Assembly: GCA_011939005.1 (NCBI GenBank) | Contig: GCA_011939005.1_4858.1 | DNA: 64,000 bases | Reading direction: 5' to 3' (one strand) | Source: a phage | Shown here: positions 1 to 64,000 of the stretch, one piece after another | Layout: the number at the start of each line of letters is the position of its first letter | Position numbering within the stretch: the stretch's first letter is position 1 | Translations under genes and position numbers: made by a program | The notes under the pieces: generated by a model | Databases searched by the model: none | What the model saw: only the letters and a program-made list of their open reading frames with translations | What the model was told of the DNA's origin: nothing

Positions 1-1
1 A

Positions 2-172
2 ATTGCAGCCGAAGAGTACCATCCGCACTCCACCCCGTTGGATATCGTGAAGCTCGTAGACGACGTTGATCCTAACGTTTACTTCTACGTCTTCGAATTC
101 GATAACGTGGAATATCGTGTCTTGGCCCGTAAGGCCATTTGGGATGTTCCTGCGGTAGAGCCAAAAGCCTAA
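2..172 (+). CDS. 3' end of an upstream gene (partial, hypothetical protein)
   Basis: Open frame from window edge to TAA at 170-172, ending just before the RBS of the next gene; no start in window. Confidence 0.4.
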   Translation: MAAEEYHPHSTPLDIVKLVDDVDPNVYFYVFEFDNVEYRVLARKAIWDVPAVEPKA

Positions 173-182
173 GGAGGGTTAA

Positions 183-806
183 ATGGCACAACTGTTGCCT
201 AACACGCCTCAGGTTAACCTTGAGGGGTTGTTCAAGGTTAAGGCACCTTATACGTTGCCAGATAAAGTGATTTACCGTGTTGACGCGGTACAGAACTTTC
301 CGAAACTCCAACGTAATAATATTGACGTTTATAACAAGTATTATAAACCTGTCGGCCTAACTCGTGACGACTATATCAGCGACGCTAATGTCGAAGCCTC
401 GATTGTAACATTAAAGTCGAGGGACGGTCAAGTCTACGAGTTGCCTGATACGTACATTGAGACGTATCCTGGACTGAACGGGTTAAATTATAGACGCAAT
501 GTGGTGGTTATTGACCTGGCATTAATACCCGAATACGTCGATGTCACACTGCTAACGAACGACCTGAAAAGCATTTTAGAACGCGGTTTAGGAATCGAAG
601 CACGTGTGGACATCACGTCGATGGATTACGAAGGGACGGTGACGGAAGAAGAACACTTGCAAATGGAAGCGGTGCGTAAAGCCAAAATCCGTGAGCAGGT
701 TCCTCTGACAGAACAAGTTGCAACACTCACTAAGCAGAATCAAGAACTGCAGGCGTTGAATGATGCGATGTTGAAAATCCTGAAAGATAACGGGTTAACA
801 AATTAA
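183..806 (+). CDS. hypothetical protein (207 aa)
   Basis: ATG preceded by strong RBS aaggaggg; followed by hairpin terminator at 819-857. Confidence 0.7.
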   Translation: MAQLLPNTPQVNLEGLFKVKAPYTLPDKVIYRVDAVQNFPKLQRNNIDVYNKYYKPVGLTRDDYISDANVEASIVTLKSRDGQVYELPDTYIETYPGLNGLNYRRNVVVIDLALIPEYVDVTLLTNDLKSILERGLGIEARVDITSMDYEGTVTEEEHLQMEAVRKAKIREQVPLTEQVATLTKQNQELQALNDAMLKILKDNGLTN

Positions 807-818
807 AGAAAAAAAGAA

Positions 819-857
819 CTACCTACTCCCTTGGGAGTAGGTAGGCTTTTATTTTTT
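819..857. terminator. bidirectional rho-independent terminator
   Basis: Stem cctactccc/gggagtagg flanked by A-run upstream and T-run downstream, between convergent genes. Confidence 0.7.
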
Positions 858-863
858 ATCGCA

Positions 864-1997
864 TTATTTACCGATGATATCACGGACCATTGCTTTGATT
901 GTGGCAGCAGTACGTTTCTTTTTCGGCAGCTTGCGGATTTCTGCGTACAGTTTATCCAGGTTCAGCGTTTTCTGTACCTGCGCAACAATCTGCATTTGCT
1001 CTTCGTCGATCTTCACTTCGACGGTTTGTTCCTGCATTTTGCCCAGTTCCTGAATCACACTGGCAACCGACACCGGATAAGCTGTTGATTTTGGACGTTC
1101 GATACCGAGGGTAACAAAGATTTCGTCGTCAATAAACACATTTTCGATATCAGCCAAGTTTTCCAGAATGATTTCATCGTGGTCTTCATCTTCTGACGCA
1201 TTCGGGTATGGACGTTTGTAGGTGTAATCCCACACGTCATAACCGAGTTTATCTGCGAGTTGTACGAAACCTTCCCAGGTTACTTCGCCGGGGTTGATAG
1301 TCTGACCACGGAAACCAGGGTTGGCCGTAAAGACTTTCACCCAGTCGATGTTCGCGATGGTGCGACACTCTTCCAGCGGCGCGTAGCGATCTCCCACTTC
1401 GTCATTGTCAGGCTCTTCAACATGCACTGCTTCGCAACGCTCGAAAGTGACTGAGTGTGGTTTACCGTCACCGAAGATAACGGAGGCAGCACGCCAGTCT
1501 TCGATAGTCCACTGAACATGAGTCAATTCAATGTAACAATGCCCAACTTTAACACGACCATGTGGGGCACTTACTGGTTTAATCAGCTCACCTGGTTCGA
1601 AGAAGAATTCGTCAGAATGTGCAATGGCATACCAGACACCATCAACACCTTCAACGAGAATAGACCAGTTATAAGGCGCGTGGCAATTTTGGAAAGCTAC
1701 GCCCAGCATACTTCCCCAACGGTCATCTGGCGAATATTTCAGTGGCGGCAGGTTATCAAACTGAAGAGTTTGAGAAGAAAGGCACAACTTATTACGCAGG
1801 TGCGGCAGCGGCAGATAAGCCTCCACATTGTTATCGACCAGCGCATTGTAAAGATCCGGGTTGATAACACCGGTGCCAGTGACGTGTTGTGCAATCAGAG
1901 CTTCTGAATATGCACGAATACCTTCGTAGCTAAGCACATACGCACGGTCACGTACTACACGAGCCATATCTTCGATTACGGAAATTGGAAATTTCAT
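864..1997 (-). CDS. hypothetical protein (377 aa)
   Basis: Long ORF; track start at 2021 is TTG, ATG at 1997 with AAGGA RBS preferred. Confidence 0.7.
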   Translation of the reverse strand: MKFPISVIEDMARVVRDRAYVLSYEGIRAYSEALIAQHVTGTGVINPDLYNALVDNNVEAYLPLPHLRNKLCLSSQTLQFDNLPPLKYSPDDRWGSMLGVAFQNCHAPYNWSILVEGVDGVWYAIAHSDEFFFEPGELIKPVSAPHGRVKVGHCYIELTHVQWTIEDWRAASVIFGDGKPHSVTFERCEAVHVEEPDNDEVGDRYAPLEECRTIANIDWVKVFTANPGFRGQTINPGEVTWEGFVQLADKLGYDVWDYTYKRPYPNASEDEDHDEIILENLADIENVFIDDEIFVTLGIERPKSTAYPVSVASVIQELGKMQEQTVEVKIDEEQMQIVAQVQKTLNLDKLYAEIRKLPKKKRTAATIKAMVRDIIGK

Positions 1998-2057
1998 GTT
2001 AATAGTCCTTATAAAAGTCAATGGTATTTTCAGATGATTAGTTACTGCTGTAAAAAA

Positions 2058-2324
2058 CTAGTTACGGTCGGAATTAAAGACGTGCCAGGTACTACGCCAG
2101 CGAAAGAATCGGGTCATGAAACCACGCACGTGGTAGCCTGAGAACAACATCCAGATGGCAAGAAAGAGTTGCGCCCATGGGGACGTGAGTTCCATCAGAT
2201 GTGCGACAATCGCACCGATTACCAACATTACCGTGGAGAATAGCAAACCGTACATCATCGGAATGTTGTGGCTATAGCGTTTCTCCATCCAGTAGAGAAA
2301 ATTTATTAAACGTTTCACGAGCAC
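2058..2324 (-). CDS. small hydrophobic membrane protein (88 aa, start uncertain)
   Basis: Two hydrophobic segments; GTG at 2324 or ATG at 2288, neither with clear RBS. Confidence 0.4.
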   Translation of the reverse strand: MLVKRLINFLYWMEKRYSHNIPMMYGLLFSTVMLVIGAIVAHLMELTSPWAQLFLAIWMLFSGYHVRGFMTRFFRWRSTWHVFNSDRN

Positions 2325-2332
2325 ACATCCAA

Positions 2333-2370
2333 GAATTAAATAAAAGGCGGTCAGACCCGAAGGTCTGACC
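2333..2370 (-). terminator. rho-independent terminator
   Basis: Hairpin ggtcagacc-cgaa-ggtctgacc followed by T-run on minus strand, downstream of gene 2376..2969. Confidence 0.6.
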
Positions 2371-2375
2371 GTTAA

Positions 2376-2969
2376 TTACGCTTCGGCCTCAAAGAACGGC
2401 TGGTTCGGTACCACTGCATATTCGAGCACGAAAAGATGTTCTGGGGCATCTTCTGCTCGCCACAGTTTGTGACACGTTGCCAGTTTTTCCAGGATGGTCA
2501 ACCAGCTGAGCTGGCAGAAAGCACGGTCGCCGAAGAACAGTTTCTGCAGTGCAATCGACACATCCATATACGCCTGTTTGAAGTCGAGTTCTTTATCGTA
2601 ACCCGCCGACTGTCGCCACGTCAGCACGAAACCTGCTTCGGTTTCGTTAATTGCTGGACGTAAACCACAAATCCACATCAGCGCCAGATTAACGTTCCAG
2701 TCGAATTCGATACCTTCGTCTTCGTCATCACCAAACGCCGCGTTTAACGCATCGTAGAAACCGTGGTTCTCTGCGAACCATTCGCCATACTCAACGTATA
2801 CCGGTGCTTCGACAGCTTCCCCATCGACTTCACCGATAGGACGCTCTACATAGTTCGGGTTGGTTTGAACGTGTTCCGCACCCGCGCGAATTAATTCGTA
2901 GACATCTTTGGCGGTGATTTGTGCGGCTGTTTTAAGACCTGGATACCAGGGGCGTGTTACGAGTGTCAA
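2376..2969 (-). CDS. hypothetical protein (197 aa)
   Basis: ORF with apparent TTG start overlapping stop of upstream gene; no motif recognised. Confidence 0.55.
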   Translation of the reverse strand: MTLVTRPWYPGLKTAAQITAKDVYELIRAGAEHVQTNPNYVERPIGEVDGEAVEAPVYVEYGEWFAENHGFYDALNAAFGDDEDEGIEFDWNVNLALMWICGLRPAINETEAGFVLTWRQSAGYDKELDFKQAYMDVSIALQKLFFGDRAFCQLSWLTILEKLATCHKLWRAEDAPEHLFVLEYAVVPNQPFFEAEA

Positions 2970-3688
2970 AGCAATGCTCCTTTCATGATAGTGTTATTTG
3001 CCAGTAGTGTACCGGCCGCAGGTGATATTTTGGTGTACAGCGTATCCCAGATTTTCTGAAGCTCAGCGACGCGTTGGTCGCGGTCTTCCTTCGCAAAAGC
3101 AAGCTGACGTGTTTCAGCTTTCGGTGGCGTCATTTTCGCACCGTAGAATGCTGCGTCTTTTCGGTAGCTGGCCATCCAGCGTTTCCCGACCGATGATTTC
3201 TTTTTAATCATCGCAACAGCAGCGCTCTCACCGAAGCGGTAGCCTAATGCGATTTCGGCTGTGCTCGGCTTGCGTTTGAGTTGTTTTGTCAGATGATCCT
3301 CGATGTGTTTCATGTAAACAGCAGCAAGCTGTACAGCATATTTCGGTTTATTAAGGTCTGCGTTCTTTGGGATGTTAAGTTGTTTCCCATACAGACGTAT
3401 CATGGAGCGTTTAGTGCCTGTCGTCATTTGGACAACACTACTAGCACTGCTCGATTTATTCTTACCCACGTTTTTATTAAAACGGGATTCGCGGTAAATG
3501 GTGGTCGCAAGCATCCCGGCATGTACACCTTGCTTTTGAGATGCAGAGACGATGAGAGGTTTAATCTCATTGAACTGGTCCTGGATAAGGACGAATTCTT
3601 TTTGGTGTTTGTTACTGGTGGTCTGGTAAGAAGCGTTGCTGTTGAATGTGGTCACTGCTACCAGAAGAAATAAAATGGTGCGAAACAT
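2966..3688 (-). CDS. secreted lytic transglycosylase (SLT domain) with N-terminal signal peptide
   Basis: ATG with GGAGA RBS; hydrophobic N-terminus MFRTILFLLVAVTTF; motif ESRFN...SSASSVVQMTTGT resembling the SLT catalytic-Glu region (ES..N...S.GA.GLMQ...T). Confidence 0.6.
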   Translation of the reverse strand: MFRTILFLLVAVTTFNSNASYQTTSNKHQKEFVLIQDQFNEIKPLIVSASQKQGVHAGMLATTIYRESRFNKNVGKNKSSSASSVVQMTTGTKRSMIRLYGKQLNIPKNADLNKPKYAVQLAAVYMKHIEDHLTKQLKRKPSTAEIALGYRFGESAAVAMIKKKSSVGKRWMASYRKDAAFYGAKMTPPKAETRQLAFAKEDRDQRVAELQKIWDTLYTKISPAAGTLLANNTIMKGALL

Positions 3689-3787
3689 GGATGTATCTCC
3701 AAACGGATTTATACTTTTCCGTTCCCAATCCGGGAAGACGGCGCGGACGGCATTGTGCTCCTTTGTAATGTGCCCTGATGATAATAT

Positions 3788-4288
3788 CTATTTGAAACTT
3801 TTTGGGATGATTTTCTCTGCTTCCCTCAGCAGGGTGTCCGGTAAATAGAATCGATAAGTCTGCTCCGTGTGCTGTAGTCTTTTCTGTAAGTGTATAAAGA
3901 TTTCCAATCGCTCATGGTAACGTAACCAACCGTTAGCCATCCCTAGGGGCGGTATCGCAATCCCTCCTTCTAAGTCTTCCCCTAGTCGCGCCAGCGCATC
4001 AATGCCGGACGTGACATAGTAAATCTGCGATTTATAGCGAAAATGGGTTTTAGTAGGAAGGAGTATTACCCCTTCCTCAGGATAACAATAGACCTCACCG
4101 ATAACGATTTGCTCTTTACGACATTTCTGGCGATAGTCATTATAAAGCGATGGGAAGCGTTCTCGGCACGCCAAAGCAATGCCCCTTCCCATTGCACCAA
4201 CACAGTTAACTGTAACGACCTTGAAGCGCTCAGGCGCGTTAAACAGGTCGTGGGAGATAATAGCCTCGTCGATCAGTTCTAGTGACAT
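3788..4288 (-). CDS. macro domain protein (TARG1/Poa1p/DarG-like ADP-ribose hydrolase fold)
   Basis: VNCVGAMGRGIALACRERFP matches the C-I-S...G.GIA..F...F signature of TARG1-type macro domains; later GIAIPPLGMANGW resembles the second macro motif. Confidence 0.55.
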   Translation of the reverse strand: MSLELIDEAIISHDLFNAPERFKVVTVNCVGAMGRGIALACRERFPSLYNDYRQKCRKEQIVIGEVYCYPEEGVILLPTKTHFRYKSQIYYVTSGIDALARLGEDLEGGIAIPPLGMANGWLRYHERLEIFIHLQKRLQHTEQTYRFYLPDTLLREAEKIIPKSFK

Positions 4289-4487
4289 CTATTGCCATAC
4301 CCCATTGTGAAATAACCGGAGACTGAAGCAACGATTCCAGCTCAGTAAGAACTCTGGCTTTTGCTTCTTCGCGCAACTTACGGACTTCCGGATCGGGTTT
4401 ACCTGCGCCTAAATATTGGGGTTCTGTTTGTGGGGTAGGGAAACCACAGAAAGAACTAACCATTATTCCGATGATTGTTTTTTGCAT
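4239..4487 (-). CDS. hypothetical protein (82 aa)
   Basis: ATG with AAGGAA RBS, abuts stop of upstream gene; overlaps macro gene start by 50 nt. Confidence 0.4.
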   Translation of the reverse strand: MQKTIIGIMVSSFCGFPTPQTEPQYLGAGKPDPEVRKLREEAKARVLTELESLLQSPVISQWGMAIDVTRTDRRGYYLPRPV

Positions 4488-4910
4488 TTAGCTATTCCTT
4501 TTCACCCAGGTTTGTACCGCTGACTCGAAACCTTCGTGTTCGATACCGAGTCGTTTCATTGCCAACATAGTGTTGAGGCTATTCGTAATTTCTTCACGGT
4601 AGCAATGGTCGTCCATCTTACGCCAACACTTCTCCGGGTCAACACCTAAGCGTTGGAGTAGATACGCCTCACGCACCATACCAGGCCGCCAGAATTTAGG
4701 GCGGGTAATCGCGATTTCAATCATGGGTGTCATGTCCAACGTGTGCGCGAGAATACTAACCGGCGTTTCCCCAACTTTATCACGTAACGCTAAACGTAAC
4801 CACCACTGAACGTTTGCTTTGGTTTCAGGTAACAGATCGTAGAATAAGGCTGTTTCTTCTTCTGATAAATGATCGTATAGTGATTTTGTTTCGCGAATAG
4901 CGGTAACCAT
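4488..4910 (-). CDS. hypothetical protein (140 aa)
   Basis: ATG with AAGGAG RBS. Confidence 0.65.
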   Translation of the reverse strand: MVTAIRETKSLYDHLSEEETALFYDLLPETKANVQWWLRLALRDKVGETPVSILAHTLDMTPMIEIAITRPKFWRPGMVREAYLLQRLGVDPEKCWRKMDDHCYREEITNSLNTMLAMKRLGIEHEGFESAVQTWVKRNS

Positions 4911-4928
4911 TTTAATGCTCCTTTAGAT

Positions 4929-5447
4929 TTAATCAATCTCGCGTTTAGGGCTCCTGTGAAACTTCACTTCAGGATTATCCTTAAATGTTTCCCAGATAAG
5001 GGACGCACCACCAAGCTCTTTGGTTTTCGTGGTGCGCAAGTGTGAGTCGCCGAGCATAACAGCACAACGTCCTTTTGCCATATACTTTTTAATTTTTTCA
5101 ACCATTTTAGCTTCACGAATATAAAAAGAACGGCTAAAGTTTACAGCCATTCCCTTTTTATCCTTGATATCTTTAGCGTAGGTTGCATCGCTCCAGTCAT
5201 CGATCCCAATAGCAGGGATGCCGAGTTTCTTAGCCAACTCCAGCCCCATGGGCCCAATAGAGTACATCTTCTCCTTTAATGCCTTATCTTGCGCTTTTGC
5301 AGTGTGATATTCATACGGCCCCAGTTCTTCACACAGTAAAAAATCGTATGGTTTTTTCCGATGGTTATCGATGATCGCCCATTCAACACGATTACGATCG
5401 GCCGTGGTATGAATTTCCCCATATATGTCAACACGAATGTCCGTCAT
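4929..5447 (-). CDS. hypothetical protein, possibly TraB/GumN/ChaN (Tiki-like) family
   Basis: ATG with GAGGA RBS; N-terminal IYGEIHT and C-terminal MLGDSHL resemble the GE.H...G..H pair of that family (weak, by eye). Confidence 0.6.
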   Translation of the reverse strand: MTDIRVDIYGEIHTTADRNRVEWAIIDNHRKKPYDFLLCEELGPYEYHTAKAQDKALKEKMYSIGPMGLELAKKLGIPAIGIDDWSDATYAKDIKDKKGMAVNFSRSFYIREAKMVEKIKKYMAKGRCAVMLGDSHLRTTKTKELGGASLIWETFKDNPEVKFHRSPKREID

Positions 5448-5653
5448 TTTAATTCCTCAAAAACTATAGGCACCGGCAGCGTACCAAGCGCTGCTTTAAT
5501 ACACGTACTCAGCGGAGTATCATCGAACGCAACACGACCGATAGTACCCACGTTGATGTGTTTTGGATTTACGGGTAAGAACTCCTTCGCCCGTTCGTAC
5601 TCAGCCCAACAGACATCGGTGTTTAAAGCTGAAAACCCAGGACGGTGAAACAT
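5444..5653 (-). CDS. hypothetical small protein (69 aa)
   Basis: Internal ATG at 5653 with GAGGAG RBS preferred over track start 5698. Confidence 0.4.
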   Translation of the reverse strand: MFHRPGFSALNTDVCWAEYERAKEFLPVNPKHINVGTIGRVAFDDTPLSTCIKAALGTLPVPIVFEELK

Positions 5654-5723
5654 AAATAGCACTCCTCGCGTAAAAATACCCCACTCATAGTGAGGCATAA
5701 TCGTAAGGAGTGCTAAAACAGGA

Positions 5724-6212
5724 CTATGCTACCGCAGTCCTTAAAGGTTCATCTGCTTCCGCAGGAACCTGCTTCGTAAATTCAAGCCATTGTCCGTCGG
5801 TAGAGACTGTCTTGTCAAAACCGCGAGCGGTAAAGAACGCAATACCAGCTTCCTGGCAAGCGTATATTCCCCCATGCGCATTGGTGAACTGTTCGTTCAC
5901 TTCAAGCGCATCAAAAATCTGCGTCATCGTTTTACGACGGCGTGCCATTTCAGACACGAACATCGTACGAATCTTCAGAACCCCAGCGATTACGCGATAC
6001 AAACAGTAACCAACAGGGGTACCCCCTTCCAGAGCAACACAAGCACGGTTCCCCGCCAACAGTTTCTCCAGAGTGAGGTTCGGAATCTCACCTTTTTCGA
6101 TATGGAGTATGGTACGTTGGTGGTTCAGAAATTTATAATGCAGCCCCAACAGCTGTTTATTTTGTGCTTCCGTTAAATCTGAAGATGAGGAAAGAATGAC
6201 AATTTCGGCCAT
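5724..6212 (-). CDS. hypothetical protein, possible GNAT-fold acetyltransferase (162 aa)
   Basis: ATG at 6212 preferred over GTG at 6239; C-terminal AFFTARGF resembles GNAT motif B; weak. Confidence 0.45.
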   Translation of the reverse strand: MAEIVILSSSSDLTEAQNKQLLGLHYKFLNHQRTILHIEKGEIPNLTLEKLLAGNRACVALEGGTPVGYCLYRVIAGVLKIRTMFVSEMARRRKTMTQIFDALEVNEQFTNAHGGIYACQEAGIAFFTARGFDKTVSTDGQWLEFTKQVPAEADEPLRTAVA

Positions 6213-6358
6213 GAGCTGAATTCCTAAGTGAGCTTTCACCTGCGATGAAAGCGAGTAACGAAGAATTGCGTTTGTGTTTTCTTAAGTTTACCGGTAAAGC
6301 TTAGCGGTGTATACCGCTGCAGGTAAAGACCAGTTCTCTATCGGAACCGTGTCTTTGA

Positions 6359-6637
6359 TCAACAACGTCGTTGAAAACGCTGCGATGCTGAGGTAACCTT
6401 CCGTCGCCACATTCGCTCATGGCGCTTCTGATTACCACGCCAGTCTTCCCCGACTGTACGTGAAACTGCAAAATCATCCGGCCCGCAGACTTCCGCGATG
6501 TCTGCTAGAAGGTTCTTTGAAGACCCTATAGCCATCCCCGCGCTCGAAAGAACGATACGCCGGGTTGACACGGCCGCCCCTGAACCCACGACCACGGGAT
6601 CAGAGACTGTTTCACTGTTACATGATACTTCTCCCAC
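6359..6637 (-). CDS. hypothetical Gly/Ser/Val-rich protein (92 aa)
   Basis: GTG start with strong AGGAGGG RBS 7 nt upstream. Confidence 0.4.
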   Translation of the reverse strand: MGEVSCNSETVSDPVVVGSGAAVSTRRIVLSSAGMAIGSSKNLLADIAEVCGPDDFAVSRTVGEDWRGNQKRHERMWRRKVTSASQRFQRRC

Positions 6638-6655
6638 TTCGTAATTACCCTCCTG

Positions 6656-6763
6656 TTAAAACCAACCTTGCATCAATGCAAGGATTGCGCCTAGGGCGTA
6701 TGCGCCCGCTCCTAGTATCAGGCTACAGACGATACACCCAACCCTTTTCACTAAAATAACCAT
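6656..6763 (-). CDS. tiny hydrophobic peptide (35 aa)
   Basis: Hand-translated MVILVKRVGCIVCSLILGAGAYALGAILALMQGWF; single TM; not in ORF track (below length cut-off). Confidence 0.3.
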   Translation of the reverse strand: MVILVKRVGCIVCSLILGAGAYALGAILALMQGWF

Positions 6764-6882
6764 GTTGCTACAAACGCTCCGATTGCGCAAATGATAAGCG
6801 TGATACCAACATCTGTCCATGTGGCACCGTCATACGCACCTGTTGCAATCATGGCTGCGTTGACACTATTCACGACTGTCAT
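6748..6882 (-). CDS. tiny hydrophobic peptide (about 43 aa)
   Basis: Hand-translated MTVVNSVNAAMIATGAYDGATWTDVGITLIICAIGAFVATWLF; AAGGGA RBS; overlaps neighbours by about 16 nt. Confidence 0.3.
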
Positions 6883-7069
6883 AAGCCGGGTCCCTTAAAC
6901 GCGGGGGCTTGCTCCACAGATTACCGAAGTAAACCCCTTCTAAGAACACCAAAACAACTAAGCCCCAAAAGGCAGGCGTAGCGCGAGACATGAAAATACC
7001 GAGTAGCACCACAGTGTGCATTACCACAACTGCCCAAAACTTTAAACGACCAGGTTTACGTCTTGCCAT
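6866..7069 (-). CDS. small membrane protein (67 aa)
   Basis: ATG at 7069 with AAAGGA RBS (track start 7114 is GTG); hydrophobic core FWAVVVMHTVVLLGIFM. Confidence 0.45.
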   Translation of the reverse strand: MARRKPGRLKFWAVVVMHTVVLLGIFMSRATPAFWGLVVLVFLEGVYFGNLWSKPPRLRDPAYDSRE

Positions 7070-7156
7070 GGAATGCCCATCCTTTCGTGCGGATAATCCA
7101 ACCCCAGGCACCACGAATCAACCACAGTGCAATACCGGTTAATACGATACCTTCAA

Positions 7157-7348
7157 TCATGTCCGTTCTCCTATATCTCGCCACTCACAACGCGTGTCGA
7201 ACAGACGTTCTTTAAGAGCAGCAGCTAAATAAACGACCGCAGCGATAACCACTACGGTTGCACAAAAGGAGAGGTACAGTACCATCACAACAAACTGAAG
7301 GAACTGAAAACCCCACCAAGCCCATAAGCGCCAACCTTTATGATGCAT
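7157..7348 (-). CDS. small membrane protein (63 aa)
   Basis: ATG with AAGGGG RBS; Trp-rich hydrophobic segments. Confidence 0.45.
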   Translation of the reverse strand: MHHKGWRLWAWWGFQFLQFVVMVLYLSFCATVVVIAAVVYLAAALKERLFDTRCEWRDIGERT

Positions 7349-9848
7349 ATTTGATTATTACCCCTTCGTTATACACCGGTGGAAGCGTTACACCTTCTGG
7401 TTCCACGACACAGTAGGTGGCTTCGTTAAGTTTAGAATGAACTTCCGCTTCATGCGAAACGACCAGCAATTGAGAAAACTCTCCCGACAACGCCAACGAT
7501 TTAATGAAGTTAACTAATCGGTTTTTGTGTTCTTCATCCATGCCTTCAGATGGTTCATCCAATAACAAAGGATAATTTTGTAAACCAAGTGCTTTATACG
7601 CCGTTAAACGAAACATCATGTTGAAAATGATACGCTGTGCTTTTGAACCTTTCTTCACGTCAGGCACCAGTTCTTCATGGTCTTTTAATCGCACTGGGAA
7701 TGTATAATCCAAATCCCCGTCGGTTAGATCGCATGGAATAACCTGCATCGGATATGCCCACACCATTTCGATATACCGATTCATTAAATCCATGATGCGG
7801 GTAATCGCAGCATAAAAGTAACGACGCAATAATCCTTTTTCGGGTGAGACGGCATTGATAATCAATCTGGCATGATGGTGTTCTTTGAGCAACTCAGCTT
7901 GCTCTTTTTCCAGTTCCGCTAAACGTGCAATAGCCCCTTCCATTTGACGAAACCGTTCACGAGCTGAAGTATACGCATCGAGCTTCGCTTCGCGTCGGTT
8001 TAACAACTCGCGAACCACGACGTTGTTAACGGAGATGTTCATTTCCGATACCAGATGTTCGTAGCCCTTTTGGAAACGTTCGATTGCTTCTTTGGTTTGT
8101 TGCAGTTGGGTGGTTTCGCGTTCCAGCTCATTGGCTTGTCTGCGGTATTCTATCAGTCGTCGGTTAGCCCCGTCCAGTTGTGAACGGATATGTTCAATTT
8201 TCTGGCTCAGCGCACCATCAACGTTACCTACTGCAGCAACAGCCTCTTGCCATTCCCGTTCCGCTGTTGCAAGCTTCGCCGATTGACGCAGATACATCAT
8301 GGCCGAATCTAACTCTTCAGTAAAGGCACGTGCAATGGCACCGTAACGATCCCGCGCCGTGGTGAAGATATCCAGCTCCTGCAGTTTACGGAAAAACAAA
8401 CCGATAACGGGATGATTGGAATACGACATGACGATTTCGCGAATCGTACGTAAGCTACGGACGTCCTCTTCAATCTCTTTGCGGTCACGCAAAAGACTAT
8501 CCATTTCGTCTTTCAGCTGTTTTTTCCAACCTTCATTATCGTTGATGGCCTTTTCAATTTCAGGTAACGACTTACGAATCCCAGGACGGAAACGGTGGTT
8601 ACACTGTGGACAATCAACTTCTGCAGTTTCTAAGAAGTGTTGACGGTCGTGGTATAAACCGTGTAGCACATTCTCACAACGTTGCAACTTTTCAGATAGA
8701 CCCGCAGAGGTTAAATCCATACCCTGTAAACGCTTCTCTAACGCTCCCAGGCGCTCTGTTGTCTTTAACTGGTCCAGATGCATGGACAACGGTAAATTCC
8801 AGTTACAGGCGTCGTTTAACGCGTTCTGAATGCTATCCACGTCGATGCGGGTACCTTCAAACAGAGCCGGGAACATCCAGTTCTGTTGGAATGTTGCCAG
8901 TTCCTGTTTTAAGCTGTCGATTGTTTGTTTTAGACCGGTATGGTTGCGCATCAGATACGCTTGACGCGACTCCTCATCCAGTAGCTGTGACAACTCTTTA
9001 TTGTACATGTTGCATTCAGTTTCAGCAGAGGCAGCTTGCTCGCGCCAGGCAACCACACGACTTTGAAACTCGTTAATCAGTTCGTCAGAAGGCAGAACGC
9101 CATAACGTTCCATAATGAGTTTTACAGCCGGTTGCAACGAAGCAATGCGTTTCCGGATACTATCAACCGAAACGGCGTTATCTAAACCGGGTCTCGCTTC
9201 AATGGTGCGGTTTAGTTCCTGAAGCTCAACGTCCAGTTCTTTCAAACGAACTTCCAAACGTGCACGATCTTCTTCATCGTCAACGACGCGCATTTTTGCT
9301 TCGCCGATTTTTCGTCCGGTGTGCTCAATGGCCCCACTTAAACTGGAAGCGAGTTTACGCAGACGACGATAACAACCAACAACGTACGTCAGATCAGATT
9401 CTGACATTAACGTAAACCATTTACGACGAACTTCAGTGGTGGCGTCTGTTAATAAGGTCTCACCATTAATTAACTCTTTGATTTCTTTGGTGATTCCGGT
9501 TAATTGCTCCACCATGGAGTTGTAAACTTTAGCGTTTACTGAATCTACGATGGAAACACCTTTAGTGATGTTGAAGATACTACAAGACAAAGAAGACCCA
9601 CGTCGCAGGACTTCAAACTTAAGACGGTCGTCCCCAACTAACGCGTAGTTAGTGTAGGAACCACCTTCACGGAATTCTGATTTTGCTGGAGCTAAGGGGA
9701 GAAAAACAGATAGGAGGCTTGTTTTACCGCAGCCGTTGCCACCGAGGATGATGGTAACGGTTGACTTAAGGGTGAAATCAAACGTTTCGATTTCATGTAA
9801 CCCCATGCCGGTAAATCCTTTCAAAATGATACGTTCGACCTTGAGCAT
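7338..9848 (-). CDS. SbcC/Rad50-like recombination ATPase (T4 gp46-like architecture)
   Basis: N-terminal Walker A GGNGCGKTS; long coiled-coil middle; CPQC zinc-hook-like motif; C-terminal Walker B LLLDEP. Confidence 0.8.
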   Translation of the reverse strand: MLKVERIILKGFTGMGLHEIETFDFTLKSTVTIILGGNGCGKTSLLSVFLPLAPAKSEFREGGSYTNYALVGDDRLKFEVLRRGSSLSCSIFNITKGVSIVDSVNAKVYNSMVEQLTGITKEIKELINGETLLTDATTEVRRKWFTLMSESDLTYVVGCYRRLRKLASSLSGAIEHTGRKIGEAKMRVVDDEEDRARLEVRLKELDVELQELNRTIEARPGLDNAVSVDSIRKRIASLQPAVKLIMERYGVLPSDELINEFQSRVVAWREQAASAETECNMYNKELSQLLDEESRQAYLMRNHTGLKQTIDSLKQELATFQQNWMFPALFEGTRIDVDSIQNALNDACNWNLPLSMHLDQLKTTERLGALEKRLQGMDLTSAGLSEKLQRCENVLHGLYHDRQHFLETAEVDCPQCNHRFRPGIRKSLPEIEKAINDNEGWKKQLKDEMDSLLRDRKEIEEDVRSLRTIREIVMSYSNHPVIGLFFRKLQELDIFTTARDRYGAIARAFTEELDSAMMYLRQSAKLATAEREWQEAVAAVGNVDGALSQKIEHIRSQLDGANRRLIEYRRQANELERETTQLQQTKEAIERFQKGYEHLVSEMNISVNNVVVRELLNRREAKLDAYTSARERFRQMEGAIARLAELEKEQAELLKEHHHARLIINAVSPEKGLLRRYFYAAITRIMDLMNRYIEMVWAYPMQVIPCDLTDGDLDYTFPVRLKDHEELVPDVKKGSKAQRIIFNMMFRLTAYKALGLQNYPLLLDEPSEGMDEEHKNRLVNFIKSLALSGEFSQLLVVSHEAEVHSKLNEATYCVVEPEGVTLPPVYNEGVIIKYAS

Positions 9849-9901
9849 GTTTGCCTTCTAATGAGAAAGTATTAGTCGTTCATATCCAAAAGGTCATGCG
9901 T

Positions 9902-9933
9902 AAAAAAGAAGAAATGGAACCCCGAAGGGTTCC
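9902..9933 (-). terminator. rho-independent terminator
   Basis: Hairpin ggaacc-ccgaa-gggttcc followed by T-run on minus strand. Confidence 0.6.
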
Positions 9934-9944
9934 AGAGAGGAGAG

Positions 9945-10571
9945 TTACTGCGGAATAAACTTACGGTGTCCGAGCGATTCCCAAAAACTGTCGGTGCGCT
10001 CTTTGGTTAATTCATACCACGCACGCCCGGCATCAGAATCGACAACCTTTAACGTTTCAGTAAGCAGGAATTTGAACAGTTCAGCGCTACGACCGGGTGC
10101 CACGCCGTCGAGATATATCGGGATTAAATAACCGGTTTTGATTTCTTCGTACGGTTGCGATTGGTGCTGGCCAACAACCCAGGCATCAGCAGCGCTACCG
10201 ACCAATGTGGTGTTTACAGTTAACTCATCAGAAATCCAGTTAACTGTATCAGCCATTATTGAATCGCCATTGACGTAGAAGAAAACTAAACGTTTAGGTT
10301 GCTCCACCGAACCAGCCAAATCTAATGCAGTAGTTCCGGTGAAGATCGTATTATTGGGATTACGTTCTGCAATAGGTAGAGCAAACCACGCTTCGAGCTG
10401 CCCCCAGCTACGCGGCAGTGCTTCTTTAAACCACTTCACCAATCGCGGGTATTCCAGAAACCCTTCTACCTCTTCTTCCATCAGATTGATACGCAGTTTG
10501 GTATCCTGACGATTCGCTTTCTGACACGTCACCATGTCGTCGATGAAACGAATCAGGGTAATCTCGTTCAT
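9945..10571 (-). CDS. hypothetical protein (208 aa)
   Basis: ATG with AAGGAT RBS; no Mre11-type phosphoesterase motifs. Confidence 0.65.
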   Translation of the reverse strand: MNEITLIRFIDDMVTCQKANRQDTKLRINLMEEEVEGFLEYPRLVKWFKEALPRSWGQLEAWFALPIAERNPNNTIFTGTTALDLAGSVEQPKRLVFFYVNGDSIMADTVNWISDELTVNTTLVGSAADAWVVGQHQSQPYEEIKTGYLIPIYLDGVAPGRSAELFKFLLTETLKVVDSDAGRAWYELTKERTDSFWESLGHRKFIPQ

Positions 10572-10587
10572 GTTTAATCCTTCTTCA

Positions 10588-10617
10588 ACAAAAAAAGAAG
10601 GTAGCCCGTAGGCTACC
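10588..10617 (-). terminator. rho-independent terminator
   Basis: Hairpin ggtagcc-cgta-ggctacc with T-run on minus strand. Confidence 0.6.
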
Positions 10618-10625
10618 TCTCGTAT

Positions 10626-11126
10626 TTACAGCCCCATATGCATAAGGGAAATGATTGGGACCTTACGGCCACGAATCATTGCATACGGTTCGTACATTTG
10701 TGCGTTAGTTTCGAATAACTCACAGGCCGGAATACGGTCACCGGTAGAGAGTTGTAAGACCTCAATTTGGTCGCCCCAGAAGTTATTCACTAATACGTGG
10801 TCGACAGTGTTGTCTTCACGACCTTCAGGGGTTTTGCAATAAGTGGCTGCATCGTACCAACCTTTGCGGTATACTTCATATCCCGCATGAAGCATCCGGT
10901 AGTACGGACGTAGCTGTGGGGCATTCAACGCAGCATCTAACCATTCGCTGTGGATGCTGTTAATCAGTACGGTTGCTTCTGCTGGCCAGTCGGTGCGATT
11001 GAGGGTTAACTCGCCTAACAACTTCAACTTCCAACCAGTAGAAAGAATAGCACGGGTACGTTCAGGGTTAACGTTCATCTGAGTAAAGAAAGAAGAACGG
11101 GTATCGTCGAGAATGTTCATGTTCAT
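10626..11126 (-). CDS. hypothetical protein (166 aa)
   Basis: ATG at 11126 with AAGGAT RBS; track start 11192 is GTG inside the terminator hairpin. Confidence 0.6.
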   Translation of the reverse strand: MNMNILDDTRSSFFTQMNVNPERTRAILSTGWKLKLLGELTLNRTDWPAEATVLINSIHSEWLDAALNAPQLRPYYRMLHAGYEVYRKGWYDAATYCKTPEGREDNTVDHVLVNNFWGDQIEVLQLSTGDRIPACELFETNAQMYEPYAMIRGRKVPIISLMHMGL

Positions 11127-11155
11127 TTGCTTAATCCTTACGGGTAATAGTCGAT

Positions 11156-11230
11156 TAAAAAGGACCCTGCGGCTAAGTGTTGGGGAGATCACCGCAGGGC
11201 CAAAGTGAGATGGGTCGTCATCTCACGTTA
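11156..11230 (-). terminator. rho-independent terminator (compound hairpins)
   Basis: Stems ccctgcgg/ccgcaggg and gtgagatg/catctcac followed by T-run on minus strand, downstream of gene 11256..11639. Confidence 0.5.
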
Positions 11231-11255
11231 TAACATCTGTCTGAAAACTTTTCGG

Positions 11256-11639
11256 TTACTGGTCGAGCGCTATTGAACCACGCACTTCGCCTTGTTGTTC
11301 AATAACCAGGAGGCGCTGTTTGGTTTTCGTATTGTAAGCGAGCGACGCGCGAAGCGTCGGGTCGCACGTTATTGTCTCTACCGGCACAATCTCTTGTGCC
11401 TTTGAGTTCAACAGAAAGTAGTAACCTGCCGGACAAGTTTCCTCGCCCTTTGCGTGGACTAGGATGTACTCGTCGTGCCGGCTGACTTCTTCACATCTAC
11501 CATCGTCGCCAGTACAGACTTCGAATGAAGGCGGGTTGTACTGATACGGTGTGCCCGGCAGTAAATCTTCTACGCTGGTTGTAGCTGAAGCGGAAGCGGT
11601 CAAGAACACCGCCGCGATAATACCCATAAATCCACGCAT
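11256..11639 (-). CDS. small secreted Cys-containing protein (127 aa)
   Basis: ATG with AAGGAA RBS; signal-peptide-like N-terminus MRGFMGIIAAVFLTASASA; four Cys. Confidence 0.6.
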   Translation of the reverse strand: MRGFMGIIAAVFLTASASATTSVEDLLPGTPYQYNPPSFEVCTGDDGRCEEVSRHDEYILVHAKGEETCPAGYYFLLNSKAQEIVPVETITCDPTLRASLAYNTKTKQRLLVIEQQGEVRGSIALDQ

Positions 11640-11652
11640 GTTGTTTCCTTAC

Positions 11653-12063
11653 TTAAAAGTCGAGTTTATTGATGCCTACGTTTTTCTTAATCGTAGGGTC
11701 GTACATGATAACCGTCAGGGCATTGTCGCCTGGGTCGCGAGTAAACTCGGCAACGGCTTCACCACTGCAGGCTTGGTTATCATTATAGTTCATGGATTCG
11801 GCTTGCCCGGTTGCCATGTTAATAACCCCGTATTCAGGGTCGCCACATGCGACACCGCCCATCGTTTTCACTAACAGGTAACGGTTGTTATCGGACATCG
11901 CAACGATCTGGCAGCTACCGCCTTGTACGTCAGAGTTCTGGCACCAGAACTGTCCGCCGTATTCGTGATCGTTAACAACTTTTGGTAACTCGATACTTCC
12001 AGCGCGAGCGAAGAAGCTAATGGCCAGAGTAGCAAGTAAAACTGGTAATAAAAAATGTTTCAT
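11653..12063 (-). CDS. small secreted Cys-containing protein (136 aa)
   Basis: ATG with GAGGTG RBS; signal-peptide-like N-terminus MKHFLLPVLLATLAISFFARAGS. Confidence 0.6.
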   Translation of the reverse strand: MKHFLLPVLLATLAISFFARAGSIELPKVVNDHEYGGQFWCQNSDVQGGSCQIVAMSDNNRYLLVKTMGGVACGDPEYGVINMATGQAESMNYNDNQACSGEAVAEFTRDPGDNALTVIMYDPTIKKNVGINKLDF

Positions 12064-12085
12064 AATAGCACCTCAATTTTTTGAG

Positions 12086-12577
12086 TTATTCTGAATAGTC
12101 GATTGTTTTGATGGTTTCCATACCGTAGTACATAGCGATGGAGGCCAGAGTTTTGGTATCAGGTCGCTGTACAAAACCGGCCCTGAAATCTTTGCTGCAA
12201 ATTTTCTCCACTGATAGTTCATCACGATTAGGGATAAGCCATAACGCGTCACCGTTGTGACGGTCGACTGCACCCCACCAACCACCTGGGCAATCTTTAT
12301 CGCCCGGACGGTGTACGATAGCGACACGTCCGTTGAAGGATATGTCAACTACACGACACTGTTTCTTAAGCAGCTTACGCGCATTGCACCAGAACGGCTT
12401 ATCATTAAGATTGATGGTGCGGGTATATGCTGGAATGCTGCCGTTAATACTGCCCTGGAACCCGCTGAATTCGTCAGCGCGTGCCTTAGAAATCCGTAGC
12501 CCAACAACAACTGCCATCAACAGCACAGTAAAAAGCACCACCTTAATCAGGTGGTGATTAACGTTATTGCATTTCAT
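12086..12577 (-). CDS. exported or membrane-anchored protein (163 aa)
   Basis: ATG at 12577 with GGAGA RBS; N-terminal hydrophobic stretch LIKVVLFTVLLMAVVVGL. Confidence 0.55.
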   Translation of the reverse strand: MKCNNVNHHLIKVVLFTVLLMAVVVGLRISKARADEFSGFQGSINGSIPAYTRTINLNDKPFWCNARKLLKKQCRVVDISFNGRVAIVHRPGDKDCPGGWWGAVDRHNGDALWLIPNRDELSVEKICSKDFRAGFVQRPDTKTLASIAMYYGMETIKTIDYSE

Positions 12578-12965
12578 TTTTGATATCTCCACGAATGAGG
12601 GTGATGCGACCAACGAGCACATCGTTGTGATAAAAACTCACAGCAACCAGATCTGGCAATTCCAACGGCGATACGCTGACCGAAGTGACTTTTGGTTGAT
12701 CGCACGATATGTCGATTAATCGCTGATACATTTTCAGTTTCTTATCAGCGATAACCAGCCCTGTGCAGTTCTTACCATCCGTCAGTTTGTAGATTTGTAA
12801 CTGTTCGACCTCACGCATCAGTTCCGGTTTTTCATTCGGTGCAATGCCATAATCCGAATCAGCTGATGTGTATTCAGTCACGTCTGGCTTATCGAAAGCA
12901 TAAGTTGCTGCGATACCACATGCGGCCAGAACTACTACTGCTTGTAAGAACTTCTTGATAGTCAT
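12564..12965 (-). CDS. putative lipoprotein (133 aa)
   Basis: N-terminus MTIKKFLQAVVVLAACG with lipobox-like LAAC. Confidence 0.55.
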   Translation of the reverse strand: MTIKKFLQAVVVLAACGIAATYAFDKPDVTEYTSADSDYGIAPNEKPELMREVEQLQIYKLTDGKNCTGLVIADKKLKMYQRLIDISCDQPKVTSVSVSPLELPDLVAVSFYHNDVLVGRITLIRGDIKNEMQ

Positions 12966-12990
12966 GTTTTACTCTATAGTCGATTGGTTT

Positions 12991-13019
12991 AAAAAAGAAT
13001 AGGCTACCCGGAGGTAGCC
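12991..13019 (-). terminator. rho-independent terminator
   Basis: Hairpin ggctacc-cgga-ggtagcc followed by T-run on minus strand. Confidence 0.6.
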
Positions 13020-13022
13020 ATT

Positions 13023-13063
13023 GAGTTAATCTCTTAACTCTCACCTAAGTAATATATATCTGA
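13023..13063 (-). promoter_or_regulatory. conserved element copy 1: palindrome gagttaa-N4-ttaactc plus shared 30-mer
   Basis: 30-mer ttaactctcacctaagtaatatatatctga at 13034-13063 is identical to 61077-61106; both carry the same upstream inverted repeat. Confidence 0.4.
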
Positions 13064-13069
13064 GATATT

Positions 13070-13657
13070 TTACAATGTGAACGTTGTGTTAAGAATACGA
13101 AAACCCAATGCTCGCTTAGCGATTTGCATATTTGCAGGCGTGAAGTCCACCAGTTTGATTTGAACGATCGATAAATCGTAAAGCTTGTGAAGCACTTCGA
13201 TTTTGTGTCGCCAATCTGTTTTTTGGTGCAGCTCTATCGTCGTTGGTATCTCGCCTAGTCTCGGCAACTGTGCTCCAAGTAAACGATGATGGACTTTACC
13301 GTTTATAGTTGGGGTGCCTTCCGTGACCATCAGTCGCGCATCGATGTAGTTATTTCGCTTAGCGTACTCCATAAAAGTTTTGACATTTATCTTTTCCTCG
13401 TATAGAATGCTGCGAAAGTATTCGTAAATGATGTGTCCTGCCTCCCTACCGCTTTCCGAGTCCGGAATAACCTTATCGATGAAAATCGCAGAGACCACTT
13501 CGTTCCCACGCGAATGCATTGTAATGACCCTGTCCCCGTGCTGCGCAGAAGTTATTAACCCACTTACATCAAGCCCCACTGGGAACAAGCCGCGACTACG
13601 CATTACGTGCAGGTCTTCTAACCTGTTCTCTTGCAGTCGTAAAATACGTTCTGTCAT
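13070..13657 (-). CDS. hypothetical protein (195 aa)
   Basis: ATG at 13657 with GAGGTG RBS (track start 13666 is GTG). Confidence 0.6.
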   Translation of the reverse strand: MTERILRLQENRLEDLHVMRSRGLFPVGLDVSGLITSAQHGDRVITMHSRGNEVVSAIFIDKVIPDSESGREAGHIIYEYFRSILYEEKINVKTFMEYAKRNNYIDARLMVTEGTPTINGKVHHRLLGAQLPRLGEIPTTIELHQKTDWRHKIEVLHKLYDLSIVQIKLVDFTPANMQIAKRALGFRILNTTFTL

Positions 13658-13690
13658 ATACCACACCTCAAATTAATTTGAGTTAAGTGT

Positions 13691-13731
13691 AAAAAATAAG
13701 AGGACTCCAGTAACCCTCGTGGTTACTGGAG
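13691..13731 (-). terminator. rho-independent terminator
   Basis: Hairpin ctccagtaacc-ctcgt-ggttactggag followed by T-run on minus strand. Confidence 0.6.
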
Positions 13732-13736
13732 ATAAA

Positions 13737-14267
13737 CTACACACTCAACGTTTCGATGAAAGTGATGCGCGCTGGGTGAAATGTGTGATAAGCAGTCACC
13801 GGCGTGTGCGGGCCTTCGGCTGCGTGTATTGCGCCATCGTATCCGCTCAACAACAGATGGTCATATATCCCACTGCAGTTATACGCCACCGATGCCCACA
13901 GAGGTAACTTGTCAAACTCTTTAGGGTGTTGGTGATAAATTTCCATTAAACCCTTTTCAGGATGACGCTCTTGGATACGCACCCACTCATTCGTTTTAGT
14001 GAGCAGCCTCCCTTTCTTCTGTGCCACTGTCTGGTATTGATGCGGGGAAAGAATATCGCGGAAATTACCCATGTCGACAAATGGGTCGGTTGGATCGTTG
14101 ATAAACGGATTGGTGATTTCCAAAGAAACGTGGTTGATTAGCCAGCTGGGATTCGCTTTAACGATTTCGGCAGGCACATCGATGTCTTTATAAACAACCT
14201 GTGAACGCGACAGGTTGGCTTCAGCAAAAGGTTTATCAGTAACAACGTAGCCTTCGAGTTTCATCAT
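13737..14267 (-). CDS. hypothetical protein (176 aa)
   Basis: ATG with AAGGAG RBS; ATGA-type overlap with upstream gene. Confidence 0.6.
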   Translation of the reverse strand: MMKLEGYVVTDKPFAEANLSRSQVVYKDIDVPAEIVKANPSWLINHVSLEITNPFINDPTDPFVDMGNFRDILSPHQYQTVAQKKGRLLTKTNEWVRIQERHPEKGLMEIYHQHPKEFDKLPLWASVAYNCSGIYDHLLLSGYDGAIHAAEGPHTPVTAYHTFHPARITFIETLSV

Positions 14268-14827
14268 AAAGCTCCTTTAAAGTGGTATGTTAAGCTTTCT
14301 ACGAGATGGCAGGTTTGGCTTTCAAAGAAGTGTAAAATGGGCTCAATGGGCACACCGCCGAGATTATAGACGATTACGTCCTGCTTTAATCCGGCATCGA
14401 CTTCGCTAAGAAACGATTCGGTTGCGAGTTCACTCTCTGACGAGGAAAGGGTAATCGTTGTTTCCCCATCGTCGCTACTACCAGACGCATCCTGTAAACG
14501 CAAAACGGTCGGTACGGTTTTACTGATACGAATATCTGGCGGGAGTGTAACCTCCAGTAGCGGTGTACGGACTTTACGCGCAAGATAGTTGGTGAATAGA
14601 TTGGGATCAAGCTCACTGACGCCACAGCAAATGCAGTTCAGTAAGGTCGACAAGCTTGTCGTTTTGCGTTCAAATATCCCCTTGATCTGTTTGGCCTTAT
14701 CGCTATAAAGGAACACCAACAGCTGGTCGGGGTTATCCGGTAAATCACTTTCAACTCCTTCCCACTCCGGATCGTTGCGGATGTGCTCTTGCCAGATATC
14801 GTTTCGAATTTCTAGTAAACGGAACAT
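14264..14827 (-). CDS. hypothetical protein (187 aa)
   Basis: ATG with AAGGTG RBS. Confidence 0.6.
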   Translation of the reverse strand: MFRLLEIRNDIWQEHIRNDPEWEGVESDLPDNPDQLLVFLYSDKAKQIKGIFERKTTSLSTLLNCICCGVSELDPNLFTNYLARKVRTPLLEVTLPPDIRISKTVPTVLRLQDASGSSDDGETTITLSSSESELATESFLSEVDAGLKQDVIVYNLGGVPIEPILHFFESQTCHLVESLTYHFKGAL

Positions 14828-14836
14828 ACACTCACC

Positions 14837-15418
14837 TTACGCAATGTAAATACCACGGTGGTTACGGAAACCGTGTTCTTCGGTAAGGTAGCGCGCATAG
14901 GTGTGCTCGACGGATGGGGTGTAGCAAACCAGATGCAATTCCTGACCTTCAGCTAGGCCCGGTAACATGACGTTTAGCCAATCCATCCCGCCGTTCTGCT
15001 GTAACGTATCTTGCGACAGCGTTAGTGGCTGAACAATATGCGCTGGGTTACTGTCGTCTTCGCTTTTCGTAAAACGAAGAATAGCCGGACGGGAACCATC
15101 TACTAGTACCGTGCGTGGTAAGTCAAAAGCAACCACCTTCGCTTTCTGTTCGTAGGATGATTTATAACGACGTAACAGTCCAATATCGGTATCTAGTACG
15201 GTAGCCATCACGTTATACAACATCACTAGACGGGCGTCGTTATCGATGGTGACGTGTTTTACGAACACCATCATCGGAATACCTTCGCGTTGGAATACCA
15301 CGAAGTCTGCTTCTTTGTATTTCTCGCAACCTTCTACTACCCGTGGGGCTTTCACGCGATAGCGGCGGGTCAGTTCTTCGTAGTTCATTTCATGTTGTTC
15401 AATAATTGGTTGTGGCAT
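14837..15418 (-). CDS. hypothetical protein (193 aa)
   Basis: ATG start, weak RBS. Confidence 0.6.
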   Translation of the reverse strand: MPQPIIEQHEMNYEELTRRYRVKAPRVVEGCEKYKEADFVVFQREGIPMMVFVKHVTIDNDARLVMLYNVMATVLDTDIGLLRRYKSSYEQKAKVVAFDLPRTVLVDGSRPAILRFTKSEDDSNPAHIVQPLTLSQDTLQQNGGMDWLNVMLPGLAEGQELHLVCYTPSVEHTYARYLTEEHGFRNHRGIYIA

Positions 15419-15440
15419 GGTTAAATACTCTTTACGGTTA

Positions 15441-15469
15441 AAAAATAAGAAGGGGGTACAAGACCCCCG
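15441..15469 (-). terminator. rho-independent terminator
   Basis: Hairpin gggggt-acaa-gaccccc with T-run on minus strand. Confidence 0.6.
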
Positions 15470-15478
15470 ATGGCGAGA

Positions 15479-16717
15479 TTACAGTAAACGCAAATCTGCG
15501 ACAAACAACAGTTGACGGCCGTACTTAGTCACTTCTTTCCAGCCATTGTTAACACCCCATTTGATGATAGCGTCGTAATGCCACTGTTTCAGTTCGTTGG
15601 TACCCCACGCATCCCGTACCGCCTTCGCCGACATCAAATAAGCAGGTTCGGCAACGGAGCGCATTTCAGAATCTGGCAGGCGAGAAACAACGGAACTGTT
15701 CACGCGCTGCAGTGTACCGGACACCTGTATCCAGAACGCAGGCGATATTGTATTTGTCGGTCGACAGTCAAATACCCAGGCCGTGTCATTTTCACTGGCC
15801 GGGGTCTTGCGTTTATAGATGCTTAACAGTATTTCTGACTGGATAACTTCGCGGAAAACAGCAAGAAGTGCGATGACTTTCTCATTAACCACCTCATCCT
15901 TTTCGACCTTATAGTAATCTTTAAGGTTTCCGGGCTCTGCTATCGGCATTACTGACCAAACATCGGCGTCTAACATCTCACCGAAATAATGGTTAGCGTT
16001 TTCATCAGATGTCCAGAACATCGTATTACCGTCATTGGCAGTGGTGGCTAGATCACGCAGTGCTTCCTTGGTGTCTTCGTCAATTTCCACAGGTTTGGCT
16101 GCTTCACGCGGTGCGTTTTTCGTGTAGAATCTGCGCTTGCTTACCGCTCTATTCCATACGGTAGTAATTTGGTACGCAGTGAATTCGGGGAACTGCTGCA
16201 CCAACACTTCCGCATCAACATCAAGCCGCTCTGAATTAAAGTTTTGTAATTTCTCATTAAACCCTGTATTCAGCTCTCCGCCAGTCCACCAGTTGCTGTC
16301 GCTTAGTGCAGGCATGTCAGGTGTTAACTCGAACACCGGTTTACCGGTCAGCAGAGTAAGAATGTAGTGCACCCACATTGTGTTACCCTCAGCAATGGCG
16401 CGTCCGATGTTTTGATTACCCGATAGGTAAGCTACACGCGAATCCCCTTCGAATGTCATGGTTAACTCAACCCACGGCGCTAAGTCAGAGACGTGGTGGC
16501 CTAAACGGCACTTTACTTCCCCTTTGTCAAGCAGCCGCTTTTCGACAACGGTTGAGAGCTTTTGTGGCAGGCACGCACAATCCTGCCACGTTACGTCGCT
16601 GTAAGCCATACTCCGAATATTGAACTGCATTCCCAACAGTACAATTGTGTTAGTAATTACTGCATTAAAGAATGCTTCTTTCGGTGTCTGGTAAACTAAT
16701 TCGTATTCGTTATACAT
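15479..16717 (-). CDS. hypothetical protein (412 aa)
   Basis: ATG at 16717 with AAGGAA RBS preferred over track start 16753. Confidence 0.65.
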   Translation of the reverse strand: MYNEYELVYQTPKEAFFNAVITNTIVLLGMQFNIRSMAYSDVTWQDCACLPQKLSTVVEKRLLDKGEVKCRLGHHVSDLAPWVELTMTFEGDSRVAYLSGNQNIGRAIAEGNTMWVHYILTLLTGKPVFELTPDMPALSDSNWWTGGELNTGFNEKLQNFNSERLDVDAEVLVQQFPEFTAYQITTVWNRAVSKRRFYTKNAPREAAKPVEIDEDTKEALRDLATTANDGNTMFWTSDENANHYFGEMLDADVWSVMPIAEPGNLKDYYKVEKDEVVNEKVIALLAVFREVIQSEILLSIYKRKTPASENDTAWVFDCRPTNTISPAFWIQVSGTLQRVNSSVVSRLPDSEMRSVAEPAYLMSAKAVRDAWGTNELKQWHYDAIIKWGVNNGWKEVTKYGRQLLFVADLRLL

Positions 16718-16838
16718 TTGGTATTTCCTTTTAAAGTACACTAAAGTGACCAAAAAATGTTACTAAAGAACAGTTGGTGTTTAAGCGACTGTGGGTTTAT
16801 ACACAATGCTCACTAAGATGACATCTATCTGTAAAAAC

Positions 16839-17156
16839 TTAGTATACGACCAGTACGATGCAGTCATCGATAGCCAGATTCAGTAATGAGTAGTCGTTAC
16901 TTAACCGCTGGTAACGCATCCCTTTTTCAAACCGACTTAGTTGTTCAGTCGGCATGACGTATACCGCGCTTTGCACTACTCCCGTAAACAGTTCGTCGTA
17001 GAACTGGTCTACTTCCCCGACTTTGTAAAAGCGCATTCTTTGATTGTTAGCAAAGACGCTATCTAGCTTCCCGTTACTGGCTTTCTGTAACGCAGTAAAG
17101 GCACTGTCTGCATCATTACGCTCTAATGCACTTTTAATGGTTTGAAATAAAGACAT
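16839..17156 (-). CDS. hypothetical protein (105 aa)
   Basis: ATG with GAGGAG RBS; diverges from the plus-strand structural block. Confidence 0.55.
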   Translation of the reverse strand: MSLFQTIKSALERNDADSAFTALQKASNGKLDSVFANNQRMRFYKVGEVDQFYDELFTGVVQSAVYVMPTEQLSRFEKGMRYQRLSNDYSLLNLAIDDCIVLVVY

Positions 17157-17340
17157 GGTACTGCACTCCTCGTTAGGTTAAAAGTCAAGGTCAACTACAA
17201 AACAAAAGGATGTCGGTATCCTACGGATACCTCCGTTTATGTTCGCATCCAATACATAAACCCCCTTACCCCCGTACTCTCCTCGATTGTCAAACGATGA
17301 GATCGAAACGTAAAAAAGTGTAGTATGAGAGGAGGGTGGT

Positions 17341-18273
17341 ATGAACAAATCTAAGTCAGGGTTGCACATCTTCTCGATAGGTATCGTCGCGGAAGATAAA
17401 CCTCGTGGTGCCACTCGAGTTAAAGTCATCCCTATCGAAGTTAACTTTATTAATCCAACAGCTGTCGATGCAACAGAGACGCCTGTAGAGAAGCAACACA
17501 ACAGTTTAAGTGGTACTGACAACCTTACTGTAAAGCAAGGTAATGCCATCACTGCAAAATGGATGAAGTCCAACAGCAACCGGGTTAACCCTCCGGATGT
17601 GAAAAAAGAAGACTACGTAAGAATCTGGCGTATCGGTGAAACCGATATGTACTTCTGGGAAGATTTAAACAACAGTAACGTTAAGCGACTGGAAGATGGG
17701 GTATACGCCTGGTCTGCTGACCCAGTAAACCAGATGGCCGATGACCTCTCTAACGCCTACGTACTGAATATCTCCCCGATGGATGGTCACGTTACTTTAC
17801 GTACCAGTATGACTAACGGCGAGAAAAATGCGTATTTGCTCCAGCTGAATACCCGTGACGGGTTTTGCCAGTTAGTGGATGACGAAGGGCGTAAGTTCTA
17901 CCTCAACTCTCCAGAGGATGACTTAGGGTTTGAAAACGCCTGCCGGTCGAAGATTAATATCAATAAAGAGGACGCTTTCATTTATGCTAAACGTTCTATT
18001 AATCTCGAGACAAAGACGATTAACGAGAAGTGCGAAACTCGCAACTCTACAGCGTCGAAAAACATGGCATGGAAGACTGAAGACTGGAAGACCACATGCC
18101 CAACGAATCTATTTACCGGTAACCTGGAAGTAGGTAAAGATTTCCTCTATAACGGCAAAGGTGAAGGTAAGGGCACATTCACAGTTACCGAATCGGTTAT
18201 CGGCGGCATCACCTTTACTCTTCACGTACATACTGGCCATGGTCCGGGCAACGACACCAGTACACCACACTAA
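17341..18273 (+). CDS. putative central tail spike / baseplate hub protein (gpV/gp138-like apex)
   Basis: Strong RBS gaggagggtgg; C-terminus ...GITFTLHVHTGHGPGN contains an HxH motif like the iron-binding apex of membrane-piercing spikes; assignment by analogy only. Confidence 0.5.
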   Translation: MNKSKSGLHIFSIGIVAEDKPRGATRVKVIPIEVNFINPTAVDATETPVEKQHNSLSGTDNLTVKQGNAITAKWMKSNSNRVNPPDVKKEDYVRIWRIGETDMYFWEDLNNSNVKRLEDGVYAWSADPVNQMADDLSNAYVLNISPMDGHVTLRTSMTNGEKNAYLLQLNTRDGFCQLVDDEGRKFYLNSPEDDLGFENACRSKININKEDAFIYAKRSINLETKTINEKCETRNSTASKNMAWKTEDWKTTCPTNLFTGNLEVGKDFLYNGKGEGKGTFTVTESVIGGITFTLHVHTGHGPGNDTSTPH

Positions 18274-18433
18274 GTTATTTACGTGTGTGGGGTATAATGT
18301 GACAATAAACCCCTAACTGTAACGATAACCCGAATCGCTTGTGCACAGTTAGCCACTTTTTTCGCACAAAAGCCGGTTTATTGTCAACTAATTTACGAGT
18401 CGGGGCAGTTAATATGCCTTGAAGTACAAGTAG

Positions 18434-18460
18434 TTGAACATAGGGTTCTTCTGCTATCAT
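18434..18460 (+). promoter_or_regulatory. candidate sigma70-like promoter (TTGAAC-15-TATCAT)
   Basis: Hexamers about 20 nt upstream of the 18481 ATG; spacer is short (15 nt), so weak. Confidence 0.25.
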
Positions 18461-18480
18461 TTGTTAATGGAGATAAGTAA

Positions 18481-18690
18481 ATGAGCATTCGTGAAATCAC
18501 CGCAGGCAGCGACGTTTCTGGTCTGGTAGAAGCAGGCACCGTTCAGGTTTCTGGACTGAGCACCGTTACCGAAGTTACCGAAGCGCTGGCTAAGAAAGCC
18601 GAAGCTGAAGGCGGCGTAGCATTTAAAGTTACCGCTTGCGGCGGCAACAACAAAATGTTCGGCAACGCCATCTATTACGTAAACGCGTAA
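18481..18690 (+). CDS. DUF1471 (YdgH/BhsA/McbA-like) domain protein, no signal peptide
   Basis: GTVQVSG...LAKKAEAEGGVAFKVTACGGNNKMFGNAIYYVNA matches the BhsA-family pattern G.h.LDE.LA.KA.E.GA..F+ITS....N.L.GTA.IYK; own terminator. Confidence 0.6.
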   Translation: MSIREITAGSDVSGLVEAGTVQVSGLSTVTEVTEALAKKAEAEGGVAFKVTACGGNNKMFGNAIYYVNA

Positions 18691-18702
18691 TCGGCCTGCA
18701 GG

Positions 18703-18761
18703 CAAAAAAAGATATAGGTACCCTACTCCCGTTGGGAGTAGGGTTTACCTTTTATTTTTTT
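18703..18761. terminator. bidirectional rho-independent terminator
   Basis: Hairpin ccctactccc-gtt-gggagtaggg flanked by A-run and T-run between convergent genes. Confidence 0.7.
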
Positions 18762-20014
18762 CGTGCTTTGTAGCGATGCATTTCAACAAATGGCTTACCC
18801 CAAGCCCCGAAAGGCCCGACGATTGCCTGCGCGTCGTTTACCAAATTCTGGTTATACCAACGCGCGTTCCCCAACAAAAAGTTTTCCCGGTCGAAGAATG
18901 TGGTATTAAAGACCCACTCCCCTTCTTCCCAGGTCGGCCAGTACCCTACACATTTACCAATACGGTTAAAGATAGGACCTAGCGTCTTCTTCCCATCTGG
19001 GTCAGTCGGGTCTTTTAAATAGAACCGGCCCCAGATAGCGTTGTGGCTTATTCCGTGAATCTCTTTTTCGAGATACGGGTTGTCTATCGTAAAGATAAAC
19101 GAGGATTCGTGCGTCAGCAACGCTTTTAACGTTTCTGAGTTACGAATACGTTGAACGGACGTAGGCGTACTTAAATCACCTACACCGATGGCGTCCCAAT
19201 CGTAATAGCGACGGGTTTCCAATACAATCTTCGCCACGCTAAGGTTTGGCAGACTCAGCATAATCGCACGGTCGCTGAAATAGCCCTGCGGTGGCAACCA
19301 ATGCAGAATACCCCCGATGACGAACCCAACGGTTTTCCCTGTAATGGAATCGGGTAAGGTCAACATTAACGAAGAATAGTAATCTCGCGTAGTATCGAGT
19401 TTGTTCATCGTTAAACCGGATATGGGGTAAGTCTTCACTTTACCAATATTCGCCATCACTAGACAGCCGATGTCGGGTGTGTTGGCTCTCCGCACGATGT
19501 TACCAGCACCGGTTAAGCGAACGCCCACAGGGTCAGATTGGTGCGGTACCCACTGACCGTTGATGTTGTACAGTACCCCGGTACGGTATTTTTCTTTCCA
19601 CTCATCGTCGCAGACTACAACAACGTCGTGCGCATCATCAGGGTTGAAGTCCTGAGTGTAATGGTACCCAGGAGGGCACAGGTGCGTTTCTACGGGCACA
19701 TCTGCATTAATAGACTGGTAATGTGCCTCAGCGAATTCTAACTTCGGTAGGCCTTTCCCAAGCGTTGGAATTGCGATTCCTGACTTGGTGTTTAACCAAT
19801 CTTGCAACGTGTCCGTACGGTTTTGTAAATCAGCCAGGTGATACTGGCTATAGAAGGTATATTCGGCACCTAGTGCTTCTAGTCCTACTTCGAAAAAGTG
19901 GTAGTTAGCACAAAGGGTATTTAAGGGCTGCGTGACATCGATGGTTCCCCAAGTTCGGGTGTCTCGAGAGAAGCCAAAAGCGCTGTCGGCCCGCACTTGA
20001 TAAGCAGTAGTCAC
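18752..20014 (-). CDS. hypothetical protein, probably virion-associated (420 aa)
   Basis: Long ORF with apparent GTG start and AGAGGAAA RBS; embedded in structural block. Confidence 0.6.
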   Translation of the reverse strand: MTTAYQVRADSAFGFSRDTRTWGTIDVTQPLNTLCANYHFFEVGLEALGAEYTFYSQYHLADLQNRTDTLQDWLNTKSGIAIPTLGKGLPKLEFAEAHYQSINADVPVETHLCPPGYHYTQDFNPDDAHDVVVVCDDEWKEKYRTGVLYNINGQWVPHQSDPVGVRLTGAGNIVRRANTPDIGCLVMANIGKVKTYPISGLTMNKLDTTRDYYSSLMLTLPDSITGKTVGFVIGGILHWLPPQGYFSDRAIMLSLPNLSVAKIVLETRRYYDWDAIGVGDLSTPTSVQRIRNSETLKALLTHESSFIFTIDNPYLEKEIHGISHNAIWGRFYLKDPTDPDGKKTLGPIFNRIGKCVGYWPTWEEGEWVFNTTFFDRENFLLGNARWYNQNLVNDAQAIVGPFGAWGKPFVEMHRYKARKK

Positions 20015-20081
20015 TGGCTGTTTCCTCTAAGGATTCGGGTCATAGTATGAACTCGACGCCCTCAGAGAAAAGGAGTGTAAA

Positions 20082-23000
20082 ATGGCTGTCGTCCCTGACC
20101 CGCACTATCAAGAACCGGGGAATATGCAGACCGGTGAAGCGGTAACGCCGATCGGTACTAAGTACCGGATGCTGTTCCCCGCACACGCCCCCTTTTATAC
20201 CACATCCCTGGTGGTCAAGAGTGGCGGCAAGAAATTAACATTAGGTGATGATTACGTCATCACCCATGCGTACGTTACGGGCATGGCACGCACTGGCCAT
20301 GTTTGTCACGGCGGCGTGTGGATTACCAACCCGAAATATCAGAGTGGCTTTACACTCGATTACCACGCAATTGGCATCGGTGAAGCCACTGCAGAAATGA
20401 TCGCCGCAGAACGAGAAGCGAATAAAGATCGCTATCCCGTGGACTGCCAATGGGATAACGTCATTGGGGATTTATATTTCCCACCGGTCGATATTAAGTT
20501 CGATTGGGAAAACTGGCGTGGCGAATCTGAGTTGATGGAAGCCATTGTTGCGGTTGGTGCTAAGCTCGGTGAAGCGATCAGTCGCGTTGACCCGATTGCT
20601 CGTAACACGTTAGACCTTCAATATCGCGCCGGCGTCACGCTTATCACGTCCGAGCAGTATGCGACGTACGACGGTACTGGCGGCTACACGTATAACGCGT
20701 CACGTCGTCGTTATTCGTTATCTTACCAGAACACGACATTCGATGCGTATTCGTTAGCGGTAAAATACCGTTTACCGAGCATTCCACCGGAAACAACGTT
20801 GAACCCAGGCGAGTTGATCGATTGGATGCTCTGTTACGCAAACGGTGGGACAAGTATCCTGCGTCTTCAGTTGAAGCAACGCGCGATTTATCTTACCTTA
20901 ACGACAGCGATTGGTTCCGGTTCGTCCAATTACAGCTATACGTTGACGACTGGCCTGACTGATACCGAGTTGGCGGGTGAGGTTGAGTTTAGCGTGGTCA
21001 GACGCGAAGGTAACGGCGTTTACGACATCACCGTTAAAACAAGCAAGCAAACCGTTAACTACAGCTTTAACGTTGACAACCCACCGAGCGAATTTGCACC
21101 AGGGTATCAGAAAACTGATGTCGCAAAATGGTTGAAGTTTAAATCGGGCGTCAACCTAAACTGGTGGGCAGGTGAGAACGATTACGTCCAGATTCGTTCA
21201 TTACCAGGCGCACCGGCACCTGACGTTAACAATGACGTGTACCAGCTGCTGGTAAAATATCACCAGATTGTCGATAAACTGTACCGTGATGCACCGGCAC
21301 ACACACACGTGCCGCGCAAGGATAACCCGCATCGCGATTCGTGGGGCGCAATCCGTGCTTTGGAGAATAACGGTATTGCTTCGGACGCGACACTGGTATA
21401 CGGAAAAACGCAACCGCAGCTGACAGATTACGTTAACAATCTGTTGCCGAAACTGTCAACGCTGGCGAATAAGCTTTTACGTTTACCGGCGGCTGCACAG
21501 TCTATCATCGGCACGTTCGGCATGAAGCCTGGCCTGACTTCAATAACGTCAGCAGTGGGTACCGATGAGTCTGAAGGCGTGGGTGCACAATTCACGGTTG
21601 ACCCGAGGGTTATCCGTTTTATTGGCCGCGATTCGCAAACCGTTAACGCCGGGAACAATCCGATTACATGGCAAGGTGGGGCTAACCAACTCATCCTTTA
21701 TCCGGATTCCCGTGGATTGGAGTTCAACGGTAAGAAACTGTTGGACCCTACTACGGTCGGGCCGTACCTGCCGGGTAACGAATCAGGTGGTGATGGACTG
21801 TTTTACGGAACATCCACAGCTACTGTAACCATTAACGGTAACGGTATTCAGTCTGTTCCGTTCATTTGTACCTTTGTTCCACCGGAGTCCGATGACCTTG
21901 GCCTGATGGCTGTCCGTTTGTTGGCTACTGAATTCGGCGATCGTGAGGACTTGGCCGCAACGCCGGCACTCATCAAGAAATTGGATCAGCAGTTTACGGG
22001 CAAGTTGGTTGCCGTTAAATCGTACATCAACGACATGCCACTGACGAGTTCTATTTACATCGATAAAACTAACTTCGGCTTATCGAACGTACAGAACATC
22101 CCAGATGTACAATTGCCGATTTCCCCGCTCCAACAAGCTGAGCTGGACAAGTATGCAGTCGTCGGTCACAAACACACTTCTGCCGCGTTCGGGATTAAGC
22201 GTGCAACAACGACGGAGTTCGGTTTAGTACAGTTCGGCACCGCGGTTGACGATGCCACTCTGGCATTAGACGGTGGTGAGGTCATCCGACAGGCGGACGC
22301 CATCACAGAGATAGAGAAGGTTGCGAAGACAGTCGACTCTGGTGCTTCAATCAACATTATTCGTTACGGTTTACCCGGCACGGATATCATTGAAAACGGC
22401 ATCACTTACACCGACTGGATGGTTACTATTAAAGCGAACGATTATTTCGTTGGTCGCGAGTACAAAGTACCTCTCTCCACATTTAACTTGGCGGAGCTAT
22501 TCCCAGCGACGCACGAAGATGCTGAGTTTGGCGTGTATGTTGACGCGGCGGGCGATGACGGCAAGTACATTATCTACGAAAATCCAAACACGGCAGAAAC
22601 TGAGACGATGACCAAAATAGGTTCCATCATCACCAGTGAAACCGGTGTGGTTTTTGTAGAAATCCGCAACGTGACGCGTTTAGGTGAGTTCCGTGAATTA
22701 GGCGAGCATATCGAGGATGATAACGCCCATATTCGTCGGGGCATGACGCAAGCTGAATTCGGATTTACTTACGGTACGGGCGGGCCTGTGTGGTCCACGG
22801 GCGCACCGGGTACAAAACGTATAGATGCTGATTGGCGTTACGCGCAGGCTAGCGGCTATACGCCTATGTTGAAAGCGGACTACGATCCGGCTGCTGATAA
22901 ATGGACGTTTAAAACAACCAGTTTATCTGTAACCGATTATCGTTTTGTCCACAACACGTTCCCGATGTTCCAGAATAACGGCATTACCGCAACGTGGACA

Positions 23001-23795
23001 CCTTTAACCGCAACAGCGGACAGTGTGCTAGAAACGGTAATTGGGTGTTGTCATCACTCGGCCACGTTCATGCACCGTATTTCTGTACTCGTCGCACGCA
23101 CCGCAGGACGTATTACCACTCCAGGCGGTGTGAGCACGTATGCGGGAATCGCGGTTAACTACGGACGTGCTGCGCAGGTTGTTATTGGCTTGAACGGCGT
23201 TACTGGTTCCGGCCATGACTGGACGGCACTTAATCCATCGGTGCGTTTCAGCCACGCGCGAACAGCGGACGGTATTTCGTTCGTGGGAACGATTAACATC
23301 GATTCCAAAACGATTAACTTTGAGCTGACGCTAACCGCGACAACAAAGACGCTGAAATACACCTTGCAGTCGACCGGCGAGTCGTGGACTGAGGATTTGT
23401 CTACCCGTCTCCGTCCTGACTATATCGACTTGACGAAACTGATTACCGATCCGAGTACGCCGATTTATCACGGCGTGGGTGGTTTGTTTAGTTCCGACAC
23501 AGAAGCGCGTTTGACCTACGCTAACCTGAACACGATGCCGACAAAGAATCGTTATTACGCCACGTTCCTTGACTATGCGATTAACTATTCCGGCTTAAAC
23601 CGCGCAAGATTCTTTACTGGCGTGGTGGATGCAGGTTCAACGATTAATGAGATGAACAGCGCGATGAGCAACTATTCATACAGTTCGTTCCGACCAGTGG
23701 ATACAGGTAAAATTCCACTGGTGGCACACCCATCCAAGATGATGACGTTCAATCCGAAAAACACGTCAGCTCGAACACTTATTATTCGTGATTAA
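20082..23795 (+). CDS. large virion structural protein (1237 aa; tail fibre/baseplate-associated, putative)
   Basis: ATG with AAAGGAG RBS; size and position upstream of further giant ORFs and a coiled-coil fibre. Confidence 0.8.
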   Translation: MAVVPDPHYQEPGNMQTGEAVTPIGTKYRMLFPAHAPFYTTSLVVKSGGKKLTLGDDYVITHAYVTGMARTGHVCHGGVWITNPKYQSGFTLDYHAIGIGEATAEMIAAEREANKDRYPVDCQWDNVIGDLYFPPVDIKFDWENWRGESELMEAIVAVGAKLGEAISRVDPIARNTLDLQYRAGVTLITSEQYATYDGTGGYTYNASRRRYSLSYQNTTFDAYSLAVKYRLPSIPPETTLNPGELIDWMLCYANGGTSILRLQLKQRAIYLTLTTAIGSGSSNYSYTLTTGLTDTELAGEVEFSVVRREGNGVYDITVKTSKQTVNYSFNVDNPPSEFAPGYQKTDVAKWLKFKSGVNLNWWAGENDYVQIRSLPGAPAPDVNNDVYQLLVKYHQIVDKLYRDAPAHTHVPRKDNPHRDSWGAIRALENNGIASDATLVYGKTQPQLTDYVNNLLPKLSTLANKLLRLPAAAQSIIGTFGMKPGLTSITSAVGTDESEGVGAQFTVDPRVIRFIGRDSQTVNAGNNPITWQGGANQLILYPDSRGLEFNGKKLLDPTTVGPYLPGNESGGDGLFYGTSTATVTINGNGIQSVPFICTFVPPESDDLGLMAVRLLATEFGDREDLAATPALIKKLDQQFTGKLVAVKSYINDMPLTSSIYIDKTNFGLSNVQNIPDVQLPISPLQQAELDKYAVVGHKHTSAAFGIKRATTTEFGLVQFGTAVDDATLALDGGEVIRQADAITEIEKVAKTVDSGASINIIRYGLPGTDIIENGITYTDWMVTIKANDYFVGREYKVPLSTFNLAELFPATHEDAEFGVYVDAAGDDGKYIIYENPNTAETETMTKIGSIITSETGVVFVEIRNVTRLGEFRELGEHIEDDNAHIRRGMTQAEFGFTYGTGGPVWSTGAPGTKRIDADWRYAQASGYTPMLKADYDPAADKWTFKTTSLSVTDYRFVHNTFPMFQNNGITATWTPLTATADSVLETVIGCCHHSATFMHRISVLVARTAGRITTPGGVSTYAGIAVNYGRAAQVVIGLNGVTGSGHDWTALNPSVRFSHARTADGISFVGTINIDSKTINFELTLTATTKTLKYTLQSTGESWTEDLSTRLRPDYIDLTKLITDPSTPIYHGVGGLFSSDTEARLTYANLNTMPTKNRYYATFLDYAINYSGLNRARFFTGVVDAGSTINEMNSAMSNYSYSSFRPVDTGKIPLVAHPSKMMTFNPKNTSARTLIIRD

Positions 23796-23807
23796 GGAGA
23801 TTTTTGA

Positions 23808-26800
23808 ATGAAAACGTATCCTTACGATCCTCGGGGTGTAAATCCTGAGTGTCACTTCATCGAGGAACGTATCATCGACTCCGACAATCCTAACGATCGG
23901 GTGGTGATGCTAGATCATCGCCCGTTTTTCGAAGGATTGGTGGTAAGGCTCGCCGGCTCGTCCATACCGCTTACCCGCGGGACGGACTATGAGCTGGAGT
24001 ATGCTTTAACACCGTTGGACGACTCGGTGACGACCCCGGTGTTTTGCGGGGTGCATCTTATTAACCCTAAACTGCGTGGTGCGGTGGTCTTTGAAGGCCA
24101 GATGCTCGGGGGTACGTTTTACAGTGGTTTGATTGAGATGTTGGATGAGCTAGTTAAGGCACTCAACAATCCAACGGCTGCAGATTGGCTGCTTTTAGGT
24201 AATCGACCTTCCCTGTACCCAGCCACCCCTGCAGCGGTGGCTTGGTCAGACATGCTGAATAAAAAGTATGTTGCCTCTGCAGTGCATGATGTGGAGTTAG
24301 ATGCCGGGGCGGCCAACGAGCAGATTCGTGAAAAGCTTACTGAGCTGAAAGATGCGGTTTTGGGCTTAGGAACTGAAATCGCCGCATTTAACTACCCCGG
24401 ACACATTGCGTCGACTAACCCTCATGGGACTACCGCGGCGCAGGCCGGTGCGCATCCTGTCAACCTGAAAACGCCAGATACTTTCCTGGCGTATGGAAAG
24501 ACGTTGCGTCAGTTAACCAGCGAGGTCCGTGCACTGGGTCTGCAACAATCGGATATCGACAAGTACATTTCTAAATGGGTATCGAAAGAATCCAAAGGGG
24601 TGTTTAATGCGACGATATCCGGTACTCGTGCCCTGTTCCGTTCTCCTGCTGGTGAATCCGAAATTGTGTTCTCTGCTGAGGCATTCACTCTTAAATCTAA
24701 TGGCTCTGTTGTGTTGGCGTGTGGGTATGCCGACACTACTGGAACCGTCCGGTTTATGGAGTGGAAAGCAGGCATCAATACATTACGTATTGAGTCGACT
24801 GGCAGTGCCTTGGGGATGGATAAGCTGACGCTTAATGGTACGACGTTACTGACCACAACTGCTCTCATGGGCTATCAACAAGACCCTGGTACCGGCGGTG
24901 GTACCGTTGACCCGGATGACAACAAACTGTACATTAGCGGGGTGAACGGCATCACTTTCACGGGTAAAGGGTCAAAAGCCGATCCCGTCACCGGGAAGGT
25001 CACAGCCAAACCCGCGACGACCTCTGAACCAGGCGTTGTGACGCTGACTGATAAGCCGAGCGATGTAGTCAAAGGGCAAGCAGCCACCCCGTCGGCGCTT
25101 TTGCCGTATGAGGGCGACCTGTCTTCGTACGTCAGGAAGACAACGCTGCTGAATAACCAGCCGATGAACACTGGTAGTCGAACGCTGACGAAAAAGGATT
25201 TAGGTTTAGACTTGGCTGATAACACAGCTGACGTCGATAAACCACTTTCTGATGCGTTGGCAGAAGCAGTTACCGGTCTTAGTGATAAAGGTCACCATCA
25301 CAACTTCGCTGATTTACAGATTCCAACAGCCTCTCAAACTGTGCCAGGTATCGCACGATACTCTACCAACTTAAACGGCTTGGCGGATAATCGCGGCGTT
25401 ACCCCGAATGTTCTGAACGATCTGTCAAAACGTTTAGACGTAGTTGCAGCTGCGCTAGCAAACGCGAAAGAGGATTCCGTGACCGATTTTGCCGCTGTGC
25501 GTGGTAAGACTTGGACTGTGGGATCTACACGTACCACCCTCGCCGTAACGGATTTGAATTATTTCTATCTGTTAAATGGTGCACGTAAAGAGGGGACGGT
25601 ATCTGGTTCGATAGACCTGCAAACCACCCCGATGTTCCAGTGGTTCTCTCCAGATAACCGTATGGAAAGAACGTGGCAGAACGCGGTAATTAATATCGGT
25701 GACGGTATTGATTTTAGTGGGTTTGAGGTTGCCGTCCCGGAAACGAACTACGGTGCGCAGATTGGGTTAACGGCAACCGGCATGGGTGACTTATCGGTTG
25801 TTAACCTTTTAGCAAAAACGTGGGTTCGTTGCGATACAGGTAAACTACGTATTTGGGTTCGTGGCGGTGGTGCTGTTTCTGTTTATCTGGACGGTGTAAT
25901 TATCGGTGCGGGTATTACAGAAGCGGGGTATCTGGAGGCGACTGTCAAAGAGGGGTGGAAGCAACATTGCCTGGCGTTTCGTGCGGAATGTAACAATAGC
26001 GCGAAAGCAGCTGCTATACGCTTCACCATTTACGATGGTGATTACCCGGTTGCGGTGTCGGACAAAAACACCAAAGTTGCCCGCCTGCAGGAGTTTGTTA
26101 AGACCGCGAACGGTTTACGACATTATCTTTACGTGAACATGATAACCAACGCATTGTATTCACGTGCGGAACCCATTGTGGACACGGAAGGTATTAACCT
26201 GGAGCGTGGGTACATTGGTTACATTGATGTACCCGAGACGGGATTGGTTGCAGGTACGACTTACGAGTTTGAAACGACGTTTGATTTTGGCATGGCGTCC
26301 GAACTTAAACGGCACTTCGAAACACGTCTGGCGCACGGAGTGAGTAATGCCGACTGGTCGTTGACGGATAACCCAAAAATGTTACCGCTAAACAAAGTCG
26401 ATCCGTTGCCTAAACAGTGGCTTTATGCGTACCCTAATAGTCCAGTTTCTGGTAACCACTATATTCGATTAGACCGAGGGTTATTCGATTATAAATTTGA
26501 TAGTACCATTTCAAGCCTAGTGTTTGTTGGAGCGGTTGTCTCCACAGAAAGCGCATCACCGTACTGCTGGTTTACACCAAGCAACCCGAAAGAAAAAGGG
26601 ATGGCGACGTTTGAAGGTTCTGTGGTGGTCGATGTTGATTTGTCGGAAGCACAAACAGTTCGCGTTCGCGATATCACATTAAACTTCATGGCCCCGTCTG
26701 CAGATGATAAAAGCAAGACCAGGGTACTGAGATGGAGTGGCAATCGTCCAGAATTGAATTGTGGCTTCATCACGTCTCCTTATAACCAAGCAACTGGAGG

Positions 26801-27938
26801 CATCATCTCGACCACGCAGGGCAGTGTTACAAATAAGGTGCTTGAAAATCCGAGGGTAATTAAAAACCTGACGAGCCAATCTACCGAGTGTTTAGATTTT
26901 CTTTCGGTTCATACCGATAGTGAGCTTGCGCCGCTTGGAGATCGTTGGCTTGTACGTTATCGATACATTGTTGATACGCAGGTACTGCGCATCTCAATGG
27001 TTTCTAAGTTGATAGCCAATCCGCTGGTGCAGGTTTACGAAATGGAATACGACATTCCGTTTGATGCGATCGATTACTTTAAAGGTGGGGCGCTAGCCAT
27101 CCACGTTTCCGGTATTGAAACTGGAGACAACGTGACTATTAACCACGGTTTGATGCAGCCGATCATCTCAGATGTGGATATAAATCGTTTCCATTATTTA
27201 CGTTCACTGTTTGAGTCGTATATTGAAAGGACACCAGATAGACAGTCTTCCGGCCACGAGGAGATGACAGTAACAACGGTACCTTTTGCGTCATTTGGAG
27301 ATAACGTTGATCACCCGGTTACGGAATACATCACGATGTCTGCTGCAAGTGAGGGTTATCCGGAACTTGCACCGAACGGTAAACTCCCAGCGCCGTTTTA
27401 TAAAGGGCTGCAGAAACGTGGTGCTCCGCTACTTGAGTCGGCTCCTGCCGACTATACGTCTAACGGTGGTGAATGGAAGTACGGCTTTATGCGGACTTAT
27501 CGCCCGACTCAAACTGAGCGTTTTGTGTCGGTAAATGGGACAATGCTCTCTAACTACCCCGGATATATCGTCGTGGGTAGTGAGAAAATTCCGGGTAATG
27601 TTATACCTTTCAGTGCGTCGACAACAGCTGTTCGGATATCCAGGACTCTTGCCCGCACGAAACCGATGCAGCCAATTCACATCGTGTTCGTGCCTCCGGA
27701 AGGTTCTGTGCCGCCGCTGCAAGCGAAGTTCACTATTAATGGTGTGGGTAGTAGTGGTAATCCGATGTTCGTGATTACTGAAACGACACCGGTGGAACTT
27801 CGCACGGGTGGCGAGACGATTCTCATTGAGAAGCGTAATCCATTCCACATCCCCACCAGGACATGGGATTGGATTTTACAAACGTTGGATACTGAACGTA
27901 GAAACGAAGGCAACAACTCGGGTGAGTGGGCCTCTTAG
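23808..27938 (+). CDS. large virion structural protein (1376 aa; tail fibre/adhesin-like, putative)
   Basis: ATG with AAGGAGA RBS 13 nt after previous stop. Confidence 0.8.
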   Translation: MKTYPYDPRGVNPECHFIEERIIDSDNPNDRVVMLDHRPFFEGLVVRLAGSSIPLTRGTDYELEYALTPLDDSVTTPVFCGVHLINPKLRGAVVFEGQMLGGTFYSGLIEMLDELVKALNNPTAADWLLLGNRPSLYPATPAAVAWSDMLNKKYVASAVHDVELDAGAANEQIREKLTELKDAVLGLGTEIAAFNYPGHIASTNPHGTTAAQAGAHPVNLKTPDTFLAYGKTLRQLTSEVRALGLQQSDIDKYISKWVSKESKGVFNATISGTRALFRSPAGESEIVFSAEAFTLKSNGSVVLACGYADTTGTVRFMEWKAGINTLRIESTGSALGMDKLTLNGTTLLTTTALMGYQQDPGTGGGTVDPDDNKLYISGVNGITFTGKGSKADPVTGKVTAKPATTSEPGVVTLTDKPSDVVKGQAATPSALLPYEGDLSSYVRKTTLLNNQPMNTGSRTLTKKDLGLDLADNTADVDKPLSDALAEAVTGLSDKGHHHNFADLQIPTASQTVPGIARYSTNLNGLADNRGVTPNVLNDLSKRLDVVAAALANAKEDSVTDFAAVRGKTWTVGSTRTTLAVTDLNYFYLLNGARKEGTVSGSIDLQTTPMFQWFSPDNRMERTWQNAVINIGDGIDFSGFEVAVPETNYGAQIGLTATGMGDLSVVNLLAKTWVRCDTGKLRIWVRGGGAVSVYLDGVIIGAGITEAGYLEATVKEGWKQHCLAFRAECNNSAKAAAIRFTIYDGDYPVAVSDKNTKVARLQEFVKTANGLRHYLYVNMITNALYSRAEPIVDTEGINLERGYIGYIDVPETGLVAGTTYEFETTFDFGMASELKRHFETRLAHGVSNADWSLTDNPKMLPLNKVDPLPKQWLYAYPNSPVSGNHYIRLDRGLFDYKFDSTISSLVFVGAVVSTESASPYCWFTPSNPKEKGMATFEGSVVVDVDLSEAQTVRVRDITLNFMAPSADDKSKTRVLRWSGNRPELNCGFITSPYNQATGGIISTTQGSVTNKVLENPRVIKNLTSQSTECLDFLSVHTDSELAPLGDRWLVRYRYIVDTQVLRISMVSKLIANPLVQVYEMEYDIPFDAIDYFKGGALAIHVSGIETGDNVTINHGLMQPIISDVDINRFHYLRSLFESYIERTPDRQSSGHEEMTVTTVPFASFGDNVDHPVTEYITMSAASEGYPELAPNGKLPAPFYKGLQKRGAPLLESAPADYTSNGGEWKYGFMRTYRPTQTERFVSVNGTMLSNYPGYIVVGSEKIPGNVIPFSASTTAVRISRTLARTKPMQPIHIVFVPPEGSVPPLQAKFTINGVGSSGNPMFVITETTPVELRTGGETILIEKRNPFHIPTRTWDWILQTLDTERRNEGNNSGEWAS

Positions 27939-27973
27939 GACGGACTGCCTACGGGCGGGTAGTCCGTAGGTAA

Positions 27974-28011
27974 ACCGCCCTTCCGTTATTGGGAGGGCGG
28001 TCTCCGTTTTA
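27974..28011 (+). terminator. intra-operon hairpin / possible attenuator
   Basis: Stem accgccc/gggcggt followed by ctccgttttatt between two giant ORFs. Confidence 0.4.
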
Positions 28012-28033
28012 TTACAGATTAGGAGTGTTTGCA

Positions 28034-31000
28034 ATGCCGAGAGAAGATGCGGCGCAGTTTAACGGTACCCTCAGTACCGCTACTTACCCGAACCGTTATT
28101 CGACGGTCATTCCCGTCGAAGCACCGTTCTATCGCATCGGGTTAACGTTAACCGTTACCGATAAAACAACCGGAACCAAACGCAAGTTAATAGAAGGTCT
28201 TGATTATTTCTTAGGACATTACTTCCAGGAATTAGCCGAGGCTGAGAACGATGCAATATACGGCAGCATAATGCTGCTGAACGCCACAGAGGTAGAATAC
28301 GAGTTATTGTCGGTTGGTCGACAGTATCGCATCCCTGCTTCTGAAATCGGCAAGTATCTGGTTAAGACGGATATGAAAGACCCGCGCAACTGCGATTGGT
28401 CTGAGCTGATGAAATATCCGCCGATTATCTCGCCAATCGACCCGCCAAAAGATCTCGAAGAAGCCATCCTTCGCGATGAAATCGTAAAGGCGTTGGAAGA
28501 TATCCGTCTGGGTATTTTAGAACGTGCCCACGAACTGGATGAGGCTTTTGCGGAAGTTACTGATTTGATTTATCAGAACGGTAAAAAGGTGTTTGATGAC
28601 GAAATGTATCAACACCACCTGATTAAAAATGCACATGGTTACACCTGCGGTGACATTGGCGCTCTCCCGGTACTCGGCAAAGCCGTAGATGCGACTAAGG
28701 CATTCGGACGTACCCTGGCAGAGCTAGTGACGTTAATGTCTACCAGTGGCATCCAACAGAAACACGTTGACATGCTTCTGGATAATACCCTGGGTGATTT
28801 ACTGGGCCGTATGCGTGTTCTGAATAACGACGCGATTACGTTCCAAACAACGTCTGGTCACGTTATCAGCATGAAGGGTGAGAAGTTCATCATCACCTCG
28901 ACAAAACCGCTGGTATTAAAAGCTGACCAGGATAACAACGAACCGGGTATCGCTACGGAGTTCAGTGCTGGTCTGAACACGCTTTGGGTTCACTCGGGTA
29001 AAGCAGGTGACAAGTGGGGCGCTTATGATGCAGGTGTGCTTGCACCTGTGTATAACAGCGTGTATCTCGTTACGCCGGATATGGTTAAGATGTACTTGAC
29101 CTCGGTGAAGATACTTCCAGCAAACGCCTACTTCAAGTCCAGCGACACGTTGAAGATTTACGGCTCTGGTAAAGAAACAAACAAACTTTACATGAATGCG
29201 GAGCTGCCTGCAGCAACCACAACTGTGCAGGGTTTGTTTGCGATTACTAACCTTTCGGCGTCCGCTGCAGCATCCACAGCGATTTCCCAAAAAGCTGTTA
29301 CTGACTTGAAGAACAAACTCGACGGATATGTGGACGACACGTATACAGTCAACGGTAAAGGGTTTGTATTAGATTCAAACGGGCAGATGCATCTGACCTT
29401 AACCGCGGCAGATTTCGGTATTGAGAAGATGAACAATACCGGGCCGCTGGAGAAACCGGTTACTAATGCGTTGCGCACCGTGCTATCTGGCAAAGCGCTT
29501 ACAACGCACACCCACACCATTGCCGATCTCGATAACGTGCCGTACGCATCCACGTCTGTTACAGGTTTGGCTAAACTGTGGGATGCTATTGACACCACAA
29601 CAGATAAGATGGTTACTTCGCGTCAAGGCTTCTTGCTTGAACAGAAGATTGACACGCTGAATGACAAGATTGCTACGTTATTACCGGCGTGGACTGTCGG
29701 CGGATCATCGTACGGCAACAATAACTTCTTGCCTATACCTGTCCAGGGGAACTACGAAGGGTATACCAAAAACCAAACCTGGCAGAAAGGTTTGGCGCGT
29801 TACGAGTCTGGTAAGGTTTACTCGCTCCGTAACGGTTCTAACGGGAACCCACCAGGTGACTGGGCTATCTATTACGCCTATGCTGATGTGTCGCCAAGCA
29901 ATACGCTGGAAAATATGCAGCAGACGTCCGTACGCTATCGACCCGCTGGAATGTCGGCGTATCCTGGGGTGAATCTGGTTGCTATTGTGATTACCGGTAC
30001 CGATGCAATGATCTGCTTAGGCAGTGACGGTGCGTACTACCTGGTCATCTTCGATGGGACGATTGACCATGCAAAACATCATCGTGTTGTTAAAGTGGTG
30101 TTGGGTGATTACAAGAACGGTAATGGTGCGGGCACAGTAACGACAGCACCGTGGGCTCCAAACGCTTCTACAGACGATTTGATTGTTTGTAATGAACGTG
30201 TCTACCTGTTGCGTACGGTGCTTACCTCCGGTAACTATTTCGTGAGTATGCGTAGCATCGCACTCAACGAACTTAATCTGGGTGGCAGCAACACGTTTGT
30301 GGCGGATGCGTTAACAGGCGGGATATTAACGTCGGGTGAAAACGTTTATCTGCGACAGGGACAGAAACGTGCACCTTCCGATGCGCTCCCAGCACCAGTT
30401 ACACAGATCTACGCAGACGCGTTAGCGAAGTGGAACAATGCAACCAACTTTGTACATGGTCCTGAGTGTAATCACGCGATTGGTGTTGATGGGCTGAGCT
30501 TTCGTGTTGGTTTAACTCCAACGGTTTGGTTTGCTTCTACTACAGGGCAAACTATTAACTTTAAACAATGGGTGTCAAGCTTTGTTGTCGACTGTAGCGC
30601 ATTAACGGTAACGCTGGAAGGGGCTGATCGATTCCCTATTGTGGCTGATCTTACCACGGTTCGTTATAACGGTGGTACTGAGATTGGGATTCCAAGCCGG
30701 AAGTGGGGCGAAGGTCAAGCTAATAACCGAACCTTTGCAACATCGCAAGACAAGTATATCGTTTCGCAGGGACATGCAGGCGATCGCGACCTAATGCCAA
30801 TTGTCACGATTACCACGTTAGACGACGGTGTGAGTTGGTACGAGTACCTGTCGTGCGACTACAACTTCACTGCCAGAAGTTTTAGTGCGGTAATGTTAAA
30901 CCAAGGTCGTGGTTCTATCTACGAGCTAGGTATGGCGTATCCACTGACTCTGGGAGCGAATTCCAGACTTATCTGGTTGTCACAGCCACGTTCCCGTTTG

Positions 31001-33217
31001 GCAATTGAAGTTGAGTTTGATCCGAACACCACTTACTCAGGTAAGGTGGGGTATGGCCCAACTAACAATCGTCGTGTAGTAGATTCTATCACGTATGAGA
31101 ATCTGTCGCAGATGTGCCACATTGTTACACCGGCGTCGCCTGGTACAGAGTTAAACGGCTGGTATTGCACAGGGCCAGAAACATTCCCTTACCACAACGT
31201 TTCTGGCACTTTCACGATTCATGCCGATCGGTTGACGCTGTCACAGGCCGAATGGGATAAGATGAAGCAGATGATCATCGACGGTGCACCGGCAGGCGCT
31301 GCGAATGGTTATGCTTCGGAATTTATCCTTGCCGCAAATAACGCAGGAAAGGCATTGTTCTCCGTTTGGTTCATCGGCATTGGTACGGCCACACCGCTCA
31401 CGTTAGCACAAGTAGCATGTACGCGTACTGTGAACAACGTTAACGTGTTGGATATCTACTACTTTACACTGAAACCAACAATCAGCAACGGGCAGGTAAC
31501 ATTCCCCGCAGCGATATTGGCTTTGTTTGACTTCTATAACAACCTCGACTATAGCTTGAACTATGCTACGTTGGGTGAGATAACGGGAGGAAAAACACGC
31601 CGGCCGGGACAACCTACCTTGGTGTCAGTAGATGGTACTCAGTTCGGGTTGTATCTTCCACACACGTTAACCTTGCGCCAAATTGGCGACTTGGGTGCGC
31701 TTAACTACGCTGTTGGTCTTACGCTGTCTAATGGTACTTGGACGCGTTCTTCTGCTCCACACGGCGTTGGACGTATGGCACCGTCACACACTCCAGTCAG
31801 TCCAGCTTATCTGGCACATCGCGATCAAGTGATGTTACACAACTCATCTCTCGACTACGTCTATTGTGGTGGTATCGCAACGCCGTCGAGAGATTTTGTC
31901 GCGGCTCCTAATTTTAGTGGCCCGACTGAATCGGTTGTCATTGCTGGTGTGGAAACAGCTGAAGGTTGGCTGGTATATGTGACTGAGGAAGTTGACCTGC
32001 GTTTCGGCTCGAGCACTTATAAGCTGCCTACGTGGTATATTGACCTCAGCGCAGCATTTCCAACAAACCATCAGAACCGGACATTCTACCTGCACGCCAA
32101 GGTAGAAAATGGTACACCGAAGTACGTAATGGACGTGGTTCAACATCCAGACACTGAAACGGAACTCTACATCGGGTATGTTAAAACGGGCTCGTCGCGA
32201 GTCGTCGAGACTAACGTCGAACATGCTAAGCGATTGGGGGCGGTGAAACAACTGTTGGAACATGCGGCGGTTGAGAATAAGCATGATGTGGAGGTGGGAA
32301 GGGATGCGGCAACGGGCAGACTGGCACCATTGCGTAAAGAAGCGATGGGTCCTTTGTCTATCGATGCTACGAAAGGCTATCTGGATAGTCAGTTGCTTTA
32401 TACCGTATCTGACGCACAGCGTCGCGGTAAACCGATGGTCTCCAAACGTTTCGAAGGCTTGAAAACTTTGCCGGCGTTTACTCAGGCAAACAAGTCGGGG
32501 GCGTTTTGGAAACATCCTACAACAATTGCGACGGTAACGGCCGATGAGAACGGTGAAGCGGCATCGTTGGGAATGGAGTGGGTGGGTATCCCTACGCCTG
32601 CTTTCTCTCCGACCTCAGGAATGATGATAGTGGTGATACAAAGTAAATTCGTCGTCCCAGGTACACCGGGAGTAGAAACGACCTTTAATGTCAACATCGC
32701 CCCATGGGATACGGTAGATAGATTTTTCTACAACGTCGAGGCGGAAGGTAAGGATGTTAACATTGAAGAAAATCCAGAAGTGCTAATGCCGACACCACAT
32801 ACCGTGTATCACAAACAGCATTCTCTGCCCGCAGGCGTGCCATGTACGTTTACTTTCGCTGCTGTGTTGAGTTCCCCAGCGCTTGAGATGGCCAACCAGC
32901 ATATTTGCTCTTGGCTTTTCACGGACGCGGGGGGACTACCAATCACCACCGATCTTTCGGATAGTAAGATTCAAATCTTACCATTGGGGGGAGAGACCTA
33001 CGGCACACCAGTTGTTTTGAACAGCCGTAGCTACACGTTTGTGGATGTGGCGGGTGCAATTCCGGTTGTTACCACGGGCGCTCAGGGTTTATTCCCACCA
33101 CCGATCGTGGCGTGGGATGGCGATGATCTTACGTTAACGATTGCGCACGATTGGGTGAACGAGAGAGGATGGCAACAGCCTGATATTATCCAGGTCAATC
33201 TTATGTTCCGTACCTAA
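28034..33217 (+). CDS. giant virion structural protein (about 1728 aa; tail fibre/adhesin-like, putative)
   Basis: ATG at 28034 with AGGAGTG RBS preferred over track start 27989, which lies in the hairpin. Confidence 0.8.
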   Translation: MPREDAAQFNGTLSTATYPNRYSTVIPVEAPFYRIGLTLTVTDKTTGTKRKLIEGLDYFLGHYFQELAEAENDAIYGSIMLLNATEVEYELLSVGRQYRIPASEIGKYLVKTDMKDPRNCDWSELMKYPPIISPIDPPKDLEEAILRDEIVKALEDIRLGILERAHELDEAFAEVTDLIYQNGKKVFDDEMYQHHLIKNAHGYTCGDIGALPVLGKAVDATKAFGRTLAELVTLMSTSGIQQKHVDMLLDNTLGDLLGRMRVLNNDAITFQTTSGHVISMKGEKFIITSTKPLVLKADQDNNEPGIATEFSAGLNTLWVHSGKAGDKWGAYDAGVLAPVYNSVYLVTPDMVKMYLTSVKILPANAYFKSSDTLKIYGSGKETNKLYMNAELPAATTTVQGLFAITNLSASAAASTAISQKAVTDLKNKLDGYVDDTYTVNGKGFVLDSNGQMHLTLTAADFGIEKMNNTGPLEKPVTNALRTVLSGKALTTHTHTIADLDNVPYASTSVTGLAKLWDAIDTTTDKMVTSRQGFLLEQKIDTLNDKIATLLPAWTVGGSSYGNNNFLPIPVQGNYEGYTKNQTWQKGLARYESGKVYSLRNGSNGNPPGDWAIYYAYADVSPSNTLENMQQTSVRYRPAGMSAYPGVNLVAIVITGTDAMICLGSDGAYYLVIFDGTIDHAKHHRVVKVVLGDYKNGNGAGTVTTAPWAPNASTDDLIVCNERVYLLRTVLTSGNYFVSMRSIALNELNLGGSNTFVADALTGGILTSGENVYLRQGQKRAPSDALPAPVTQIYADALAKWNNATNFVHGPECNHAIGVDGLSFRVGLTPTVWFASTTGQTINFKQWVSSFVVDCSALTVTLEGADRFPIVADLTTVRYNGGTEIGIPSRKWGEGQANNRTFATSQDKYIVSQGHAGDRDLMPIVTITTLDDGVSWYEYLSCDYNFTARSFSAVMLNQGRGSIYELGMAYPLTLGANSRLIWLSQPRSRLAIEVEFDPNTTYSGKVGYGPTNNRRVVDSITYENLSQMCHIVTPASPGTELNGWYCTGPETFPYHNVSGTFTIHADRLTLSQAEWDKMKQMIIDGAPAGAANGYASEFILAANNAGKALFSVWFIGIGTATPLTLAQVACTRTVNNVNVLDIYYFTLKPTISNGQVTFPAAILALFDFYNNLDYSLNYATLGEITGGKTRRPGQPTLVSVDGTQFGLYLPHTLTLRQIGDLGALNYAVGLTLSNGTWTRSSAPHGVGRMAPSHTPVSPAYLAHRDQVMLHNSSLDYVYCGGIATPSRDFVAAPNFSGPTESVVIAGVETAEGWLVYVTEEVDLRFGSSTYKLPTWYIDLSAAFPTNHQNRTFYLHAKVENGTPKYVMDVVQHPDTETELYIGYVKTGSSRVVETNVEHAKRLGAVKQLLEHAAVENKHDVEVGRDAATGRLAPLRKEAMGPLSIDATKGYLDSQLLYTVSDAQRRGKPMVSKRFEGLKTLPAFTQANKSGAFWKHPTTIATVTADENGEAASLGMEWVGIPTPAFSPTSGMMIVVIQSKFVVPGTPGVETTFNVNIAPWDTVDRFFYNVEAEGKDVNIEENPEVLMPTPHTVYHKQHSLPAGVPCTFTFAAVLSSPALEMANQHICSWLFTDAGGLPITTDLSDSKIQILPLGGETYGTPVVLNSRSYTFVDVAGAIPVVTTGAQGLFPPPIVAWDGDDLTLTIAHDWVNERGWQQPDIIQVNLMFRT

Positions 33218-33264
33218 CAGATAGCGCTATGGGGCAAGGAAGCCCCAATCAAAGGAGTTTGGCA

Positions 33265-34467
33265 ATGGCCGAAATCATTTATCAGTACCCGCTCGACCTT
33301 ACCGGGACATTAACGTCGAACGCCGTTACGCGGCGTATTACGTTAGGTTCTGGTAAAGTTAACCGGGCTTTTGCATTTCCTGACGGAGCTTTCTACGCGG
33401 ATACCTTCCGCTTGGCGGCTGCGAATAAACCAGGTGTCTACCCGTACAAACGCGGCACAGACTACGAACTGATTTTTGCACATACTGCATATCAGAAAAT
33501 GACCAAGAACCGCGAAGTGGTCATGGGTGTGGTGGTAACTAACTCGGCCATTCCTACTGATATCGAAGTCTCTGCGCAAGTCGTTGGTGGTTTTCAGTCC
33601 GCGAACGTCGAAGGCATCCGACAAGCGATTGCGTCGTTGAAAATTGAAGACCGCGTGGTGGACTTCAAGGATCTTCGAAACGTACCCGATACGTTCCCGT
33701 CCGCACCGACGTATAAAGACCTTGGCGATATCTACGGTTTTGAGTATATCATTACCGTACTCGCGGGGATTAAAGATGCGATTAACTCCGGCTCTGCAGT
33801 ACAGCTGGAAGAAATTAAAGGTATTCTGGGTGGTCTGAAAAACGACTTCCTCGACGCCTTAAATGCCCACATCAACGCCGAAGGTAACGTACACAATCTC
33901 GACATTCATCAGGTTAATGGCCTGACGGAGACGGAGATTCGTGCCCTGATTCAAAGTGTACAGACTGCCATTGACGCCACCATCAAAGATATCGGCGACT
34001 TAAGAGCAGCAGACACAGCGTTGGGGCAACGCATCGATGCAATTGTGGCTTCGTTAGCCGCGTGGAACGACCAGCTTAACGTGGTTGCTCAAAATTACCA
34101 GAAAATGTCGTTAGCATTAGCTAACCTTAATTCTCTGGTGTTGCAATTACAGAAGATGGTTAACGATCTTCAGTCTGCACTGAATAAAACAAATCAGCGC
34201 GTCACGGATCTTGAGAATCAGGGCAAAGACTTCCAACAGCAAATTGATAACCTGCAAGGACAAATCAACAGTCTTAAAACTCAGGTTGTAAATAACACCA
34301 ACGCAATTTCGCAGGCAAACCAGAATCTGGCGAACCATGCGGCTGCGGATAACCCACACCCGAATTACCTCCATAAACAGTATGGCGGTGTTGTGCAGGC
34401 TGCTGTTCACGTCAACAACAACCTCACCTCGCGCGACGATGTTCAAGCTGAAGCGGGTACTAAGTAA
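33265..34467 (+). CDS. coiled-coil fibre-like protein (401 aa)
   Basis: ATG at 33265 with AAAGGAG RBS; C-terminal half is a long heptad-like Q/N/L-rich coiled coil. Confidence 0.75.
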   Translation: MAEIIYQYPLDLTGTLTSNAVTRRITLGSGKVNRAFAFPDGAFYADTFRLAAANKPGVYPYKRGTDYELIFAHTAYQKMTKNREVVMGVVVTNSAIPTDIEVSAQVVGGFQSANVEGIRQAIASLKIEDRVVDFKDLRNVPDTFPSAPTYKDLGDIYGFEYIITVLAGIKDAINSGSAVQLEEIKGILGGLKNDFLDALNAHINAEGNVHNLDIHQVNGLTETEIRALIQSVQTAIDATIKDIGDLRAADTALGQRIDAIVASLAAWNDQLNVVAQNYQKMSLALANLNSLVLQLQKMVNDLQSALNKTNQRVTDLENQGKDFQQQIDNLQGQINSLKTQVVNNTNAISQANQNLANHAAADNPHPNYLHKQYGGVVQAAVHVNNNLTSRDDVQAEAGTK

Positions 34468-34477
34468 CTTGTTTACG

Positions 34478-34521
34478 AGCCGGACTATGTTTATGGACAT
34501 AGTCCGCTCGTTCTACTTTTT
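34478..34521 (+). terminator. imperfect hairpin plus short T-run (weak terminator or processing site)
   Basis: gagccggactatg / catagtccgctc stem with one bulge, then cttttt, immediately before the RBS of the first Cys-rich ORF. Confidence 0.35.
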
Positions 34522-34532
34522 AAGGAAGCGTA

Positions 34533-34925
34533 ATGGCGATATCTATTAAAGACGTCAGAAACCGCGTCCAGATAGTCGAAGCTAACATGGCGACAGGCCC
34601 CCGCGTCGACGCGCAAGTGGCCTCTAAAGCCCATAATGCGGCAGACCGATTTGGGGGTTGGACGAAAACACAGCTAGATTGCGGAGGGACATGTTCTTGG
34701 ACGTGCTCTAACGGTTGCTCGCATGGCTGTTCGAGCTGTTCAGGAAGCTGTTCTGCTTCTTGTATCGGTAGCTGTTCTTCGACGTGTGGCGGTAACTGTT
34801 CTGGTTGCTCTGGTTGTTCTGGTGGTTGCAGTAGTAGCTGTACCGGTAACTGCACAGGTGGTTGCGGTGGCTCTTGTTCTTCCAATTGTTCCGGAGCCTG
34901 CTCCGGTGGCTGTTCAGGTCGCTAA
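34533..34925 (+). CDS. Cys/Ser/Gly-rich small protein 1 (130 aa): leader-like N-terminus plus about 16 CxxxC tetrad repeats; candidate radical-SAM substrate
   Basis: ATG with AAGGAAG RBS; core DCGGTCSWTCSNGCSHGCSSCSGSCSASC...; paralogous to the next two ORFs. Confidence 0.65.
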   Translation: MAISIKDVRNRVQIVEANMATGPRVDAQVASKAHNAADRFGGWTKTQLDCGGTCSWTCSNGCSHGCSSCSGSCSASCIGSCSSTCGGNCSGCSGCSGGCSSSCTGNCTGGCGGSCSSNCSGACSGGCSGR

Positions 34926-34935
34926 GGGGGATTAA

Positions 34936-35340
34936 ATGGCAATTGGATTAAAAGAACTGAATAACCGATTAAACACGATCGATGCAAACGCTCTAAAGAA
35001 TACCACGAATGTGCAAAACTACATTCGCAATAAAGCTACGAATAACGCTGACTTGTTCGCAGGTCAAGGTCGTTCGCACTACGACTGTGGTGGTACGTGT
35101 TCTTTTAGCTGCTCAAGTTGCTCTGGCGGGTGTACTGGGTCTGCGACAGGTGGTTGTGGGTCGACTTGTTCGGCAAACTGTGTATCAGGCTGTAGCAGCA
35201 GCTGCACGGGCTGTAGCTCTTCGTGCTCTGGTGGTTGTAGCGGCACGTGCACAGGCAGCTGTTCTGGGGGTTGTGGTAAATCCTGCTCCGCAAACTGCTC
35301 AGGTGCGTGCTCTGGTGGTTGTTCAGGTCCTAACTCCTAA
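34936..35340 (+). CDS. Cys/Ser/Gly-rich small protein 2 (134 aa), paralog of 34533..34925
   Basis: ATG with AAGGGGGA RBS; same leader-like N-terminus and core start DCGGTCSFSCSSCSGGC. Confidence 0.65.
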   Translation: MAIGLKELNNRLNTIDANALKNTTNVQNYIRNKATNNADLFAGQGRSHYDCGGTCSFSCSSCSGGCTGSATGGCGSTCSANCVSGCSSSCTGCSSSCSGGCSGTCTGSCSGGCGKSCSANCSGACSGGCSGPNS

Positions 35341-35355
35341 CTGACGGAGGCTTAT

Positions 35356-35562
35356 GTGATCAGTCTCAAGACTATTCGAAACCGTCTCGTTACGGCAGAA
35401 GGTTACATTACAACCGCACAGGCAAACAACTATATCGCTAACCAGGGCACCGTGTCGACCACAAATAACCTGGCTGGCTTACCGCTTTCTCACTATAACT
35501 GTAATGGTGGGTGTAGCTGGTCCTGCAGCGGAAGCTGTAGCCGTGGAGCGGGGAATCGATAA
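35356..35562 (+). CDS. Cys/Ser/Gly-rich small protein 3 (68 aa, short core), paralog
   Basis: GTG start with GGAGG RBS; conserved leader and core start NCNGGCSWSCSGSCS. Confidence 0.5.
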   Translation: MISLKTIRNRLVTAEGYITTAQANNYIANQGTVSTTNNLAGLPLSHYNCNGGCSWSCSGSCSRGAGNR

Positions 35563-35584
35563 CAGAAAACGTTCGGAGTATTAA

Positions 35585-36472
35585 ATGAAAAACGATTTGC
35601 ATCTTGCGTATAAAACCACATTCAACCACCCGCTGCATCTATCTTCCCCAGATTCAGTGCGTGCACATCTCGCTGACAAAGTCAGACTGATTGCACAGAT
35701 TCCTGGTGAGTGGCCAAAGGTTCGTGGTCGCTTCTTGACCGACAAGAAGAACTACACCGTAGAAAATACGTTTAAGATCCGTGATATGGTTGCAGAGGCC
35801 ATCGTTATCTTTAACGGCGATGGTAACTCTCGCGGCGTGTTGGTTGACGGTAAGTATTTCTTCAGTGAAGGGATTCTGAACAACAGTGTCGATTTAGAAC
35901 TGATGTTTACACCGTTTGACGAACTTGAAGCAAAACCGATGGCGCGCCGTTGGTGGAGTCCGGACTATCTGGGCTCGTTCCCTTACTACTTTGTACTGGT
36001 ACCTGCCGATACGGAAACGTATTTCGACACCGAACCATACATCGATATCGAGGGGTATAAAGAACTCGGCATCACCCGTTTAGCGGACATGATGGCGTAT
36101 AGCTATAAGTTCGTGTGGGATAAAAAGCGTTCTGTCTGGTATGCGCTGACTGACGATTTTGAAATCACCAAGCGTATTCGTAAGCCGTGGATGCAACACC
36201 TGGTTCAAACTCGATATGGGGATTACCCGGCGACAGAAGCGGATTTGAGTAAGCTGGTAAGTTTCCTCTTAACGAAGGTGGATTTAACGAAAGAAGAAGC
36301 AGAAGCTGTTTCTGAGATTCGTGGTCGTTCGGTAACGTTGGCCGATTTGAAACGTCTGAACGAAAGACACGCCGACCTGAACAAAATTTTAGCTGCCTAT
36401 CACGACCCGATGTTACTGGTGCCTGGCGCTAACGTAGACGAAGATCCTTTATTCGCCATTGATTATATTTAA
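35585..36472 (+). CDS. hypothetical protein (295 aa) in radical-SAM cluster
   Basis: ATG with GGAG RBS; no recognisable motif. Confidence 0.65.
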   Translation: MKNDLHLAYKTTFNHPLHLSSPDSVRAHLADKVRLIAQIPGEWPKVRGRFLTDKKNYTVENTFKIRDMVAEAIVIFNGDGNSRGVLVDGKYFFSEGILNNSVDLELMFTPFDELEAKPMARRWWSPDYLGSFPYYFVLVPADTETYFDTEPYIDIEGYKELGITRLADMMAYSYKFVWDKKRSVWYALTDDFEITKRIRKPWMQHLVQTRYGDYPATEADLSKLVSFLLTKVDLTKEEAEAVSEIRGRSVTLADLKRLNERHADLNKILAAYHDPMLLVPGANVDEDPLFAIDYI

Positions 36473-36494
36473 AAATATACTGGAGCAACCTGCA

Positions 36495-37409
36495 ATGACA
36501 GATCAAGTAGAATCCAGGATCTCGTCTGAACTGTACGACAAACCGTCAATTCTGTCGGTTGTCGCAACTTCTAAGTGTAACTTAGACTGTAGCTTCTGTG
36601 GAGGGGCTTATTACATGGATAGAGAAGATACTTCTCGTGAGTTTCAACGTGAAGAGATTCTCTCGATTTTAGAGAAGAATCCGGATATCGGTGAGATTCA
36701 TTGGACGGGCGGTGAGCCGCTGTTAGCGCAGCGCAAGATTGAAGACTTCGTGAACGAGTTGAAGGAGTCTCATCCGAACCTCCGTCATCACATGTACACC
36801 AACGGTTTAAAGATGCGTAAATCACATCTGCCGTTGCTGAAACAGTTCGACCTTATCTTTGTGTCCATTGACGGCTACAAGAAGTCGGAACGTCCGTTTA
36901 TGAACTTTGTAAACGGTGGTAATCACGAAGCGCTGGAAGTGCTGTACGAGCTGGACAACTATTACACCTGGGGTGTGATGACGCGTGACCAGTTAGGTGA
37001 TAAACGCTGGTACGAAGATTTCATCGAGCTGCACCGAGCAATCTATCATTACCGTCCAGGTGGTATGTCGTTGCTGTTTGATGCGATGATGCCGAAACCG
37101 TTATCGCCAGACCACGTCATGAACTTCATGTACGGGTATTGGAAAATACTCGACAATATCGAACGCCTTAACATGCAGAACGATTCTGAATGTGGGCTTG
37201 CGATCAGTAAAATGTTCGATACCGAGTGCAACACGTGCAGTGAAGTGCTGTGGCTTAACGCCGACGGTACGCAGGAGCAAATTCAGAACGCCCCAGAGAT
37301 ATTGGAAGTCGGCTGTAATCGCCTGGCGCGTTCTATCGGCGTTGATGCGTATAACTACATCAACCGTGTAATTTCTGCTAAGCGTAAACGGGCGGCGAAC
37401 AATGAGTAA
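36495..37409 (+). CDS. radical SAM enzyme (305 aa)
   Basis: CNLDCSFC (CxxxCxxC) near N-terminus, GGEPLL and YTNGL motifs, additional C-terminal Cys (ECNTCSEV...GCN); ATG at 36495 with GGAG RBS. Confidence 0.8.
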   Translation: MTDQVESRISSELYDKPSILSVVATSKCNLDCSFCGGAYYMDREDTSREFQREEILSILEKNPDIGEIHWTGGEPLLAQRKIEDFVNELKESHPNLRHHMYTNGLKMRKSHLPLLKQFDLIFVSIDGYKKSERPFMNFVNGGNHEALEVLYELDNYYTWGVMTRDQLGDKRWYEDFIELHRAIYHYRPGGMSLLFDAMMPKPLSPDHVMNFMYGYWKILDNIERLNMQNDSECGLAISKMFDTECNTCSEVLWLNADGTQEQIQNAPEILEVGCNRLARSIGVDAYNYINRVISAKRKRAANNE

Positions 37410-38730
37410 TAGCGAACAGCAAATCCAGTACACACCACGCACGTATCAGGTTGTGACTAACCTGTCATGTAACCTGGACTGCGAATACTGCTACGAGCGT
37501 AAATATCCACGCAATAACAAAGTAGCTGACGTGATTGATTTTATCCACGCTTGCTTCGAGCGCGATAAAGATATCCCGAACGTTGAAGTCATCATCGATA
37601 TCATCGGTGGTGAGCCGTTCATGCAGCCTAAACTTCTTTTGGCGGCCTTTGAAACCGCAGAGAAGTTATGCGCAGAACACAATCGCCCGTATATGTTCAG
37701 TATCTCCACGAACGGTACACTTCTGGACCGTCCGCTGAACAAAGAAATTATCGAGCGCTGGAAAGACAAACTGTCTATTGGGGTCTCCATCGATGGTTTA
37801 CCTGAAGTCCATGACAAATATCGTATCTTTACCACGACGCGTGAAGGGTCGTACGAAGCTGCGGTACGTGGTTACAATTATCTGAAGAGTGTTGGCATCG
37901 CTGAACTGGGCGTAAAGGCGACGTTTACGATCGATACATTGCCGCACTATGCCGCCAGCATGAAATCGTTAATTGACATGTCCGGCGGTGGTACCATTTC
38001 TGGTAACGTAACGTACGAAGATATCCTACCGCGCCATATGGCGTTGGATATCGCGAACCAGATGATGGACGTGATGGACTACTGGATTGAGAAGGGTCTG
38101 CACACCAACCCGCGTAACACGATTACACACATCATCCCGGATGGCCTGAACTTTATGGCAACTTGGGACCCGGATTGGCGTGACAAACTCTTACATGACG
38201 ACTCTGTTCGTCTCGACCCAGAACGCCTGAAACCGTACTGCGGTACGTTGACGCACATGACCTGTCTCGGCTTTGATCGCAAGATTTACGGTTGTAACCG
38301 TTTCATGTCCACGGTAACTTCCCGTTCTGCTGTAGCAGAACTGGTCGGTCGTGAGTTTGTGAGCCTGGACGGTGGTAAGCTGTTAGAAGAGATTCAAACG
38401 CAGTACACCAACTACCCAGAAACCTGTTTAGGGTGTCCGATGAAACACAGTTGCGGTAGCTGCGCGGCAGCATCGTACGAAAACGGTGAAGGTACACTGG
38501 AAGACCGTAAAGCGTATCATGCCGAGCGTCGTCAGTGTGGTTGGACTACTGCGAAGCTGATGGCGGCAGAATATTGGTATCAGAAAACTGGTACGACCCG
38601 CGCATCAGATTTGCATGATAAATCCATGTGCTATTGTTCACGTTGTGTACGCCAACGTGCTGAAGCAGAAAAATTACAAAACGGAGCCCAGAATGAAGTC
38701 AATACTGATTCACAATTTTACGAAGCGTAA
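37402..38730 (+). CDS. radical SAM enzyme with SPASM-like C-terminal Cys cluster (442 aa)
   Basis: CNLDCEYC, GGEPF, STNGTLL motifs; C-terminal CLGCPMKHSCGSCAAASY and CYCSRC; overlaps previous gene by 8 nt. Confidence 0.85.
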   Translation: MSNSEQQIQYTPRTYQVVTNLSCNLDCEYCYERKYPRNNKVADVIDFIHACFERDKDIPNVEVIIDIIGGEPFMQPKLLLAAFETAEKLCAEHNRPYMFSISTNGTLLDRPLNKEIIERWKDKLSIGVSIDGLPEVHDKYRIFTTTREGSYEAAVRGYNYLKSVGIAELGVKATFTIDTLPHYAASMKSLIDMSGGGTISGNVTYEDILPRHMALDIANQMMDVMDYWIEKGLHTNPRNTITHIIPDGLNFMATWDPDWRDKLLHDDSVRLDPERLKPYCGTLTHMTCLGFDRKIYGCNRFMSTVTSRSAVAELVGREFVSLDGGKLLEEIQTQYTNYPETCLGCPMKHSCGSCAAASYENGEGTLEDRKAYHAERRQCGWTTAKLMAAEYWYQKTGTTRASDLHDKSMCYCSRCVRQRAEAEKLQNGAQNEVNTDSQFYEA

Positions 38731-39259
38731 ACTGCACTTGGTCGATCGCTTCCTGCGCAAAAGCAAGCTGTACAATGTGCACGCAATTGTGGCAGGGGAA
38801 GACTTCACTGATGAAATCCAAAGCCTGTTGATTAAATACGGGCTGAATGTGATGATCCCGGTCTACTGCGTTGAGAAAGGACACGAGTCTGTCGCAGAAA
38901 TCGAAAAGCGCAATCCTGGCTTTGAGAAGCGATTGCTCGCATACCCACGCCACAAAATCGAACTGCTACGTCATTCCATCGATGAAGCCAGTCCTGAAAG
39001 TTTAGTGGCTTTGGGCTTGTCTTTCCCGCGGATGCGTATTCGTAACTTACGCTCCAATAATCCGGTCGACGCGTATTACACAGAGCGTCAAATCTTTGAA
39101 GAACATCTGCTCCCGCAGTTGGAAGAAGAAGAGCAACACAACATTTCGTTGTTGTGGGCCGGTAACCTCGATCAGGACTTCCAGATGCTGGACTTCGGTT
39201 TGTTGTTAGAACTTGGCCTGATTGAGGAGGACGAATGTCTGTTACTGACAAAAGCTTAA
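38693..39259 (+). CDS. hypothetical protein (189 aa) in radical-SAM cluster
   Basis: ATG at 38693 with ACGGAG RBS preferred over track start 38615. Confidence 0.5.
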   Translation: MKSILIHNFTKRKLHLVDRFLRKSKLYNVHAIVAGEDFTDEIQSLLIKYGLNVMIPVYCVEKGHESVAEIEKRNPGFEKRLLAYPRHKIELLRHSIDEASPESLVALGLSFPRMRIRNLRSNNPVDAYYTERQIFEEHLLPQLEEEEQHNISLLWAGNLDQDFQMLDFGLLLELGLIEEDECLLLTKA

Positions 39260-39906
39260 CGAACGAAGAGATCCGCGCCCGTTATTTCCAGCGCAATTTG
39301 CCGATTGACCGACACGGCAACTTCATGGAACGTATCGGTGCAGAGGATCAAGGCCGTACAGGCTTTTGCGCTCTGCTCCATTATCATCTCATCGAAGGGA
39401 TGTCTGATAAAGAAGCCCTGGCACGCATGAAGCTGTATGAGATGTCGGAGATTGAAGCTAACTTCACATTGAAACGCACGAAAGAGTTTATTGCTAATGT
39501 GCTGGAGATTGACCTCGACGAAATTCGCGGGAATCTAAAATCTACCGCACGTTACATTTACGAAGACGTGCAGAAGATGCTGTTGGAACTCGACCACCGC
39601 TACGAAGATGAGCGCCATGGTTATATCGAGTTTGAAGGTAGTCACTTTCAAGCCGATGAATCGTCGCGTACCATCCTCGGTCAATACATTCAGGCAGATA
39701 CCGCACCAGAATACTGGCTCGATACGCTGAATACTAAGCACAGTCCGTTTACAGTAGACCAATGTAAAGCGTTGTTGGGCGCTATTGTTGCACGCGACCA
39801 AGTGTTGCACTCAGCAATGGCAGATAACAAACGCCAAATCCGTGAGTTAGCTGAAAAGCGCGATTACACTGGATTAAAAACATTGTCCGAGTCACTCGGC
39901 ATGTAA
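39235..39906 (+). CDS. hypothetical protein (223 aa) in radical-SAM cluster
   Basis: ATG with perfect GAGGAGG RBS; followed by terminator. Confidence 0.65.
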   Translation: MSVTDKSLTNEEIRARYFQRNLPIDRHGNFMERIGAEDQGRTGFCALLHYHLIEGMSDKEALARMKLYEMSEIEANFTLKRTKEFIANVLEIDLDEIRGNLKSTARYIYEDVQKMLLELDHRYEDERHGYIEFEGSHFQADESSRTILGQYIQADTAPEYWLDTLNTKHSPFTVDQCKALLGAIVARDQVLHSAMADNKRQIRELAEKRDYTGLKTLSESLGM

Positions 39907-39908
39907 GC

Positions 39909-39965
39909 AAAGAAAATAAAGGCCCTACCTCCCCGAAGGGAGGTAGGTACCTTTTATTTATTTCT
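39909..39965. terminator. bidirectional rho-independent terminator
   Basis: Hairpin ccctacctcccc-gaa-gggaggtagg flanked by A-run and T-run; closes the plus-strand block. Confidence 0.7.
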
Positions 39966-39987
39966 TAGAAACTACTAAGTTGTTTTG

Positions 39988-40515
39988 TTAAACGAATCCG
40001 TCCAGTTCACCGTTGGTGGTACTCAGGTCAGTTTTAACGATTGGCTGCGTTACAGTATAAACTGCAAGGCTGGCAGGCTGGTATTTAATGTGGCCTTCTT
40101 TCACCTTAACAGTGATGATTTTCTCACCACTGTCGCCGTCCTCGCGTGTAATGGTGAGTTCAGACAATGCAAACGCATCTTCCGTTTTACCGGCAGCAAT
40201 TAGATCTGCGTTGACAAAAGCAAGCACTTCTTCATCGGTATCCCATTCTGCCTGGTCAGCGGTAACTGCTTTCGCACCGATGATGTTCAATGAATCGAGG
40301 CGGGTATAATGCAGCTCTTTCTCGCCAGTAAAGTTAGCGGATTCCGCGGTGGCAGTGATGGTGAGTTTGGAGTTGCGATGGTCTCCAGAATCTGCTGGTG
40401 AATAGTCAGCAACAGCGCCGAATGTAACGTCAGCAGAAGTTAACGGACTAGACAGTCCGCTGTTTGCAGCATTAAACAGCGCAACGAGTTGGTCTTTTGC
40501 AGAGATGACTGCCAT
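39988..40515 (-). CDS. short member of the shared-N-terminal-domain family (175 aa), C-terminus ...TNGELDGFV
   Basis: ATG at 40515 with AAGGAAA RBS; N-terminus aligns with the tandem paralogs further downstream. Confidence 0.6.
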   Translation of the reverse strand: MAVISAKDQLVALFNAANSGLSSPLTSADVTFGAVADYSPADSGDHRNSKLTITATAESANFTGEKELHYTRLDSLNIIGAKAVTADQAEWDTDEEVLAFVNADLIAAGKTEDAFALSELTITREDGDSGEKIITVKVKEGHIKYQPASLAVYTVTQPIVKTDLSTTNGELDGFV

Positions 40516-40639
40516 GGTTGTTTCCTTATAGTAGGTTTGTGGTGCATACCAAATCATTCTAAAAAATACATAGTGGGGTTAATATGACAGTAAAGTTGGC
40601 TGTTAAACGAGAAAGTTTTTACCACTGAAAGGATACCTT

Positions 40640-41131
40640 ATGAAACGTCTATTTATCGTATTCGCGATTATAAACCTGTTGGTCGGTTGTGTTCAGTCGC
40701 CAAACAACATCGGGCAATTTAGCGCCACGCCAGTAAAGAATCACGACTTGGTGATTTATACATGCACAGGAACGCAGGAGAAGTTTGTAGACTACCGTCC
40801 GGTTCTGGACAACCTACAAATGATGCCGCGGTCAGTAACAGTATTGGATGTGGGTGCAAGCTGGGTAGCAACGTGGGACGGTGGCAAACTTGAGTCACCG
40901 ATGATGTTTAAAGATACAATTGGCAAAATCGACGGGAATGTTAACACCACCACAGGTGAGCGTTATTACCGTATTAATAAAACCGTAAACGATAGCCCCA
41001 CTTACTCTTTTTCGGATGTGAACCCGTATACCGGCGAAGGTAAAGGGATGACATTCTTTCGCTGCAGCAGCGGGTTTATCGGTGAAGTTCCTACCCCGAT
41101 TACGATTGTTCCGTTAGAAGAAAATAAATAA
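40640..41131 (+). CDS. putative lipoprotein (163 aa)
   Basis: AAGGAT RBS; N-terminus MKRLFIVFAIINLLVGCVQ with lipobox LVGC; divergent from the family gene at 39988..40515. Confidence 0.7.
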   Translation: MKRLFIVFAIINLLVGCVQSPNNIGQFSATPVKNHDLVIYTCTGTQEKFVDYRPVLDNLQMMPRSVTVLDVGASWVATWDGGKLESPMMFKDTIGKIDGNVNTTTGERYYRINKTVNDSPTYSFSDVNPYTGEGKGMTFFRCSSGFIGEVPTPITIVPLEENK

Positions 41132-41175
41132 TGCTTACCCACTCCCGTAAGGGGAGTGGGTAAGGGCTTTATTTA
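41121..41175. terminator. rho-independent terminator (bidirectional)
   Basis: Hairpin cttacccactccc-gtaa-ggggagtgggtaag with flanking A-run and T-run. Confidence 0.65.
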
Positions 41176-41256
41176 CCCTCTAAAACGCTCTGTAACGCTC
41201 TCTAAGCGCATTAAACGTATCAAATGATAAATGATATTACTTTTGATTAAAGTGGC

Positions 41257-41772
41257 TTAGATTTTAACTAGCTTGCTCCAATCGATGGGTTGTTGCTTAA
41301 CCACTTTAACGGTACCACGTGTCGGTGACCAGAAGGTGATATCAGGCTGGTTGCGTACGTCAACATGCAGCCAGGTAATATCGCACTCGATAAAGTGAAT
41401 AAATGGAAACTCGTCAGGGTTCGCGGCAATATAATCGTGCACTTTCTGCAACGGAGTATCAAGCATTGTTGCATCAAACGCATTACCGAATTTATGCATA
41501 CTGCCTGATTCGGCGTACAGTTTGTTTGCACGAGTTTGCCAATCGCCACCCTTTGGTTTCTCTTGATTAATAAAGAACTGCAGGGTACGCAGACTACGCT
41601 GTTGCTGGGAACTGGTTAAAATCACCATCCGCCCAAAACGATTACGAATCTGTTGGAGCGAGATTAGCAGTAACGGATTAAGGAAACGAATAGCACCTTC
41701 ACCGTATTTCGCGATGTACTCCTGCGGCATCAACTCTTTTAACGCGAAGTTGGCAGGATTCGGATGAAACAT
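41257..41772 (-). CDS. peptidase M15-family zinc peptidase (putative L-Ala-D-Glu endopeptidase-type lysin)
   Basis: SMHKFGNAFD (S.H..G.A.D) and WLHVDV motifs; ATG with AAGGAGA RBS. Confidence 0.65.
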   Translation of the reverse strand: MFHPNPANFALKELMPQEYIAKYGEGAIRFLNPLLLISLQQIRNRFGRMVILTSSQQQRSLRTLQFFINQEKPKGGDWQTRANKLYAESGSMHKFGNAFDATMLDTPLQKVHDYIAANPDEFPFIHFIECDITWLHVDVRNQPDITFWSPTRGTVKVVKQQPIDWSKLVKI

Positions 41773-41781
41773 TTTCTCTCC

Positions 41782-42423
41782 TTAAGGGGTAGTCAGGAAC
41801 GCGCGTTTGATATTCAAATACTGCACGTTTACCGGTTGCCCATTAGTAATGTCAACACGTTCGTGTTCAGGAATCGCTAACGTACGCGATGTTCTAAAGA
41901 ACAGGTAGTTGCGATTATAGGACAACGTCTTTTCTACCGGCCGGCTATAAACCACCTTAGAGTTATCGTCTACATAGGACGGCCAACCAAACTCGTGAAC
42001 GGCATGGTAGAAGGACTTACGAATAAAGGTGTCAACGCCTAATGCCTCCATGATGCGTAAGAACATCAAGTCAGCGAACGTTTTGTCACATGCACGAGAT
42101 AGATTACCTTCAACGGTGTCAGGGTAAAAGCCTACCGATGAACGTTTCTGGTAAAACAAATCATGCACACAAGCGGCAGCGGCCCAAGGCCCATCCGGAT
42201 GCAGGATAGGACGTAACGTTTCTGGAATGCTTGCCAGGTCCGTCACAAATCCTCTCGGTACCGTTACCCATAACGGGGTATCCGGATGCACACCTGCTAA
42301 TGCTACCATCGCATCCATTCCGGTCTGTTCACGATAGAGGCTGCGCAACGTAAACTCGAAATGGAAATCATCCGTGAGGATAAACCACGGCTTCTCTAAC
42401 AACTTATACTTAAGTGCTTCCAT
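41782..42423 (-). CDS. hypothetical protein (213 aa) within lysis module
   Basis: ATG with GAGGTC RBS; GFVTDLASIP segment; function unknown. Confidence 0.6.
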   Translation of the reverse strand: MEALKYKLLEKPWFILTDDFHFEFTLRSLYREQTGMDAMVALAGVHPDTPLWVTVPRGFVTDLASIPETLRPILHPDGPWAAAACVHDLFYQKRSSVGFYPDTVEGNLSRACDKTFADLMFLRIMEALGVDTFIRKSFYHAVHEFGWPSYVDDNSKVVYSRPVEKTLSYNRNYLFFRTSRTLAIPEHERVDITNGQPVNVQYLNIKRAFLTTP

Positions 42424-42426
42424 ACT

Positions 42427-42522
42427 GACCTCATGTCATATAACGCACGAGCATCGTGAGGACCATTAATCCCAGTAAAATGGGCATTAAGCCTTTCGGC
42501 CAGTCGTCGTTGTCGTATTGCA
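42427..42522 (-). CDS. tiny membrane peptide (31 aa), possible lysis accessory
   Basis: Hand-translated MQYDNDDWPKGLMPILLGLMVLTMLVRYMT with GAGGG RBS; not in ORF track. Confidence 0.3.
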
Positions 42523-42639
42523 TGGCTTTACCCTCTGACAGAAGATCGTGCGTAATAGTTTGAAGAACCCAGAATCGTAATACGTTTCCGGAACAGTTTG
42601 TACTTCGGGGAACTTAGGCGGAGTTGGACGGTGGGTCAT
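42487..42639 (-). CDS. small ORF (50 aa) overlapping the 31-aa peptide gene
   Basis: ATG with strong AAGGAGA RBS; hand-translated MTHRPTPPKFPEVQTVPETYYDSGFFKLLRTIFCQRVKPCNTTTTTGRKA. Confidence 0.3.
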   Translation of the reverse strand: MTHRPTPPKFPEVQTVPETYYDSGFFKLLRTIFCQRVKPCNTTTTTGRKA

Positions 42640-42711
42640 TACGTTTTCTCCTTGCAGCAAAAACAAGGGCGCGCCAGATAGCTTTCATTAAGGCAGCAAA
42701 CCAATTCTGTT

Positions 42712-43329
42712 TCATTTACACATCCCCAACTTAGCCACGTAGTCTGGCATTTCCTGATAGACGCGGCCATACCAGCCGTAAGTAAACTCTTCGTTATCCT
42801 CACGCCCTTCACTGATTTCCGTGTAGTACGCTACCTGATGACAGGTTAAAGCGAATATCAGTCGATTTAGGCCCTCTTCCCCACGAGCTTTGATAAAGCC
42901 TTCTAACGCTGTTAACGTACGTGGTCCAATACCACCGTCGGCATCGATATCGTCGTACAGTTTACCCTGACGGTTTAATACGTTCAGAATGCGCTGCAGG
43001 GACTTGATACAGTTGCCACGACCTGCGTTGATGCCGAAATCAAACATCCGGTCAGCTAGCAGGACATTCATTTTCATAATCTGGTCTAAGCGCATCCGCT
43101 GCCACCAGAGCTTGTTGTAAATGTCTAACGCGGTTTCTAGGCTCAGGTCACGCATATCCCCTTTATAGCCATATTCACGCGCCGTGAGTTCGGTGACACC
43201 ACGGTTCGTTGCTTTACCCAAATCTTTCGGGTTATTAACGTAACCGGCTTCGATGTTTACTTTGGCACGAATAATGCCCTCTTTACTCCAACGATCGACC
43301 ACGATAACCTCCTGCGTTGATAGGGTCAT
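42712..43329 (-). CDS. GH108-like muramidase with PG_binding_3-like domain (endolysin candidate)
   Basis: IEAGYVNNPKDLGKATNRGVT resembles the GH108 EGGYVN.P.D.GG.T..GIT motif; DADGGIGPRTLTAL resembles a peptidoglycan-binding motif; ATG at 43329 preferred over track start 43365. Confidence 0.65.
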   Translation of the reverse strand: MTLSTQEVIVVDRWSKEGIIRAKVNIEAGYVNNPKDLGKATNRGVTELTAREYGYKGDMRDLSLETALDIYNKLWWQRMRLDQIMKMNVLLADRMFDFGINAGRGNCIKSLQRILNVLNRQGKLYDDIDADGGIGPRTLTALEGFIKARGEEGLNRLIFALTCHQVAYYTEISEGREDNEEFTYGWYGRVYQEMPDYVAKLGMCK

Positions 43330-43361
43330 AAAAAGAAAGCCTCTTCCCCGTGGGGAAGAGG
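43330..43361 (-). terminator. rho-independent terminator
   Basis: Hairpin cctcttcccc-gtg-gggaagagg with T-run on minus strand. Confidence 0.6.
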
Positions 43362-43416
43362 GCATGGGTTATTCTCAGGCTTTAACCCCGTCAAGTTCCT
43401 CGTTAAATTATGATAA

Positions 43417-45585
43417 CTATTTCTTTGGCCGCACCCACGGTTTAGGGGCGGATTTGGTATACGGATTACATTCCATCATCTTACCGAGGTAGGCATCGTA
43501 ATACACGAAGCGATCGACATAGAACTTCTCCACCGGTGCACTACTGGTAGCCGATTTCACCCGGTTGCGTTCCACAGCGAGGCTAATCGCCCCGGTAGGT
43601 GCGGGTTTTAGCGTGAACATTACCGCGCGGTTGTAACGCCAAGTGTCGTGCACAATATCAAACTCCGATACACAGTGTGCCATGATACCAAACAATGTGG
43701 TGGCTGGTAAGTTGGCTACAGCATCGCCGTATGGTGTTCCCACCAAACCGCCGGGTATGTTTTGCTTTTTGAACAGCGTACCTGAAATAATCGTACCTAA
43801 GAACTCCACAACTACAGGCTTGGTTGGGTCGGTGACTTTATCTATCCCATCCGCACTGGCCAATCGGTTGGCATCTAAATCTGCGAGGTAGTCGAGGAAC
43901 TCTTGGTACTCGTCGGTAACATTCGGTTTCACCGTTCCGACGGATACCCAGTTGACGATACTTTTATTCCCACCGACAGCTTCGCCTGCCATCCCAGGGC
44001 GAGTCCATGACATCCCGTCTTCACGACCGTAGACATAGACTGGCGAGCCGGTAGCCGGGGTGTTCCATTGCTCGAACGCTGTATATCGTCCCGGCTGGCC
44101 CCAATCCCCACCCGGACCGCCATAGTAGCGACTCTGGTAGCCGGTAAATTGCGCGACGACTAACTGGGTAGCACCGCCTTTGTCACGGGACCCAGCTAAG
44201 CCGTTACGGTTATTGGTGCCGCTGGGCACCGCCGCGCCTGGCCCGAGAGGCGCACCACCAGCTCCACCGATCTTGGTGGTGCTAAACGCATAGTAGTCGC
44301 CCCCACCCCCACCACCGGCGATGGTGCCGTAGTTTTCGATGGTGACTTTGCCACGGAAGGTATCGCTAATGTGGATTGCGTCAGCTCCGTCCGCTGATGT
44401 GTTCGCAGGCATAGAGTAGACCACACCCGAACCACCACGACCAAGAATGGTTCCCCGGTTAACGAAGTTCCAAACCACCTCGCCAATTTGCGGCAATTCG
44501 TCGATAACGAACGTCGGTTTCAGGTTGCTGTCGCGATAAACGAAAGCCCCCGCATCTACGGTCACGTTAACAAACAAACGCCCGCACGCCGCATGGTTGG
44601 TCAACGTTGTGGCCCAGTAGCTGTCCGAAAGTTGCGACGTAGTTGTGTAGTTCAGGTTAAGGGTTTGCTCGTTATCTTGATAGCGTGCTACATTCAACGT
44701 GGCACTGCCCATGACTTTGTACGAACCCTCTACGGGTGCCAATTGCACTTGTCTCGGCCACTCGCCTGCCAGGTTCTCTACAGGAGCAATTTCGTTTACA
44801 TCAAAAACACTCCGAATGCCGAGTGTCTCGATGGCCAGAGCATCGTGCAGGCTACCGGTGAAATCATCCGGGACGTATGTGGTTTTGCCTGCATATGTCT
44901 CGAGTTTGTTACGTGAGAAGAACACATACTTCGTTCCAAACATCCCGCTCCCCGGTCTAGCGGTCAAAGCTACGACGCTGTTATACGCAGAGGTTTGGCC
45001 TATATCCTCCGGGGACATCGGGGCGCTGACATCGACTTTATCAAGATCCACGATCCGTTTGGTTGCATTAGAGTAGAAGTTAATCCACTGCTGCTTATTC
45101 GCAGCCTTTAGCGTGAAAATGATATTGGTAACAGTGTAGACAGTGTTGATATCCACGTCACCGTTTATCACATCTAGCGTTTGGCTGCCGTACCAGATAA
45201 GACTTGTCTGTTTCGCCTGGAACGTGATGCGCGCAGCATTGTTTGTCCAAGTGATGGGCAGGTCTTCAAAGTCGTCGGTTAAAAAGGTAATCCCTAGTAG
45301 AGTGTCTAAATGCGGCAACAGTTCGTGGATGGACGCACAAGTGGGAATGGCATCCAACTTAACCTTGGCGAAATAATCAGCAATATTTTGCTTCGTGACT
45401 TGGGCCGTAATTTGACCGTAACTAGAATACCCCGGACCCCCTGTCAGTGTGACGTCTAGGGTTTTTTCGTCACGATGCGCCACGGACACCAGGCGTACGT
45501 TAGCGGGGTCTACTGCTTTGGCGACCGCGTTTTTACGGTTGAGCGACCGAATCACGGTCGCCACTAAATCGGGAGTGTATGACAT
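43417..45585 (-). CDS. tail fibre-like protein with Gly-rich segment (722 aa)
   Basis: ATG with AAGGTG RBS; N-terminus resembles the family domain; GGGGGG and Gly-rich stretch; C-terminus SAPKPWVRPKK parallels SKTAPVPWYPAL of 45600..46919. Confidence 0.8.
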   Translation of the reverse strand: MSYTPDLVATVIRSLNRKNAVAKAVDPANVRLVSVAHRDEKTLDVTLTGGPGYSSYGQITAQVTKQNIADYFAKVKLDAIPTCASIHELLPHLDTLLGITFLTDDFEDLPITWTNNAARITFQAKQTSLIWYGSQTLDVINGDVDINTVYTVTNIIFTLKAANKQQWINFYSNATKRIVDLDKVDVSAPMSPEDIGQTSAYNSVVALTARPGSGMFGTKYVFFSRNKLETYAGKTTYVPDDFTGSLHDALAIETLGIRSVFDVNEIAPVENLAGEWPRQVQLAPVEGSYKVMGSATLNVARYQDNEQTLNLNYTTTSQLSDSYWATTLTNHAACGRLFVNVTVDAGAFVYRDSNLKPTFVIDELPQIGEVVWNFVNRGTILGRGGSGVVYSMPANTSADGADAIHISDTFRGKVTIENYGTIAGGGGGGDYYAFSTTKIGGAGGAPLGPGAAVPSGTNNRNGLAGSRDKGGATQLVVAQFTGYQSRYYGGPGGDWGQPGRYTAFEQWNTPATGSPVYVYGREDGMSWTRPGMAGEAVGGNKSIVNWVSVGTVKPNVTDEYQEFLDYLADLDANRLASADGIDKVTDPTKPVVVEFLGTIISGTLFKKQNIPGGLVGTPYGDAVANLPATTLFGIMAHCVSEFDIVHDTWRYNRAVMFTLKPAPTGAISLAVERNRVKSATSSAPVEKFYVDRFVYYDAYLGKMMECNPYTKSAPKPWVRPKK

Positions 45586-45599
45586 GGTGACACCTTAGT

Positions 45600-46919
45600 C
45601 TATAGCGCTGGATACCAAGGGACCGGGGCAGTTTTGCTATATGGACTGTAGACCATATAGCCGCCTTTGCTTGGGTCGTAATAGATGAAATAGTTACAGT
45701 AATTCGAGTAGAGGCTCGTCATTTGTTTGGATTGGTATCCGTTACGGTATAGTCCCTGGTAAGTAGTAGCTGATGTCGTGGTGGTGTAAGCAGTGTGGTA
45801 CAGTACCCGACGTCGGTTAGCAATACTTTCTTGGAACATCTCTTCGGTCGGAAACGCGTGTTGCATCAGCCGTCGAATACTCCCGGTACAGTATCGAGTG
45901 CCATACGGGGAACCCGTTAAATCATCCGCAGTTTCAGGCGATTCTGCCCGAGTCAACACGTACTCGTTTTGATACAACGTGACGCTCATCGAATTTGGGC
46001 TGGTTTCCCGGAAACTCATGTAACGCGCATAACGTTCGACGTCCTCTTCCTGCGCCAAATAGGCCACGTTATTTTTCGGACCAAAGTGCAAGAAGAACGG
46101 ACGGCGGAGATTACCCATATCCTCAGGTGGCGTCAACTTCACGCAGTAATTGTACTCCCCACGCATATCAGGGTCTAAGCCTGGGTTGTTATTGCGTGTA
46201 GCGACATACCCATAGAGGTCATACGGGTTATCAGTAGCAGCATTACCGATAGTGAACGGGATGCCCGACCATGCCGACAGCGCCGCGATGAACTGGGTCA
46301 TGTACGAGTTACTGTTTAGTCGCAGCGGGGTACCCATCTGGATATTGATTATCTGTTGGGTGTACATGCTCCAGTCGAGTCGATAGACCGTGCTGTAAAC
46401 ATCCATGGGTTCCCAAGCTCCGGTTTCGGTGGTGTGGTACAAGTCGGCAAAGCTGGGCTCTTCACGAATAAAGCTAATAGGAATGTGACCCGTGAATGCG
46501 GGGTTATCCGATTTAATCGCCACCGTCCGATCGCCCGTTGCCACAGTGATCATTGCAAACTGGCTGTCAGGATACGTTAAATCGTCAGCAGTAAGCACCA
46601 GCCCACAAGCTGCGGAAATCCGGTCGATGATGTCGCGGTAGACCGTCGCCCGATAAGGTACTTTAACCGGTACGCTGACGCCTTTAAAATACTGCGAAAG
46701 GTTTAAGCGGTCGTAGTAGATGTCCATCTTACCGCTGTAACCACCACCCTGTAATCCGTTTACCACGATACGGCTGTTGCGACCATCGCGCAAGGCATTG
46801 GTTAAAGGACCTTGTAATAACGCCACGTTGGTTGCGTTGAGCGGTTTCTTGAGCTGCGGGTTATCACGATTAATCTGATCCCAAACCAGTTGCATGACAG
46901 GTTTGTTATAGTTGATCAT
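45600..46919 (-). CDS. family paralog, C-type (439 aa)
   Basis: N-terminus MINYNKPVMQLVWDQINRDNP and VYYDRLNL motif shared with other members. Confidence 0.8.
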   Translation of the reverse strand: MINYNKPVMQLVWDQINRDNPQLKKPLNATNVALLQGPLTNALRDGRNSRIVVNGLQGGGYSGKMDIYYDRLNLSQYFKGVSVPVKVPYRATVYRDIIDRISAACGLVLTADDLTYPDSQFAMITVATGDRTVAIKSDNPAFTGHIPISFIREEPSFADLYHTTETGAWEPMDVYSTVYRLDWSMYTQQIINIQMGTPLRLNSNSYMTQFIAALSAWSGIPFTIGNAATDNPYDLYGYVATRNNNPGLDPDMRGEYNYCVKLTPPEDMGNLRRPFFLHFGPKNNVAYLAQEEDVERYARYMSFRETSPNSMSVTLYQNEYVLTRAESPETADDLTGSPYGTRYCTGSIRRLMQHAFPTEEMFQESIANRRRVLYHTAYTTTTSATTYQGLYRNGYQSKQMTSLYSNYCNYFIYYDPSKGGYMVYSPYSKTAPVPWYPAL

Positions 46920-46929
46920 TGCAACGTCC

Positions 46930-46965
46930 TAAAAAAGAAAATAGGCCCCGAAGGGCCTATTTTTA
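46930..46965 (-). terminator. rho-independent terminator
   Basis: Hairpin taggccc-cgaa-gggccta with T-run on minus strand. Confidence 0.55.
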
Positions 46966-47143
46966 GCTGTTATGGTGAAGTACGCTATCCCTTTAACTCC
47001 AGCTGCTTCGACGTCAGTTTGGATAACCACGCGGCCGTACGCTTTATTAGCGAAATTGAATCAGCGCTGATTCGACCTGCGAGTTCAGGGTTATCCCTTA
47101 CGACTTGTTGGCAGAGCAGTTCCAGTGCGCTATACAATCCCAT
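46966..47143 (-). pseudogene. decayed remnant of a family paralog (N-terminal about 30 codons joined out of frame to C-terminal about 28 codons)
   Basis: Intact RBS and ATG at 47143 encode MGLYSALELLCQQVVRDNPELAGRISADSI (compare MGLYTEPSMELLCQQIVRDNPGLAGKITADSI at 50555); region 46965-47070 is about 80 percent identical to 54051-54155 (3' end of 54050..54877) with a 1-nt deletion. Confidence 0.5.
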
Positions 47144-47154
47144 GAAGTCTCCTG

Positions 47155-48054
47155 TTAAGGCAGAACGAGTTCAAGTACCGCGATAGAACGTATTGTATTG
47201 GTTTCGTATCTACCGTACGACGGCGACTCTGGGTAGGGTGGACGGTTGTACCACTGATTGTAAATGTCAGACATAGCCGCAAAGAATGCAGATTGTTGGG
47301 CAGTAGTCGAATCGATTGAACCGACCGGAAGGTCGTCAAAGCGCGGCAACTGCCCACTGTAGTTGTACAGGCGCGCGAAAGTGTTAAACCACTCACCGTC
47401 GAGATACAACTCACTGTTACCGCTTCTAACGTTAGTCGTCCAGAATCTGTAGTCGAACAAATACGGCAAGCGCACCACGTATTCGTAACCGTTCTTCGCC
47501 ACCGTGCGGCGTTGGTTACGTGCAGTGGCCCAGCTCGGTACAAATCCATTGCCATCCTGGCCGTACATCAGCCCCTGGTTATAAATGAACTGCGGGCTAG
47601 CGTATATTATCGAGTTATCGGACATAAACAGAATACGGTTTTTGTAAATGAATTTATGCCAGGCACCAACGGCGGAACTGAACATATTCACCACGAGGCT
47701 GTTCAGTTCCGCGTTAGTGAATAACTCTGCTGGCGTTACTGTTCCAAAGTATCCAGCGTGCCAGTCGCCGTATAACAGCTTCTGGGGGCCAGGCCCGGTG
47801 TCTAAAAAGAACCCTTGGGCGGTAGGGGTGTTGAAGACACGCTCACCGTCTTTAACCGCAGCTATCCAATAACGGTAAGTGGTGTTGTTTTCCACAGCGT
47901 TGTCTTCGTACGATGTAGCGTCACCCGGAAGGGTTGCCAGAGGCGTTCCCGGTGCATTAACATCAATGGTGGCGTTGCCCGGCGTCTTGCGATAGATTTC
48001 AATGTTATCGAGCGCCTGTGGCTTCCGTTGTGCAAAGTTTAATGTAATAGGCAT
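47155..48054 (-). CDS. module protein B2 (299 aa), FN3-like N-terminus
   Basis: ATG at 48054 with GAGGAT RBS; paralog of 50569..51492 (IEIYRK...TYRYW, DTGPGPQ..GYFGTV). Confidence 0.75.
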   Translation of the reverse strand: MPITLNFAQRKPQALDNIEIYRKTPGNATIDVNAPGTPLATLPGDATSYEDNAVENNTTYRYWIAAVKDGERVFNTPTAQGFFLDTGPGPQKLLYGDWHAGYFGTVTPAELFTNAELNSLVVNMFSSAVGAWHKFIYKNRILFMSDNSIIYASPQFIYNQGLMYGQDGNGFVPSWATARNQRRTVAKNGYEYVVRLPYLFDYRFWTTNVRSGNSELYLDGEWFNTFARLYNYSGQLPRFDDLPVGSIDSTTAQQSAFFAAMSDIYNQWYNRPPYPESPSYGRYETNTIRSIAVLELVLP

Positions 48055-48056
48055 GA

Positions 48057-49046
48057 TTAATCCTCGATAAGCTCGATTACTGGAATCCAAATACCGCCCA
48101 CGGTCGCACCAGGGACATGTTGTATACGCTGGAGGTTATCCACGGTATCAGTGGAATCCGTCGTCGCTGTTCCGCGCGTCAGCCCCAACTTACGGTCTGG
48201 GTCAAACTCCTGACAATGCACCCCACGGCCACTCACCACCGATCCATTTCCGAATATGCTGATGTTCGACCGCGTTAACAGGGACATCACTTTTTTCTTT
48301 GCTGGGAACCAGGTACTTATCCCATAGATGAGTCGGTTGTATTCGCTATCGGCAGTATACGGTGACACGTCATGGATTTTTCCGTCCCACTGTGCATCGA
48401 GCGCCATGACCGGACTTTCACTGTCGTGTGTTAAACCGCGCAGCAATCGCATCCGATAGCGGTCACCCAACCACGTAAACTCCCCAGACTGGTCAACGTC
48501 AGGTAAATCACCATGACCGCCTTCCGGACCAGGTCCCGCCACACCGTACAGCAAACCCGCGTTATAAATCGCATCACGGCTATACAGCGTGTTGCCGTTC
48601 ACACGAAGACCACTAAGCAGATACAGAATTTTACCGTCTAGCTGGAACTTAAACAAGTACAGCTTAACAGTTGGGTCAATTCCAGAAAGGGCCACAAACC
48701 CTGGCGGATAATCACCCACGCTAGGCAATTCATCGTACGCCACATTCCCGTAATACGCAAAGCGGTCATCACCGTACTGTGGAGTCACGATGCCGATACC
48801 GCGACGGTTCTGAATCAGAATTGATTTCTGCGGACTGAACAGTGTCCGGCTTCCCACTGTCACGGTGGTCATGTAGTAATACGTTGTCCCCAGTATCGCT
48901 GTTCGGTCAGTATACTCAGTTTCCCCGTTAGTGAACGTTGCCAGAGGTTCAGGTAATGCCGTACGCACCAGAGGTTTGGTGTCGCGGTACAGCTTCACGG
49001 TCGAAGCCCCAGGGTTATTGTTCGTCCAACGAATTGTAAAAGCCAT
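48057..49046 (-). CDS. module protein A2 (329 aa), FN3-like N-terminus
   Basis: ATG with AGAGGTA RBS; paralog of 51502..52500. Confidence 0.8.
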   Translation of the reverse strand: MAFTIRWTNNNPGASTVKLYRDTKPLVRTALPEPLATFTNGETEYTDRTAILGTTYYYMTTVTVGSRTLFSPQKSILIQNRRGIGIVTPQYGDDRFAYYGNVAYDELPSVGDYPPGFVALSGIDPTVKLYLFKFQLDGKILYLLSGLRVNGNTLYSRDAIYNAGLLYGVAGPGPEGGHGDLPDVDQSGEFTWLGDRYRMRLLRGLTHDSESPVMALDAQWDGKIHDVSPYTADSEYNRLIYGISTWFPAKKKVMSLLTRSNISIFGNGSVVSGRGVHCQEFDPDRKLGLTRGTATTDSTDTVDNLQRIQHVPGATVGGIWIPVIELIED

Positions 49047-49058
49047 TGTCGTTACCTC

Positions 49059-50555
49059 TTATTGGAATCCATCCAACTCACCGTTAGTATCGCCCAGAGT
49101 AATTTTTGAAGGTTGGGCGATTTGGTCAGTCGTGAGAATAATCGGTCTAATCTTAACGCTAGCCATGCCTGTTACCGCGACGGAATATGCACGTTCATCA
49201 TTGTCCGTCGTGGCAAGCAGAGGACGTGGTGAGTCTGATGACGCTTCCCGTACCCAGGCAGGGGTGGCAGTTTCGGTGTTGTCGGTGTTGAAAACTAACG
49301 GACGTGGATTCGCTGCAGCGGAGGTTTCCGTAATCGGCACCACACGAAGCGATTCATTTTGGTCGATGTCCGTCAGAGTAACCACGGACGGTGCCCATGT
49401 TAGTTCTGCACCTTCGTCAATCAACGGCACAGGTTCATTGGCAACATCAATCATCTCCAAGATTGGCCAAAAGCCAGAAGAGGTGTAGATGTAGGTGTAT
49501 GAACGATAGCTCCCACTGATAGACTGGTAATACGCTTGGTCGGCACCGAACTGGTGTCGTAACCACACGTAATCCAGGAAGTTAGCATCAGTCGTGCTAA
49601 GAGTTCCCCATTCCCCATATACGTTCACCGACCCCAATTTGCTGGTCAGTGACAGGATAGAGGTGATTGACGGCGGTTTACTCCAATCAGGCGCGGCGGC
49701 GTTCTCGGTGTAATACGGGATAGACATTCTGAAATAATGCGTTCCTTCATCATCCCGTTTTACCATGTATTTCAACTGTTCAACATCGACAGGTGTGTAA
49801 GTCGACTTCGGGCGAGGTCCTGCGTCTCCGGAATCAAATATTGCACCCTTGTTGTACAGGTCTGCCCAGGTAACGTTGCAAATCGCACGGGTCGGAACAA
49901 ACACTACCGCCCCATTCAGAAAGAATTTGAGCCACTTGATAGCGTAGCGGTTAGGCCAGTTGGTGCCGTTATAGAGGGCATACACCATTTCATCAGATGT
50001 GAATAACTCTTCCGCGCTTACCAGCCCAAAAAATCCGTATAACTCATTACCGGCCATTAATCCTTTTGGCCCAGGGCCCGACTTCGGATACATCGCAATC
50101 GGTTCGTAAACATAGGTCATCTTGCATGACCCGGTATAGCACAAGGAGTTAGCGTGCGCCGTCAGAGTTACAGTTTCTGGCGTAGCGTATTTCATTAATG
50201 CAACGTTTGGACTGGTGATGTCACTCGCGGTTAAGTTCAACCCGTTCAATTCATTGAACGCCGGTAACGCTTCCGCATGGGTTTGTGCGCTACGTGGAAT
50301 ACTCACCATCTTCGGGCCAGACTTGAACAGACTGGCCAGATTCAACCGGTCGTAATAGACCGTTATTTCCCCAGCAAATCCTTTACCGGGTTTACCTACC
50401 AACGTAATCTGTGTGTTTCGTCCGTTAACGTTTTTCGCAACAGGAACACCCCTGACCCCAATGGAGTCAGCGGTGATTTTTCCTGCTAAACCGGGATTGT
50501 CACGCACAATTTGTTGGCAGAGCAGTTCCATTGAAGGTTCTGTATACAACCCCAT
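49059..50555 (-). CDS. module protein C2 (498 aa), family N-terminal domain, C-terminus ...NGELDGFQ
   Basis: ATG with GGAG RBS; TVYYDRLNL motif; about 27-aa C-terminal repeats. Confidence 0.8.
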   Translation of the reverse strand: MGLYTEPSMELLCQQIVRDNPGLAGKITADSIGVRGVPVAKNVNGRNTQITLVGKPGKGFAGEITVYYDRLNLASLFKSGPKMVSIPRSAQTHAEALPAFNELNGLNLTASDITSPNVALMKYATPETVTLTAHANSLCYTGSCKMTYVYEPIAMYPKSGPGPKGLMAGNELYGFFGLVSAEELFTSDEMVYALYNGTNWPNRYAIKWLKFFLNGAVVFVPTRAICNVTWADLYNKGAIFDSGDAGPRPKSTYTPVDVEQLKYMVKRDDEGTHYFRMSIPYYTENAAAPDWSKPPSITSILSLTSKLGSVNVYGEWGTLSTTDANFLDYVWLRHQFGADQAYYQSISGSYRSYTYIYTSSGFWPILEMIDVANEPVPLIDEGAELTWAPSVVTLTDIDQNESLRVVPITETSAAANPRPLVFNTDNTETATPAWVREASSDSPRPLLATTDNDERAYSVAVTGMASVKIRPIILTTDQIAQPSKITLGDTNGELDGFQ

Positions 50556-50568
50556 GGCTTTTACTCCG

Positions 50569-51492
50569 TTACGGTAAGACTAATTCAAAAGCAAAGAATA
50601 TCGTGGCCGAGTTCCCGACACCTGCGGTGTTACTAATCACCATAGGCACGGTGCCATACGCATAAGCGAATATGTTGTTGCTCCACAAAGGAGCTAATAC
50701 AGCGGCACCTGACTCATTCGGCTGCACAGTCGCGCCTTGTCTTGCAAGTGAGTCAATCGCACCAAGACCGAGGGCTGCGAACTGTGCACCGACAGGATAC
50801 AAACGGCCCATTGTGTTTCGCCATTCACCGTTGTTGTAATCCTGTCCTGAGAGAACAGCGTCGTACGGGACTGCGTAAGGTAATCGGATACGGTACGTAC
50901 GACCATCCTTCGTGACCTTACAATCTTGTTTAGTCGCCGTGGCTCCCTGCGGAACAATACTTCCGACATCATCGGTCCCGTACATCATACCGTACTGATA
51001 CGCCATTTGTACCGAGTTGGTTTTCGAATGCATCGTCGCTGGGAAGAAGACAATTCTCCCACGGAAAATAAACTTGTGCCATTCCTGAGGGTCGTAGACA
51101 AACATGTTTCCCTGCTGTGCAGTCAACATAAGCTTCAGCTCGGCGGTATTAAAGAACTCGGTATTCGGTACTGTACCGAAATAACCTGAAGCCCAGTCAC
51201 CACGCAAAATAGTTTGCGGACCCGGCCCGGTGTCCGGATAGAATCCTTGCGTAATCGGATTGCCGATAAGTCGTTCACTGTCCTTCACAGCAGCTACCCA
51301 ATAACGATAGGTTGTATTCTTCGTCAGAGTATCGATATTATCTACGAACTCTACCGCGTTGCCCGATAAAGTTGCGTGGGGTGTGCCTGGATTGTAAACG
51401 TCGATTGTTGCGTTCCAACCTTCCTTGCGGTAGATTTCAATCGCGGTAAGACCTTTGCTGGCTTGGGACGGCCAGCTTAACCGTATAGTCAT
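50569..51492 (-). CDS. module protein B1 (307 aa)
   Basis: ATG with AAGGGG RBS; paralog of B2. Confidence 0.8.
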   Translation of the reverse strand: MTIRLSWPSQASKGLTAIEIYRKEGWNATIDVYNPGTPHATLSGNAVEFVDNIDTLTKNTTYRYWVAAVKDSERLIGNPITQGFYPDTGPGPQTILRGDWASGYFGTVPNTEFFNTAELKLMLTAQQGNMFVYDPQEWHKFIFRGRIVFFPATMHSKTNSVQMAYQYGMMYGTDDVGSIVPQGATATKQDCKVTKDGRTYRIRLPYAVPYDAVLSGQDYNNGEWRNTMGRLYPVGAQFAALGLGAIDSLARQGATVQPNESGAAVLAPLWSNNIFAYAYGTVPMVISNTAGVGNSATIFFAFELVLP

Positions 51493-51501
51493 GACTGCCC
51501 C

Positions 51502-52500
51502 TTACTCGACCAGTTCAAAGATAGGGTAGTAACGCCCTTTCGTGGTGGGTGATAAATAGTTTATACGCTGAATCGTGGATACGGGTGTTCCACCGGCATT
51601 GTTAAAAATGCCACGATGGACCACACGGTCTTCCGCGGTGTCGTGTTCCATACAGAGAACTCCGGCACCGAAATACGTTGCCGAGGTTCCCAAATTAGCC
51701 TGCCCCAGATAAGTATAACTGTTCGCTGCCCAGTTAGCCCAACGCTGTTTCCTCGGCACCTCGTTAACCATCGTGTAAAGTAAATCGTTATACTCACACG
51801 GGTTGGTTAGAGAAGCGATTTCATCGTGGGTTTTCCCATTGTAGTCAGCTACGAAAGGATACGCAGGAGACTCGCTAGACGTCGTCAGGCCGCGAGGAAG
51901 ACGCATAATGTACGTATCCCCTTTGTGGACTATCTTAGCGTCTTGTGGAGTGGCCGGTAGCGTTCCATGGCCGTTCTCTGGGCCAGCATCGCCCGTACCA
52001 TAGACTAAACCAGCTTGATAGAGGGAAGCCCAGTCCACAGGCGTATTCGGGAACTGCGACGTGTTAGATAGCATGTAATAGATCTTCCCGTTTCGGGTAA
52101 ATTTATACAACGCCACACGATCGGTTAACAGGTTAGGGAACATCGCCAAAAATGCAGGTGGCATTTGCGACGGAAGCCACTGTTCGTCGTAAGGAACCTC
52201 ACCCATAAACCCTAAACGGTCGTTGCCGTTTAGAATAGTCATTGGGCCTATCCCGCGTTTTACCTCAATGGTATATTTCTGGCTAGACGACGCTACTGTT
52301 TTACCGTTGGCGGTTACCGTCAGAAGGTAATAATAGGTTGCGCCTGGTGTGGCGGTGGTATCACGCCATTCTGTCTCGCCGTTTGAGAGCGTTGCAATCG
52401 GTTCAGGCAAAGCGCTTGGTGTGATATCTTTAACATCACGGTAGATTTTTACTACCGTAGAGATTACGTTTGGATTTTTCCAACGCAAAGTAAAAGACAT
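51502..52500 (-). CDS. module protein A1 (332 aa)
   Basis: ATG with AGAGGTA RBS; paralog of A2. Confidence 0.8.
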   Translation of the reverse strand: MSFTLRWKNPNVISTVVKIYRDVKDITPSALPEPIATLSNGETEWRDTTATPGATYYYLLTVTANGKTVASSSQKYTIEVKRGIGPMTILNGNDRLGFMGEVPYDEQWLPSQMPPAFLAMFPNLLTDRVALYKFTRNGKIYYMLSNTSQFPNTPVDWASLYQAGLVYGTGDAGPENGHGTLPATPQDAKIVHKGDTYIMRLPRGLTTSSESPAYPFVADYNGKTHDEIASLTNPCEYNDLLYTMVNEVPRKQRWANWAANSYTYLGQANLGTSATYFGAGVLCMEHDTAEDRVVHRGIFNNAGGTPVSTIQRINYLSPTTKGRYYPIFELVE

Positions 52501-52511
52501 AGATGATACCT

Positions 52512-54002
52512 CTACTTAAAGCCGTCCAGTTCACCGTTAAGAGACGTTAACGTTGTCTTGTCAGGGGGCGTATACATTTCAGCGGTAGCCGCAATAGGTT
52601 GAAAATCGACAGTCTTCGGCAGCATTAATGCAGGCGGATGCAGTGCGAAACTGTTTTCTGAAGTAACGGCCACAGGTTGAAAATCGACAGTCTTCGGCAG
52701 CATTAATGCAGGCGGATGCAGTGCGAAACTGTTTTCTGAAGTAACAACTACCGGTTCGAAATCGGTAGTATCTGGATTACCGAGCACCAACGGCTTGAGA
52801 CTAAACGTGTTTTCTGCGGACACGCTGCACGGTTGGAGGCTGTAATCTACCGCGCCGTGGATATCTTCTAAGCCCAAGGTAACCGTGGACTTATCCACCA
52901 ACTCCAGCACCGGGAACCAGTAGTAGTTGCCCGCACTCGATGATTTTTCTAAGTTTGTCCAACTTGCTCCAGACAACGTCGCCATGCGATGATTGGCGAC
53001 GTTGGTGTTCAGTGTATCTTTCAATAAACAGAACAGCGTCCAGTAACTGTTAATCGGTTTGTCCCACGTTCCATTATACAGAAAGTTGAACATCTCAAAC
53101 TCACTACCTGCTAACTCAGCGGCAGTTGGGGTGCCGCTGACGTATGGGTCTTTCCCGGCACTAGGTAGACGAACGCGGAAGTAAAACCTTTTGTTGTCTG
53201 CGCCTGTAAAGCTAATGATGCGTCCCTGGTTAACGGGCGTCGCCGCAGGGTATTTACCATTATCATCTGTTCCGTAAACGAGTCCGTTTGTATATAACGT
53301 ATTCCAGGAGATGGAGCTAGCGACAGGACTGATCGGAAGGTAAATAACCCTACCCTGGTAAAAGAACTTGTACCAACCTTCGGCACCAGAATGTACCGGT
53401 GGTAACGCACCGGCCGATATAGTGGCATTAAGAAGTTGAGAGTGTGTAAACAACTCTGCAATTGTGGTTGTTCCGAAATAACCCGCGATAGTGTTACCTT
53501 GCAGCAACGTTTTAGGGCCAGGTCCAGAATCGGGGTAAATTGCACCGCTCGGGACGGTATAACGTATCGTTAAGCTGCCTATAAACGCAGGGCAATTACC
53601 TGAGATATTTAATTTCAACGTCTGCGGCGAAGCGCTCGGTTTAGGTAAACTTGCGTCAGGTGACTGCAAATCAGAAGCAACTAATGTAAGCCCCAATGCG
53701 TCGTTTATTGCAGGTAGCGCGTCTCGTACCGTTAAGACTGTATCTTTGATAGCCACAGTCGGCACAAAATTAAATAAAGTGGCCAGGTTAATCCGGTCGT
53801 AGTACACGGTAACATTACCTTGTACACCTGTCCCTGGATACCCGGTGAAAACAGCTTTGGTGTTACGTTGGTTTAACGTAACTGAAGTTGGGCCGCTGGT
53901 TAAAGCAGCGATAGCCGGTGTCAGCTTAACAACTAAATCAGGGTTATCCCGATTGACTTGGTCGTATACAAGCAGTGCCGACTCCTTCGAGTAAAATAGC
54001 AT
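52512..54002 (-). CDS. module protein C1 (496 aa), C-terminus ...NGELDGFK, contains 78-bp tandem duplication
   Basis: ATG with GGAG RBS; family N-terminus MLFYSKESALLVYDQVNRDNP; TVYYDRINL. Confidence 0.8.
   Translation of the reverse strand: MLFYSKESALLVYDQVNRDNPDLVVKLTPAIAALTSGPTSVTLNQRNTKAVFTGYPGTGVQGNVTVYYDRINLATLFNFVPTVAIKDTVLTVRDALPAINDALGLTLVASDLQSPDASLPKPSASPQTLKLNISGNCPAFIGSLTIRYTVPSGAIYPDSGPGPKTLLQGNTIAGYFGTTTIAELFTHSQLLNATISAGALPPVHSGAEGWYKFFYQGRVIYLPISPVASSISWNTLYTNGLVYGTDDNGKYPAATPVNQGRIISFTGADNKRFYFRVRLPSAGKDPYVSGTPTAAELAGSEFEMFNFLYNGTWDKPINSYWTLFCLLKDTLNTNVANHRMATLSGASWTNLEKSSSAGNYYWFPVLELVDKSTVTLGLEDIHGAVDYSLQPCSVSAENTFSLKPLVLGNPDTTDFEPVVVTSENSFALHPPALMLPKTVDFQPVAVTSENSFALHPPALMLPKTVDFQPIAATAEMYTPPDKTTLTSLNGELDGFK
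52597..52752 (-). repeat. near-identical in-frame tandem duplication (2 x 78 bp) inside CDS 52512..54002
   Basis: ggttgaaaatcgacagtcttcggcagcattaatgcaggcggatgcagtgcgaaactgttttctgaagtaac occurs twice with period 78 bp; encodes TSENSFALHPPALMLPKTVDFQPVAV twice. Confidence 0.8.
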
Positions 54003-54017
54003 AGGGACTCCGCATCG

Positions 54018-54046
54018 CCAAAAGAGGGGGCTCCGAAGAGCCCCTA
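54018..54046 (-). terminator. rho-independent terminator
   Basis: Hairpin ggggctc-cgaa-gagcccc followed by short T-run on minus strand. Confidence 0.5.
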
Positions 54047-54049
54047 CAC

Positions 54050-54877
54050 TTAGCTGTTATAGTGGTAGTACGCCACGCCTTTCACGCCTTCCTCATCGAT
54101 GCCCGTTTGGACAACCACGCGGTCGTACGATTTGTTAGCGAACTGAGCGGTGGATGTCGGCACATCCTGAACGGTGTTGCTGTTCAGTGGCCCCGCGTAG
54201 TTCGGAATACCCAGGTCATCCAACACCTTACGCAATCCAGCCCACTGCGGTAGGCCAGAAGCATCTACTGTCAGTAGGTTTTTATACGCGGTAAAGTCAA
54301 TACCATACGTCAACAAATCAATACACTTCTTACCGAGAGACGGTGAAATAGGCTCTTGAATCGCATTCAAGACATCCGATTTCACCGAAGTGTCTAGTAC
54401 CGGTAAACCACGGTTATAACGCAACGTCGCAGAACCGATATAAGCCGGAGATGTCGATAGCGCTACGATGTTCTGTGTATTGGTGTAATTTGGGGTATTG
54501 GGACCCGCCAGTGGGAGGTTATAGATATCGATTGCAGAGAAGTTTACTCCGTAAGTATCCAAGAGCACCGAAAAGGCTGAATGGAGGTTGGGCGCGTCAA
54601 ACGTGACGAACTGCGCCTGGACAGAAGGACCCCACGGCAATAACCGCGCTAAGTTCACACGGTCGTAGTAAACGGTGATTGCGTCTCGAAATCCGGAACC
54701 CTGAATACCGCGCAAGCGTGCCGACGTATTGCGGTTGTTGGAAGCTGCATTAACGGGAACCTGTGTCACTTTCTCCACGTAGCAGTTTGCCGGCGACGCT
54801 TTAATAGGTAGGTTTGGGTTATCCCGGTTAATGAGGTCAAAGACCAACTCGTTTGACGGCTTAGCATAGTTGATCAT
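54050..54877 (-). CDS. family paralog P7 (275 aa)
   Basis: ATG at 54877 with GAGGTA RBS; N-terminus MINYAKPSNELVFDLINRDNP; TVYYDRVNL. Confidence 0.75.
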   Translation of the reverse strand: MINYAKPSNELVFDLINRDNPNLPIKASPANCYVEKVTQVPVNAASNNRNTSARLRGIQGSGFRDAITVYYDRVNLARLLPWGPSVQAQFVTFDAPNLHSAFSVLLDTYGVNFSAIDIYNLPLAGPNTPNYTNTQNIVALSTSPAYIGSATLRYNRGLPVLDTSVKSDVLNAIQEPISPSLGKKCIDLLTYGIDFTAYKNLLTVDASGLPQWAGLRKVLDDLGIPNYAGPLNSNTVQDVPTSTAQFANKSYDRVVVQTGIDEEGVKGVAYYHYNS

Positions 54878-54880
54878 CAA

Positions 54881-55768
54881 TTATACCTCGCTTGGATCGT
54901 CCAGATCGTTGAACTGGAGATACAACGTTCCGACGATGGTGGTACAGGTAACAGGCAGTTTCAACGCCAGCACATACTTGTACTTCGCGTTTGTCGGCAT
55001 TGCAACAGGGTCATTCAGACCAACACTGATAACCTCCGCGCCCGCCAAACCGTAGGAAGCGGAAGTGGTCGCTACCCATGCAGTACCCGTGATATCTTTC
55101 AGCAGGTTAACCATATCCGTTAACGGCTGTCCGGACAGAATACCCGGCTTGTATGCCAGCAGAGCATCTCGGTACTTAGTGAAGTTGTACGGGTAGGAAT
55201 AAACCTCTGCAATGACCGCAGTAACATTTTCGGAACCCATCTGACCGTTCGGGTATTTCAGACCGGTCAGGACGTTAGTGGTGACTGCAGAGACTAACGA
55301 CTCATCACCTTTCACGACTTTAAATGTCGCCTGTCCAACCCAACCGATAGACTCTGGATGTGCAACAACACGCACAGTACCTTCGGTCTTATCACCGTTC
55401 CATTCGATATCTGCGTCCTGCAGGTCAGCTTCTTCCAGAACAAAACCGTAACGTTGGTTCAGTCCAGGAATGGCCGCATACAAGGTTTCGTTGGATGGGC
55501 CGATCGCCAACGTGTCACCGATCAGCACTAACAAGTCTTCGACTTTCATGCGGTTGTAGAAGACATTTTTCTTACCCGACCAGGTAGAGCCCGTTACCCC
55601 ATCTGCCGTAATTTTAATTTGCGTGTTACGGTTAGTCAGCGTTTCCTTCTCCGTACCACGGATGTCCTTTGGCGAGGACCAGATGATGTCAGTCATCTTA
55701 ACAGCAAGCGAGTTCTGTGCGTTCACTGCTGCCAACAGGACGTCTTTAGAAGGTTGATAAATAGCCAT
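54881..55768 (-). CDS. family paralog P6 (295 aa)
   Basis: ATG with AGGAAT RBS; conserved N-terminal domain, divergent C-terminus. Confidence 0.75.
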   Translation of the reverse strand: MAIYQPSKDVLLAAVNAQNSLAVKMTDIIWSSPKDIRGTEKETLTNRNTQIKITADGVTGSTWSGKKNVFYNRMKVEDLLVLIGDTLAIGPSNETLYAAIPGLNQRYGFVLEEADLQDADIEWNGDKTEGTVRVVAHPESIGWVGQATFKVVKGDESLVSAVTTNVLTGLKYPNGQMGSENVTAVIAEVYSYPYNFTKYRDALLAYKPGILSGQPLTDMVNLLKDITGTAWVATTSASYGLAGAEVISVGLNDPVAMPTNAKYKYVLALKLPVTCTTIVGTLYLQFNDLDDPSEV

Positions 55769-55778
55769 TCGCTAATTC

Positions 55779-56618
55779 CTAGTTGTTGTAGTGCAACATA
55801 CACTCGCCGATTACTTTCGGGTCGTTCTGAATGCCGGTAATCAGCAATACGTTATCGTACGCTTTATTGGCGGTCGCCAACTCACTCGTTTTGTAGCGGG
55901 TAATTGTGCAGTTCGTCGGATCAAACGACGGTACCCCACGTGCGACCAATGTGGCCATCAGATTGGACGTGTAACCCAAATCAAAGTTACTTCCTACATC
56001 CATTCGCCCGTTCTTAAACGAGGCCATAACCTGCACTTCATCGGTAAAGTCTTCCCCGTACGTCAAGAAGCCCATGTATTTCTTACCAGTGCTTGCTGCT
56101 GCAGGGTGGTTCAAAGCCAACAAGATGTCGTTTACCACGAGGTCTTCGAGGCTATTCTTACCCCGGATAGACATAAAGGTGATGCTGCCAGTGTATTGGA
56201 TACAGCTAGCGTTAATACGCATCGTGTTGTTTACGTTCAGATAAACGTATTGTTCTGGGATATCATCTGCAACCAGGTTTAATCCATAACGACCGTTCAG
56301 GTTCTGCGCAAACGCAGTACGTTTCGACTCCACGTTCAACCAACCGTAGGCATTCGGTGCAGTTACCTGAGGTGTCATGTTCTTAAATAAGTCGTTCAGC
56401 GACAAGCGCTTATAACGGAACGTCTGGGGACCGATATAGCCACGACCTTGACGACCACGAATGATAATCTCAGTATTGGCACCGCTTGCTGTCGGTGTGA
56501 TTGCTTTCGGCGTACCGATGATAGCATTGTCTAAACCCATCGGTAGCACAGCATCCGGGTTTTCGGCATTAATCGCATCGTACAGATATTGTCGCTGAGA
56601 CAGACTATATAAAGCCAT
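55779..56618 (-). CDS. family paralog P5 (279 aa)
   Basis: ATG at 56618 with perfect GAGGAGG RBS (track start 56636 is TTG). Confidence 0.75.
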   Translation of the reverse strand: MALYSLSQRQYLYDAINAENPDAVLPMGLDNAIIGTPKAITPTASGANTEIIIRGRQGRGYIGPQTFRYKRLSLNDLFKNMTPQVTAPNAYGWLNVESKRTAFAQNLNGRYGLNLVADDIPEQYVYLNVNNTMRINASCIQYTGSITFMSIRGKNSLEDLVVNDILLALNHPAAASTGKKYMGFLTYGEDFTDEVQVMASFKNGRMDVGSNFDLGYTSNLMATLVARGVPSFDPTNCTITRYKTSELATANKAYDNVLLITGIQNDPKVIGECMLHYNN

Positions 56619-56634
56619 AATAGCCTCCTCGGCC

Positions 56635-56680
56635 AAAAAAGAAAGGAGTAGCCGGGAGGAGGATTTCCTCCTCCCAGCGA
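56635..56680 (-). terminator. rho-independent terminator inside the paralog array
   Basis: Hairpin gggaggagga-tt-tcctcctccc followed by T-run on minus strand. Confidence 0.55.
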
Positions 56681-56687
56681 GGCCTAA

Positions 56688-57599
56688 TTAGGCATTAAAG
56701 TGCAGGTACATGATGCCCTGGAAGTTGGTGCACAGAGTGTCATCCAGCTGCAGCAGCAGAACCTGGTTGTAAGCAGTGTTTGCACCTTCAACCGGTTTCT
56801 TAGGTTCGTCGCCTGAAGCAGTGCCATCGTCAGTAGTAGAACCAACGTACAACACGTTAGCACCTTTCAGGTTATAATCCGCAGGCTCATCAGATGCAAC
56901 CCACAGTTCCGGCACAACTTTATTCAGCTCAACCGGGAATGCAGAGTCGCCAGCGATAACACCTTTCGCCTGTACTTTCAGGAATGGTGCGATTGCTGTG
57001 CAGTCTACACCGTAAGAGTAGATGTAACCCTGACCCTTCGCTTCGCTTGGACCATCTGGGTAAACCAGGCCGTCGAGCTTGGTTTGTGTTACCACCAGAC
57101 TCAGACGTTCACCAACCTGAGGCTTAGCACCGATTTTAACCGGGATGCTGCCCAGATAAGCGTAGCAGTCTTCTTTGAAGGTAATGACGTGGTCAACCGG
57201 TGCTGGGTCCGGATCGTTCGGGTTAGTCAGCGGCGGGTTGGTATTTTCCGGAATAGCCGCCGGAACAATATCATCTTCGGTCAGTTTCAGACCGTATTGG
57301 GTGTTCAGGGTCGTCAGCAGGTCGGTGGTGGTTTTCGGCAATTTAACGTCGAGGTATGCCGTTACATTACGGAACAGCGCACCGCCTTCCAGGCGATTAT
57401 AAGTCACGTCCTGAGTACCGATGTACCCGGAGTTCTTTTTCGCAGTCAGGGTCATGCTGGTATTGCGATCAGCACCTTCATCGCTAATAGGGGTCGGTGT
57501 GCCGAGCGTTATTTTAGAAAGTTCCAGTTCTGCGTCTGGGTTTTTCTCATTAATAAAATCCAGAACCAGCTTATCTGACGTTTTGTTTAAAGGTTTCAT
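56688..57599 (-). CDS. family paralog P4 (303 aa)
   Basis: ATG with AAGGAAG RBS. Confidence 0.75.
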   Translation of the reverse strand: MKPLNKTSDKLVLDFINEKNPDAELELSKITLGTPTPISDEGADRNTSMTLTAKKNSGYIGTQDVTYNRLEGGALFRNVTAYLDVKLPKTTTDLLTTLNTQYGLKLTEDDIVPAAIPENTNPPLTNPNDPDPAPVDHVITFKEDCYAYLGSIPVKIGAKPQVGERLSLVVTQTKLDGLVYPDGPSEAKGQGYIYSYGVDCTAIAPFLKVQAKGVIAGDSAFPVELNKVVPELWVASDEPADYNLKGANVLYVGSTTDDGTASGDEPKKPVEGANTAYNQVLLLQLDDTLCTNFQGIMYLHFNA

Positions 57600-57620
57600 T
57601 CTTACTTCCTTTACTCAGGA

Positions 57621-58466
57621 TTAATCAGGGTCGTTGTAATGCAAATACAAACGCCCGCCAAAATTCAGACAGTACAACGACAGCTCCACAATCAGCACGT
57701 TGTCGACTGCTGGGTTGGTTGGTAATTCCGCTTTGTTACGCCCGTTATAGACGACGACGGCTTCACGAAGGTTAAAGTCGATTGGGTTACGGTACGTTGT
57801 CCAGTTATCACCGGTGACCGTTTTGAGAATCTGCGCCAGACGTTCTGCGGTTATCGCAGCACCTAGTCGTTGAAATTCCTCCGCGAAATTATCAAAGCGC
57901 CAGGGATACGAATAAACTGCACCTTGACCGACCTTGATGTTAAAATACGGATACTCGTAAGGCATCACTGTTAACGGTTCGAAGTTTGCAGGAAGCAACG
58001 CATCGCCTGGTAACAGCTGTACCTGTTGTTGCCCTATCCAACCTAAAGAAGAGGGCGTGGCAATCAGATCCACACGCCATGTCTTCCTGTCGATTTCGGT
58101 ATTCACCACATCTGCAGGTTTAAGGCTGAGACCGTAATACTGGTTAATTAACCCGACCACGTCATGCATCTGGTAAACAGCATCGAGACGTGCAGGAACA
58201 CGTAAAGGTTGAATCCCGTCTGGGTCGGTAAACATGTCTGCGAAGTCAACACGATCGTAATAGACGGTAGTGGCACCGATAGCATTAGCCGTGGCCAATG
58301 CCTGAATGCGCACCATCGCGTTGTGACCGTTAGCTTTTGCCAAGTCTTCGTCAGACGTTGGAATCGCAGGGACACCAAAAACAACATCCTCGACTTTTAA
58401 ATCGAGATTGTTTTCGACGTTAACTTCCGCGATAATAATCTTTTCAGCTGTGGCTAAAAGTGGCAT
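57621..58466 (-). CDS. family paralog P3 (281 aa)
   Basis: ATG with AAGGAT RBS. Confidence 0.75.
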   Translation of the reverse strand: MPLLATAEKIIIAEVNVENNLDLKVEDVVFGVPAIPTSDEDLAKANGHNAMVRIQALATANAIGATTVYYDRVDFADMFTDPDGIQPLRVPARLDAVYQMHDVVGLINQYYGLSLKPADVVNTEIDRKTWRVDLIATPSSLGWIGQQQVQLLPGDALLPANFEPLTVMPYEYPYFNIKVGQGAVYSYPWRFDNFAEEFQRLGAAITAERLAQILKTVTGDNWTTYRNPIDFNLREAVVVYNGRNKAELPTNPAVDNVLIVELSLYCLNFGGRLYLHYNDPD

Positions 58467-58476
58467 GTCAAAATCC

Positions 58477-59319
58477 TTATATCGGGAGATAATGAAGGAT
58501 GAGATTACCGGCGTAGTTGCTGTCCGCAGCTAGCTTGATAATCGCCACACGCTGATAATCGGGGTTGTAACTATCGTTCGGTGTGACTGAAGTTATCCCC
58601 ATAAATCGTGCACCTTGGAGTGCAATTTGTTCAGGTTGCGCATTCGCCCCCGTCACATATGCAAACTTTAATGGCACCACTTCATTCAACAACTCAACAT
58701 CCGCTGCAGTGATTGCACGGTTGTAAACCCAATCGGTGGTGAACTGTTTTTGCAGTTCAGTCCAATCGTAACCATACGCCACATACTCGGCCTGTGGTTT
58801 ACTAGCAACCACGAACGGTGCGATTATTGCGCTGAGGTCAACATCCGTCACCACATCCGCCAAGTTCGGGAAGAACTTCGCAAAGCGTAAACGGAAACCA
58901 CCTTGCCAGGCCAAGCAACCGGGCTTAATAGTCACATCGATTAACCAGCTTTCTCCCAAATCTTTTACTGACTGGTCAACGATATCGTCGGCAACTAAAG
59001 ACAAGCCGTATTTCGCATTCAGAAACGGCAACAACTCAGAGAGTTTATTTACCGGGTCGGCAACGACTACCGGTATTACGTTCCTGAACAGAATTTCCAT
59101 TTCGATACGGTCGTATTCGAGCGTAACGTTGCCTTTGTAGCCCTTGCCGTTCAACCCGTATAAGAGCACACGTGTATTCCGGTCAGCGCCAGGCGTTTGG
59201 ACAGACTCAGGGAAGCCAGTTGCAACCTGCTCCCATGTGAGTGGATTGGCCGTTAATCCGTTCTGTCGGTTAATAGCATCTAACAACATCTCTTTCGAGG
59301 GCTTATCGTAAATAGACAC
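58477..59319 (-). CDS. family paralog P2 (280 aa)
   Basis: GTG start with strong AGGAGGG RBS; N-terminus MSIYDKPSKEMLLDAINRQN. Confidence 0.75.
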   Translation of the reverse strand: MSIYDKPSKEMLLDAINRQNGLTANPLTWEQVATGFPESVQTPGADRNTRVLLYGLNGKGYKGNVTLEYDRIEMEILFRNVIPVVVADPVNKLSELLPFLNAKYGLSLVADDIVDQSVKDLGESWLIDVTIKPGCLAWQGGFRLRFAKFFPNLADVVTDVDLSAIIAPFVVASKPQAEYVAYGYDWTELQKQFTTDWVYNRAITAADVELLNEVVPLKFAYVTGANAQPEQIALQGARFMGITSVTPNDSYNPDYQRVAIIKLAADSNYAGNLILHYLPI

Positions 59320-59329
59320 CTATACCCTC

Positions 59330-60127
59330 CTAGTTGTTAAAGTGTAAGTTGAGGCTGCCCTGGAAGTTCGTACATTTATCGGTCAGTTGCACTGACACGA
59401 CTTTCGCGAACGCCGTATTTGCTCCCGGTAAGTCTGCAGGTACGCCGTCGAATACGACAGTAGCACCACGCAAGTTATACGGGGATGGGGTATCTTCAGC
59501 CACCCAAATCTCAGGAACACATTTGTTGAGTTCGATTGCTAACGCCGTGTCATCTACTTCGATACCGACCGCTAAGAGGCTCAGGAAACGAGAGATGTGG
59601 CTACAATCGATGTCGCGCGAATAGATATACGCCTGACCCAACTGGATGTCCTGGTGATCCGGGTACAGAAGACCGCTCAACTCTGTATTGGTTATTACTT
59701 CTGCCAGAGGTGTAGCAGGTTTCAGCTCGATGACCGCTTGACTTCGCCACTCGTGGGAAGTTTCAACAGCAACGACTGTGTGAGTCTGTCCATCAATGGG
59801 GTTATCTTCGATATCCTCAGGTAAGATAGACAGATTAAAACGCTCGTTAATCGCCGCGAGTAAGTCGTGCGTGGTATGCACATCTTCATCGCCAAAGGCA
59901 ACATCGCCTGTAAGGTAGTCCTCTAATGGACGACGATGATAGTCCACAATCACTTGCGTACCTTCATCACCGCGCATTTTCGAGGTTAGTACCACCTCCG
60001 AATCACGACCGTCTACTGACACAACCTCCGGCAGTCCGATATCAACATCGTCAAAGGTAAGCGGTGGGCTTATCTTATTCTCTTCGTTGATGAGTTTTAG
60101 CAGATTCTGTTTTGAAGTAAAAGACAT
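59330..60127 (-). CDS. family paralog P1 (265 aa), first gene of array
   Basis: ATG start; palindrome ttaactcgagttaa lies 5 nt upstream on the mRNA. Confidence 0.7.
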   Translation of the reverse strand: MSFTSKQNLLKLINEENKISPPLTFDDVDIGLPEVVSVDGRDSEVVLTSKMRGDEGTQVIVDYHRRPLEDYLTGDVAFGDEDVHTTHDLLAAINERFNLSILPEDIEDNPIDGQTHTVVAVETSHEWRSQAVIELKPATPLAEVITNTELSGLLYPDHQDIQLGQAYIYSRDIDCSHISRFLSLLAVGIEVDDTALAIELNKCVPEIWVAEDTPSPYNLRGATVVFDGVPADLPGANTAFAKVVSVQLTDKCTNFQGSLNLHFNN

Positions 60128-60131
60128 CGCG

Positions 60132-60145
60132 TTAACTCGAGTTAA
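60132..60145 (-). promoter_or_regulatory. perfect 14-bp palindrome TTAACTCGAGTTAA just upstream of the array's first start codon
   Basis: Same half-sites (gagttaa / ttaactc) as the inverted repeat in the conserved 30-mer elements at 13023-13063 and 61067-61106. Confidence 0.35.
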
Positions 60146-60243
60146 GGGATTATTGAGGTCGTAAGATTTTTAGACCTCCTGCCAGCATATTAAAAGCGTA
60201 GAGCGTACCAGAATCCGAACAAGAGCAAACAAAAAGAAAAGGA

Positions 60244-60285
60244 AACAAAAAAAGAAGGGGAGCCGAAGCTCCCTTTTCTTCACGA
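60244..60285 (-). terminator. rho-independent terminator
   Basis: Hairpin gggagc-cgaa-gctccc flanked by A-run and T-run. Confidence 0.55.
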
Positions 60286-60304
60286 CTATATCCTCAATCG
60301 TCGA

Positions 60305-60523
60305 TTAACAGACCCACACAAGGCCGTTATTCTTTGGGCGGTCTTTAACACCATAGGTTACTTCAACATTGTCAATCGTTTTCTCGTCGTCTTTCATTGT
60401 ATTCATGAAAGCTTTGGCTTCTGCTGCAGACATTTTCAGCAGCAGGTCAATCATGTCGGGCTTACGTTTGGCTGCGGTTTCAACAACAGGTTTGATTTCA
60501 GATTTGGAGAACAGGTTGCGCAT
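60305..60523 (-). CDS. hypothetical small protein (72 aa)
   Basis: ATG with AAGGAA RBS. Confidence 0.5.
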   Translation of the reverse strand: MRNLFSKSEIKPVVETAAKRKPDMIDLLLKMSAAEAKAFMNTMKDDEKTIDNVEVTYGVKDRPKNNGLVWVC

Positions 60524-60584
60524 GGGATATTCCTTTTTTGTAGATTGCGGGTGAATTGGCGGGACTTTGCCCGCCGGGTTATTA

Positions 60585-61031
60585 TTAGTGTACTTCTTTT
60601 TCTAAACGCAGGCGATGTGTTGCTAAGGCAACCGCGCGGTTTTCGAATTCAAGACTGAATGGGCTGATTTGTGCCATGTATTTCTTTACGACATCGTCAG
60701 AGACAACTTGACGACGATAATCACGAATCATTTCAGCAAAGCTGCTAGTAGGAAGTTCGTCGTATTCGATTTCCATACCACGTCTATTGATGTAGTACGA
60801 AGCAATCATGTCGTTAAACATTACATCGCCGGCTTCACCTAGAGGGAACTCGTCACGTGTGGGTTCCGTAGTCTGGAACGTGGCTTCTTTGGCGTTGGCG
60901 ATAATCTCTTCGAAGTCCTCAGTAGTGAATTCGCTAGGGTCTTGTTTGTTGGCCGCCATCACGATTAGGAAAGAAATCATAATCGGGTTTTTGCTAGCGT
61001 ATTTAGTAAGTTCGTTATTCAGAATGTACAT
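60585..61031 (-). CDS. hypothetical protein (148 aa)
   Basis: ATG with AAGGAG RBS; conserved 30-mer element about 40 nt upstream. Confidence 0.6.
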   Translation of the reverse strand: MYILNNELTKYASKNPIMISFLIVMAANKQDPSEFTTEDFEEIIANAKEATFQTTEPTRDEFPLGEAGDVMFNDMIASYYINRRGMEIEYDELPTSSFAEMIRDYRRQVVSDDVVKKYMAQISPFSLEFENRAVALATHRLRLEKEVH

Positions 61032-61066
61032 GTTAAAACTCCTTAAGATAATGGTCGATTAGATAA

Positions 61067-61106
61067 GAGTTAATTGTTAACTCTCACCTAAGTAATATAT
61101 ATCTGA
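61067..61106 (-). promoter_or_regulatory. conserved element copy 2: palindrome gagttaa-N3-ttaactc plus shared 30-mer
   Basis: 61077-61106 is identical to 13034-13063; lies between a terminator and the RBS of gene 60585..61031. Confidence 0.4.
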
Positions 61107-61120
61107 AAATAATTGTAATC

Positions 61121-61160
61121 GGACTAGGCAAAAAAAAGAAGAAACCCTACTCCCGAAGGA
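61121..61160 (-). terminator. rho-independent terminator
   Basis: Hairpin ccctactcc-cgaa-ggagtaggg with long T-run on minus strand. Confidence 0.65.
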
Positions 61161-61203
61161 GTAGGGTACTGCTTTATTCGCTACCCTTGGGATAAGCGTC
61201 ATC

Positions 61204-61632
61204 CTAGTTGATGTGGAGTAGAGTGTCCTTCAACGCCTTCTGCTTTTCGTACGACTGACGACACAAGGAAGTCAGCGTCGAATACGCCGTGCCGGTACGC
61301 ACCGGTAATTCGCCACCCGCTTCGGTGGGTTCTGTACGAACAAAAGACCCTTCTTCAAACGGCGGCGCTGCGTGTGGGAAGTTCTTTTTCATGTATCGCT
61401 TATACCAGCCGGCCACAACACGGATAACTTTTGGCATCTGAGATCGTCGGTCACGTACTTTCTTCCCGTGCATCTGATTCATCTCGGAAGACATGCATAG
61501 CGAGGTGTACTGACTGAATCCGTCACTGACCCACTTACCGTCCTGGACCAGTAATTTCTTACCAACTGCTACAGCGATTCTCGGAGAGAAAATGACCGCA
61601 CCATCTTTACGTTTCTTAGGCTTAAGCATCAT
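61204..61632 (-). CDS. hypothetical basic protein (142 aa)
   Basis: ATG with AAGGAC RBS; N-terminus MMLKPKKRK resembles that of the upstream gene. Confidence 0.55.
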   Translation of the reverse strand: MMLKPKKRKDGAVIFSPRIAVAVGKKLLVQDGKWVSDGFSQYTSLCMSSEMNQMHGKKVRDRRSQMPKVIRVVAGWYKRYMKKNFPHAAPPFEEGSFVRTEPTEAGGELPVRTGTAYSTLTSLCRQSYEKQKALKDTLLHIN

Positions 61633-62425
61633 TATCGTCCTTGTATAGGGAGTCGTAAGGGCTGTTAGTGTTCATGTTAAATTCTTGTTCTACTTCAGGA
61701 TGTTGTGAAAGGGAATCCAGAAAGATCGGTTGATATCCACCCTCTGTACGTTTCTTTATCATTTCAAGGAACGACTTTCCATCAGGAACATCAGGTGTTG
61801 ATACTAACACCGTGTCAGAGACTGTCGGTAAACGCGCGCAGCCTTCAGTGTTCAGCTGTAGTACCGCGTCTGGTGCGATGTGTCTGATGTTAGGAAACTT
61901 CAACGCGATCTCTTCCATCTTCGCTTTCAATGCATCACCGTTTAGCAGCGGTACAGTCGGCGTCATATAAGCGAACTCAACATCTCGATCGGCCACATAA
62001 TCGCGTAAGTGTTTTCGGGCTGCTACTGTAGCAGAAACTTGCTCTTTATTAGCGTTTATGCCGATGTCATTAAAGCGTTTTAGTTTGTCTAAGAAAACGC
62101 TAATGTTTTCCTTCGGCATAGGGCGTGGGAACTTACGCAGAAAATAAAGTTGTTCGCGGCCAGGCACCCAGCTGAGTACCCAGCACGCTTTTAGTGTACG
62201 GAAGATATCACGATAGGGTTTCTTCTCTTGAAAGAAATCCCCTTTTAACTGGCAACGGTCTTCAACCATTGCCTGGAGTTGGGTGGCTACGTTGGCCATT
62301 GCCGACCAGGTGATAAGACGACTACGGTGTTTACCCACGTAGAGACGTCCACCTGTAACACGATGGGACTGTGGATGTACTATTTTGACAAACTGTAATC
62401 TTTTCTGTTTGCGTGGCTTTAACAT
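61622..62425 (-). CDS. hypothetical protein (267 aa)
   Basis: ATG at 62425 with perfect AAGGAG RBS preferred over track start 62494. Confidence 0.6.
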   Translation of the reverse strand: MLKPRKQKRLQFVKIVHPQSHRVTGGRLYVGKHRSRLITWSAMANVATQLQAMVEDRCQLKGDFFQEKKPYRDIFRTLKACWVLSWVPGREQLYFLRKFPRPMPKENISVFLDKLKRFNDIGINANKEQVSATVAARKHLRDYVADRDVEFAYMTPTVPLLNGDALKAKMEEIALKFPNIRHIAPDAVLQLNTEGCARLPTVSDTVLVSTPDVPDGKSFLEMIKKRTEGGYQPIFLDSLSQHPEVEQEFNMNTNSPYDSLYKDDNDA

Positions 62426-62502
62426 TTTAATACTCCTTATGGTCGTAACTAATTTGAAACTGTTGCTTTTAAGGATTAACGAACAGCCTGCCAACCTCTA
62501 AT

Positions 62503-62904
62503 TTACTCATCTTTTACCTCGAAACCGTGACTACGGAAATACTCGATGGCCGCAGAACGTTTACCTACACAGGAGAGTTTTTCATAGAGCAACTCAAGGA
62601 GTGTTTTTGGTTCCCAACGTTGCTCTATGAAATAGATTAGGGCACCCAGGTTCCGTCCTAACATCTTGTCACGCAGATCCGCATCTCGTCGGGCATCTCG
62701 TAGTTCGTCTTCGAGTTTTCGGTTCTTAGACTGTTCCTCAGAAAGTAATCGGGTAAGTTTGCGTTGTTCTTCGAATGCTGCTAACAGGTTCCGTTCCCAA
62801 ACTTCTTTGGACGCTTTCAACTCAATTTTTGCGATGTCGAGTTCCATTTCCAGCAACTCTACTTGCTGCCGCAATTGTCTCCTCTCCCGGAACACTCCGA
62901 ACAT
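62503..62904 (-). CDS. hypothetical coiled-coil protein (133 aa)
   Basis: ATG at 62904 with AAGGAGA RBS; charged heptad-like sequence. Confidence 0.55.
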   Translation of the reverse strand: MFGVFRERRQLRQQVELLEMELDIAKIELKASKEVWERNLLAAFEEQRKLTRLLSEEQSKNRKLEDELRDARRDADLRDKMLGRNLGALIYFIEQRWEPKTLLELLYEKLSCVGKRSAAIEYFRSHGFEVKDE

Positions 62905-62969
62905 GTTTTCTCCTTGCAATAGCCCTGTCGATTCTGTTACGAATTTCTGCTAACGTTAACGGTTCCCAC

Positions 62970-63290
62970 TTAAAATCCATTGCGACCTCCTTGTGCGATG
63001 TATAACGCACATTTCGCATTGAGTGCTTCGATATTAGCGATAAGTATCATCACCCCGCCGAGTGTTCGTGGTACGCGAACTGCTTCGTACTCGCGACTTT
63101 GTGTACGGACACAATACTCATCGCCCAGAAACGCGATTTCGTAATACTCAGCGCGTAGCGGCACAAATGACTGCAGCAACATATCTGCGGTTTGATAGTC
63201 GTCAGTCAGTTTCCCGCCCTCGAGTAAATATTTCTGAATCTCGTGAATGGTCAATCCCTGTAATGAAATAGACACCGGCTTCTCCTTCAT
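62970..63290 (-). CDS. hypothetical protein (106 aa, weak)
   Basis: ATG start without RBS; overlaps next upstream gene by 89 nt. Confidence 0.3.
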   Translation of the reverse strand: MKEKPVSISLQGLTIHEIQKYLLEGGKLTDDYQTADMLLQSFVPLRAEYYEIAFLGDEYCVRTQSREYEAVRVPRTLGGVMILIANIEALNAKCALYIAQGGRNGF

Positions 63291-63627
63291 GGTCGATTAA
63301 TAACAGTTCAGGTGGCACGTCATAGTCGATGGGTGCGGACTCCTCCATCACGCTATACAATCGCTGATAGAACCCTCTGGAGGTTTCCAGGTGCCCTCTT
63401 GACACGTGTCTGACATGCGGTGTATTAGGATGATAAAACTCGCCGTAGGTTATCGCTAACTCGACAAACCATAGACATAGTTCTCTTGGCCCGTATCGGT
63501 TATAAAACTTTATCACCCCAACATCAAACATCTTGTTGTAATGCGGTAAATCGCGATAACGAAGTTTTAGTGTACCTACACCGATGCGTTGAAGCTCGAT
63601 AGAGATAGCTACGTCTATGGTTAACAT
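63202..63627 (-). CDS. hypothetical protein (141 aa)
   Basis: ATG at 63627 with AAGGGTA RBS. Confidence 0.5.
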   Translation of the reverse strand: MLTIDVAISIELQRIGVGTLKLRYRDLPHYNKMFDVGVIKFYNRYGPRELCLWFVELAITYGEFYHPNTPHVRHVSRGHLETSRGFYQRLYSVMEESAPIDYDVPPELLLIDHEGEAGVYFITGIDHSRDSEIFTRGRETD

Positions 63628-63650
63628 TATCAATTACCCTTATCTACCGA

Positions 63651-63989
63651 TCAGTTAAATCCGGTATATTCGTTGATGCTACCGTCCTTGATATACACGC
63701 CTGGCGTCAGTGCAACTTTACGTGGATCGTTATCAGCACGCTCGCCGTTACACTGAACGTTCCACTCGTTGACTAAGCGCTCCATTTCGCGCGATGCATA
63801 TAGGCGCACGTCTGTAACCAGCTCGCTGGCCTCACCCAGATGCGTTGCGTGAAGCACGCTGTTCTCCAGGCTGTAGAGTTTAGCGAGCAGGATTTTGTTA
63901 AGTTCTAACGCTGCTTTTGCAACGAGTGCATACCCTTGACGTTGTCCGTCTGTGCTTGCATTCAGTAACGTCAGCTGATGGTTTTTCAT
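63651..63989 (-). CDS. hypothetical protein (112 aa)
   Basis: ATG start; ORF complete in window. Confidence 0.5.
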   Translation of the reverse strand: MKNHQLTLLNASTDGQRQGYALVAKAALELNKILLAKLYSLENSVLHATHLGEASELVTDVRLYASREMERLVNEWNVQCNGERADNDPRKVALTPGVYIKDGSINEYTGFN

Positions 63990-64000
63990 GTGTTCGATTG

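Follow-up and report, generated by a model that had tools for sequence, protein, structure and literature searches.

Two adjacent radical SAM genes in a giant Salmonella phage probably provide the catalytic core for a conserved phage module of four parts, which lies in a tail-fibre operon and modifies cysteine-repeat proteins. The module comprises one or more Cys-repeat proteins, an orphan gp165-like protein, a small radical SAM enzyme and a large radical SAM/SPASM enzyme, and its most likely function, judged from sequence comparisons, would be the RiPP-like thioether cross-linking of tail-fibre-associated proteins. The window, i.e. the whole 64-kb stretch of DNA analysed here, is 98% identical to the Salmonella jumbo phage SPN3US and comes from a giant phage of that type; the counterparts of the small and large enzymes in SPN3US are gp164 and gp163 respectively.

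Both radical SAM genes belong to a unit that runs from the gp168-like to the gp161-like gene, with strong terminators at both ends. Its features are as follows.

27974-28001, plus strand: strong terminator-like hairpin (12-bp stem, 8 GC pairs, T-run)
27989-33217, plus strand: gp168-like giant tail-fibre/baseplate protein, 1742 aa (corresponds to SPN3US_0168)
33229-34467, plus strand: gp167-like virion structural protein (phrog_2163 ‘virion structural protein’, E 5e-108)
34533-34925, plus strand: Cys-repeat protein A, 130 aa (phrog_6085, E 1.5e-40)
34936-35340, plus strand: Cys-repeat protein B, 134 aa, 20 Cys (phrog_6085, E 3e-41)
35356-35562, plus strand: short Cys protein C, 68 aa, GTG start (phrog_6085, E 2.7e-24)
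35585-36472, plus strand: gp165-like orphan protein, 295 aa (phrog_8030)
36495-37409, plus strand: small radical SAM enzyme, gp164-like, 304 aa (Pfam Radical_SAM)
37402-38730, plus strand: large radical SAM/SPASM enzyme, gp163-like, 442 aa (Pfam Radical_SAM, 55.6 bits)
38693-39259, plus strand: gp162-like protein, 188 aa from the ATG at 38693 (phrog_7988, E 8e-87)
39235-39906, plus strand: gp161-like DUF4376 protein, last gene of the unit (phrog_8169)
39924-39947, both strands: bidirectional terminator-like hairpin (10-bp stem, 7 GC pairs, T-runs on both strands)

The first hairpin, 5' of the tail-fibre gene, is likely the upstream boundary of the transcription unit. The two radical SAM ORFs that an earlier, sequence-only reading of this DNA had located on the plus strand are indeed there, the stop of the small gene overlapping the start of the large one (ATGAGTAA, 37402-37409). 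That reading gave their lengths as 305 and 442 aa; the second figure stands, while the first counts the stop codon and the protein has 304 residues from an ATG at 36495. A TTG at 36459, which would give the longest ORF, was rejected as the start, as no Shine-Dalgarno sequence precedes it and homologues are 300–307 aa long. The start of the gp162-like gene was taken over from SPN3US_0162; homologous ORFs lie directly 3' of the large enzyme gene at loci L004 and L005, and the protein is a conserved downstream partner in jumbo-phage lineages. The gp161-like protein matches PF14301 (DUF4376) at 37 bits against a cutoff of 25, and the gp167-like protein ends in a long coiled coil. No tRNA genes were found in the 64-kb window.

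Directly upstream of the enzymes are three Cys-rich ORFs, which had been put forward as plausible substrates and which we regard as strong candidates for that role. Their repeat unit is C-[S/T]-G-x, and the cores are 25% Cys, with D+E below 1% and almost purely C/S/G/T in composition. Protein A has a 49-aa N-terminal region followed by 21 Cys, spaced mostly by 4 and otherwise by 3 residues; over the three proteins the spacing is 4 at 36 of 42 gaps (A 17/20, B 16/19, C 3/3). The C-S-W-[S/T]-C junction is invariant, and protein C contains only the junction motif and CNGGCSWSCSGSC. Each ORF is preceded by a Shine-Dalgarno sequence (A, AAGGAAG; B, AGGGGGA; C, GGAGG, 5 nt upstream). Compared with phage STsAS, the core of protein A differs by 45 synonymous and one non-synonymous codon changes and that of protein B by 46 and four, which indicates strong purifying selection in the Cys frame. 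The NCBIfam CXXX-repeat model TIGR04114 scores protein A at 18.9 bits and another of the Cys ORFs at 17.1 bits, just below its cutoff of 20; PF27846 (tSAM_targ_Cxxx_rpt) was found in relatives of these proteins. The adjacent CXXX-repeat target that accompanies enzymes in the TIGR04115/TIGR04114 definition is thus represented here by the three upstream ORFs.

These ORFs are omitted or mis-called in three public annotations (SPN3US, STsAS, CR5). In SPN3US, protein A is unannotated and gp166 is a different frame of the protein B stretch (window 35009-35344). A short third paralogue resembling protein C is conserved in STsAS, CR5, L004 and L005. Only 26 proteins came up in a homologue search with protein B, a low number that plausibly reflects how seldom gene callers predict such low-complexity ORFs.

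By sequence comparison, the four-part module is conserved well beyond the window. All four parts occur together in SPN3US, STsAS and CR5, as well as at loci L004, L005 and L009 and in a Deferribacter abyssi prophage (L003); the T4-like phage L007 has a Cys-repeat fibre protein and two radical SAM genes, its gp165-like assignment being doubtful. Its carriers are jumbo phages, a T4-like phage and further uncultured phages, along with a Deferribacter prophage. Matches in phage records numbered 64 for the large and 63 for the small enzyme, with an identical genus breakdown. The gp165-like protein appears from its homologues to be a conserved fourth component: those of L009 (E 5e-13) and the Deferribacter prophage (E 2e-9) adjoin the radical SAM pair, and an exhaustive phmmer search of 1.84 billion proteins yielded only 23 representatives, similar in length except for two long proteins with partial matches. 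This protein gave no match in Pfam or NCBIfam (E<=10, HxsD included) or, with a six-sequence profile, in the PDB.

Both enzymes belong to the radical SAM superfamily, each with a CX3CX2C motif and a match to Pfam Radical_SAM (PF04055) above the cutoff of 29.5 bits. In the small enzyme the motif is C28-NLD-C32-SF-C35 (58.6–58.8 bits, E 1e-15), and in the large one C23-NLD-C27-EY-C30 (55.6 bits, E 1e-14), kept in 51 of 51 homologues. As first proposed, the tandem genes encode distinct members of this superfamily (identity 26% over 144 aa, E 1e-4). The CNLDC start of the motif is common to both, as had been pointed out, but is not unusual: it is, on alignment, the ordinary CNLxC form of this enzyme subgroup, and CteB has CNLRC and anSME CNLKC at the same place.

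The proposal that the second enzyme carries a SPASM-like domain is borne out by its Cys set, a profile alignment to CteB and a fold match of its AF2 model. The SPASM seven-Cys motif, C-x(9-15)-G-x4-C ... C-x2-C-x5-C-x3-C ... C, holds two auxiliary [4Fe-4S] clusters. The large enzyme follows this motif, with CLGCPMKHSCGSCAAASY contributing C342, C345, C351 and C354 (C342-x2-C345-x5-C351-x2-C354, the last spacing being x2 rather than x3), and two auxiliary [4Fe-4S] clusters are accordingly predicted for it. Seven cysteines, C280, C298, C342, C345, C351, C354 and C379, are invariant in 51 of 51 homologues, and C288 is kept in 47 of the 51. The family profile aligns with CteB at E 5e-37 over CteB residues 104-425, including the SPASM region, while Foldseek of the AF2 model (pLDDT 91) gave CteB as the best match (E 2e-15, TM 0.61), along with ChlB and anSME. 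The Pfam SPASM model PF13186 gives no match even at E<=10 to the large enzyme or its relatives P0085, P0093 and P0111, being present only in the very distant relative P0114, and it is the Cys motif, together with profile alignment and fold, that places the enzyme in the SPASM group. The C-terminal Cys strings quoted in the sequence-only reading are both present, but CYCSRC (C410, C412, C415) is not part of the SPASM domain; 19–20 of the 51 homologues in the alignment, that of Deferribacter among them, lack this CxCxxC extension, which by alignment is a lineage-specific C-terminal tail outside that domain.

In CteB, the auxiliary cluster I has an open site that binds the substrate Cys. The corresponding cluster of the large enzyme appears fully Cys-ligated through C288, at a column where CteB has Ala, which, by analogy, may argue against thiolate coordination of the substrate. 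Neither phage enzyme has an N-terminal RRE, the PqqD-like domain for leader recognition, as the cluster motif is reached already at residue 23 (large) and 28 (small), and the alignment of the large enzyme begins past the RRE of CteB. The idea that oxygen sensitivity ties the system to anaerobic host growth finds no support in the data. Radical SAM enzymes, SPASM ones included, work in the cytoplasm of aerobically grown bacteria.

The small enzyme was held to lack auxiliary ligands, which is doubtful: C245, C248 and C274 near its C-terminus are invariant in 26 of 26 homologues and lie on a beta-hairpin/helix element, suggesting a possible twitch-like auxiliary site with three Cys. A nucleotide-type role like that of MoaA, viperin or QueE was rejected, as the weak N-terminal similarity to these proteins covers the generic radical SAM core only; the whole predicted model is closest to peptide maturases. 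One might still suppose that catalysis on the repeats falls to the large SPASM enzyme alone and that the small one is an accessory or partly degenerate paralogue, e.g. a scaffold, electron relay or activase. Both enzymes do fall in phrog_1802, a TIGR04115-like system (L010) works with a single radical SAM enzyme, and the C-terminal Cys pattern shifts among distant small-enzyme members (CX2C...C, CxC...C, C...C...C). We nevertheless consider this unlikely, given that the GGEP SAM-binding motif is fully conserved among the aligned homologues, the cluster-motif Cys are kept in 25 of 26, the three C-terminal Cys are invariant within the jumbo-phage clade, and L005 carries two copies of the gene. 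Moreover, a natural fusion of the small and large enzymes (P0098), which adjoins a 570-aa CXXX-repeat protein, keeps the small enzyme as a full domain. The earlier view of paired maturases is thus upheld as far as joint action is concerned, which co-conservation and this fusion support; a division of labour between the two is speculative.

What the modified proteins are for is suggested by their surroundings. At every locus the module is surrounded by tail or tail-fibre genes, a setting that recurs in no fewer than five unrelated phage lineages. The L009 protein joins the Cys repeat to an N-terminal tail-collar fibre domain, PF12571 (24.2 bits, cutoff 23). Fusions to tail-fibre or virion PHROGs exist in L009, P0155 and L007; the matches recorded for phrog_6085 homologues are to phrog_3737 and phrog_5073, labelled ‘tail fiber protein’, and to phrog_16122, labelled ‘virion structural protein’. 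In the Deferribacter prophage the fusion partner of the Cys repeat consists of HxH/DDRYYTE fibre-like repeats. Ordinary tail fibres of L004 and L009 share the junction motif N-x3-L-x-G-x5-Y. In the window, proteins A, B and C match phrog_6085 only, their roughly 50 N-terminal residues showing no recognizable fibre domain. We hold a virion role for the modified A, B and C with moderate confidence, on the strength of these sequence relationships.

Proteins A, B and C had also been read as precursors. In the classical RiPP sense they would be leader–core precursors on a phage ‘moron’, matured by the two enzymes into free peptides with thioether links, which lysis would release and which would serve as bacteriocin, signal or anti-competitor and form no part of the virion. 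They do have a leader-like N-terminus and a Cys-rich core, the leader regions evolve faster than the cores (A and B against STsAS), and at family level the large enzyme comes closest to RiPP maturases (TIGR04115, PapB, CteB). Virion proteomics of SPN3US, in which gp168 is a virion protein and a baseplate or tail-fibre candidate (PMC5694885), detected gp167-173 and not gp161-166. The published mass spectrometry, however, searched a database without the true Cys-repeat ORFs, which are nearly devoid of tryptic sites, and so neither supports nor excludes their incorporation into the virion. Several features make free peptides improbable. Annotation of the operon with Pfam, NCBIfam and PHROG revealed no protease or leader peptidase, exporter or transporter, or immunity gene, and the enzymes have no RRE. 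The module recurs inside tail-fibre operons of unrelated lineages, the supposed core is the C-terminus of 213–568 aa proteins with fibre or virion matches or repeats in L003, L007, L009 and P0155, and the motif at the end of the supposed leader is common to ordinary tail fibres. The three proteins look, rather, like tail-fibre-associated structural proteins. The further alternative, that the repeats are metal- or Fe-S-binding (metallothionein-like) or disulfide-rich fibre segments and the enzymes act elsewhere (gp167/gp168, a sugar, a nucleotide), is likewise improbable: cores with 25% Cys could chelate metals and the small enzyme weakly resembles MoaA, viperin and QueE, but this resemblance is limited to the generic core, a Cys-repeat gene accompanies the enzymes at all loci examined, whereas the fibre genes beside them show no relationship from one lineage to another, and TIGR04114/TIGR04115 and PF27846 already pair CXXX repeats with such enzymes.

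Radical modification of the Cys-repeat proteins by the enzyme pair might then proceed as follows. The gp163-like enzyme, with its SAM cluster and two predicted auxiliary [4Fe-4S] clusters, would generate a 5'-deoxyadenosyl radical that abstracts a hydrogen from a carbon of the repeat, in either the backbone or a side chain, and this carbon would then be bonded to the sulfur of a neighbouring Cys; about 20 rounds per protein would produce a ladder of small thioether rings. Our confidence in the thioether chemistry, which is suggested by enzyme homology and would link Cys sulfur to carbon as in sactipeptides and ranthipeptides, is moderate. The gp164-like enzyme, with its SAM cluster and probably one three-Cys auxiliary site, could carry out a second radical step on the same proteins, e.g. 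at the C-S-W-[S/T]-C junction, by forming cross-links of different regiochemistry, or by epimerization. Since both enzymes are devoid of an N-terminal RRE, presentation or chaperoning of the substrate may fall to the gp165-like protein; the roles of both this protein and the small enzyme are speculative. The modified proteins would become tail-fibre-associated structural elements, in jumbo phages possibly as an A/B/C heterotrimer. Stated in full, and only tentatively, phage-encoded radical SAM enzymes may cross-link, by thioether or other radical chemistry, the Cys-repeat C-termini of tail-fibre proteins in RiPP style. The trait would be conserved across enterobacterial jumbo phages, T4-like phages and a Deferribacter prophage, and in SPN3US-type phages the target would be a heterotrimer of two long proteins and one short one that annotations have missed.

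If this is so, the radical chemistry of RiPPs is not confined to the small secreted peptides in which it has been studied so far but also builds virus particles, and the chemically stapled fibre segments that result would withstand proteases, heat and reduction. The SPN3US-like radical SAM pair, now annotated only generically, would gain a function, and the annotations of SPN3US, STsAS and CR5 would gain three conserved genes that they omit or mis-call. A literature search found nothing that ties SPN3US gp163/gp164, CXXX repeats, TIGR04114/TIGR04115 or PF27846 to phage tail fibres. Its only yield was passing mention of radical SAM genes of giant phages. Unexplained clusters of such genes are on record for other giant phages (PMC12390700, PMC8541153), and our proposal might bear on these as well. 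With its amber-mutant system (PMC5694885), SPN3US would be a cultivable and genetically tractable model for the chemistry of the CXXX-repeat maturase family, and enzyme-stapled, highly repetitive C-S-G-x rods could interest peptide and materials engineers.

Among known systems, we rate the phage module as a variant of the CXXX-repeat/PapB-type maturase systems. The closest likeness is to TIGR04114/TIGR04115, in which a protein with Cys at every fourth residue lies beside a radical SAM/SPASM enzyme of about 360 aa without an N-terminal RRE, and for which our literature search found no published biochemistry. Of the NCBIfam models, TIGR04115 fits the large enzyme best, at 125.6 bits, well short of the cutoff of 350, which places the enzyme in a sister clade; other members of the phage clade score 135–181 bits, and the TIGR04115-like relative P0113, like the radical SAM enzyme of the L010 example, reaches 213 bits, also below the cutoff. 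The phage module differs in having the extra small radical SAM enzyme and the gp165-like protein, in its tail-fibre operon setting with a target that is often fibre-fused, and in repeats almost purely of C/S/G/T, whereas those of L010 are rich in D, E and other residues.

The PapB family of ranthipeptide maturases (NF047865) matches residues 22-357 of the large enzyme at 113.6 bits, below the cutoff of 340, and shares with it the radical SAM/SPASM architecture and a substrate (PapA, freyrasin) with several in-line C-x3 motifs. PapB installs six thioethers from Cys-S to Asp-C-beta (PMC9413430). PapA, however, is a short peptide encoded in a bacterial RiPP cluster that has just one radical SAM enzyme, and its acceptor is the Asp/Glu of CX3D, residues nearly absent from the phage cores. 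CteB, which acts on CteA (thermocellin) as a SCIFF-type thioether maturase (PDB 5wgg, 5why), is the nearest solved structure by both profile and fold, and its SPASM Cys columns align with those of the large enzyme; it differs in its N-terminal RRE of about 100 aa and in the Ala at C288, and the identity is 19–20%. In overall composition the module also resembles the Hxs system, to our knowledge itself uncharacterized, which combines a short-period repeat protein (HxsA), a large SPASM and a small radical SAM enzyme (HxsB/HxsC) and an accessory protein (HxsD). Among NCBIfam models, HxsC comes first or nearly first for the small enzymes (45–53 bits, 45 for that of the window; cutoff 268), and HxsB scores 62–96 bits against the large ones (75 for that of the window; cutoff 370), while the target repeat is C-x3 in the phage module and H-x-S in the Hxs system.

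Between positions 34400 and 39950 the window shares 98.3-98.5% identity with Salmonella phage SPN3US and near relatives, jumbo myoviruses of roughly 240 kb in the genus Seoulvirus. The two radical SAM (rSAM) enzymes considered here are SPN3US_0164 (small) and SPN3US_0163 (large), named 'putative radical SAM superfamily protein 2' and '1' in the records from deposition on; the tandem genes are already publicly annotated, and their surroundings are without such annotation. The features of this stretch are:

34533-34925, + strand, Cys-repeat ORF A, 130 aa, good Shine-Dalgarno sequence
34936-35340, + strand, Cys-repeat ORF B, 134 aa, good Shine-Dalgarno sequence
35356-35562, + strand, Cys-repeat ORF C, 68 aa, GTG start, good Shine-Dalgarno sequence
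36495-37409, + strand, small rSAM enzyme, 304 aa, ORF from ATG
37402-38730, + strand, large rSAM/SPASM enzyme, ORF of 442 aa

The sequence-only reading had proposed two distinct rSAM enzymes in tandem, and this holds: both exceed the Pfam Radical_SAM threshold of 29.5 bits (58.8 small, 55.6 large), and their mutual identity is 26%, restricted to the first 144 residues (E = 1e-4). The ATG of the large gene overlaps the stop of the small one (ATGAGTAA), which suggests translational coupling. Each carries a CX3CX2C cluster motif opening with CNLDC; that shared opening, earlier called unusual, is unremarkable because CNLxC is the usual form in this rSAM subgroup (CNLRC in CteB, CNLKC in anSME), and CNLDC recurs in each half of a natural fusion of the two enzymes (P0098, below). 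The true start of the small enzyme is the ATG at 36495. The longest ORF, from TTG 36459, was rejected because no Shine-Dalgarno sequence precedes that start and the homologues measure 300-307 aa, and the start given for gp164 in SPN3US GenBank and RefSeq records (about window 36615, Met41) removes the cluster motif.

The large enzyme has a complete set of SPASM cysteines. In an alignment of 51 homologues (lowest identity 32%), C23/C27/C30, C280, C298, C342, C345, C351, C354 and C379 are invariant and C288 is kept in 47, a layout that reads as the SPASM pattern of three upstream Cys, CX2CX5CX2C and a distal Cys. These eight SPASM-region cysteines would be enough to ligate two auxiliary [4Fe-4S] clusters fully; C288 suggests full ligation of Aux I, unlike in CteB. 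The confident AF2 model (pLDDT 91) has as its top PDB fold match the thioether-forming CteB (E = 2e-15, TM 0.61), with the triceptide maturase ChlB, anSME and TigE among the other leading matches, and the family profile aligns with residues 104-425 of CteB (E = 5e-37), SPASM cysteines in register. The alignment begins past the N-terminal RRE of CteB, so the phage enzyme is without an RRE. The domain check found Radical_SAM in both enzymes, but the Pfam SPASM model did not match the large one. The share given to CYCSRC in the SPASM-like assignment needs correcting: this string and CLGCPMKHSCGSCAAASY are present in the large enzyme as quoted, but C410/C412/C415 fall outside the SPASM domain, since they sit in a C-terminal extension confined to long jumbo-phage forms (where they are retained in 25-29 of about 31) and absent from relatives of roughly 360-390 aa. 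The CxCxxC triad (window 38629-38646, residues 410-415) is CYCSRC here and CCCQQCNC or GSCGCK in relatives such as P0074 and P0080, and could form an extra metal site.

Among curated families, the best match of the large enzyme is TIGR04115 ('radical SAM peptide maturase, CXXX-repeat target family'; 125.6 bits, cutoff 350), and the PapB ranthipeptide maturase family gives 113.6 bits (cutoff 340). Other members of the phage clade that were tested score 135-181 and 120-199 bits, respectively, and the relative nearest TIGR04115, P0113, reaches 213 bits on that model. These scores place the enzyme in a sister clade of both families, as a member of neither.

Auxiliary ligands had been ascribed to the second enzyme only, which is doubtful given that C245, C248 and C274 near the C-terminus of the small enzyme are invariant in 26 of 26 homologues, besides the cluster motif C28/C32/C35 (C233 is not conserved). 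In the AF2 model (pLDDT 88) the three lie on a beta-strand/loop/helix element past the core barrel, and one twitch-like or MoaA-like auxiliary site with three Cys is plausible. Sequence matches to MoaA, viperin, QueE and NrdG are limited to the N-terminal core. In distant members the top curated match, far under cutoff at 45-53 bits, is to HxsC, which is the smaller of the two rSAM enzymes that the His-Xaa-Ser system pairs.

ORFs A, B and C, as grouped here, lie directly upstream of the enzyme genes. In each, about 49 N-terminal residues lead into a core with Cys at each fourth residue (spacing of 4 in 17 of 20 gaps in A and 16 of 19 in B, the remainder mostly 3). Across eleven Cys-repeat proteins compared, the unit is C-[S/T 75%]-[G 60%]-[S/G/T], and Asp and Glu together make up <1%. 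Every core is preceded by the junction N-x3-[L/F]-x-G-x5-Y-x-C-x3-C-S-W-[S/T]-C. They are real genes: in comparison with phage STsAS, whose nucleotide identity is about 80%, synonymous to non-synonymous codon changes number 45:1 (A) and 46:4 (B) in the cores; leader ratios are 16:13 and 16:10. Public annotation largely omits or mis-calls all three: SPN3US gp166 (window 35009-35344; 9610-9945 of the SPN3US locus) is called in another frame of ORF B, the STsAS record has none, and that of Cronobacter phage CR5 has the short gene alone plus a spurious opposite-strand ORF (CR5_157). The proteins match phrog_6085, which has no assigned function, and score 18.9 and 17.1 bits on the TIGR04114 CXXX-repeat model, slightly below its cutoff of 20; their relatives bear Pfam PF27846 ('tSAM_targ_Cxxx_rpt'). 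All jumbo-phage loci encode two long paralogues (about 130 aa) and a short one (60-73 aa) that retains the junction and first C-x3-C-S-W unit only:

34533-35562, two-long-one-short set, window
1634-2655, the same, locus L012
2537-3564, the same, locus L015
832-1865, the same, uncultured jumbo-phage contig L005
9809-10789, the same, uncultured jumbo-phage contig L004

This module of Cys-repeat protein(s), gp165-like orphan (phrog_8030), small rSAM and large rSAM/SPASM recurs in very different phages, and its tail-fibre context is conserved with it. We found it in SPN3US, STsAS and CR5, in L004 and L005, and in contig L009. The strict anaerobe Deferribacter abyssi also carries it in a prophage (L003), where it directly follows a GpJ-like tail protein and adjoins ordinary chromosomal genes. 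In a T4-like contig (L007) the order is gp13 neck gene, 568-aa fibre protein with terminal repeat, two small ORFs and two rSAMs. The gp165-like family is tiny (23 representatives among 1.84 billion proteins), with pairwise homology at E = 5e-13 (L009) and 2e-9 (L003). Sequenced-phage records matched number 64 for the large enzyme and 63 for the small, with identical genus breakdown, and in P0098 (634 aa; ENA ERZ1426824 contig) the two are fused, downstream of genes for a 570-aa CXXX-repeat protein and a 221-aa ORF. Fusion and strict co-occurrence are good evidence that the enzymes act jointly on the Cys-repeat protein. L005 has two small-rSAM copies (1865-2830, 3659-4522) on either side of the gp165-like gene, three rSAM genes in total. 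In jumbo-phage lineages gp162-like (phrog_7988, 38693-39259) and gp161-like (DUF4376, 39235-39906) genes always follow the large rSAM; the modules of Deferribacter and L009 have neither.

The gp168-like and gp167-like genes precede the module in the window; in SPN3US both products are virion components, gp168 being a baseplate/tail-fibre candidate (PMC5694885). Strong hairpins bracket the gp168-gp161 block:

27974-28001, + strand, terminator-like hairpin
39924-39947, terminator-like hairpin, bidirectional

Between 28001 and 39924 there is no equally strong hairpin, only weak consensus matches, and within this operon no protease, transporter or immunity gene. A further strong terminator-like hairpin at 41134-41164 delimits the next gene pair after gp161. 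In distant lineages a larger, fibre-type protein ends in the Cys repeat: the L009 protein (271 aa) contains a coiled coil, matches phrog_3737 'tail fiber protein' and carries at its N-terminus a tail-collar fibre domain, PF12571 (24.2 bits, cutoff 23); a homologue, P0155 (213 aa), matches phrog_5073 'tail fiber protein'; that of L007 (568 aa) matches phrog_16122 'virion structural protein'; and that of L003 (302 aa) matches PF12789 weakly and contains several copies of HxH-DDRYYTE-type fibre motifs. The first half of the junction motif also occurs in tail fibres without Cys repeats (an L004 Peptidase_S74 fibre, a 733-aa L009 fibre). gp161-166 are not among the proteins reported from SPN3US virions by proteomics, in a search in which unannotated Cys ORFs were undetectable.

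The Cys-repeat proteins are very probably the substrates. Because the nearest families are CteB, PapB and TIGR04115, we infer with moderate confidence that the large enzyme would install repeated Cys-S-to-carbon thioether links, so that the repeat would become a ladder of small rings. PapB links Cys-S to Asp-C-beta within CX3D motifs (PMC9413430), whereas the phage cores, with Asp plus Glu <1%, would have to use the alpha, beta or gamma carbon of Ser, Thr, Gly or Asn, acidic acceptors not being possible. More speculatively, the small enzyme would add a second modification, candidates being one at the invariant CSW[S/T]C junction (the sole core element retained in the short paralogue), different regiochemistry or epimerisation, and gp165 may stand in for the absent RRE by presenting the substrate or by acting as a chaperone. 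The modified products would, with moderate confidence, serve as tail-fibre-associated structural elements. Tail fibres are trimers; with two long Cys proteins and a short one, an A/B/C heterotrimer might form by analogy. Oxygen sensitivity had been expected to tie activity to anaerobic host growth; the data hold no such tie, and phages that infect facultative Enterobacterales have the module, as does the prophage of an obligate anaerobe. rSAM enzymes also work in aerobically grown cells.

Bioinformatics already recognises the pairing of CXXX repeats with an rSAM as a family (TIGR04114/04115, PF27846), for which we found no biochemistry in the literature. What appears undescribed in the searchable literature is the two-enzyme-plus-gp165 architecture, its consistent siting in tail-fibre operons, the occurrence of Cys-repeat targets fused to fibre domains, and the three unannotated conserved ORFs of SPN3US-type phages. 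Other giant-phage papers call rSAM gene clusters unusual or guess at DNA repair, and go no further; six to eight rSAM genes are reported in Aeromonas phage 332-Vera (PMC12390700) and Pseudomonas phage pPa_SNUABM_DT01 (PMC8541153), those of 332-Vera lying, with no explanation offered, within a tail-fibre structural cluster (PMC12390700). A locus nearer TIGR04115 than the window system, L010 (487-3552), has a single rSAM (213 bits on TIGR04115, below the cutoff of 350) as against the window's pair, and neither a small rSAM nor a gp165-like gene in that interval; D/E-rich CXXX-repeat proteins of 337 and 169 aa flank the rSAM, and a beta-helix-like 375-aa protein is encoded downstream of it.

Follow-up and report, generated by a model that had tools for sequence, protein, structure and literature searches.

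The window (the whole 64,000-nucleotide stretch of phage DNA analysed here) is by its sequence that of an SPN3US-like jumbo Salmonella phage, with a 1.35-kb query covering positions 39900-41250 being 95-98% identical to phages of this group (Seoulvirus, ~240 kb). The gene of interest encodes a protein 93% identical to SPN3US gp159 (SPN3US_0159, annotated there as a hypothetical protein), and we refer to it and its neighbors by the names of their SPN3US counterparts. As recognized in the original prediction, gp159 lies head-to-head with the leftward-transcribed gp160, with a 124-nt spacer between the two. A cluster of leftward genes (41257..43365) converges on gp159 from the other side and ends at a terminator that starts 3 nt past the gp159 stop codon and is common to gp159 and the gp158 operon. 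The proposal that gp159 is flanked by terminators of its own stands for this hairpin, but the second terminator lies beyond the 3' end of gp160, and the two therefore bracket the gp160/gp159 divergent pair and not gp159 alone. Positions of all features are listed in Table 1.

Table 1. Genes and sequence features around the gp159 gene, in window coordinates.
Feature	Position	Strand	Basis or remark
gp161 homologue, DUF4376	39235..39906	+	Homology to SPN3US
Bidirectional terminator	39924..39947	.	Past 3' end of gp160 homologue; common to convergent gp161 homologue
gp160 homologue, small DUF7941 protein, 175 aa	39988..40515	-	Pfam DUF7941 (E 3.6e-11), phrog_4862
Conserved upstream block AGTGGGGTTAATATGACAGT, TATG at 40583-40586	40572..40591	+	Putative late-type promoter
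Shine-Dalgarno AAGGA	40629..40633	+	6 nt 5' of ATG; kept in related phages
gp159 homologue CDS, lipoprotein precursor (predicted), 163 aa	40640..41131	+	Intact ORF, ATG start
Predicted type II signal peptide, residues 1-16, and Cys17 to be acylated	40640..40690	+	Pattern match, hydropathy
Lipobox L14-V15-G16-C17 (LLVGC context)	40679-40690	+	Matches PROSITE-type lipobox pattern
Bidirectional intrinsic terminator, 13-bp stem	41134..41164	.	-28.4 / -27.3 kcal/mol on the two strands, z about -6 / -5.4
gp158 homologue, M15-like peptidase	41257..41772	-	Homology to SPN3US
gp157 homologue, DUF1353	41782..42423	-	Homology to SPN3US
Conserved 30-aa transmembrane micro-ORF	42431..42523	-	Within gp156-gp158 cluster
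gp156 homologue, GH108 + PG_binding_3 muramidase	42712..43365	-	Homology to SPN3US
gp155 homologue, DUF7941 + GP38 adhesin-like domain	43417..45585	-	Homology to SPN3US
gp154 homologue, DUF7941	45600..46919	-	Homology to SPN3US

The prediction of a 163-residue product with a canonical LVGC lipobox is borne out by the intact reading frame, by the pattern match, and by the invariance of the lipobox Cys among relatives. The N-terminus, MKRLFIVFAIINLLVGC, has a charged n-region (K2/R3) followed by an uncharged hydrophobic core, and this is the sole hydrophobic segment of the protein. We searched for the pattern [LVI][ASTVI][GAS]C with the Cys at about position 15-35, behind a charged n-region and an uncharged h-region; VFAIINLLVGC fits, with an h-region hydropathy of 2.5, and every sequence property sought in a lipoprotein precursor is present. 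Judged by these properties gp159 is a genuine lipoprotein precursor with a predicted acylation site at Cys17, and the mature form would have 147 residues (16.3 kDa, pI 5.1). In the Lol sorting rule of the Enterobacteriaceae, an Asp at the +2 position is the signal for retention in the inner membrane. The +2 residue is Val in the window and mostly Ala or Ser in other family members, and in none of them is it Asp, from which we predict that gp159 is probably sorted to the outer membrane. Lipoprotein signals are rare in SPN3US: a scan of the whole SPN3US genome found them in just three annotated genes (gp159, gp180 and gp205), and no paralogue of the lipoprotein was found elsewhere within the window.

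Expression signals, virion content and the divergent neighbor

In SPN3US, a sharply defined, promoter-like motif, GATA[GT]AT[AG]TTA[CT]CT..GTG, is present at 17 intergenic sites. This motif is similar to TATATTAC, the core of phiKZ early promoters, and we take it to be a putative early-type promoter. There are three copies in the window, none of which is in the gp160/gp159 spacer. This spacer instead contains the upstream block listed in Table 1, which is kept in SPN3US, in EC001, and in a diverged metagenome locus (L018), and it holds TAATATGAC (TATG at 40583-40586), the counterpart of which in Erwinia phage ChrisDB is TATTATGAC, with TATGAC. Late promoters of phiKZ have a TATG consensus in which the G is the transcription start (PMC4666361). 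By this likeness, the block is a candidate late-type promoter for the non-virion RNA polymerase (nvRNAP), with the G at 40586 as its possible start site. The pattern [AT][AGT]TATG[AC] is located upstream of 8 of 18 virion operon starts in SPN3US and of 3 of the 53 other starts, a difference whose significance is optimistic because the pattern was defined post hoc, after viewing the data. Taken from the promoter motifs, gp159 is probably expressed late and in an nvRNAP-dependent manner. A TTTTTAC k-mer upstream of gp159 was also considered as a promoter motif and dropped, since most of its other instances follow terminator hairpins or T-tracts. A scan for sigma-70 promoters gave eight sites where 15 are expected by chance, and such promoters are in any case irrelevant for phages with their own RNA polymerases.

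The idea of an exclusion factor would have been undermined if gp159 were part of the virion, and the published proteomes indicate that it is not. SPN3US gp159 is not among the 86 proteins of the 2017 virion proteome (PMC5694885), and in the 2023 re-analysis (Tables S2 and S5) it has 0, 0 and 3 peptide-spectrum matches (PSMs) in three replicates of wild-type virions, the sole positive one having 24.7% coverage, and 0, 0 and 0 in tailless heads; it is classed as 'Non-virion' (PMC10052503). The trace peptides together with this class assignment indicate that gp159 is made but is no structural component. The products of gp156-158 are also classed as 'Non-virion' (PMC10052503).

The partner of gp159 in the divergent pair is a different matter. 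It had been described as a member of the fibre-associated family, and the DUF7941 match agrees with this, but gp160 is an abundant head protein and not a receptor binder. It is represented by ~583 PSMs in wild-type and ~509 in tailless particles, with an estimated >300 copies, and belongs to 'paralog family B', of which 21 proteins were counted in the 2023 re-analysis (PMC10052503) and which both the 2017 and the 2023 analyses assign to the head (PMC5694885, PMC10052503). No receptor-binding domain was found in the gp160 homologue, and a GP38 adhesin-like domain is present only in other DUF7941 members, such as the gp155 homologue. The dN/dS of gp160 in the Seoulvirus comparison is 0.58.

The gp159 family and its predicted fold

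The gp159 frame is intact in six Seoulviruses, with a mean dN/dS of 0.22 (dN 0.029), and the gene is under purifying selection, while its amino acid sequence changes faster than those of the neighboring gp157, gp158 and gp161. The only family match is to phrog_9559, an uncharacterized phage protein family, for which residues 3-163 align with profile positions 6-166 of 166 (E 1.9e-80). Some members carry the UniProt label 'Lipoprotein', a family name that says nothing on function. Scans of Pfam and NCBIfam, including at permissive thresholds, identified no family, and none of 13 members has a Pfam match at E <= 10. Members from Erwinia jumbo phages and Goslar (Asesino gp174, Kwan, Huxley, and Goslar gp88) are true homologues of the same length class that share the lipobox, two invariant Cys residues and the genomic neighborhood of gp159.

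Word-indexed and exhaustive HMMER searches of 1.84 billion cluster representatives gave 13 matches, two of them spurious. P0019 (1177 aa) was rejected as a homologue because it has apolipoprotein-type repeats and a 7TM receptor domain and the match is repeat-driven, as was P0020 (5404 aa), which has the same multi-stretch pattern (10-11 stretches). Five apparent homologues in SPFM phages (P0005-P0009) were likewise set aside, the best local alignment covering 12-17% of the query in short stretches only. The alignments between the window and several SPFM records are also fragmented, into ~20 pieces.

True family members are 134-188 aa long and share 25-62% identity outside the genus. In an alignment of 12 members, the lipobox Cys, C42 and C142 are invariant, as are G72, R108, Y110, R111, S125, G132, G134 and G136; when 13 members are aligned, D70 is invariant and the lipobox Cys is absent only where one sequence lacks the whole N-terminal region. 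By tblastn, the family extends through Seoulvirus, Goslarvirus, Machinavirus, many other Erwinia jumbo phages, and STsAS/SPAsTU, and on these sequence searches it is phage-only and confined to jumbo phages of Enterobacterales. Many isolate assemblies of Salmonella, E. coli and Shigella contain whole phage contigs of ~240 kb with the gp159 gene, which is compatible with a carrier state in which exclusion would pay off.

An AlphaFold model built with 13 sequences has a mean pLDDT of 79, mostly >90 in an all-beta core (residues ~28-145). The signal peptide is a helix in this model, residues 18-23 form a short linker of low confidence, and the C-terminal tail (146-163) is disordered. The model suggests a small all-beta barrel without a close solved relative. 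C42 and C142 are on its first and last long strands, which suggests a disulfide that would close the barrel, and the three invariant Cys residues together fit an oxidizing periplasmic location. Foldseek gave no match below E = 1e-3 in the PDB, and a profile search of PDB sequences gave chance matches only (E > 0.04). Against viral models, Foldseek found only family members and a few other uncharacterized phage lipoproteins; T5 Llp was absent from the matches.

Fold matches, all of them weak, were obtained to LolA (Foldseek E 5e-3), lipocalins, YceI, nitrobindin and putative lipid-binding proteins. A possible reading of these is that gp159 is a lipocalin-, YceI- or LolA-like barrel that binds a hydrophobic ligand or lipid and sustains or reshapes the outer membrane in the enlarged infected cell or, more broadly, has some other host-manipulating role unrelated to adsorption. 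We regard this as rather doubtful; the weakness of the fold matches weighs against it, and it leaves unexplained why the gene is invariably placed in fibre modules.

Gene context across lineages and possible roles in lysis

The lipoprotein gene lies inside a fibre/DUF7941 module in all seven lineages examined, although its immediate neighbor varies. In the SPN3US-like phages, the metagenome locus L018 and ChrisDB, one to three gp160-like genes diverge from it. In Goslar and a Goslar-like contig (L003) it directly follows, in the same direction, the genes of a P1 S-like tail fibre and its Caudo_TAP chaperone, and in L017 it follows a different fibre and a DUF4376 protein, again co-directionally. 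It follows a gp169-like tail/baseplate protein in L004, and in L005 and L019 it is at the end of a DUF7941 gene array. Where the arrangement is co-directional, gaps of only 13-44 nt precede the lipoprotein gene, implying co-transcription with structural genes. An exported protein cannot help in cytoplasmic fibre assembly, and this linkage would therefore seem to point to a shared envelope target.

The fibre module is not the only landmark, as in the SPN3US/Erwinia clade (the window, L005, L018 and L019) a peptidoglycan-hydrolase cluster of GH108, DUF1353 and M15-like genes lies just as near to the gene, a position that suits lysis-related roles. One such role is that of a late outer-membrane lipoprotein which aids or times envelope disruption together with the adjacent hydrolases, and could be a non-canonical o-spanin-like or lysis-regulating component. 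The convergence of gp159 on gp156-gp158, the conserved transmembrane micro-ORF within that cluster, the late-type promoter motif, and the occurrence of a lipobox in o-spanins too are consistent with this. The architecture of the protein is not. It shares with o-spanins of the lambda Rz1 type an outer-membrane lipoprotein signal and probably late expression, but these are short, Pro-rich and unstructured, whereas gp159 has a well-folded (predicted) barrel of 147 residues with 6.8% Pro, and no i-spanin gene adjoins or overlaps it in any lineage. An i-spanin would have an N-terminal transmembrane domain and a coiled coil; no neighbor with a transmembrane domain that could act as such a partner was found next to the lipoprotein gene in the window, Goslar, L004, L005 or L017, and we rejected an o-spanin identity on the basis of the folded domain, the low Pro content and the missing partner gene. 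A u-spanin of the T1 gp11 type was rejected as well, because the only hydrophobic segment is N-terminal and there is no C-terminal transmembrane domain.

A more suitable pair is located elsewhere in SPN3US, where gp204 (with an N-terminal transmembrane domain and a Pro-rich C-terminus) is followed 10 nt later by gp205, which has the lipobox LLTGC. PHROGs gives no function for either, but their organization fits a spanin role and makes gp204/gp205 the better spanin candidate, such that gp159 is not needed as an o-spanin. In Goslar-type phages, moreover, the lipoprotein gene is in the fibre operon with no hydrolase nearby. We consider an accessory role in lysis unlikely, though still a live alternative.

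The hydrolases raise a second explanation, in which gp159 is a periplasmic inhibitor or regulator of a peptidoglycan hydrolase similar to MliC/PliC. Its target would be either the tail-associated lysin of superinfecting phages, much as in the case of T4 Sp, or the hydrolases of the phage itself, which it would hold in check until lysis. The weak fold resemblance and the nearby hydrolases are compatible with this, and T4 Sp provides a functional analogue; there is, however, no homology to MliC/PliC inhibitors at the profile level. In hhalign, the family aligns with E. coli MliC only in the signal peptide, and homology to MliC (PF09864) was rejected at the sequence level; no member matched it in the Pfam scan. 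We consider an inhibitor of this kind quite improbable.

Comparison with Llp and Cor, and possible exclusion at the envelope

The exclusion hypothesis was derived by analogy to phage T5, in which the lytic conversion lipoprotein Llp blocks the receptor FhuA. In the T5 record, llp is divergent from oad (encoding Pb5) with a 79-nt promoter region between them, and the geometry of the gp160/gp159 pair mirrors this; the partner, however, is a head protein and not a receptor-binding protein, such that the analogy of mechanism is supported in part while the positional argument rests on a misidentified neighbor. Both gp159 and Llp are phage lipoprotein precursors with a type II signal peptide, small, single-domain and non-virion, and each is its own transcription unit that diverges from a virion gene located in the adsorption region. 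They differ in that mature gp159 is a (predicted) beta-barrel of 147 aa and T5 Llp has 61 aa, with no similarity past the signal peptide. Using a query 100% identical to the Llp of T5 records, hhalign against the 13-member family profile aligned residues 1-18 only, and we rejected homology to Llp.

The relationship to the adjacent fibre also differs. A protein of the Llp type would be expected to follow the receptor specificity of the phage that encodes it. When Goslar is compared with L017, identity is 87% for the lipoprotein, 64% for the small DUF7941 protein and 37% for the downstream gene, whereas the distal fibre is replaced and the chaperone is non-homologous; the gp159 family does not co-vary with the adjacent fibre tip. 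Expression probably differs too, in that T5 llp is expressed early and the gp159 promoter is probably late. Moreover, unlike T5, the phage carrying gp159 is a nucleus-forming jumbo myovirus, and SPN3US is reported to use flagella as its receptor (PMC11428620), the filament of which a periplasm-facing lipoprotein cannot mask.

These comparisons bear on masking in the strict sense, in which the lipoprotein inactivates the outer-membrane receptor recognized by the neighboring receptor-binding protein. The resemblance of the divergent pair to oad/llp, the position directly after a tail fibre and its chaperone in Goslar-type phages, and the nature of gp159 as a (predicted) outer-membrane lipoprotein that is not in the virion are all in keeping with such a role. 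Yet the neighbor in the window is a head protein lacking a binding domain, the lipoprotein is retained where fibre tip and chaperone are exchanged, the reported receptor is flagellar, the promoter is likely of the late type, and Llp is not a homologue; together these make strict masking very improbable. The Cor exclusion lipoproteins (phi80, N15, T1 and HK022) are similarly small phage outer-membrane lipoproteins that block infection at the envelope. Cor proteins occur in siphoviruses that are temperate or T1-like, and the entry that they act on is FhuA-dependent; gp159 has no Pfam or profile match of any kind.

That the gene for an exported protein is invariably found within the adsorption module is best accounted for by a function at the envelope connected with infection or re-infection. 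We propose that gp159 may be a lipoprotein that acts at the envelope in exclusion or against readsorption and is directed at a conserved step, a reading to which we assign a probability of about 0.35. In this model, gp159 would be made in the infected cell, probably late and alongside the virion genes, without being built into the virion. After its export and lipid modification at Cys17, the Lol system would deliver it to the outer membrane of the host and place it in the inner leaflet, where a linker of ~10 residues would hold the compact, disulfide-stabilized beta-barrel near the periplasmic face. There gp159 would change the envelope of the infected cell, and likewise the vesicles and debris that lysis leaves behind, in such a way that related phages fail to attach or to penetrate productively. 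The function would be of the lytic-conversion, exclusion or anti-readsorption type, in the spirit of T5 Llp. Since gp159 does not track the specificity of the neighboring fibre, its target would be a conserved envelope component or a post-adsorption step, with a secondary receptor, tail penetration, and the peptidoglycan-crossing or ejection step as candidates.

Several observations stand against exclusion: gp159 is homologous neither to Llp nor to any family in Pfam or NCBIfam, the neighbor is a head protein, the fibre tip does not co-vary with gp159, and the reported receptor is flagellar. The late-type promoter, together with the tight spacing behind structural genes in other lineages, probably also sets gp159 apart from early-expressed exclusion genes. 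It is possible, and we suggest it only tentatively, that gp159 founds a new structural class of exclusion lipoprotein specific to the nucleus-forming jumbo phages of Enterobacterales, in which a late, outer-membrane-tethered barrel would block a conserved post-adsorption step, either penetration by the tail or ejection across the envelope, or neutralize receptors on lysis debris, independently of the fibre that is carried.

We know of no account of how nucleus-forming jumbo phages handle superinfection or progeny lost to cell debris. Neither superinfection nor lipoproteins come up in a 2026 review of jumbo phage biology, and in the literature on SPN3US with lipoproteins or spanins, and on exclusion lipoproteins of jumbo phages, we found nothing relevant. 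As a conserved, non-virion protein that is predicted to be targeted to the envelope and is encoded within the adsorption module, gp159 is a concrete and cheaply testable candidate. If it is instead a factor in lysis or hydrolase control, it would help to work out the lysis system of SPN3US-like phages, which still lacks annotation. If it does act in exclusion or against readsorption, it would be the first envelope-level factor of this kind described for the Chimalliviridae. Such jumbo phages are under development for the biocontrol of Salmonella, E. coli and Erwinia, and exclusion of related phages by gp159 would affect the design of cocktails, as carrier jumbo phages could interfere mutually; a conserved step at the envelope on which this phage group relies could come to light as well.

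Early-type and late-type promoter motifs

An intergenic motif, ttcaGATA[GT]AT[AG]TTA[CT]CT.aGGTG, is sharply conserved, with 17 sites in SPN3US and three matches in the window, and in Seoulviruses probably represents the promoters read early by the virion RNA polymerase; it is similar to the phiKZ early consensus, TATATTAC. A second motif, [AT][AGT]TATG[AC], lies upstream of 8 of 18 virion operon starts compared with 3 of 53 other gene starts in a comparison, defined post hoc, that spans the SPN3US genome (loci L008-L012), and it also occurs in the window. This distribution suggests that a TATG late promoter of the phiKZ type operates in SPN3US-like phages too.

Features of the window and of one SPN3US locus outside it
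Feature	Position	Strand	Remarks
Early-type motif	13047-13060	-	motif match; GATATATATTACTT, precedes gp180 homologue
Early-type motif	16816-16829	-	motif match
Early-type motif	61090-61103	-	motif match
TATG of late-type motif	40583-40586		
gp181 homologue	about 12086..12577	-	signal-peptide protein; comes after gp180 homologue
gp180 homologue	12564..12965	-	predicted lipoprotein, 133 aa, lipobox LAAC
gp164/gp163 homologues	36459..38730	+	two adjoining radical-SAM genes
gp160 homologue	39988..40515	-	abundant head protein
Micro-ORF	42431..42523	-	30 aa, MQYDNDDWPKGLMPILLGLMVLTMLVRYMT, single transmembrane helix
gp155 homologue	43417..45585	-	DUF7941 region (N-terminal), GP38 tail-fibre-adhesin-like domain
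SPN3US gp204/gp205	L011:33017-33976		outside window; gp204, then gp205 after 10 nt

Envelope and lysis candidates

The gp159 homologue is accompanied in the window by a second predicted lipoprotein, the gp180 homologue, which stands behind an early-type motif. As a candidate superinfection-exclusion factor, this early-expressed envelope protein ranks no lower than the gp159 homologue.

The micro-ORF is flanked by a GH108 muramidase gene and by the DUF1353 gene, which follows it after 8 nt, and it is conserved in the diverged metagenome locus L018, there as MQYDNDDWPKGLMPLLFGLMVITLIVRLLA. It may encode a holin-like or lysis peptide, in which case gp156-gp158 would form a lysis or peptidoglycan-hydrolase cluster. 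Elsewhere in the SPN3US genome, gp204, with an N-terminal transmembrane domain and a Pro-rich C-terminus, and gp205, with the lipobox LLTGC, have the appearance of an i-/o-spanin pair of the separated type; neither carries an annotation in GenBank or PHROGs.

Head proteins gp155 and gp160

Despite the adhesin-like domain of its homologue in the window, gp155 was assigned to the head by SPN3US proteomics; this homologue could be an adhesin carried on the head of a flagellotropic phage. At the gp155 position in phage JN03, a different virion gene (298 aa) adjoins the gp156 homologue. Across Seoulviruses gp160 is fast-evolving, the first 450 nt of its gene giving a dN/dS of 0.58. The protein has a different C-terminus in JN03 and in EC001, and the gene is present as three tandem copies in the Erwinia phage ChrisDB.

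Radical-SAM genes and carriage in isolates

The radical-SAM pair keeps its synteny with the lipoprotein/fibre region across SPN3US, ChrisDB and the diverged loci L005 and L018. Inspection of the protein clusters of P0001 and P0021 revealed that near-complete SPN3US-like and Goslar-like contigs of about 235-248 kb turn up in numerous NCBI and ENA assemblies of Salmonella, E. coli and Shigella isolates. The presence of such contigs in so many isolates suggests that these 'virulent' jumbo phages, SPN3US-like and Goslar-like, are frequently carried in a carrier or pseudolysogenic state.

What the first reader, a model, noticed from the sequence alone, without database searches (positions are those of the whole stretch)
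41257..43329. Lysis module with two different peptidoglycan hydrolases and overlapping tiny ORFs
An M15-type zinc peptidase and a GH108-like muramidase with a PG-binding motif flank a 213-aa unknown and two overlapping small ORFs (31-aa TM peptide and 50-aa product, each with strong RBS), and a separate secreted SLT enzyme lies at 2966..3688. Two or three lytic enzymes of different bond specificity is more than the usual single endolysin, and no classical holin was recognised. The small overlapping ORFs might be spanin- or holin-like components.
Basis: partly seen in the sequence, partly recalled or inferred. Interest (0 to 1): 0.45.

Follow-up and report, generated by a model that had tools for sequence, protein, structure and literature searches.

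The report
Jumbo-phage lysis operon with a phospholipase
In this SPN3US-type giant Salmonella phage, six tightly packed genes between two terminators probably form the cell-bursting kit: two different cell-wall enzymes, three conserved micro-proteins of 30-50 residues, and a protein mislabelled "tail assembly chaperone" that is really a phospholipase-A2-like enzyme, the same muramidase-plus-phospholipase pair found in the typhoid toxin islet.

Summary
The window is an SPN3US-like Seoulvirus (97-98% identity). On the minus strand, hairpin terminators at 43361-43340 and 41164-41134 bracket six genes:
- gp156 is a GH108 + PG_binding_3 muramidase related to TtsA and Sen1395.
- There are three tiny overlapping ORFs, not two: A (33 aa, cationic amphipathic), B (50 aa) and C (30 aa, one transmembrane segment).
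- gp157, the "213-aa unknown", is a DUF1353 protein.
- gp158 is a divergent LAS/M15 zinc peptidase.

All three tiny ORFs are conserved as proteins in relatives of about 70% DNA identity, with a third-codon-position excess of substitutions.

Published virion proteomics does not list gp156 or gp157 and found only traces of gp158, so these are not entry enzymes. No Pfam or PHROG holin or spanin was recognised in the operon; the membrane proteins found elsewhere in the window matched only unknown-function families or none.

Best reading (confidence about 0.55): a lysis operon in which micro-proteins and a lipolytic enzyme occupy the usual spanin position. This is inferred, not shown.

The parts
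43340..43361 (-). Intrinsic-terminator hairpin (9-bp stem, then CTTTCTTTTT) between the gp155 stop codon and gp156. It marks the upstream edge of the operon.
   Evidence: Terminator scan. The fold is -27.5 kcal/mol, z=-2.0. An equivalent hairpin plus T-run lies upstream of the GH108 gene in all 9 clade members examined.
43326..43330 (-). TATGA motif directly after the terminator T-run. It may be the phage-RNA-polymerase promoter or transcription start of the operon (speculative). It contains the ATG that databases use as the gp156 start.
   Evidence: A T-run followed by TATGA 25-35 nt before the start codon is conserved in 8 of 9 relatives. T-rich+TATG is not enriched in the window as a whole. 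The promoter reading rests on my recollection of the phiKZ late-promoter TATG motif and was not tested.
42712..43302 (-). gp156 homologue: a soluble GH108 N-acetylmuramidase with a C-terminal PG_binding_3 domain. It is the candidate endolysin. Likely start GTG 43302; databases annotate ATG 43329.
   Evidence: Pfam hits. PHROG 315 'endolysin'. Sen1395 (6v3z) E=9.4e-42 and 6v40 (deposited as 'PG_binding_3 domain-containing protein') E=9.5e-40, with the Glu of the EGGY motif aligned to the Glu of EAGY. No signal peptide or transmembrane segment. Absent from the SPN3US virion table.
42614..42715 (-). ORF-A, 33 aa: MKQNWFAALMKAIWRALVFAARRKRNDPPSNSA. A cationic (net +6) amphipathic helix. Its start overlaps the gp156 stop codon (ATGA).
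   Evidence: Sequence. PHROG 25143, E=3.4e-12. Conserved in SPAsTU, phiEaH2, Asesino and L072-75, with a third-codon-position excess; hydrophobic moment 0.64-0.71.
42487..42639 (-). ORF-B, 50 aa. It has a proline-rich N-terminus and then the cationic amphipathic segment SGFFKLLRTIFCQRV. The last 11 residues are a Seoulvirus-specific read-on that overlaps ORF-C.
   Evidence: AGGAGA ribosome-binding site 7 nt upstream. Homologues of 27-31 aa in SPAsTU, phiEaH2 and Asesino. In SPAsTU its stop codon overlaps the ORF-C start as ATGA.
42431..42523 (-). ORF-C, 30 aa: MQYDNDDWPKGLMPILLGLMVLTMLVRYMT. An acidic N-terminus followed by one transmembrane segment. It is the minimal holin-like candidate.
   Evidence: Kyte-Doolittle hydropathy 2.39 over 16 residues. 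Conserved in SPAsTU, 19 of 30 identical with 12 synonymous codon changes. Annotated in SPLA1a, phage 1252 and SPAsTU. Machinavirus and L070 carry one ORF that joins a B-like N-terminus to DDDPPP plus a transmembrane segment. No Pfam or PHROG match.
41782..42423 (-). gp157 homologue, 213 aa: a DUF1353/TtaP-family phospholipase-A2-like enzyme without a signal peptide. Databases label it 'tail assembly chaperone'.
41257..41772 (-). gp158 homologue, 171 aa: a divergent LAS-fold (M15-like) zinc peptidase without a signal peptide. It is the second peptidoglycan hydrolase; the bond it cleaves is unknown.
   Evidence: In CR5 and Phobos-type phages it directly follows DUF1353 and no GH108 gene is present at the locus.
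41134..41164 (.). Bidirectional terminator hairpin (13-bp stem) between gp158 (minus strand) and gp159 (plus strand). It marks the downstream edge of the operon.
   Evidence: Terminator scan, both strands.
40640..41131 (+). gp159 homologue, 163 aa: a predicted lipoprotein (lipobox LLVG|C). It is a conserved neighbour of the operon across the clade, and whether it belongs to the module is uncertain.
   Evidence: Sequence. PHROG 9559, function unknown. Found next to the module in SPAsTU, phiEaH2, Asesino, ChrisDB, L070-72 and L077, but not found in the CR5 and Phobos-like loci.
2966..3688 (-). gp198 homologue: a Sec-exported SLT lytic transglycosylase about 38 kb away. It is a separate, third murein enzyme and not part of the operon.
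   Evidence: Pfam SLT, E=1.4e-6. PHROG 4067 'transglycosylase'. Signal peptide MFRTILFLLVAVTTFNSNA|S and the RESRF Glu-Ser motif. Not among the virion proteins in the passage read.

Best explanation
The region is a self-contained, terminator-bracketed operon that most likely serves host lysis at the end of infection.

**Shown**
- The operon encodes a signal-less GH108/PG_binding_3 muramidase (gp156), a signal-less LAS/M15-type zinc peptidase (gp158) and a signal-less DUF1353 protein (gp157).
- gp157 has the catalytic residues and the core fold of group XIII/XIV phospholipases A2.
- The operon also encodes three translationally coupled micro-proteins that are under purifying selection.

**Inferred mechanism**
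1. The three enzymes accumulate in the cytoplasm in an inactive state.
2. The micro-proteins act on membranes. C has one transmembrane segment; A and B are cationic amphipathic helices. C, possibly modulated by A and B, makes or triggers the inner-membrane lesion.
3. gp156 then cuts the glycan strands and gp158 cuts the peptide stems or cross-links.
4. gp157 hydrolyses phospholipids of the inner membrane and of the inner leaflet of the outer membrane. The cationic peptides may help. This destabilises the outer membrane, which is the step normally done by spanins. No spanin was recognised in the operon.
5. Latency of the phospholipase before lysis may come from calcium dependence. This is an inference from the secreted PLA2 family and was not tested.
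For: **Operon structure**
- Hairpin terminators lie on both sides.
- Gene junctions overlap or are 7-10 nt apart, and each gene has a Shine-Dalgarno site.

**Enzyme identities**
- gp156.
- gp158.
- gp157: plus the experimental PLA2 activity of the DUF1353 protein TtaP (PMC11525133).

**Micro-ORFs**
- They are conserved, and substitutions concentrate at codon position 3.

**Not virion proteins**
- A related phage has its tail lysozyme fused to the tape-measure protein, encoded elsewhere in the genome (PMC7823757).

**Synteny**
- GH108, then one or more tiny ORFs, then DUF1353 is kept across Seoulvirus, Erskinevirus, Machinavirus and uncultured jumbo phages. CR5 and Phobos types have DUF1353 followed by M15 instead.
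- DUF1353 also sits inside lysis cassettes of unrelated small phages:
  - Fusobacterium phiRTG5: endolysin, 97-aa transmembrane protein, DUF1353, holin.
  - Caulobacter DMCA: M15 peptidase, 88-aa lipoprotein, DUF1353.
  - Pseudomonas phage Bjorn: lysozyme, DUF1353.
- In 37 de-replicated IMG/VR loci, holins and endolysins were the commonest recognisable neighbours of DUF1353.
- Small phages with a related GH108 enzyme have the order holin, GH108, 142-161-aa ORF. DUF1353 and the micro-ORFs therefore sit in the usual post-endolysin (spanin) position.

**Typhoid toxin parallel**
- The islet pairs a TtsA muramidase with the TtaP phospholipase. TtsA-dependent release needs an outer-membrane-perturbing agent such as cationic peptides.

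**Signal peptides**
- Several of the bacterial DUF1353 homologues in the alignment (e.g. P0088, P0093, P0096) carry signal peptides. This fits an extracytoplasmic site of action.
Against: - There is no functional data for any of the six genes in SPN3US-type phages. I could not retrieve the infection time-course proteome.
- ORF-C at 30 aa is much shorter than any characterised holin, and it is absent from Erskinevirus.
- The link between DUF1353 and lysis genes is recurrent but not universal. By my rough estimate about one third of non-jumbo viral loci show it. Of 20 further neighbour proteins from 15 loci, only 3 were endolysins.
- In CP81 and Va1 the neighbours are nucleotide-metabolism genes.
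- Deleting TtaP gave no envelope phenotype in S. Typhi.
- A Sec-exported SLT (gp198) could be the principal endolysin.
- Only this 64-kb window was screened for holins and spanins, not the remaining roughly 176 kb of the genome.
- The Pfam score of gp158 itself is below the curated threshold.
Confidence: 0.55

Rival explanations
1. Only gp156 is a lysis gene. gp157 is a tail-fibre assembly chaperone, as the databases say, working with the neighbouring adhesin-like gp155. gp158 and the tiny ORFs have unrelated or no function.
For: - PHROG 1158 carries the label 'tail assembly chaperone'.
- The operon lies beside genes with GP38-adhesin and DUF7941 domains.
- One IMG/VR DUF1353 neighbour resembled a tail-fibre protein.
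- In Ralstonia phage RSL2, DUF1353 lies two genes downstream of a tail-fibre gene, after a hypothetical ORF.
Against: - A terminator separates gp155 from the operon.
- gp155 and gp160 are found in tailless particles, so they may not be tail fibres at all.
- The micro-ORFs show coding selection.
- DUF1353 is flanked by endolysin and holin genes in small phages.
- I found no experiment behind the chaperone label.
Confidence: 0.15
2. The Sec-exported SLT (gp198) is the true endolysin. The operon is accessory. It might widen the range of cell-wall chemistries that can be degraded, for example LD-cross-linked or stationary-phase murein, or it might remodel the envelope during infection rather than cause lysis.
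For: - gp198 has a signal peptide, an intact Glu-Ser catalytic motif and is not a virion protein.
- The phiKZ endolysin gp144 is also an SLT-type enzyme.
- M15 and GH108 vary in presence across the clade.
Against: - gp156 is closest to Sen1395, which degrades ordinary murein and stops growth when over-expressed.
- GH108 enzymes sit in classical holin-endolysin cassettes.
- The GH108-DUF1353 core is conserved across several genera.
Confidence: 0.15
3. The enzymes are virion-delivered entry factors that breach the wall and membrane during infection. In nucleus-forming jumbo phages, the phospholipase might instead act on the early lipid vesicle that encloses the injected genome.
For: - gp158 was detected at 2-3 spectra in some virion preparations and not in tailless particles.
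- Chimalliviridae enclose the injected DNA in a lipid vesicle (title and abstract of PMC10541120).
Against: - gp156 and gp157 are absent from the virion table.
- The authors judged gp158 to be non-specifically associated.
- A tape-measure-fused lysozyme serves entry in a relative.
- DUF1353 occurs in many small phages that have no phage nucleus.
Confidence: 0.07

Closest known systems
GH108 N-acetylmuramidases with a PG_binding_3 domain: coliphage N4 gp61 (founding member, from my own knowledge), Salmonella TtsA and Sen1395 (PDB 6v3z; 6v40 is a second close solved relative)
   Same: - gp156 has both Pfam domains in the same order.
- It aligns to Sen1395 over 170 residues at E=9e-42, including the catalytic-loop Glu.
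- It has no signal peptide.
   Different: - The motif reads EAGY rather than EGGY.
- It is encoded in a jumbo phage with no recognisable holin upstream and no spanin downstream. Small phages have the order holin, GH108, 142-161-aa ORF.
TtaP (STY1887), the DUF1353 phospholipase A2 of the typhoid toxin islet, and the group XIII/XIV secreted PLA2s (Tuber borchii 4AUP, Streptomyces 1LWB)
   Same: - It has no signal peptide.
- It is paired with a TtsA-type muramidase.
   Different: - gp157 is 213 aa against 125 aa. It has extra beta-rich N- and C-terminal extensions.
- It has an insertion of about 16 residues between the catalytic His and Asp.
- Its activity is untested.
- It lies in a phage operon rather than a toxin islet.
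LAS-fold / MEROPS M15 zinc peptidases: Streptomyces albus DD-peptidase 1LBU, phage endolysins Ply500, LysB4, T5 and RB49 L-alanoyl-D-glutamate peptidases, VanX/VanY
   Same: - An H-x6-D…H-x-D metal motif is invariant in the family.
   Different: - The sequence is very divergent. It is below the Pfam cut-off and gave no PDB hit by sequence.
- It has an N-terminal helical extension.
- The bond it cleaves is unknown.
Third-step lysis proteins: spanins, the phiKT gp28 'disruptin' (a cationic peptide) and mycobacteriophage LysB (a lipolytic enzyme). All three comparisons rest on my own knowledge of the phage-lysis literature.
   Same: - Position just downstream of the endolysin.
- A and B are short cationic amphipathic peptides, like a disruptin.
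- gp157 is a lipid esterase in a lysis cassette, like LysB.
   Different: - No sequence homology was tested or claimed.
- There is no lipobox and no coiled-coil periplasmic domain, so these are not spanins.
- LysB is a cutinase-like serine esterase that acts on mycolyl-arabinogalactan, not a His-Asp PLA2.

Membership tests
GH108 muramidase / PG_binding_3 (N4 gp61, TtsA family) | Glyco_hydro_108 catalytic domain above the Pfam gathering score | tested here: met
   66.9 bits against a cut-off of 21.2, E=2.3e-18.
GH108 muramidase / PG_binding_3 (N4 gp61, TtsA family) | C-terminal PG_binding_3 substrate-binding domain | tested here: met
   68.1 bits against a cut-off of 24.6. The alignment to Sen1395 runs through residues 18-187.
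GH108 muramidase / PG_binding_3 (N4 gp61, TtsA family) | Catalytic Glu of the E-G-G-Y loop | tested here: met
   The Glu of 'IEAGYVNNP' aligns with the Glu of 'KEGGYVNHP' in Sen1395. The first Gly is replaced by Ala. That this Glu is catalytic comes from my own knowledge and from PMC6996933 ('lysozyme-like catalytic triad').
GH108 muramidase / PG_binding_3 (N4 gp61, TtsA family) | Muramidase activity on murein | not testable with these tools
   Needs a zymogram or muropeptide analysis.
LAS / M15 zinc peptidase | Hedgehog/DD-peptidase (LAS) fold | tested here: met
   [not shown]
LAS / M15 zinc peptidase | Zinc ligands H-x(3-6)-D … H | tested here: met
   H93-x6-D100 and H136-x-D138 are invariant in 17 homologues.
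LAS / M15 zinc peptidase | Pfam Peptidase_M15 model above the gathering score | tested here: inconclusive
   This protein scores 16.7 bits, below 23.2. Eleven of 17 homologues match Peptidase_M15_3, best E=6.8e-8. PHROG 894 'endolysin' matches at 2.7e-26.
DUF1353 / TtaP phospholipase A2 | DUF1353 (PF07087) domain above the gathering score | tested here: met
   62.9 bits against a cut-off of 22.5.
DUF1353 / TtaP phospholipase A2 | Catalytic His with adjacent Asp, plus a distal catalytic Asp (TtaP H70, D71, D85) | tested here: met
   H87, D88 and D118 are invariant in 31 homologues. In the member without the insertion (P0102) the Asp lies 15 residues after the His, as in TtaP (TtaP residues). 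I had no TtaP sequence, so no direct alignment to TtaP was made.
DUF1353 / TtaP phospholipase A2 | Group XIII/XIV PLA2-like helical core | tested here: met
   [not shown]
DUF1353 / TtaP phospholipase A2 | sn-2 phospholipid hydrolysis | not testable with these tools
   Needs an enzyme assay with H87A and D118A controls.
Holins | Small membrane protein with at least one transmembrane segment, encoded in the lysis cassette | tested here: met
   ORF-C has one transmembrane segment, hydropathy 2.39.
Holins | Match to a described holin family | tested here: not met
   A, B and C have no holin hit in Pfam or PHROGs. The one match, ORF-A to PHROG 25143, is to a family of unknown function.
Holins | Timed lethal permeabilisation of the inner membrane | not testable with these tools
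   Needs expression experiments.
Two-component or unimolecular spanins | Outer-membrane lipoprotein with a lipobox Cys, and an inner-membrane-anchored periplasmic coiled-coil partner | tested here: not met
   A and C contain no Cys. B has Cys residues but no signal sequence. All three are 50 aa or shorter. The lipobox and signal-peptide ORFs at 11256-12965 are secreted paralogues, not coiled coils.
Disruptin-type cationic lysis peptide (phiKT gp28) | Short, highly cationic, amphipathic peptide encoded in a lysis cassette that lacks spanins | tested here: met
   ORF-A has net charge +6 and hydrophobic moment 0.64. ORF-B has net charge +5 and an amphipathic C-terminus. This shows resemblance in properties only.
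Disruptin-type cationic lysis peptide (phiKT gp28) | Sequence homology to gp28 and a demonstrated outer-membrane-disrupting role | not tested
The role needs experiments.
Tail (fibre) assembly chaperone, the database label of gp157 | Co-expression with, and requirement for, a tail-fibre gene; a non-enzymatic chaperone | tested here: not met
   A terminator lies between gp155 and the operon. gp157 has conserved catalytic residues and a PLA2 fold. It lies in an operon with two murein hydrolases.

The most novel reading that the evidence does not exclude
DUF1353 phospholipases A2 are a previously unrecognised class of phage lysis protein for Gram-negative hosts. In this reading they are lipolytic envelope disruptors that act after the endolysin, together with 30-50-residue micro-proteins that serve as a minimal holin or disruptin. 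They would do the job of spanins, much as LysB does in mycobacteriophages. This would explain how SPN3US-type jumbo phages lyse without an identifiable holin or spanin. It would also imply that the ttsA-ttaP pair of the typhoid toxin islet is a domesticated remnant of such a cassette, with TtaP as the missing outer-membrane step of toxin release.
Probability: 0.3. Interest if true: 0.8.

Novelty: new variant of a known kind. Interest (0 to 1): 0.55.

Why it matters
I found no description of how phiKZ- and SPN3US-type jumbo phages lyse their hosts beyond the endolysin. The 2026 jumbo-phage review I searched mentions neither holins nor spanins, and a relative's genome paper lists only wall enzymes.

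This operon gives a concrete, testable candidate set in a phage that already has an amber-mutant genetic system.

It also corrects an annotation that has spread widely: DUF1353 labelled as 'tail assembly chaperone' (PHROG 1158 and RefSeq).

Finally, it links a phage module to an open question in typhoid toxin biology. The biological role of the phospholipase TtaP, which sits beside the muramidase TtsA, is unknown (PMC11525133). A lysis-cassette origin suggests that role is outer-membrane permeabilisation.

If confirmed, a muramidase, a peptidase, a phospholipase and cationic peptides together would make an attractive enzybiotic combination against Gram-negative bacteria.

Tried and rejected
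- **PDB by sequence.** Searches with gp158 and gp157, as single sequences and as a profile, gave only chance hits. Fold searches were needed instead.
- **Bacterial DUF1353 loci.** The genome-contig scan used a narrow peptide pattern. It returned mainly chromosomal DUF1353 genes from environmental bacteria, mostly Proteobacteria, of which several (from the alignment) carry signal peptides, with uninformative neighbours, and no Salmonella islet. I therefore could not inspect the ttsA-ttaP locus directly and rely on the paper.
- **Reaching TtsA through gp156 homologues.** This gave classical holin-GH108 cassettes without DUF1353.
- **Spanin candidates.** The lipobox plus transmembrane gene pair at 12086-12965 is part of a family of secreted paralogues and was rejected.
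- **Programmed -1 frameshift joining ORF-B to ORF-C.** I saw no slippery site on reading the overlap, and in SPAsTU the B stop overlaps the C start as ATGA. I ran no formal frameshift search.
- **T-rich+TATG as a general promoter motif.** It is not enriched in the window: 3 sites observed against 9.7 expected. An earlier attempt with too strict a threshold returned nothing.
- **Infection time-course proteome (Weintraub 2019).** It is not held in the library.
- **First codon comparison for phiEaH2 and Asesino.** It used coordinates off by one and was redone.


Full report
**Identity of the window**

A 5.5-kb stretch around the finding is 97-98% identical to Salmonella jumbo phage SPN3US and about 30 other Seoulvirus genomes. 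The minus-strand genes correspond to SPN3US gp155 to gp158. gp159 and gp160 lie beyond them. RefSeq names gp156 'endolysin', gp157 'tail assembly chaperone' and gp158 'hypothetical protein'. A few PHROG-annotated records call gp158 'endolysin' and annotate a 30-aa ORF.

**Anatomy**

The minus strand reads as follows. A 9-bp GC-rich hairpin with a T-run (43361-43340) follows the gp155 stop codon. A 13-bp bidirectional hairpin (41164-41134) follows gp158. Six ORFs lie between them, each with a Shine-Dalgarno site:

| Gene | Coordinates | Size | Junction |
|---|---|---|---|
| gp156 | 43302-42712 (alt. start 43329) | 196 aa | follows the upstream terminator |
| ORF-A | 42715-42614 | 33 aa | start overlaps the gp156 stop (ATGA) |
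| ORF-B | 42639-42487 | 50 aa | overlaps ORF-A by 26 nt |
| ORF-C | 42523-42431 | 30 aa | overlaps ORF-B by 37 nt |
| gp157 | 42423-41782 | 213 aa | 7 nt after ORF-C |
| gp158 | 41772-41257 | 171 aa | 9 nt after gp157 |

The start of gp156 is probably GTG 43302 rather than the annotated ATG 43329. The GTG follows an AGGAGG site at 5 nt, and homologues in eight relatives begin two to five residues before the same R-W/F-S motif. The annotated ATG lies inside a TATGA that follows the terminator T-run. This hairpin, T-run, TATGA arrangement is conserved in 8 of 9 relatives. I note it as a possible promoter, but the motif is not enriched elsewhere in the window.

**The two murein hydrolases**

gp156 has Glyco_hydro_108 and PG_binding_3 domains well above the Pfam cut-offs. 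It aligns over 170 residues with the solved Salmonella muramidase Sen1395 (6v3z, E=9e-42), including the catalytic-loop Glu. A second solved relative, 6v40, matches at E=9.5e-40. Sen1395 degrades ordinary murein and stops growth when over-expressed. [quoted passage not shown]

gp158 alone is below the Pfam cut-off for Peptidase_M15_3. However:
- 11 of 17 homologues match that model.
- It matches PHROG 894 'endolysin' at 2.7e-26.
- H93-x6-D100 and H136-x-D138 are invariant.

gp158 is therefore a divergent LAS/M15-type peptidase. The bond it cleaves cannot be told. Neither protein has a signal peptide or a transmembrane segment.

**The '213-aa unknown'**

gp157 is a DUF1353 protein (E=2e-17). 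A 2024 study showed that TtaP, the 125-aa, essentially all-DUF1353 protein of the typhoid toxin islet, is a phospholipase A2. TtaP is distantly related to the group XIV secreted PLA2s and has catalytic H70/D71 and D85 (PMC11525133).

I found no experimental basis for the label 'tail assembly chaperone'. The terminator between gp155 and the operon argues against co-expression with the adhesin-like gene.

**The micro-ORFs**

Relatives at about 70% DNA identity keep the micro-ORFs in several arrangements:

| Lineage | Micro-ORFs between GH108 and DUF1353 |
|---|---|
| Seoulvirus (this window, SPN3US) | A + B + C |
| SPAsTU | A + B + C; the B stop overlaps the C start |
| Erskinevirus (phiEaH2, Asesino) | A + B |
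| Four uncultured jumbo phages (L072-75) | an A-like ORF only |
| Machinavirus and L070 | one 44-52-aa ORF: B-like N-terminus (PPxFPEVQ), DDDPPP, one transmembrane segment |
| Wellington-like phages | one 37-56-aa ORF with a single transmembrane segment |

In all 13 pairwise comparisons, substitutions are most frequent at codon position 3 and least frequent at position 2. About half of the changed codons are synonymous. These are therefore real genes.

Their properties are as follows:
- A has net charge +6 and a strongly amphipathic helix (hydrophobic moment 0.64-0.71).
- B ends in a cationic amphipathic segment.
- C has an acidic N-terminus and one transmembrane segment.
- None has a lipobox, and none matches a holin or spanin family.

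**Are the enzymes virion parts?**

The SPN3US virion proteome table lists gp154, gp155 and gp160 but not gp156, gp157 or gp159. gp158 gave 2-3 spectra in some preparations, and the authors judged it non-specific. In a related phage the tail lysozyme is fused to the tape-measure protein, encoded elsewhere in the genome.

**Comparative pattern**

Across the jumbo-phage clade DUF1353 is the constant element and the murein hydrolase varies:
- GH108 only: Erskinevirus, Machinavirus and Wellington-like phages.
- M15 only at this locus: CR5 and Phobos.
- Both: Seoulvirus, SPAsTU and L072.

Outside the clade, DUF1353 lies inside recognisable lysis cassettes in three unrelated phages:
- Fusobacterium phiRTG5: endolysin, 97-aa transmembrane protein, DUF1353, holin.
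- Caulobacter DMCA: M15 peptidase, 88-aa lipoprotein, DUF1353.
- Pseudomonas phage Bjorn: lysozyme, DUF1353.

Among 138 neighbours of DUF1353 in 37 de-replicated IMG/VR loci, holins and several endolysin families were the commonest recognisable functions. The link is not universal. Only 3 of 20 further neighbours examined were endolysins. In Campylobacter CP81 and Vibrio Va1 the neighbours are nucleotide-metabolism genes.

Small phages with GH108 enzymes related to gp156 show the classical order holin, GH108, 142-161-aa ORF. In the present operon the micro-ORFs and DUF1353 therefore sit in the usual post-endolysin position.

**Interpretation**

The identities of the parts are well supported. 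That they act together in lysis is an inference from four things: operon structure, synteny, absence from virions, and the parallel with the typhoid toxin islet. In that islet a TtsA muramidase and the TtaP phospholipase are kept together, and TtsA-dependent release needs an outer-membrane-perturbing agent such as a cationic peptide.

The proposed sequence is:
1. The micro-proteins permeabilise the inner membrane.
2. gp156 and gp158 degrade murein.
3. gp157, possibly with peptides A and B, breaks the outer membrane.

The weakest points are these:
- What makes the inner-membrane lesion.
- How a cytoplasmic phospholipase is held in check.
- What role the separate Sec-exported SLT plays (2966-3688).
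- The roughly 176 kb of the genome outside this window was not screened for holins or spanins.

**Novelty**

The phage and its genes are in the databases, and gp156 is already annotated as an endolysin. I found three things in no paper in the searchable library:
- the reading of gp157 as a PLA2-like lysis-cassette enzyme;
- the equivalence of the gp156/gp157 pair with ttsA/ttaP;
- the three conserved micro-genes.

I rate this a new variant of a known kind (a phage lysis cassette), of moderate to good interest.

Noticed in passing
window 43417-45585 and 45600-60127 (minus strand): gp155 combines a DUF7941 domain with a GP38 tail-fibre-adhesin domain. It heads a long run of DUF7941-type paralogues. 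Yet the published SPN3US mass-spectrometry table shows gp154, gp155 and gp160 also in tailless particles. Adhesin-like proteins that appear to be head-associated are odd.
   Followed up: partly
window 2058-3688 (minus strand): The Sec-exported SLT (2966-3688) overlaps by 4 nt a 197-aa ORF of unknown function (2376-2969, PHROG 8114). An 88-aa one-transmembrane ORF (2058-2324) with no family match follows. This may be a second envelope-directed module.
   Followed up: partly
window 11256-12965 (minus strand): Four adjacent paralogous small proteins have Sec signal peptides, an N-terminal anchor or a lipobox (127, 136, 178 and 133 aa; PHROGs 5248, 8968, 17072, 9424, all of unknown function). They are cysteine-rich and not spanin-like.
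   Followed up: partly
window 40640-41131 (plus strand): gp159 is a predicted lipoprotein (LLVG|C). It is conserved beside the lysis operon in most clade members examined (not found in the CR5 and Phobos-like loci), in varying orientation. Its function is unknown; it could act in superinfection exclusion or in the envelope.
   Followed up: partly
window 43326-43361 and equivalent sites in L005, L008, L068-L071, L077: A hairpin with a cttcgg-type loop, a T-run and TATGA lie 25-35 nt before the GH108 start in 8 of 9 relatives. This could be a terminator followed by a promoter. In this window the annotated ATG start of gp156 lies inside the motif.
   Followed up: partly
L008 (ChrisDB) 3962-4096 and L070 about 2854-3012: In Machinavirus-type phages one 44-52-aa ORF combines the N-terminal motif of ORF-B (PPxFPEVQ) with the acidic and transmembrane part of ORF-C. 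This is a gene fusion or fission between micro-genes.
   Followed up: partly
window 36459-38730 (plus strand); L001 2116-4231: Two adjacent genes just upstream of the module correspond to SPN3US genes that RefSeq annotates as radical-SAM-domain proteins. The pair is conserved in phiEaH2, Asesino, ChrisDB and CR5. I did not scan the window ORFs myself, and the function is unknown.
   Followed up: no
window 3788-4288 (minus strand): A macro-domain protein lies next to the SLT gene. Pfam Macro scores E=2e-4, just below the cut-off, and RefSeq annotates it as such.
   Followed up: no
database records, not the window: Several SPFM phage records match the region in 35-36 broken pieces and yield garbled proteins, so they are poor assemblies. 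Two homologues named 'Escherichia coli' (P0018, P0139) sit on a 240,822-bp contig.
   Followed up: no
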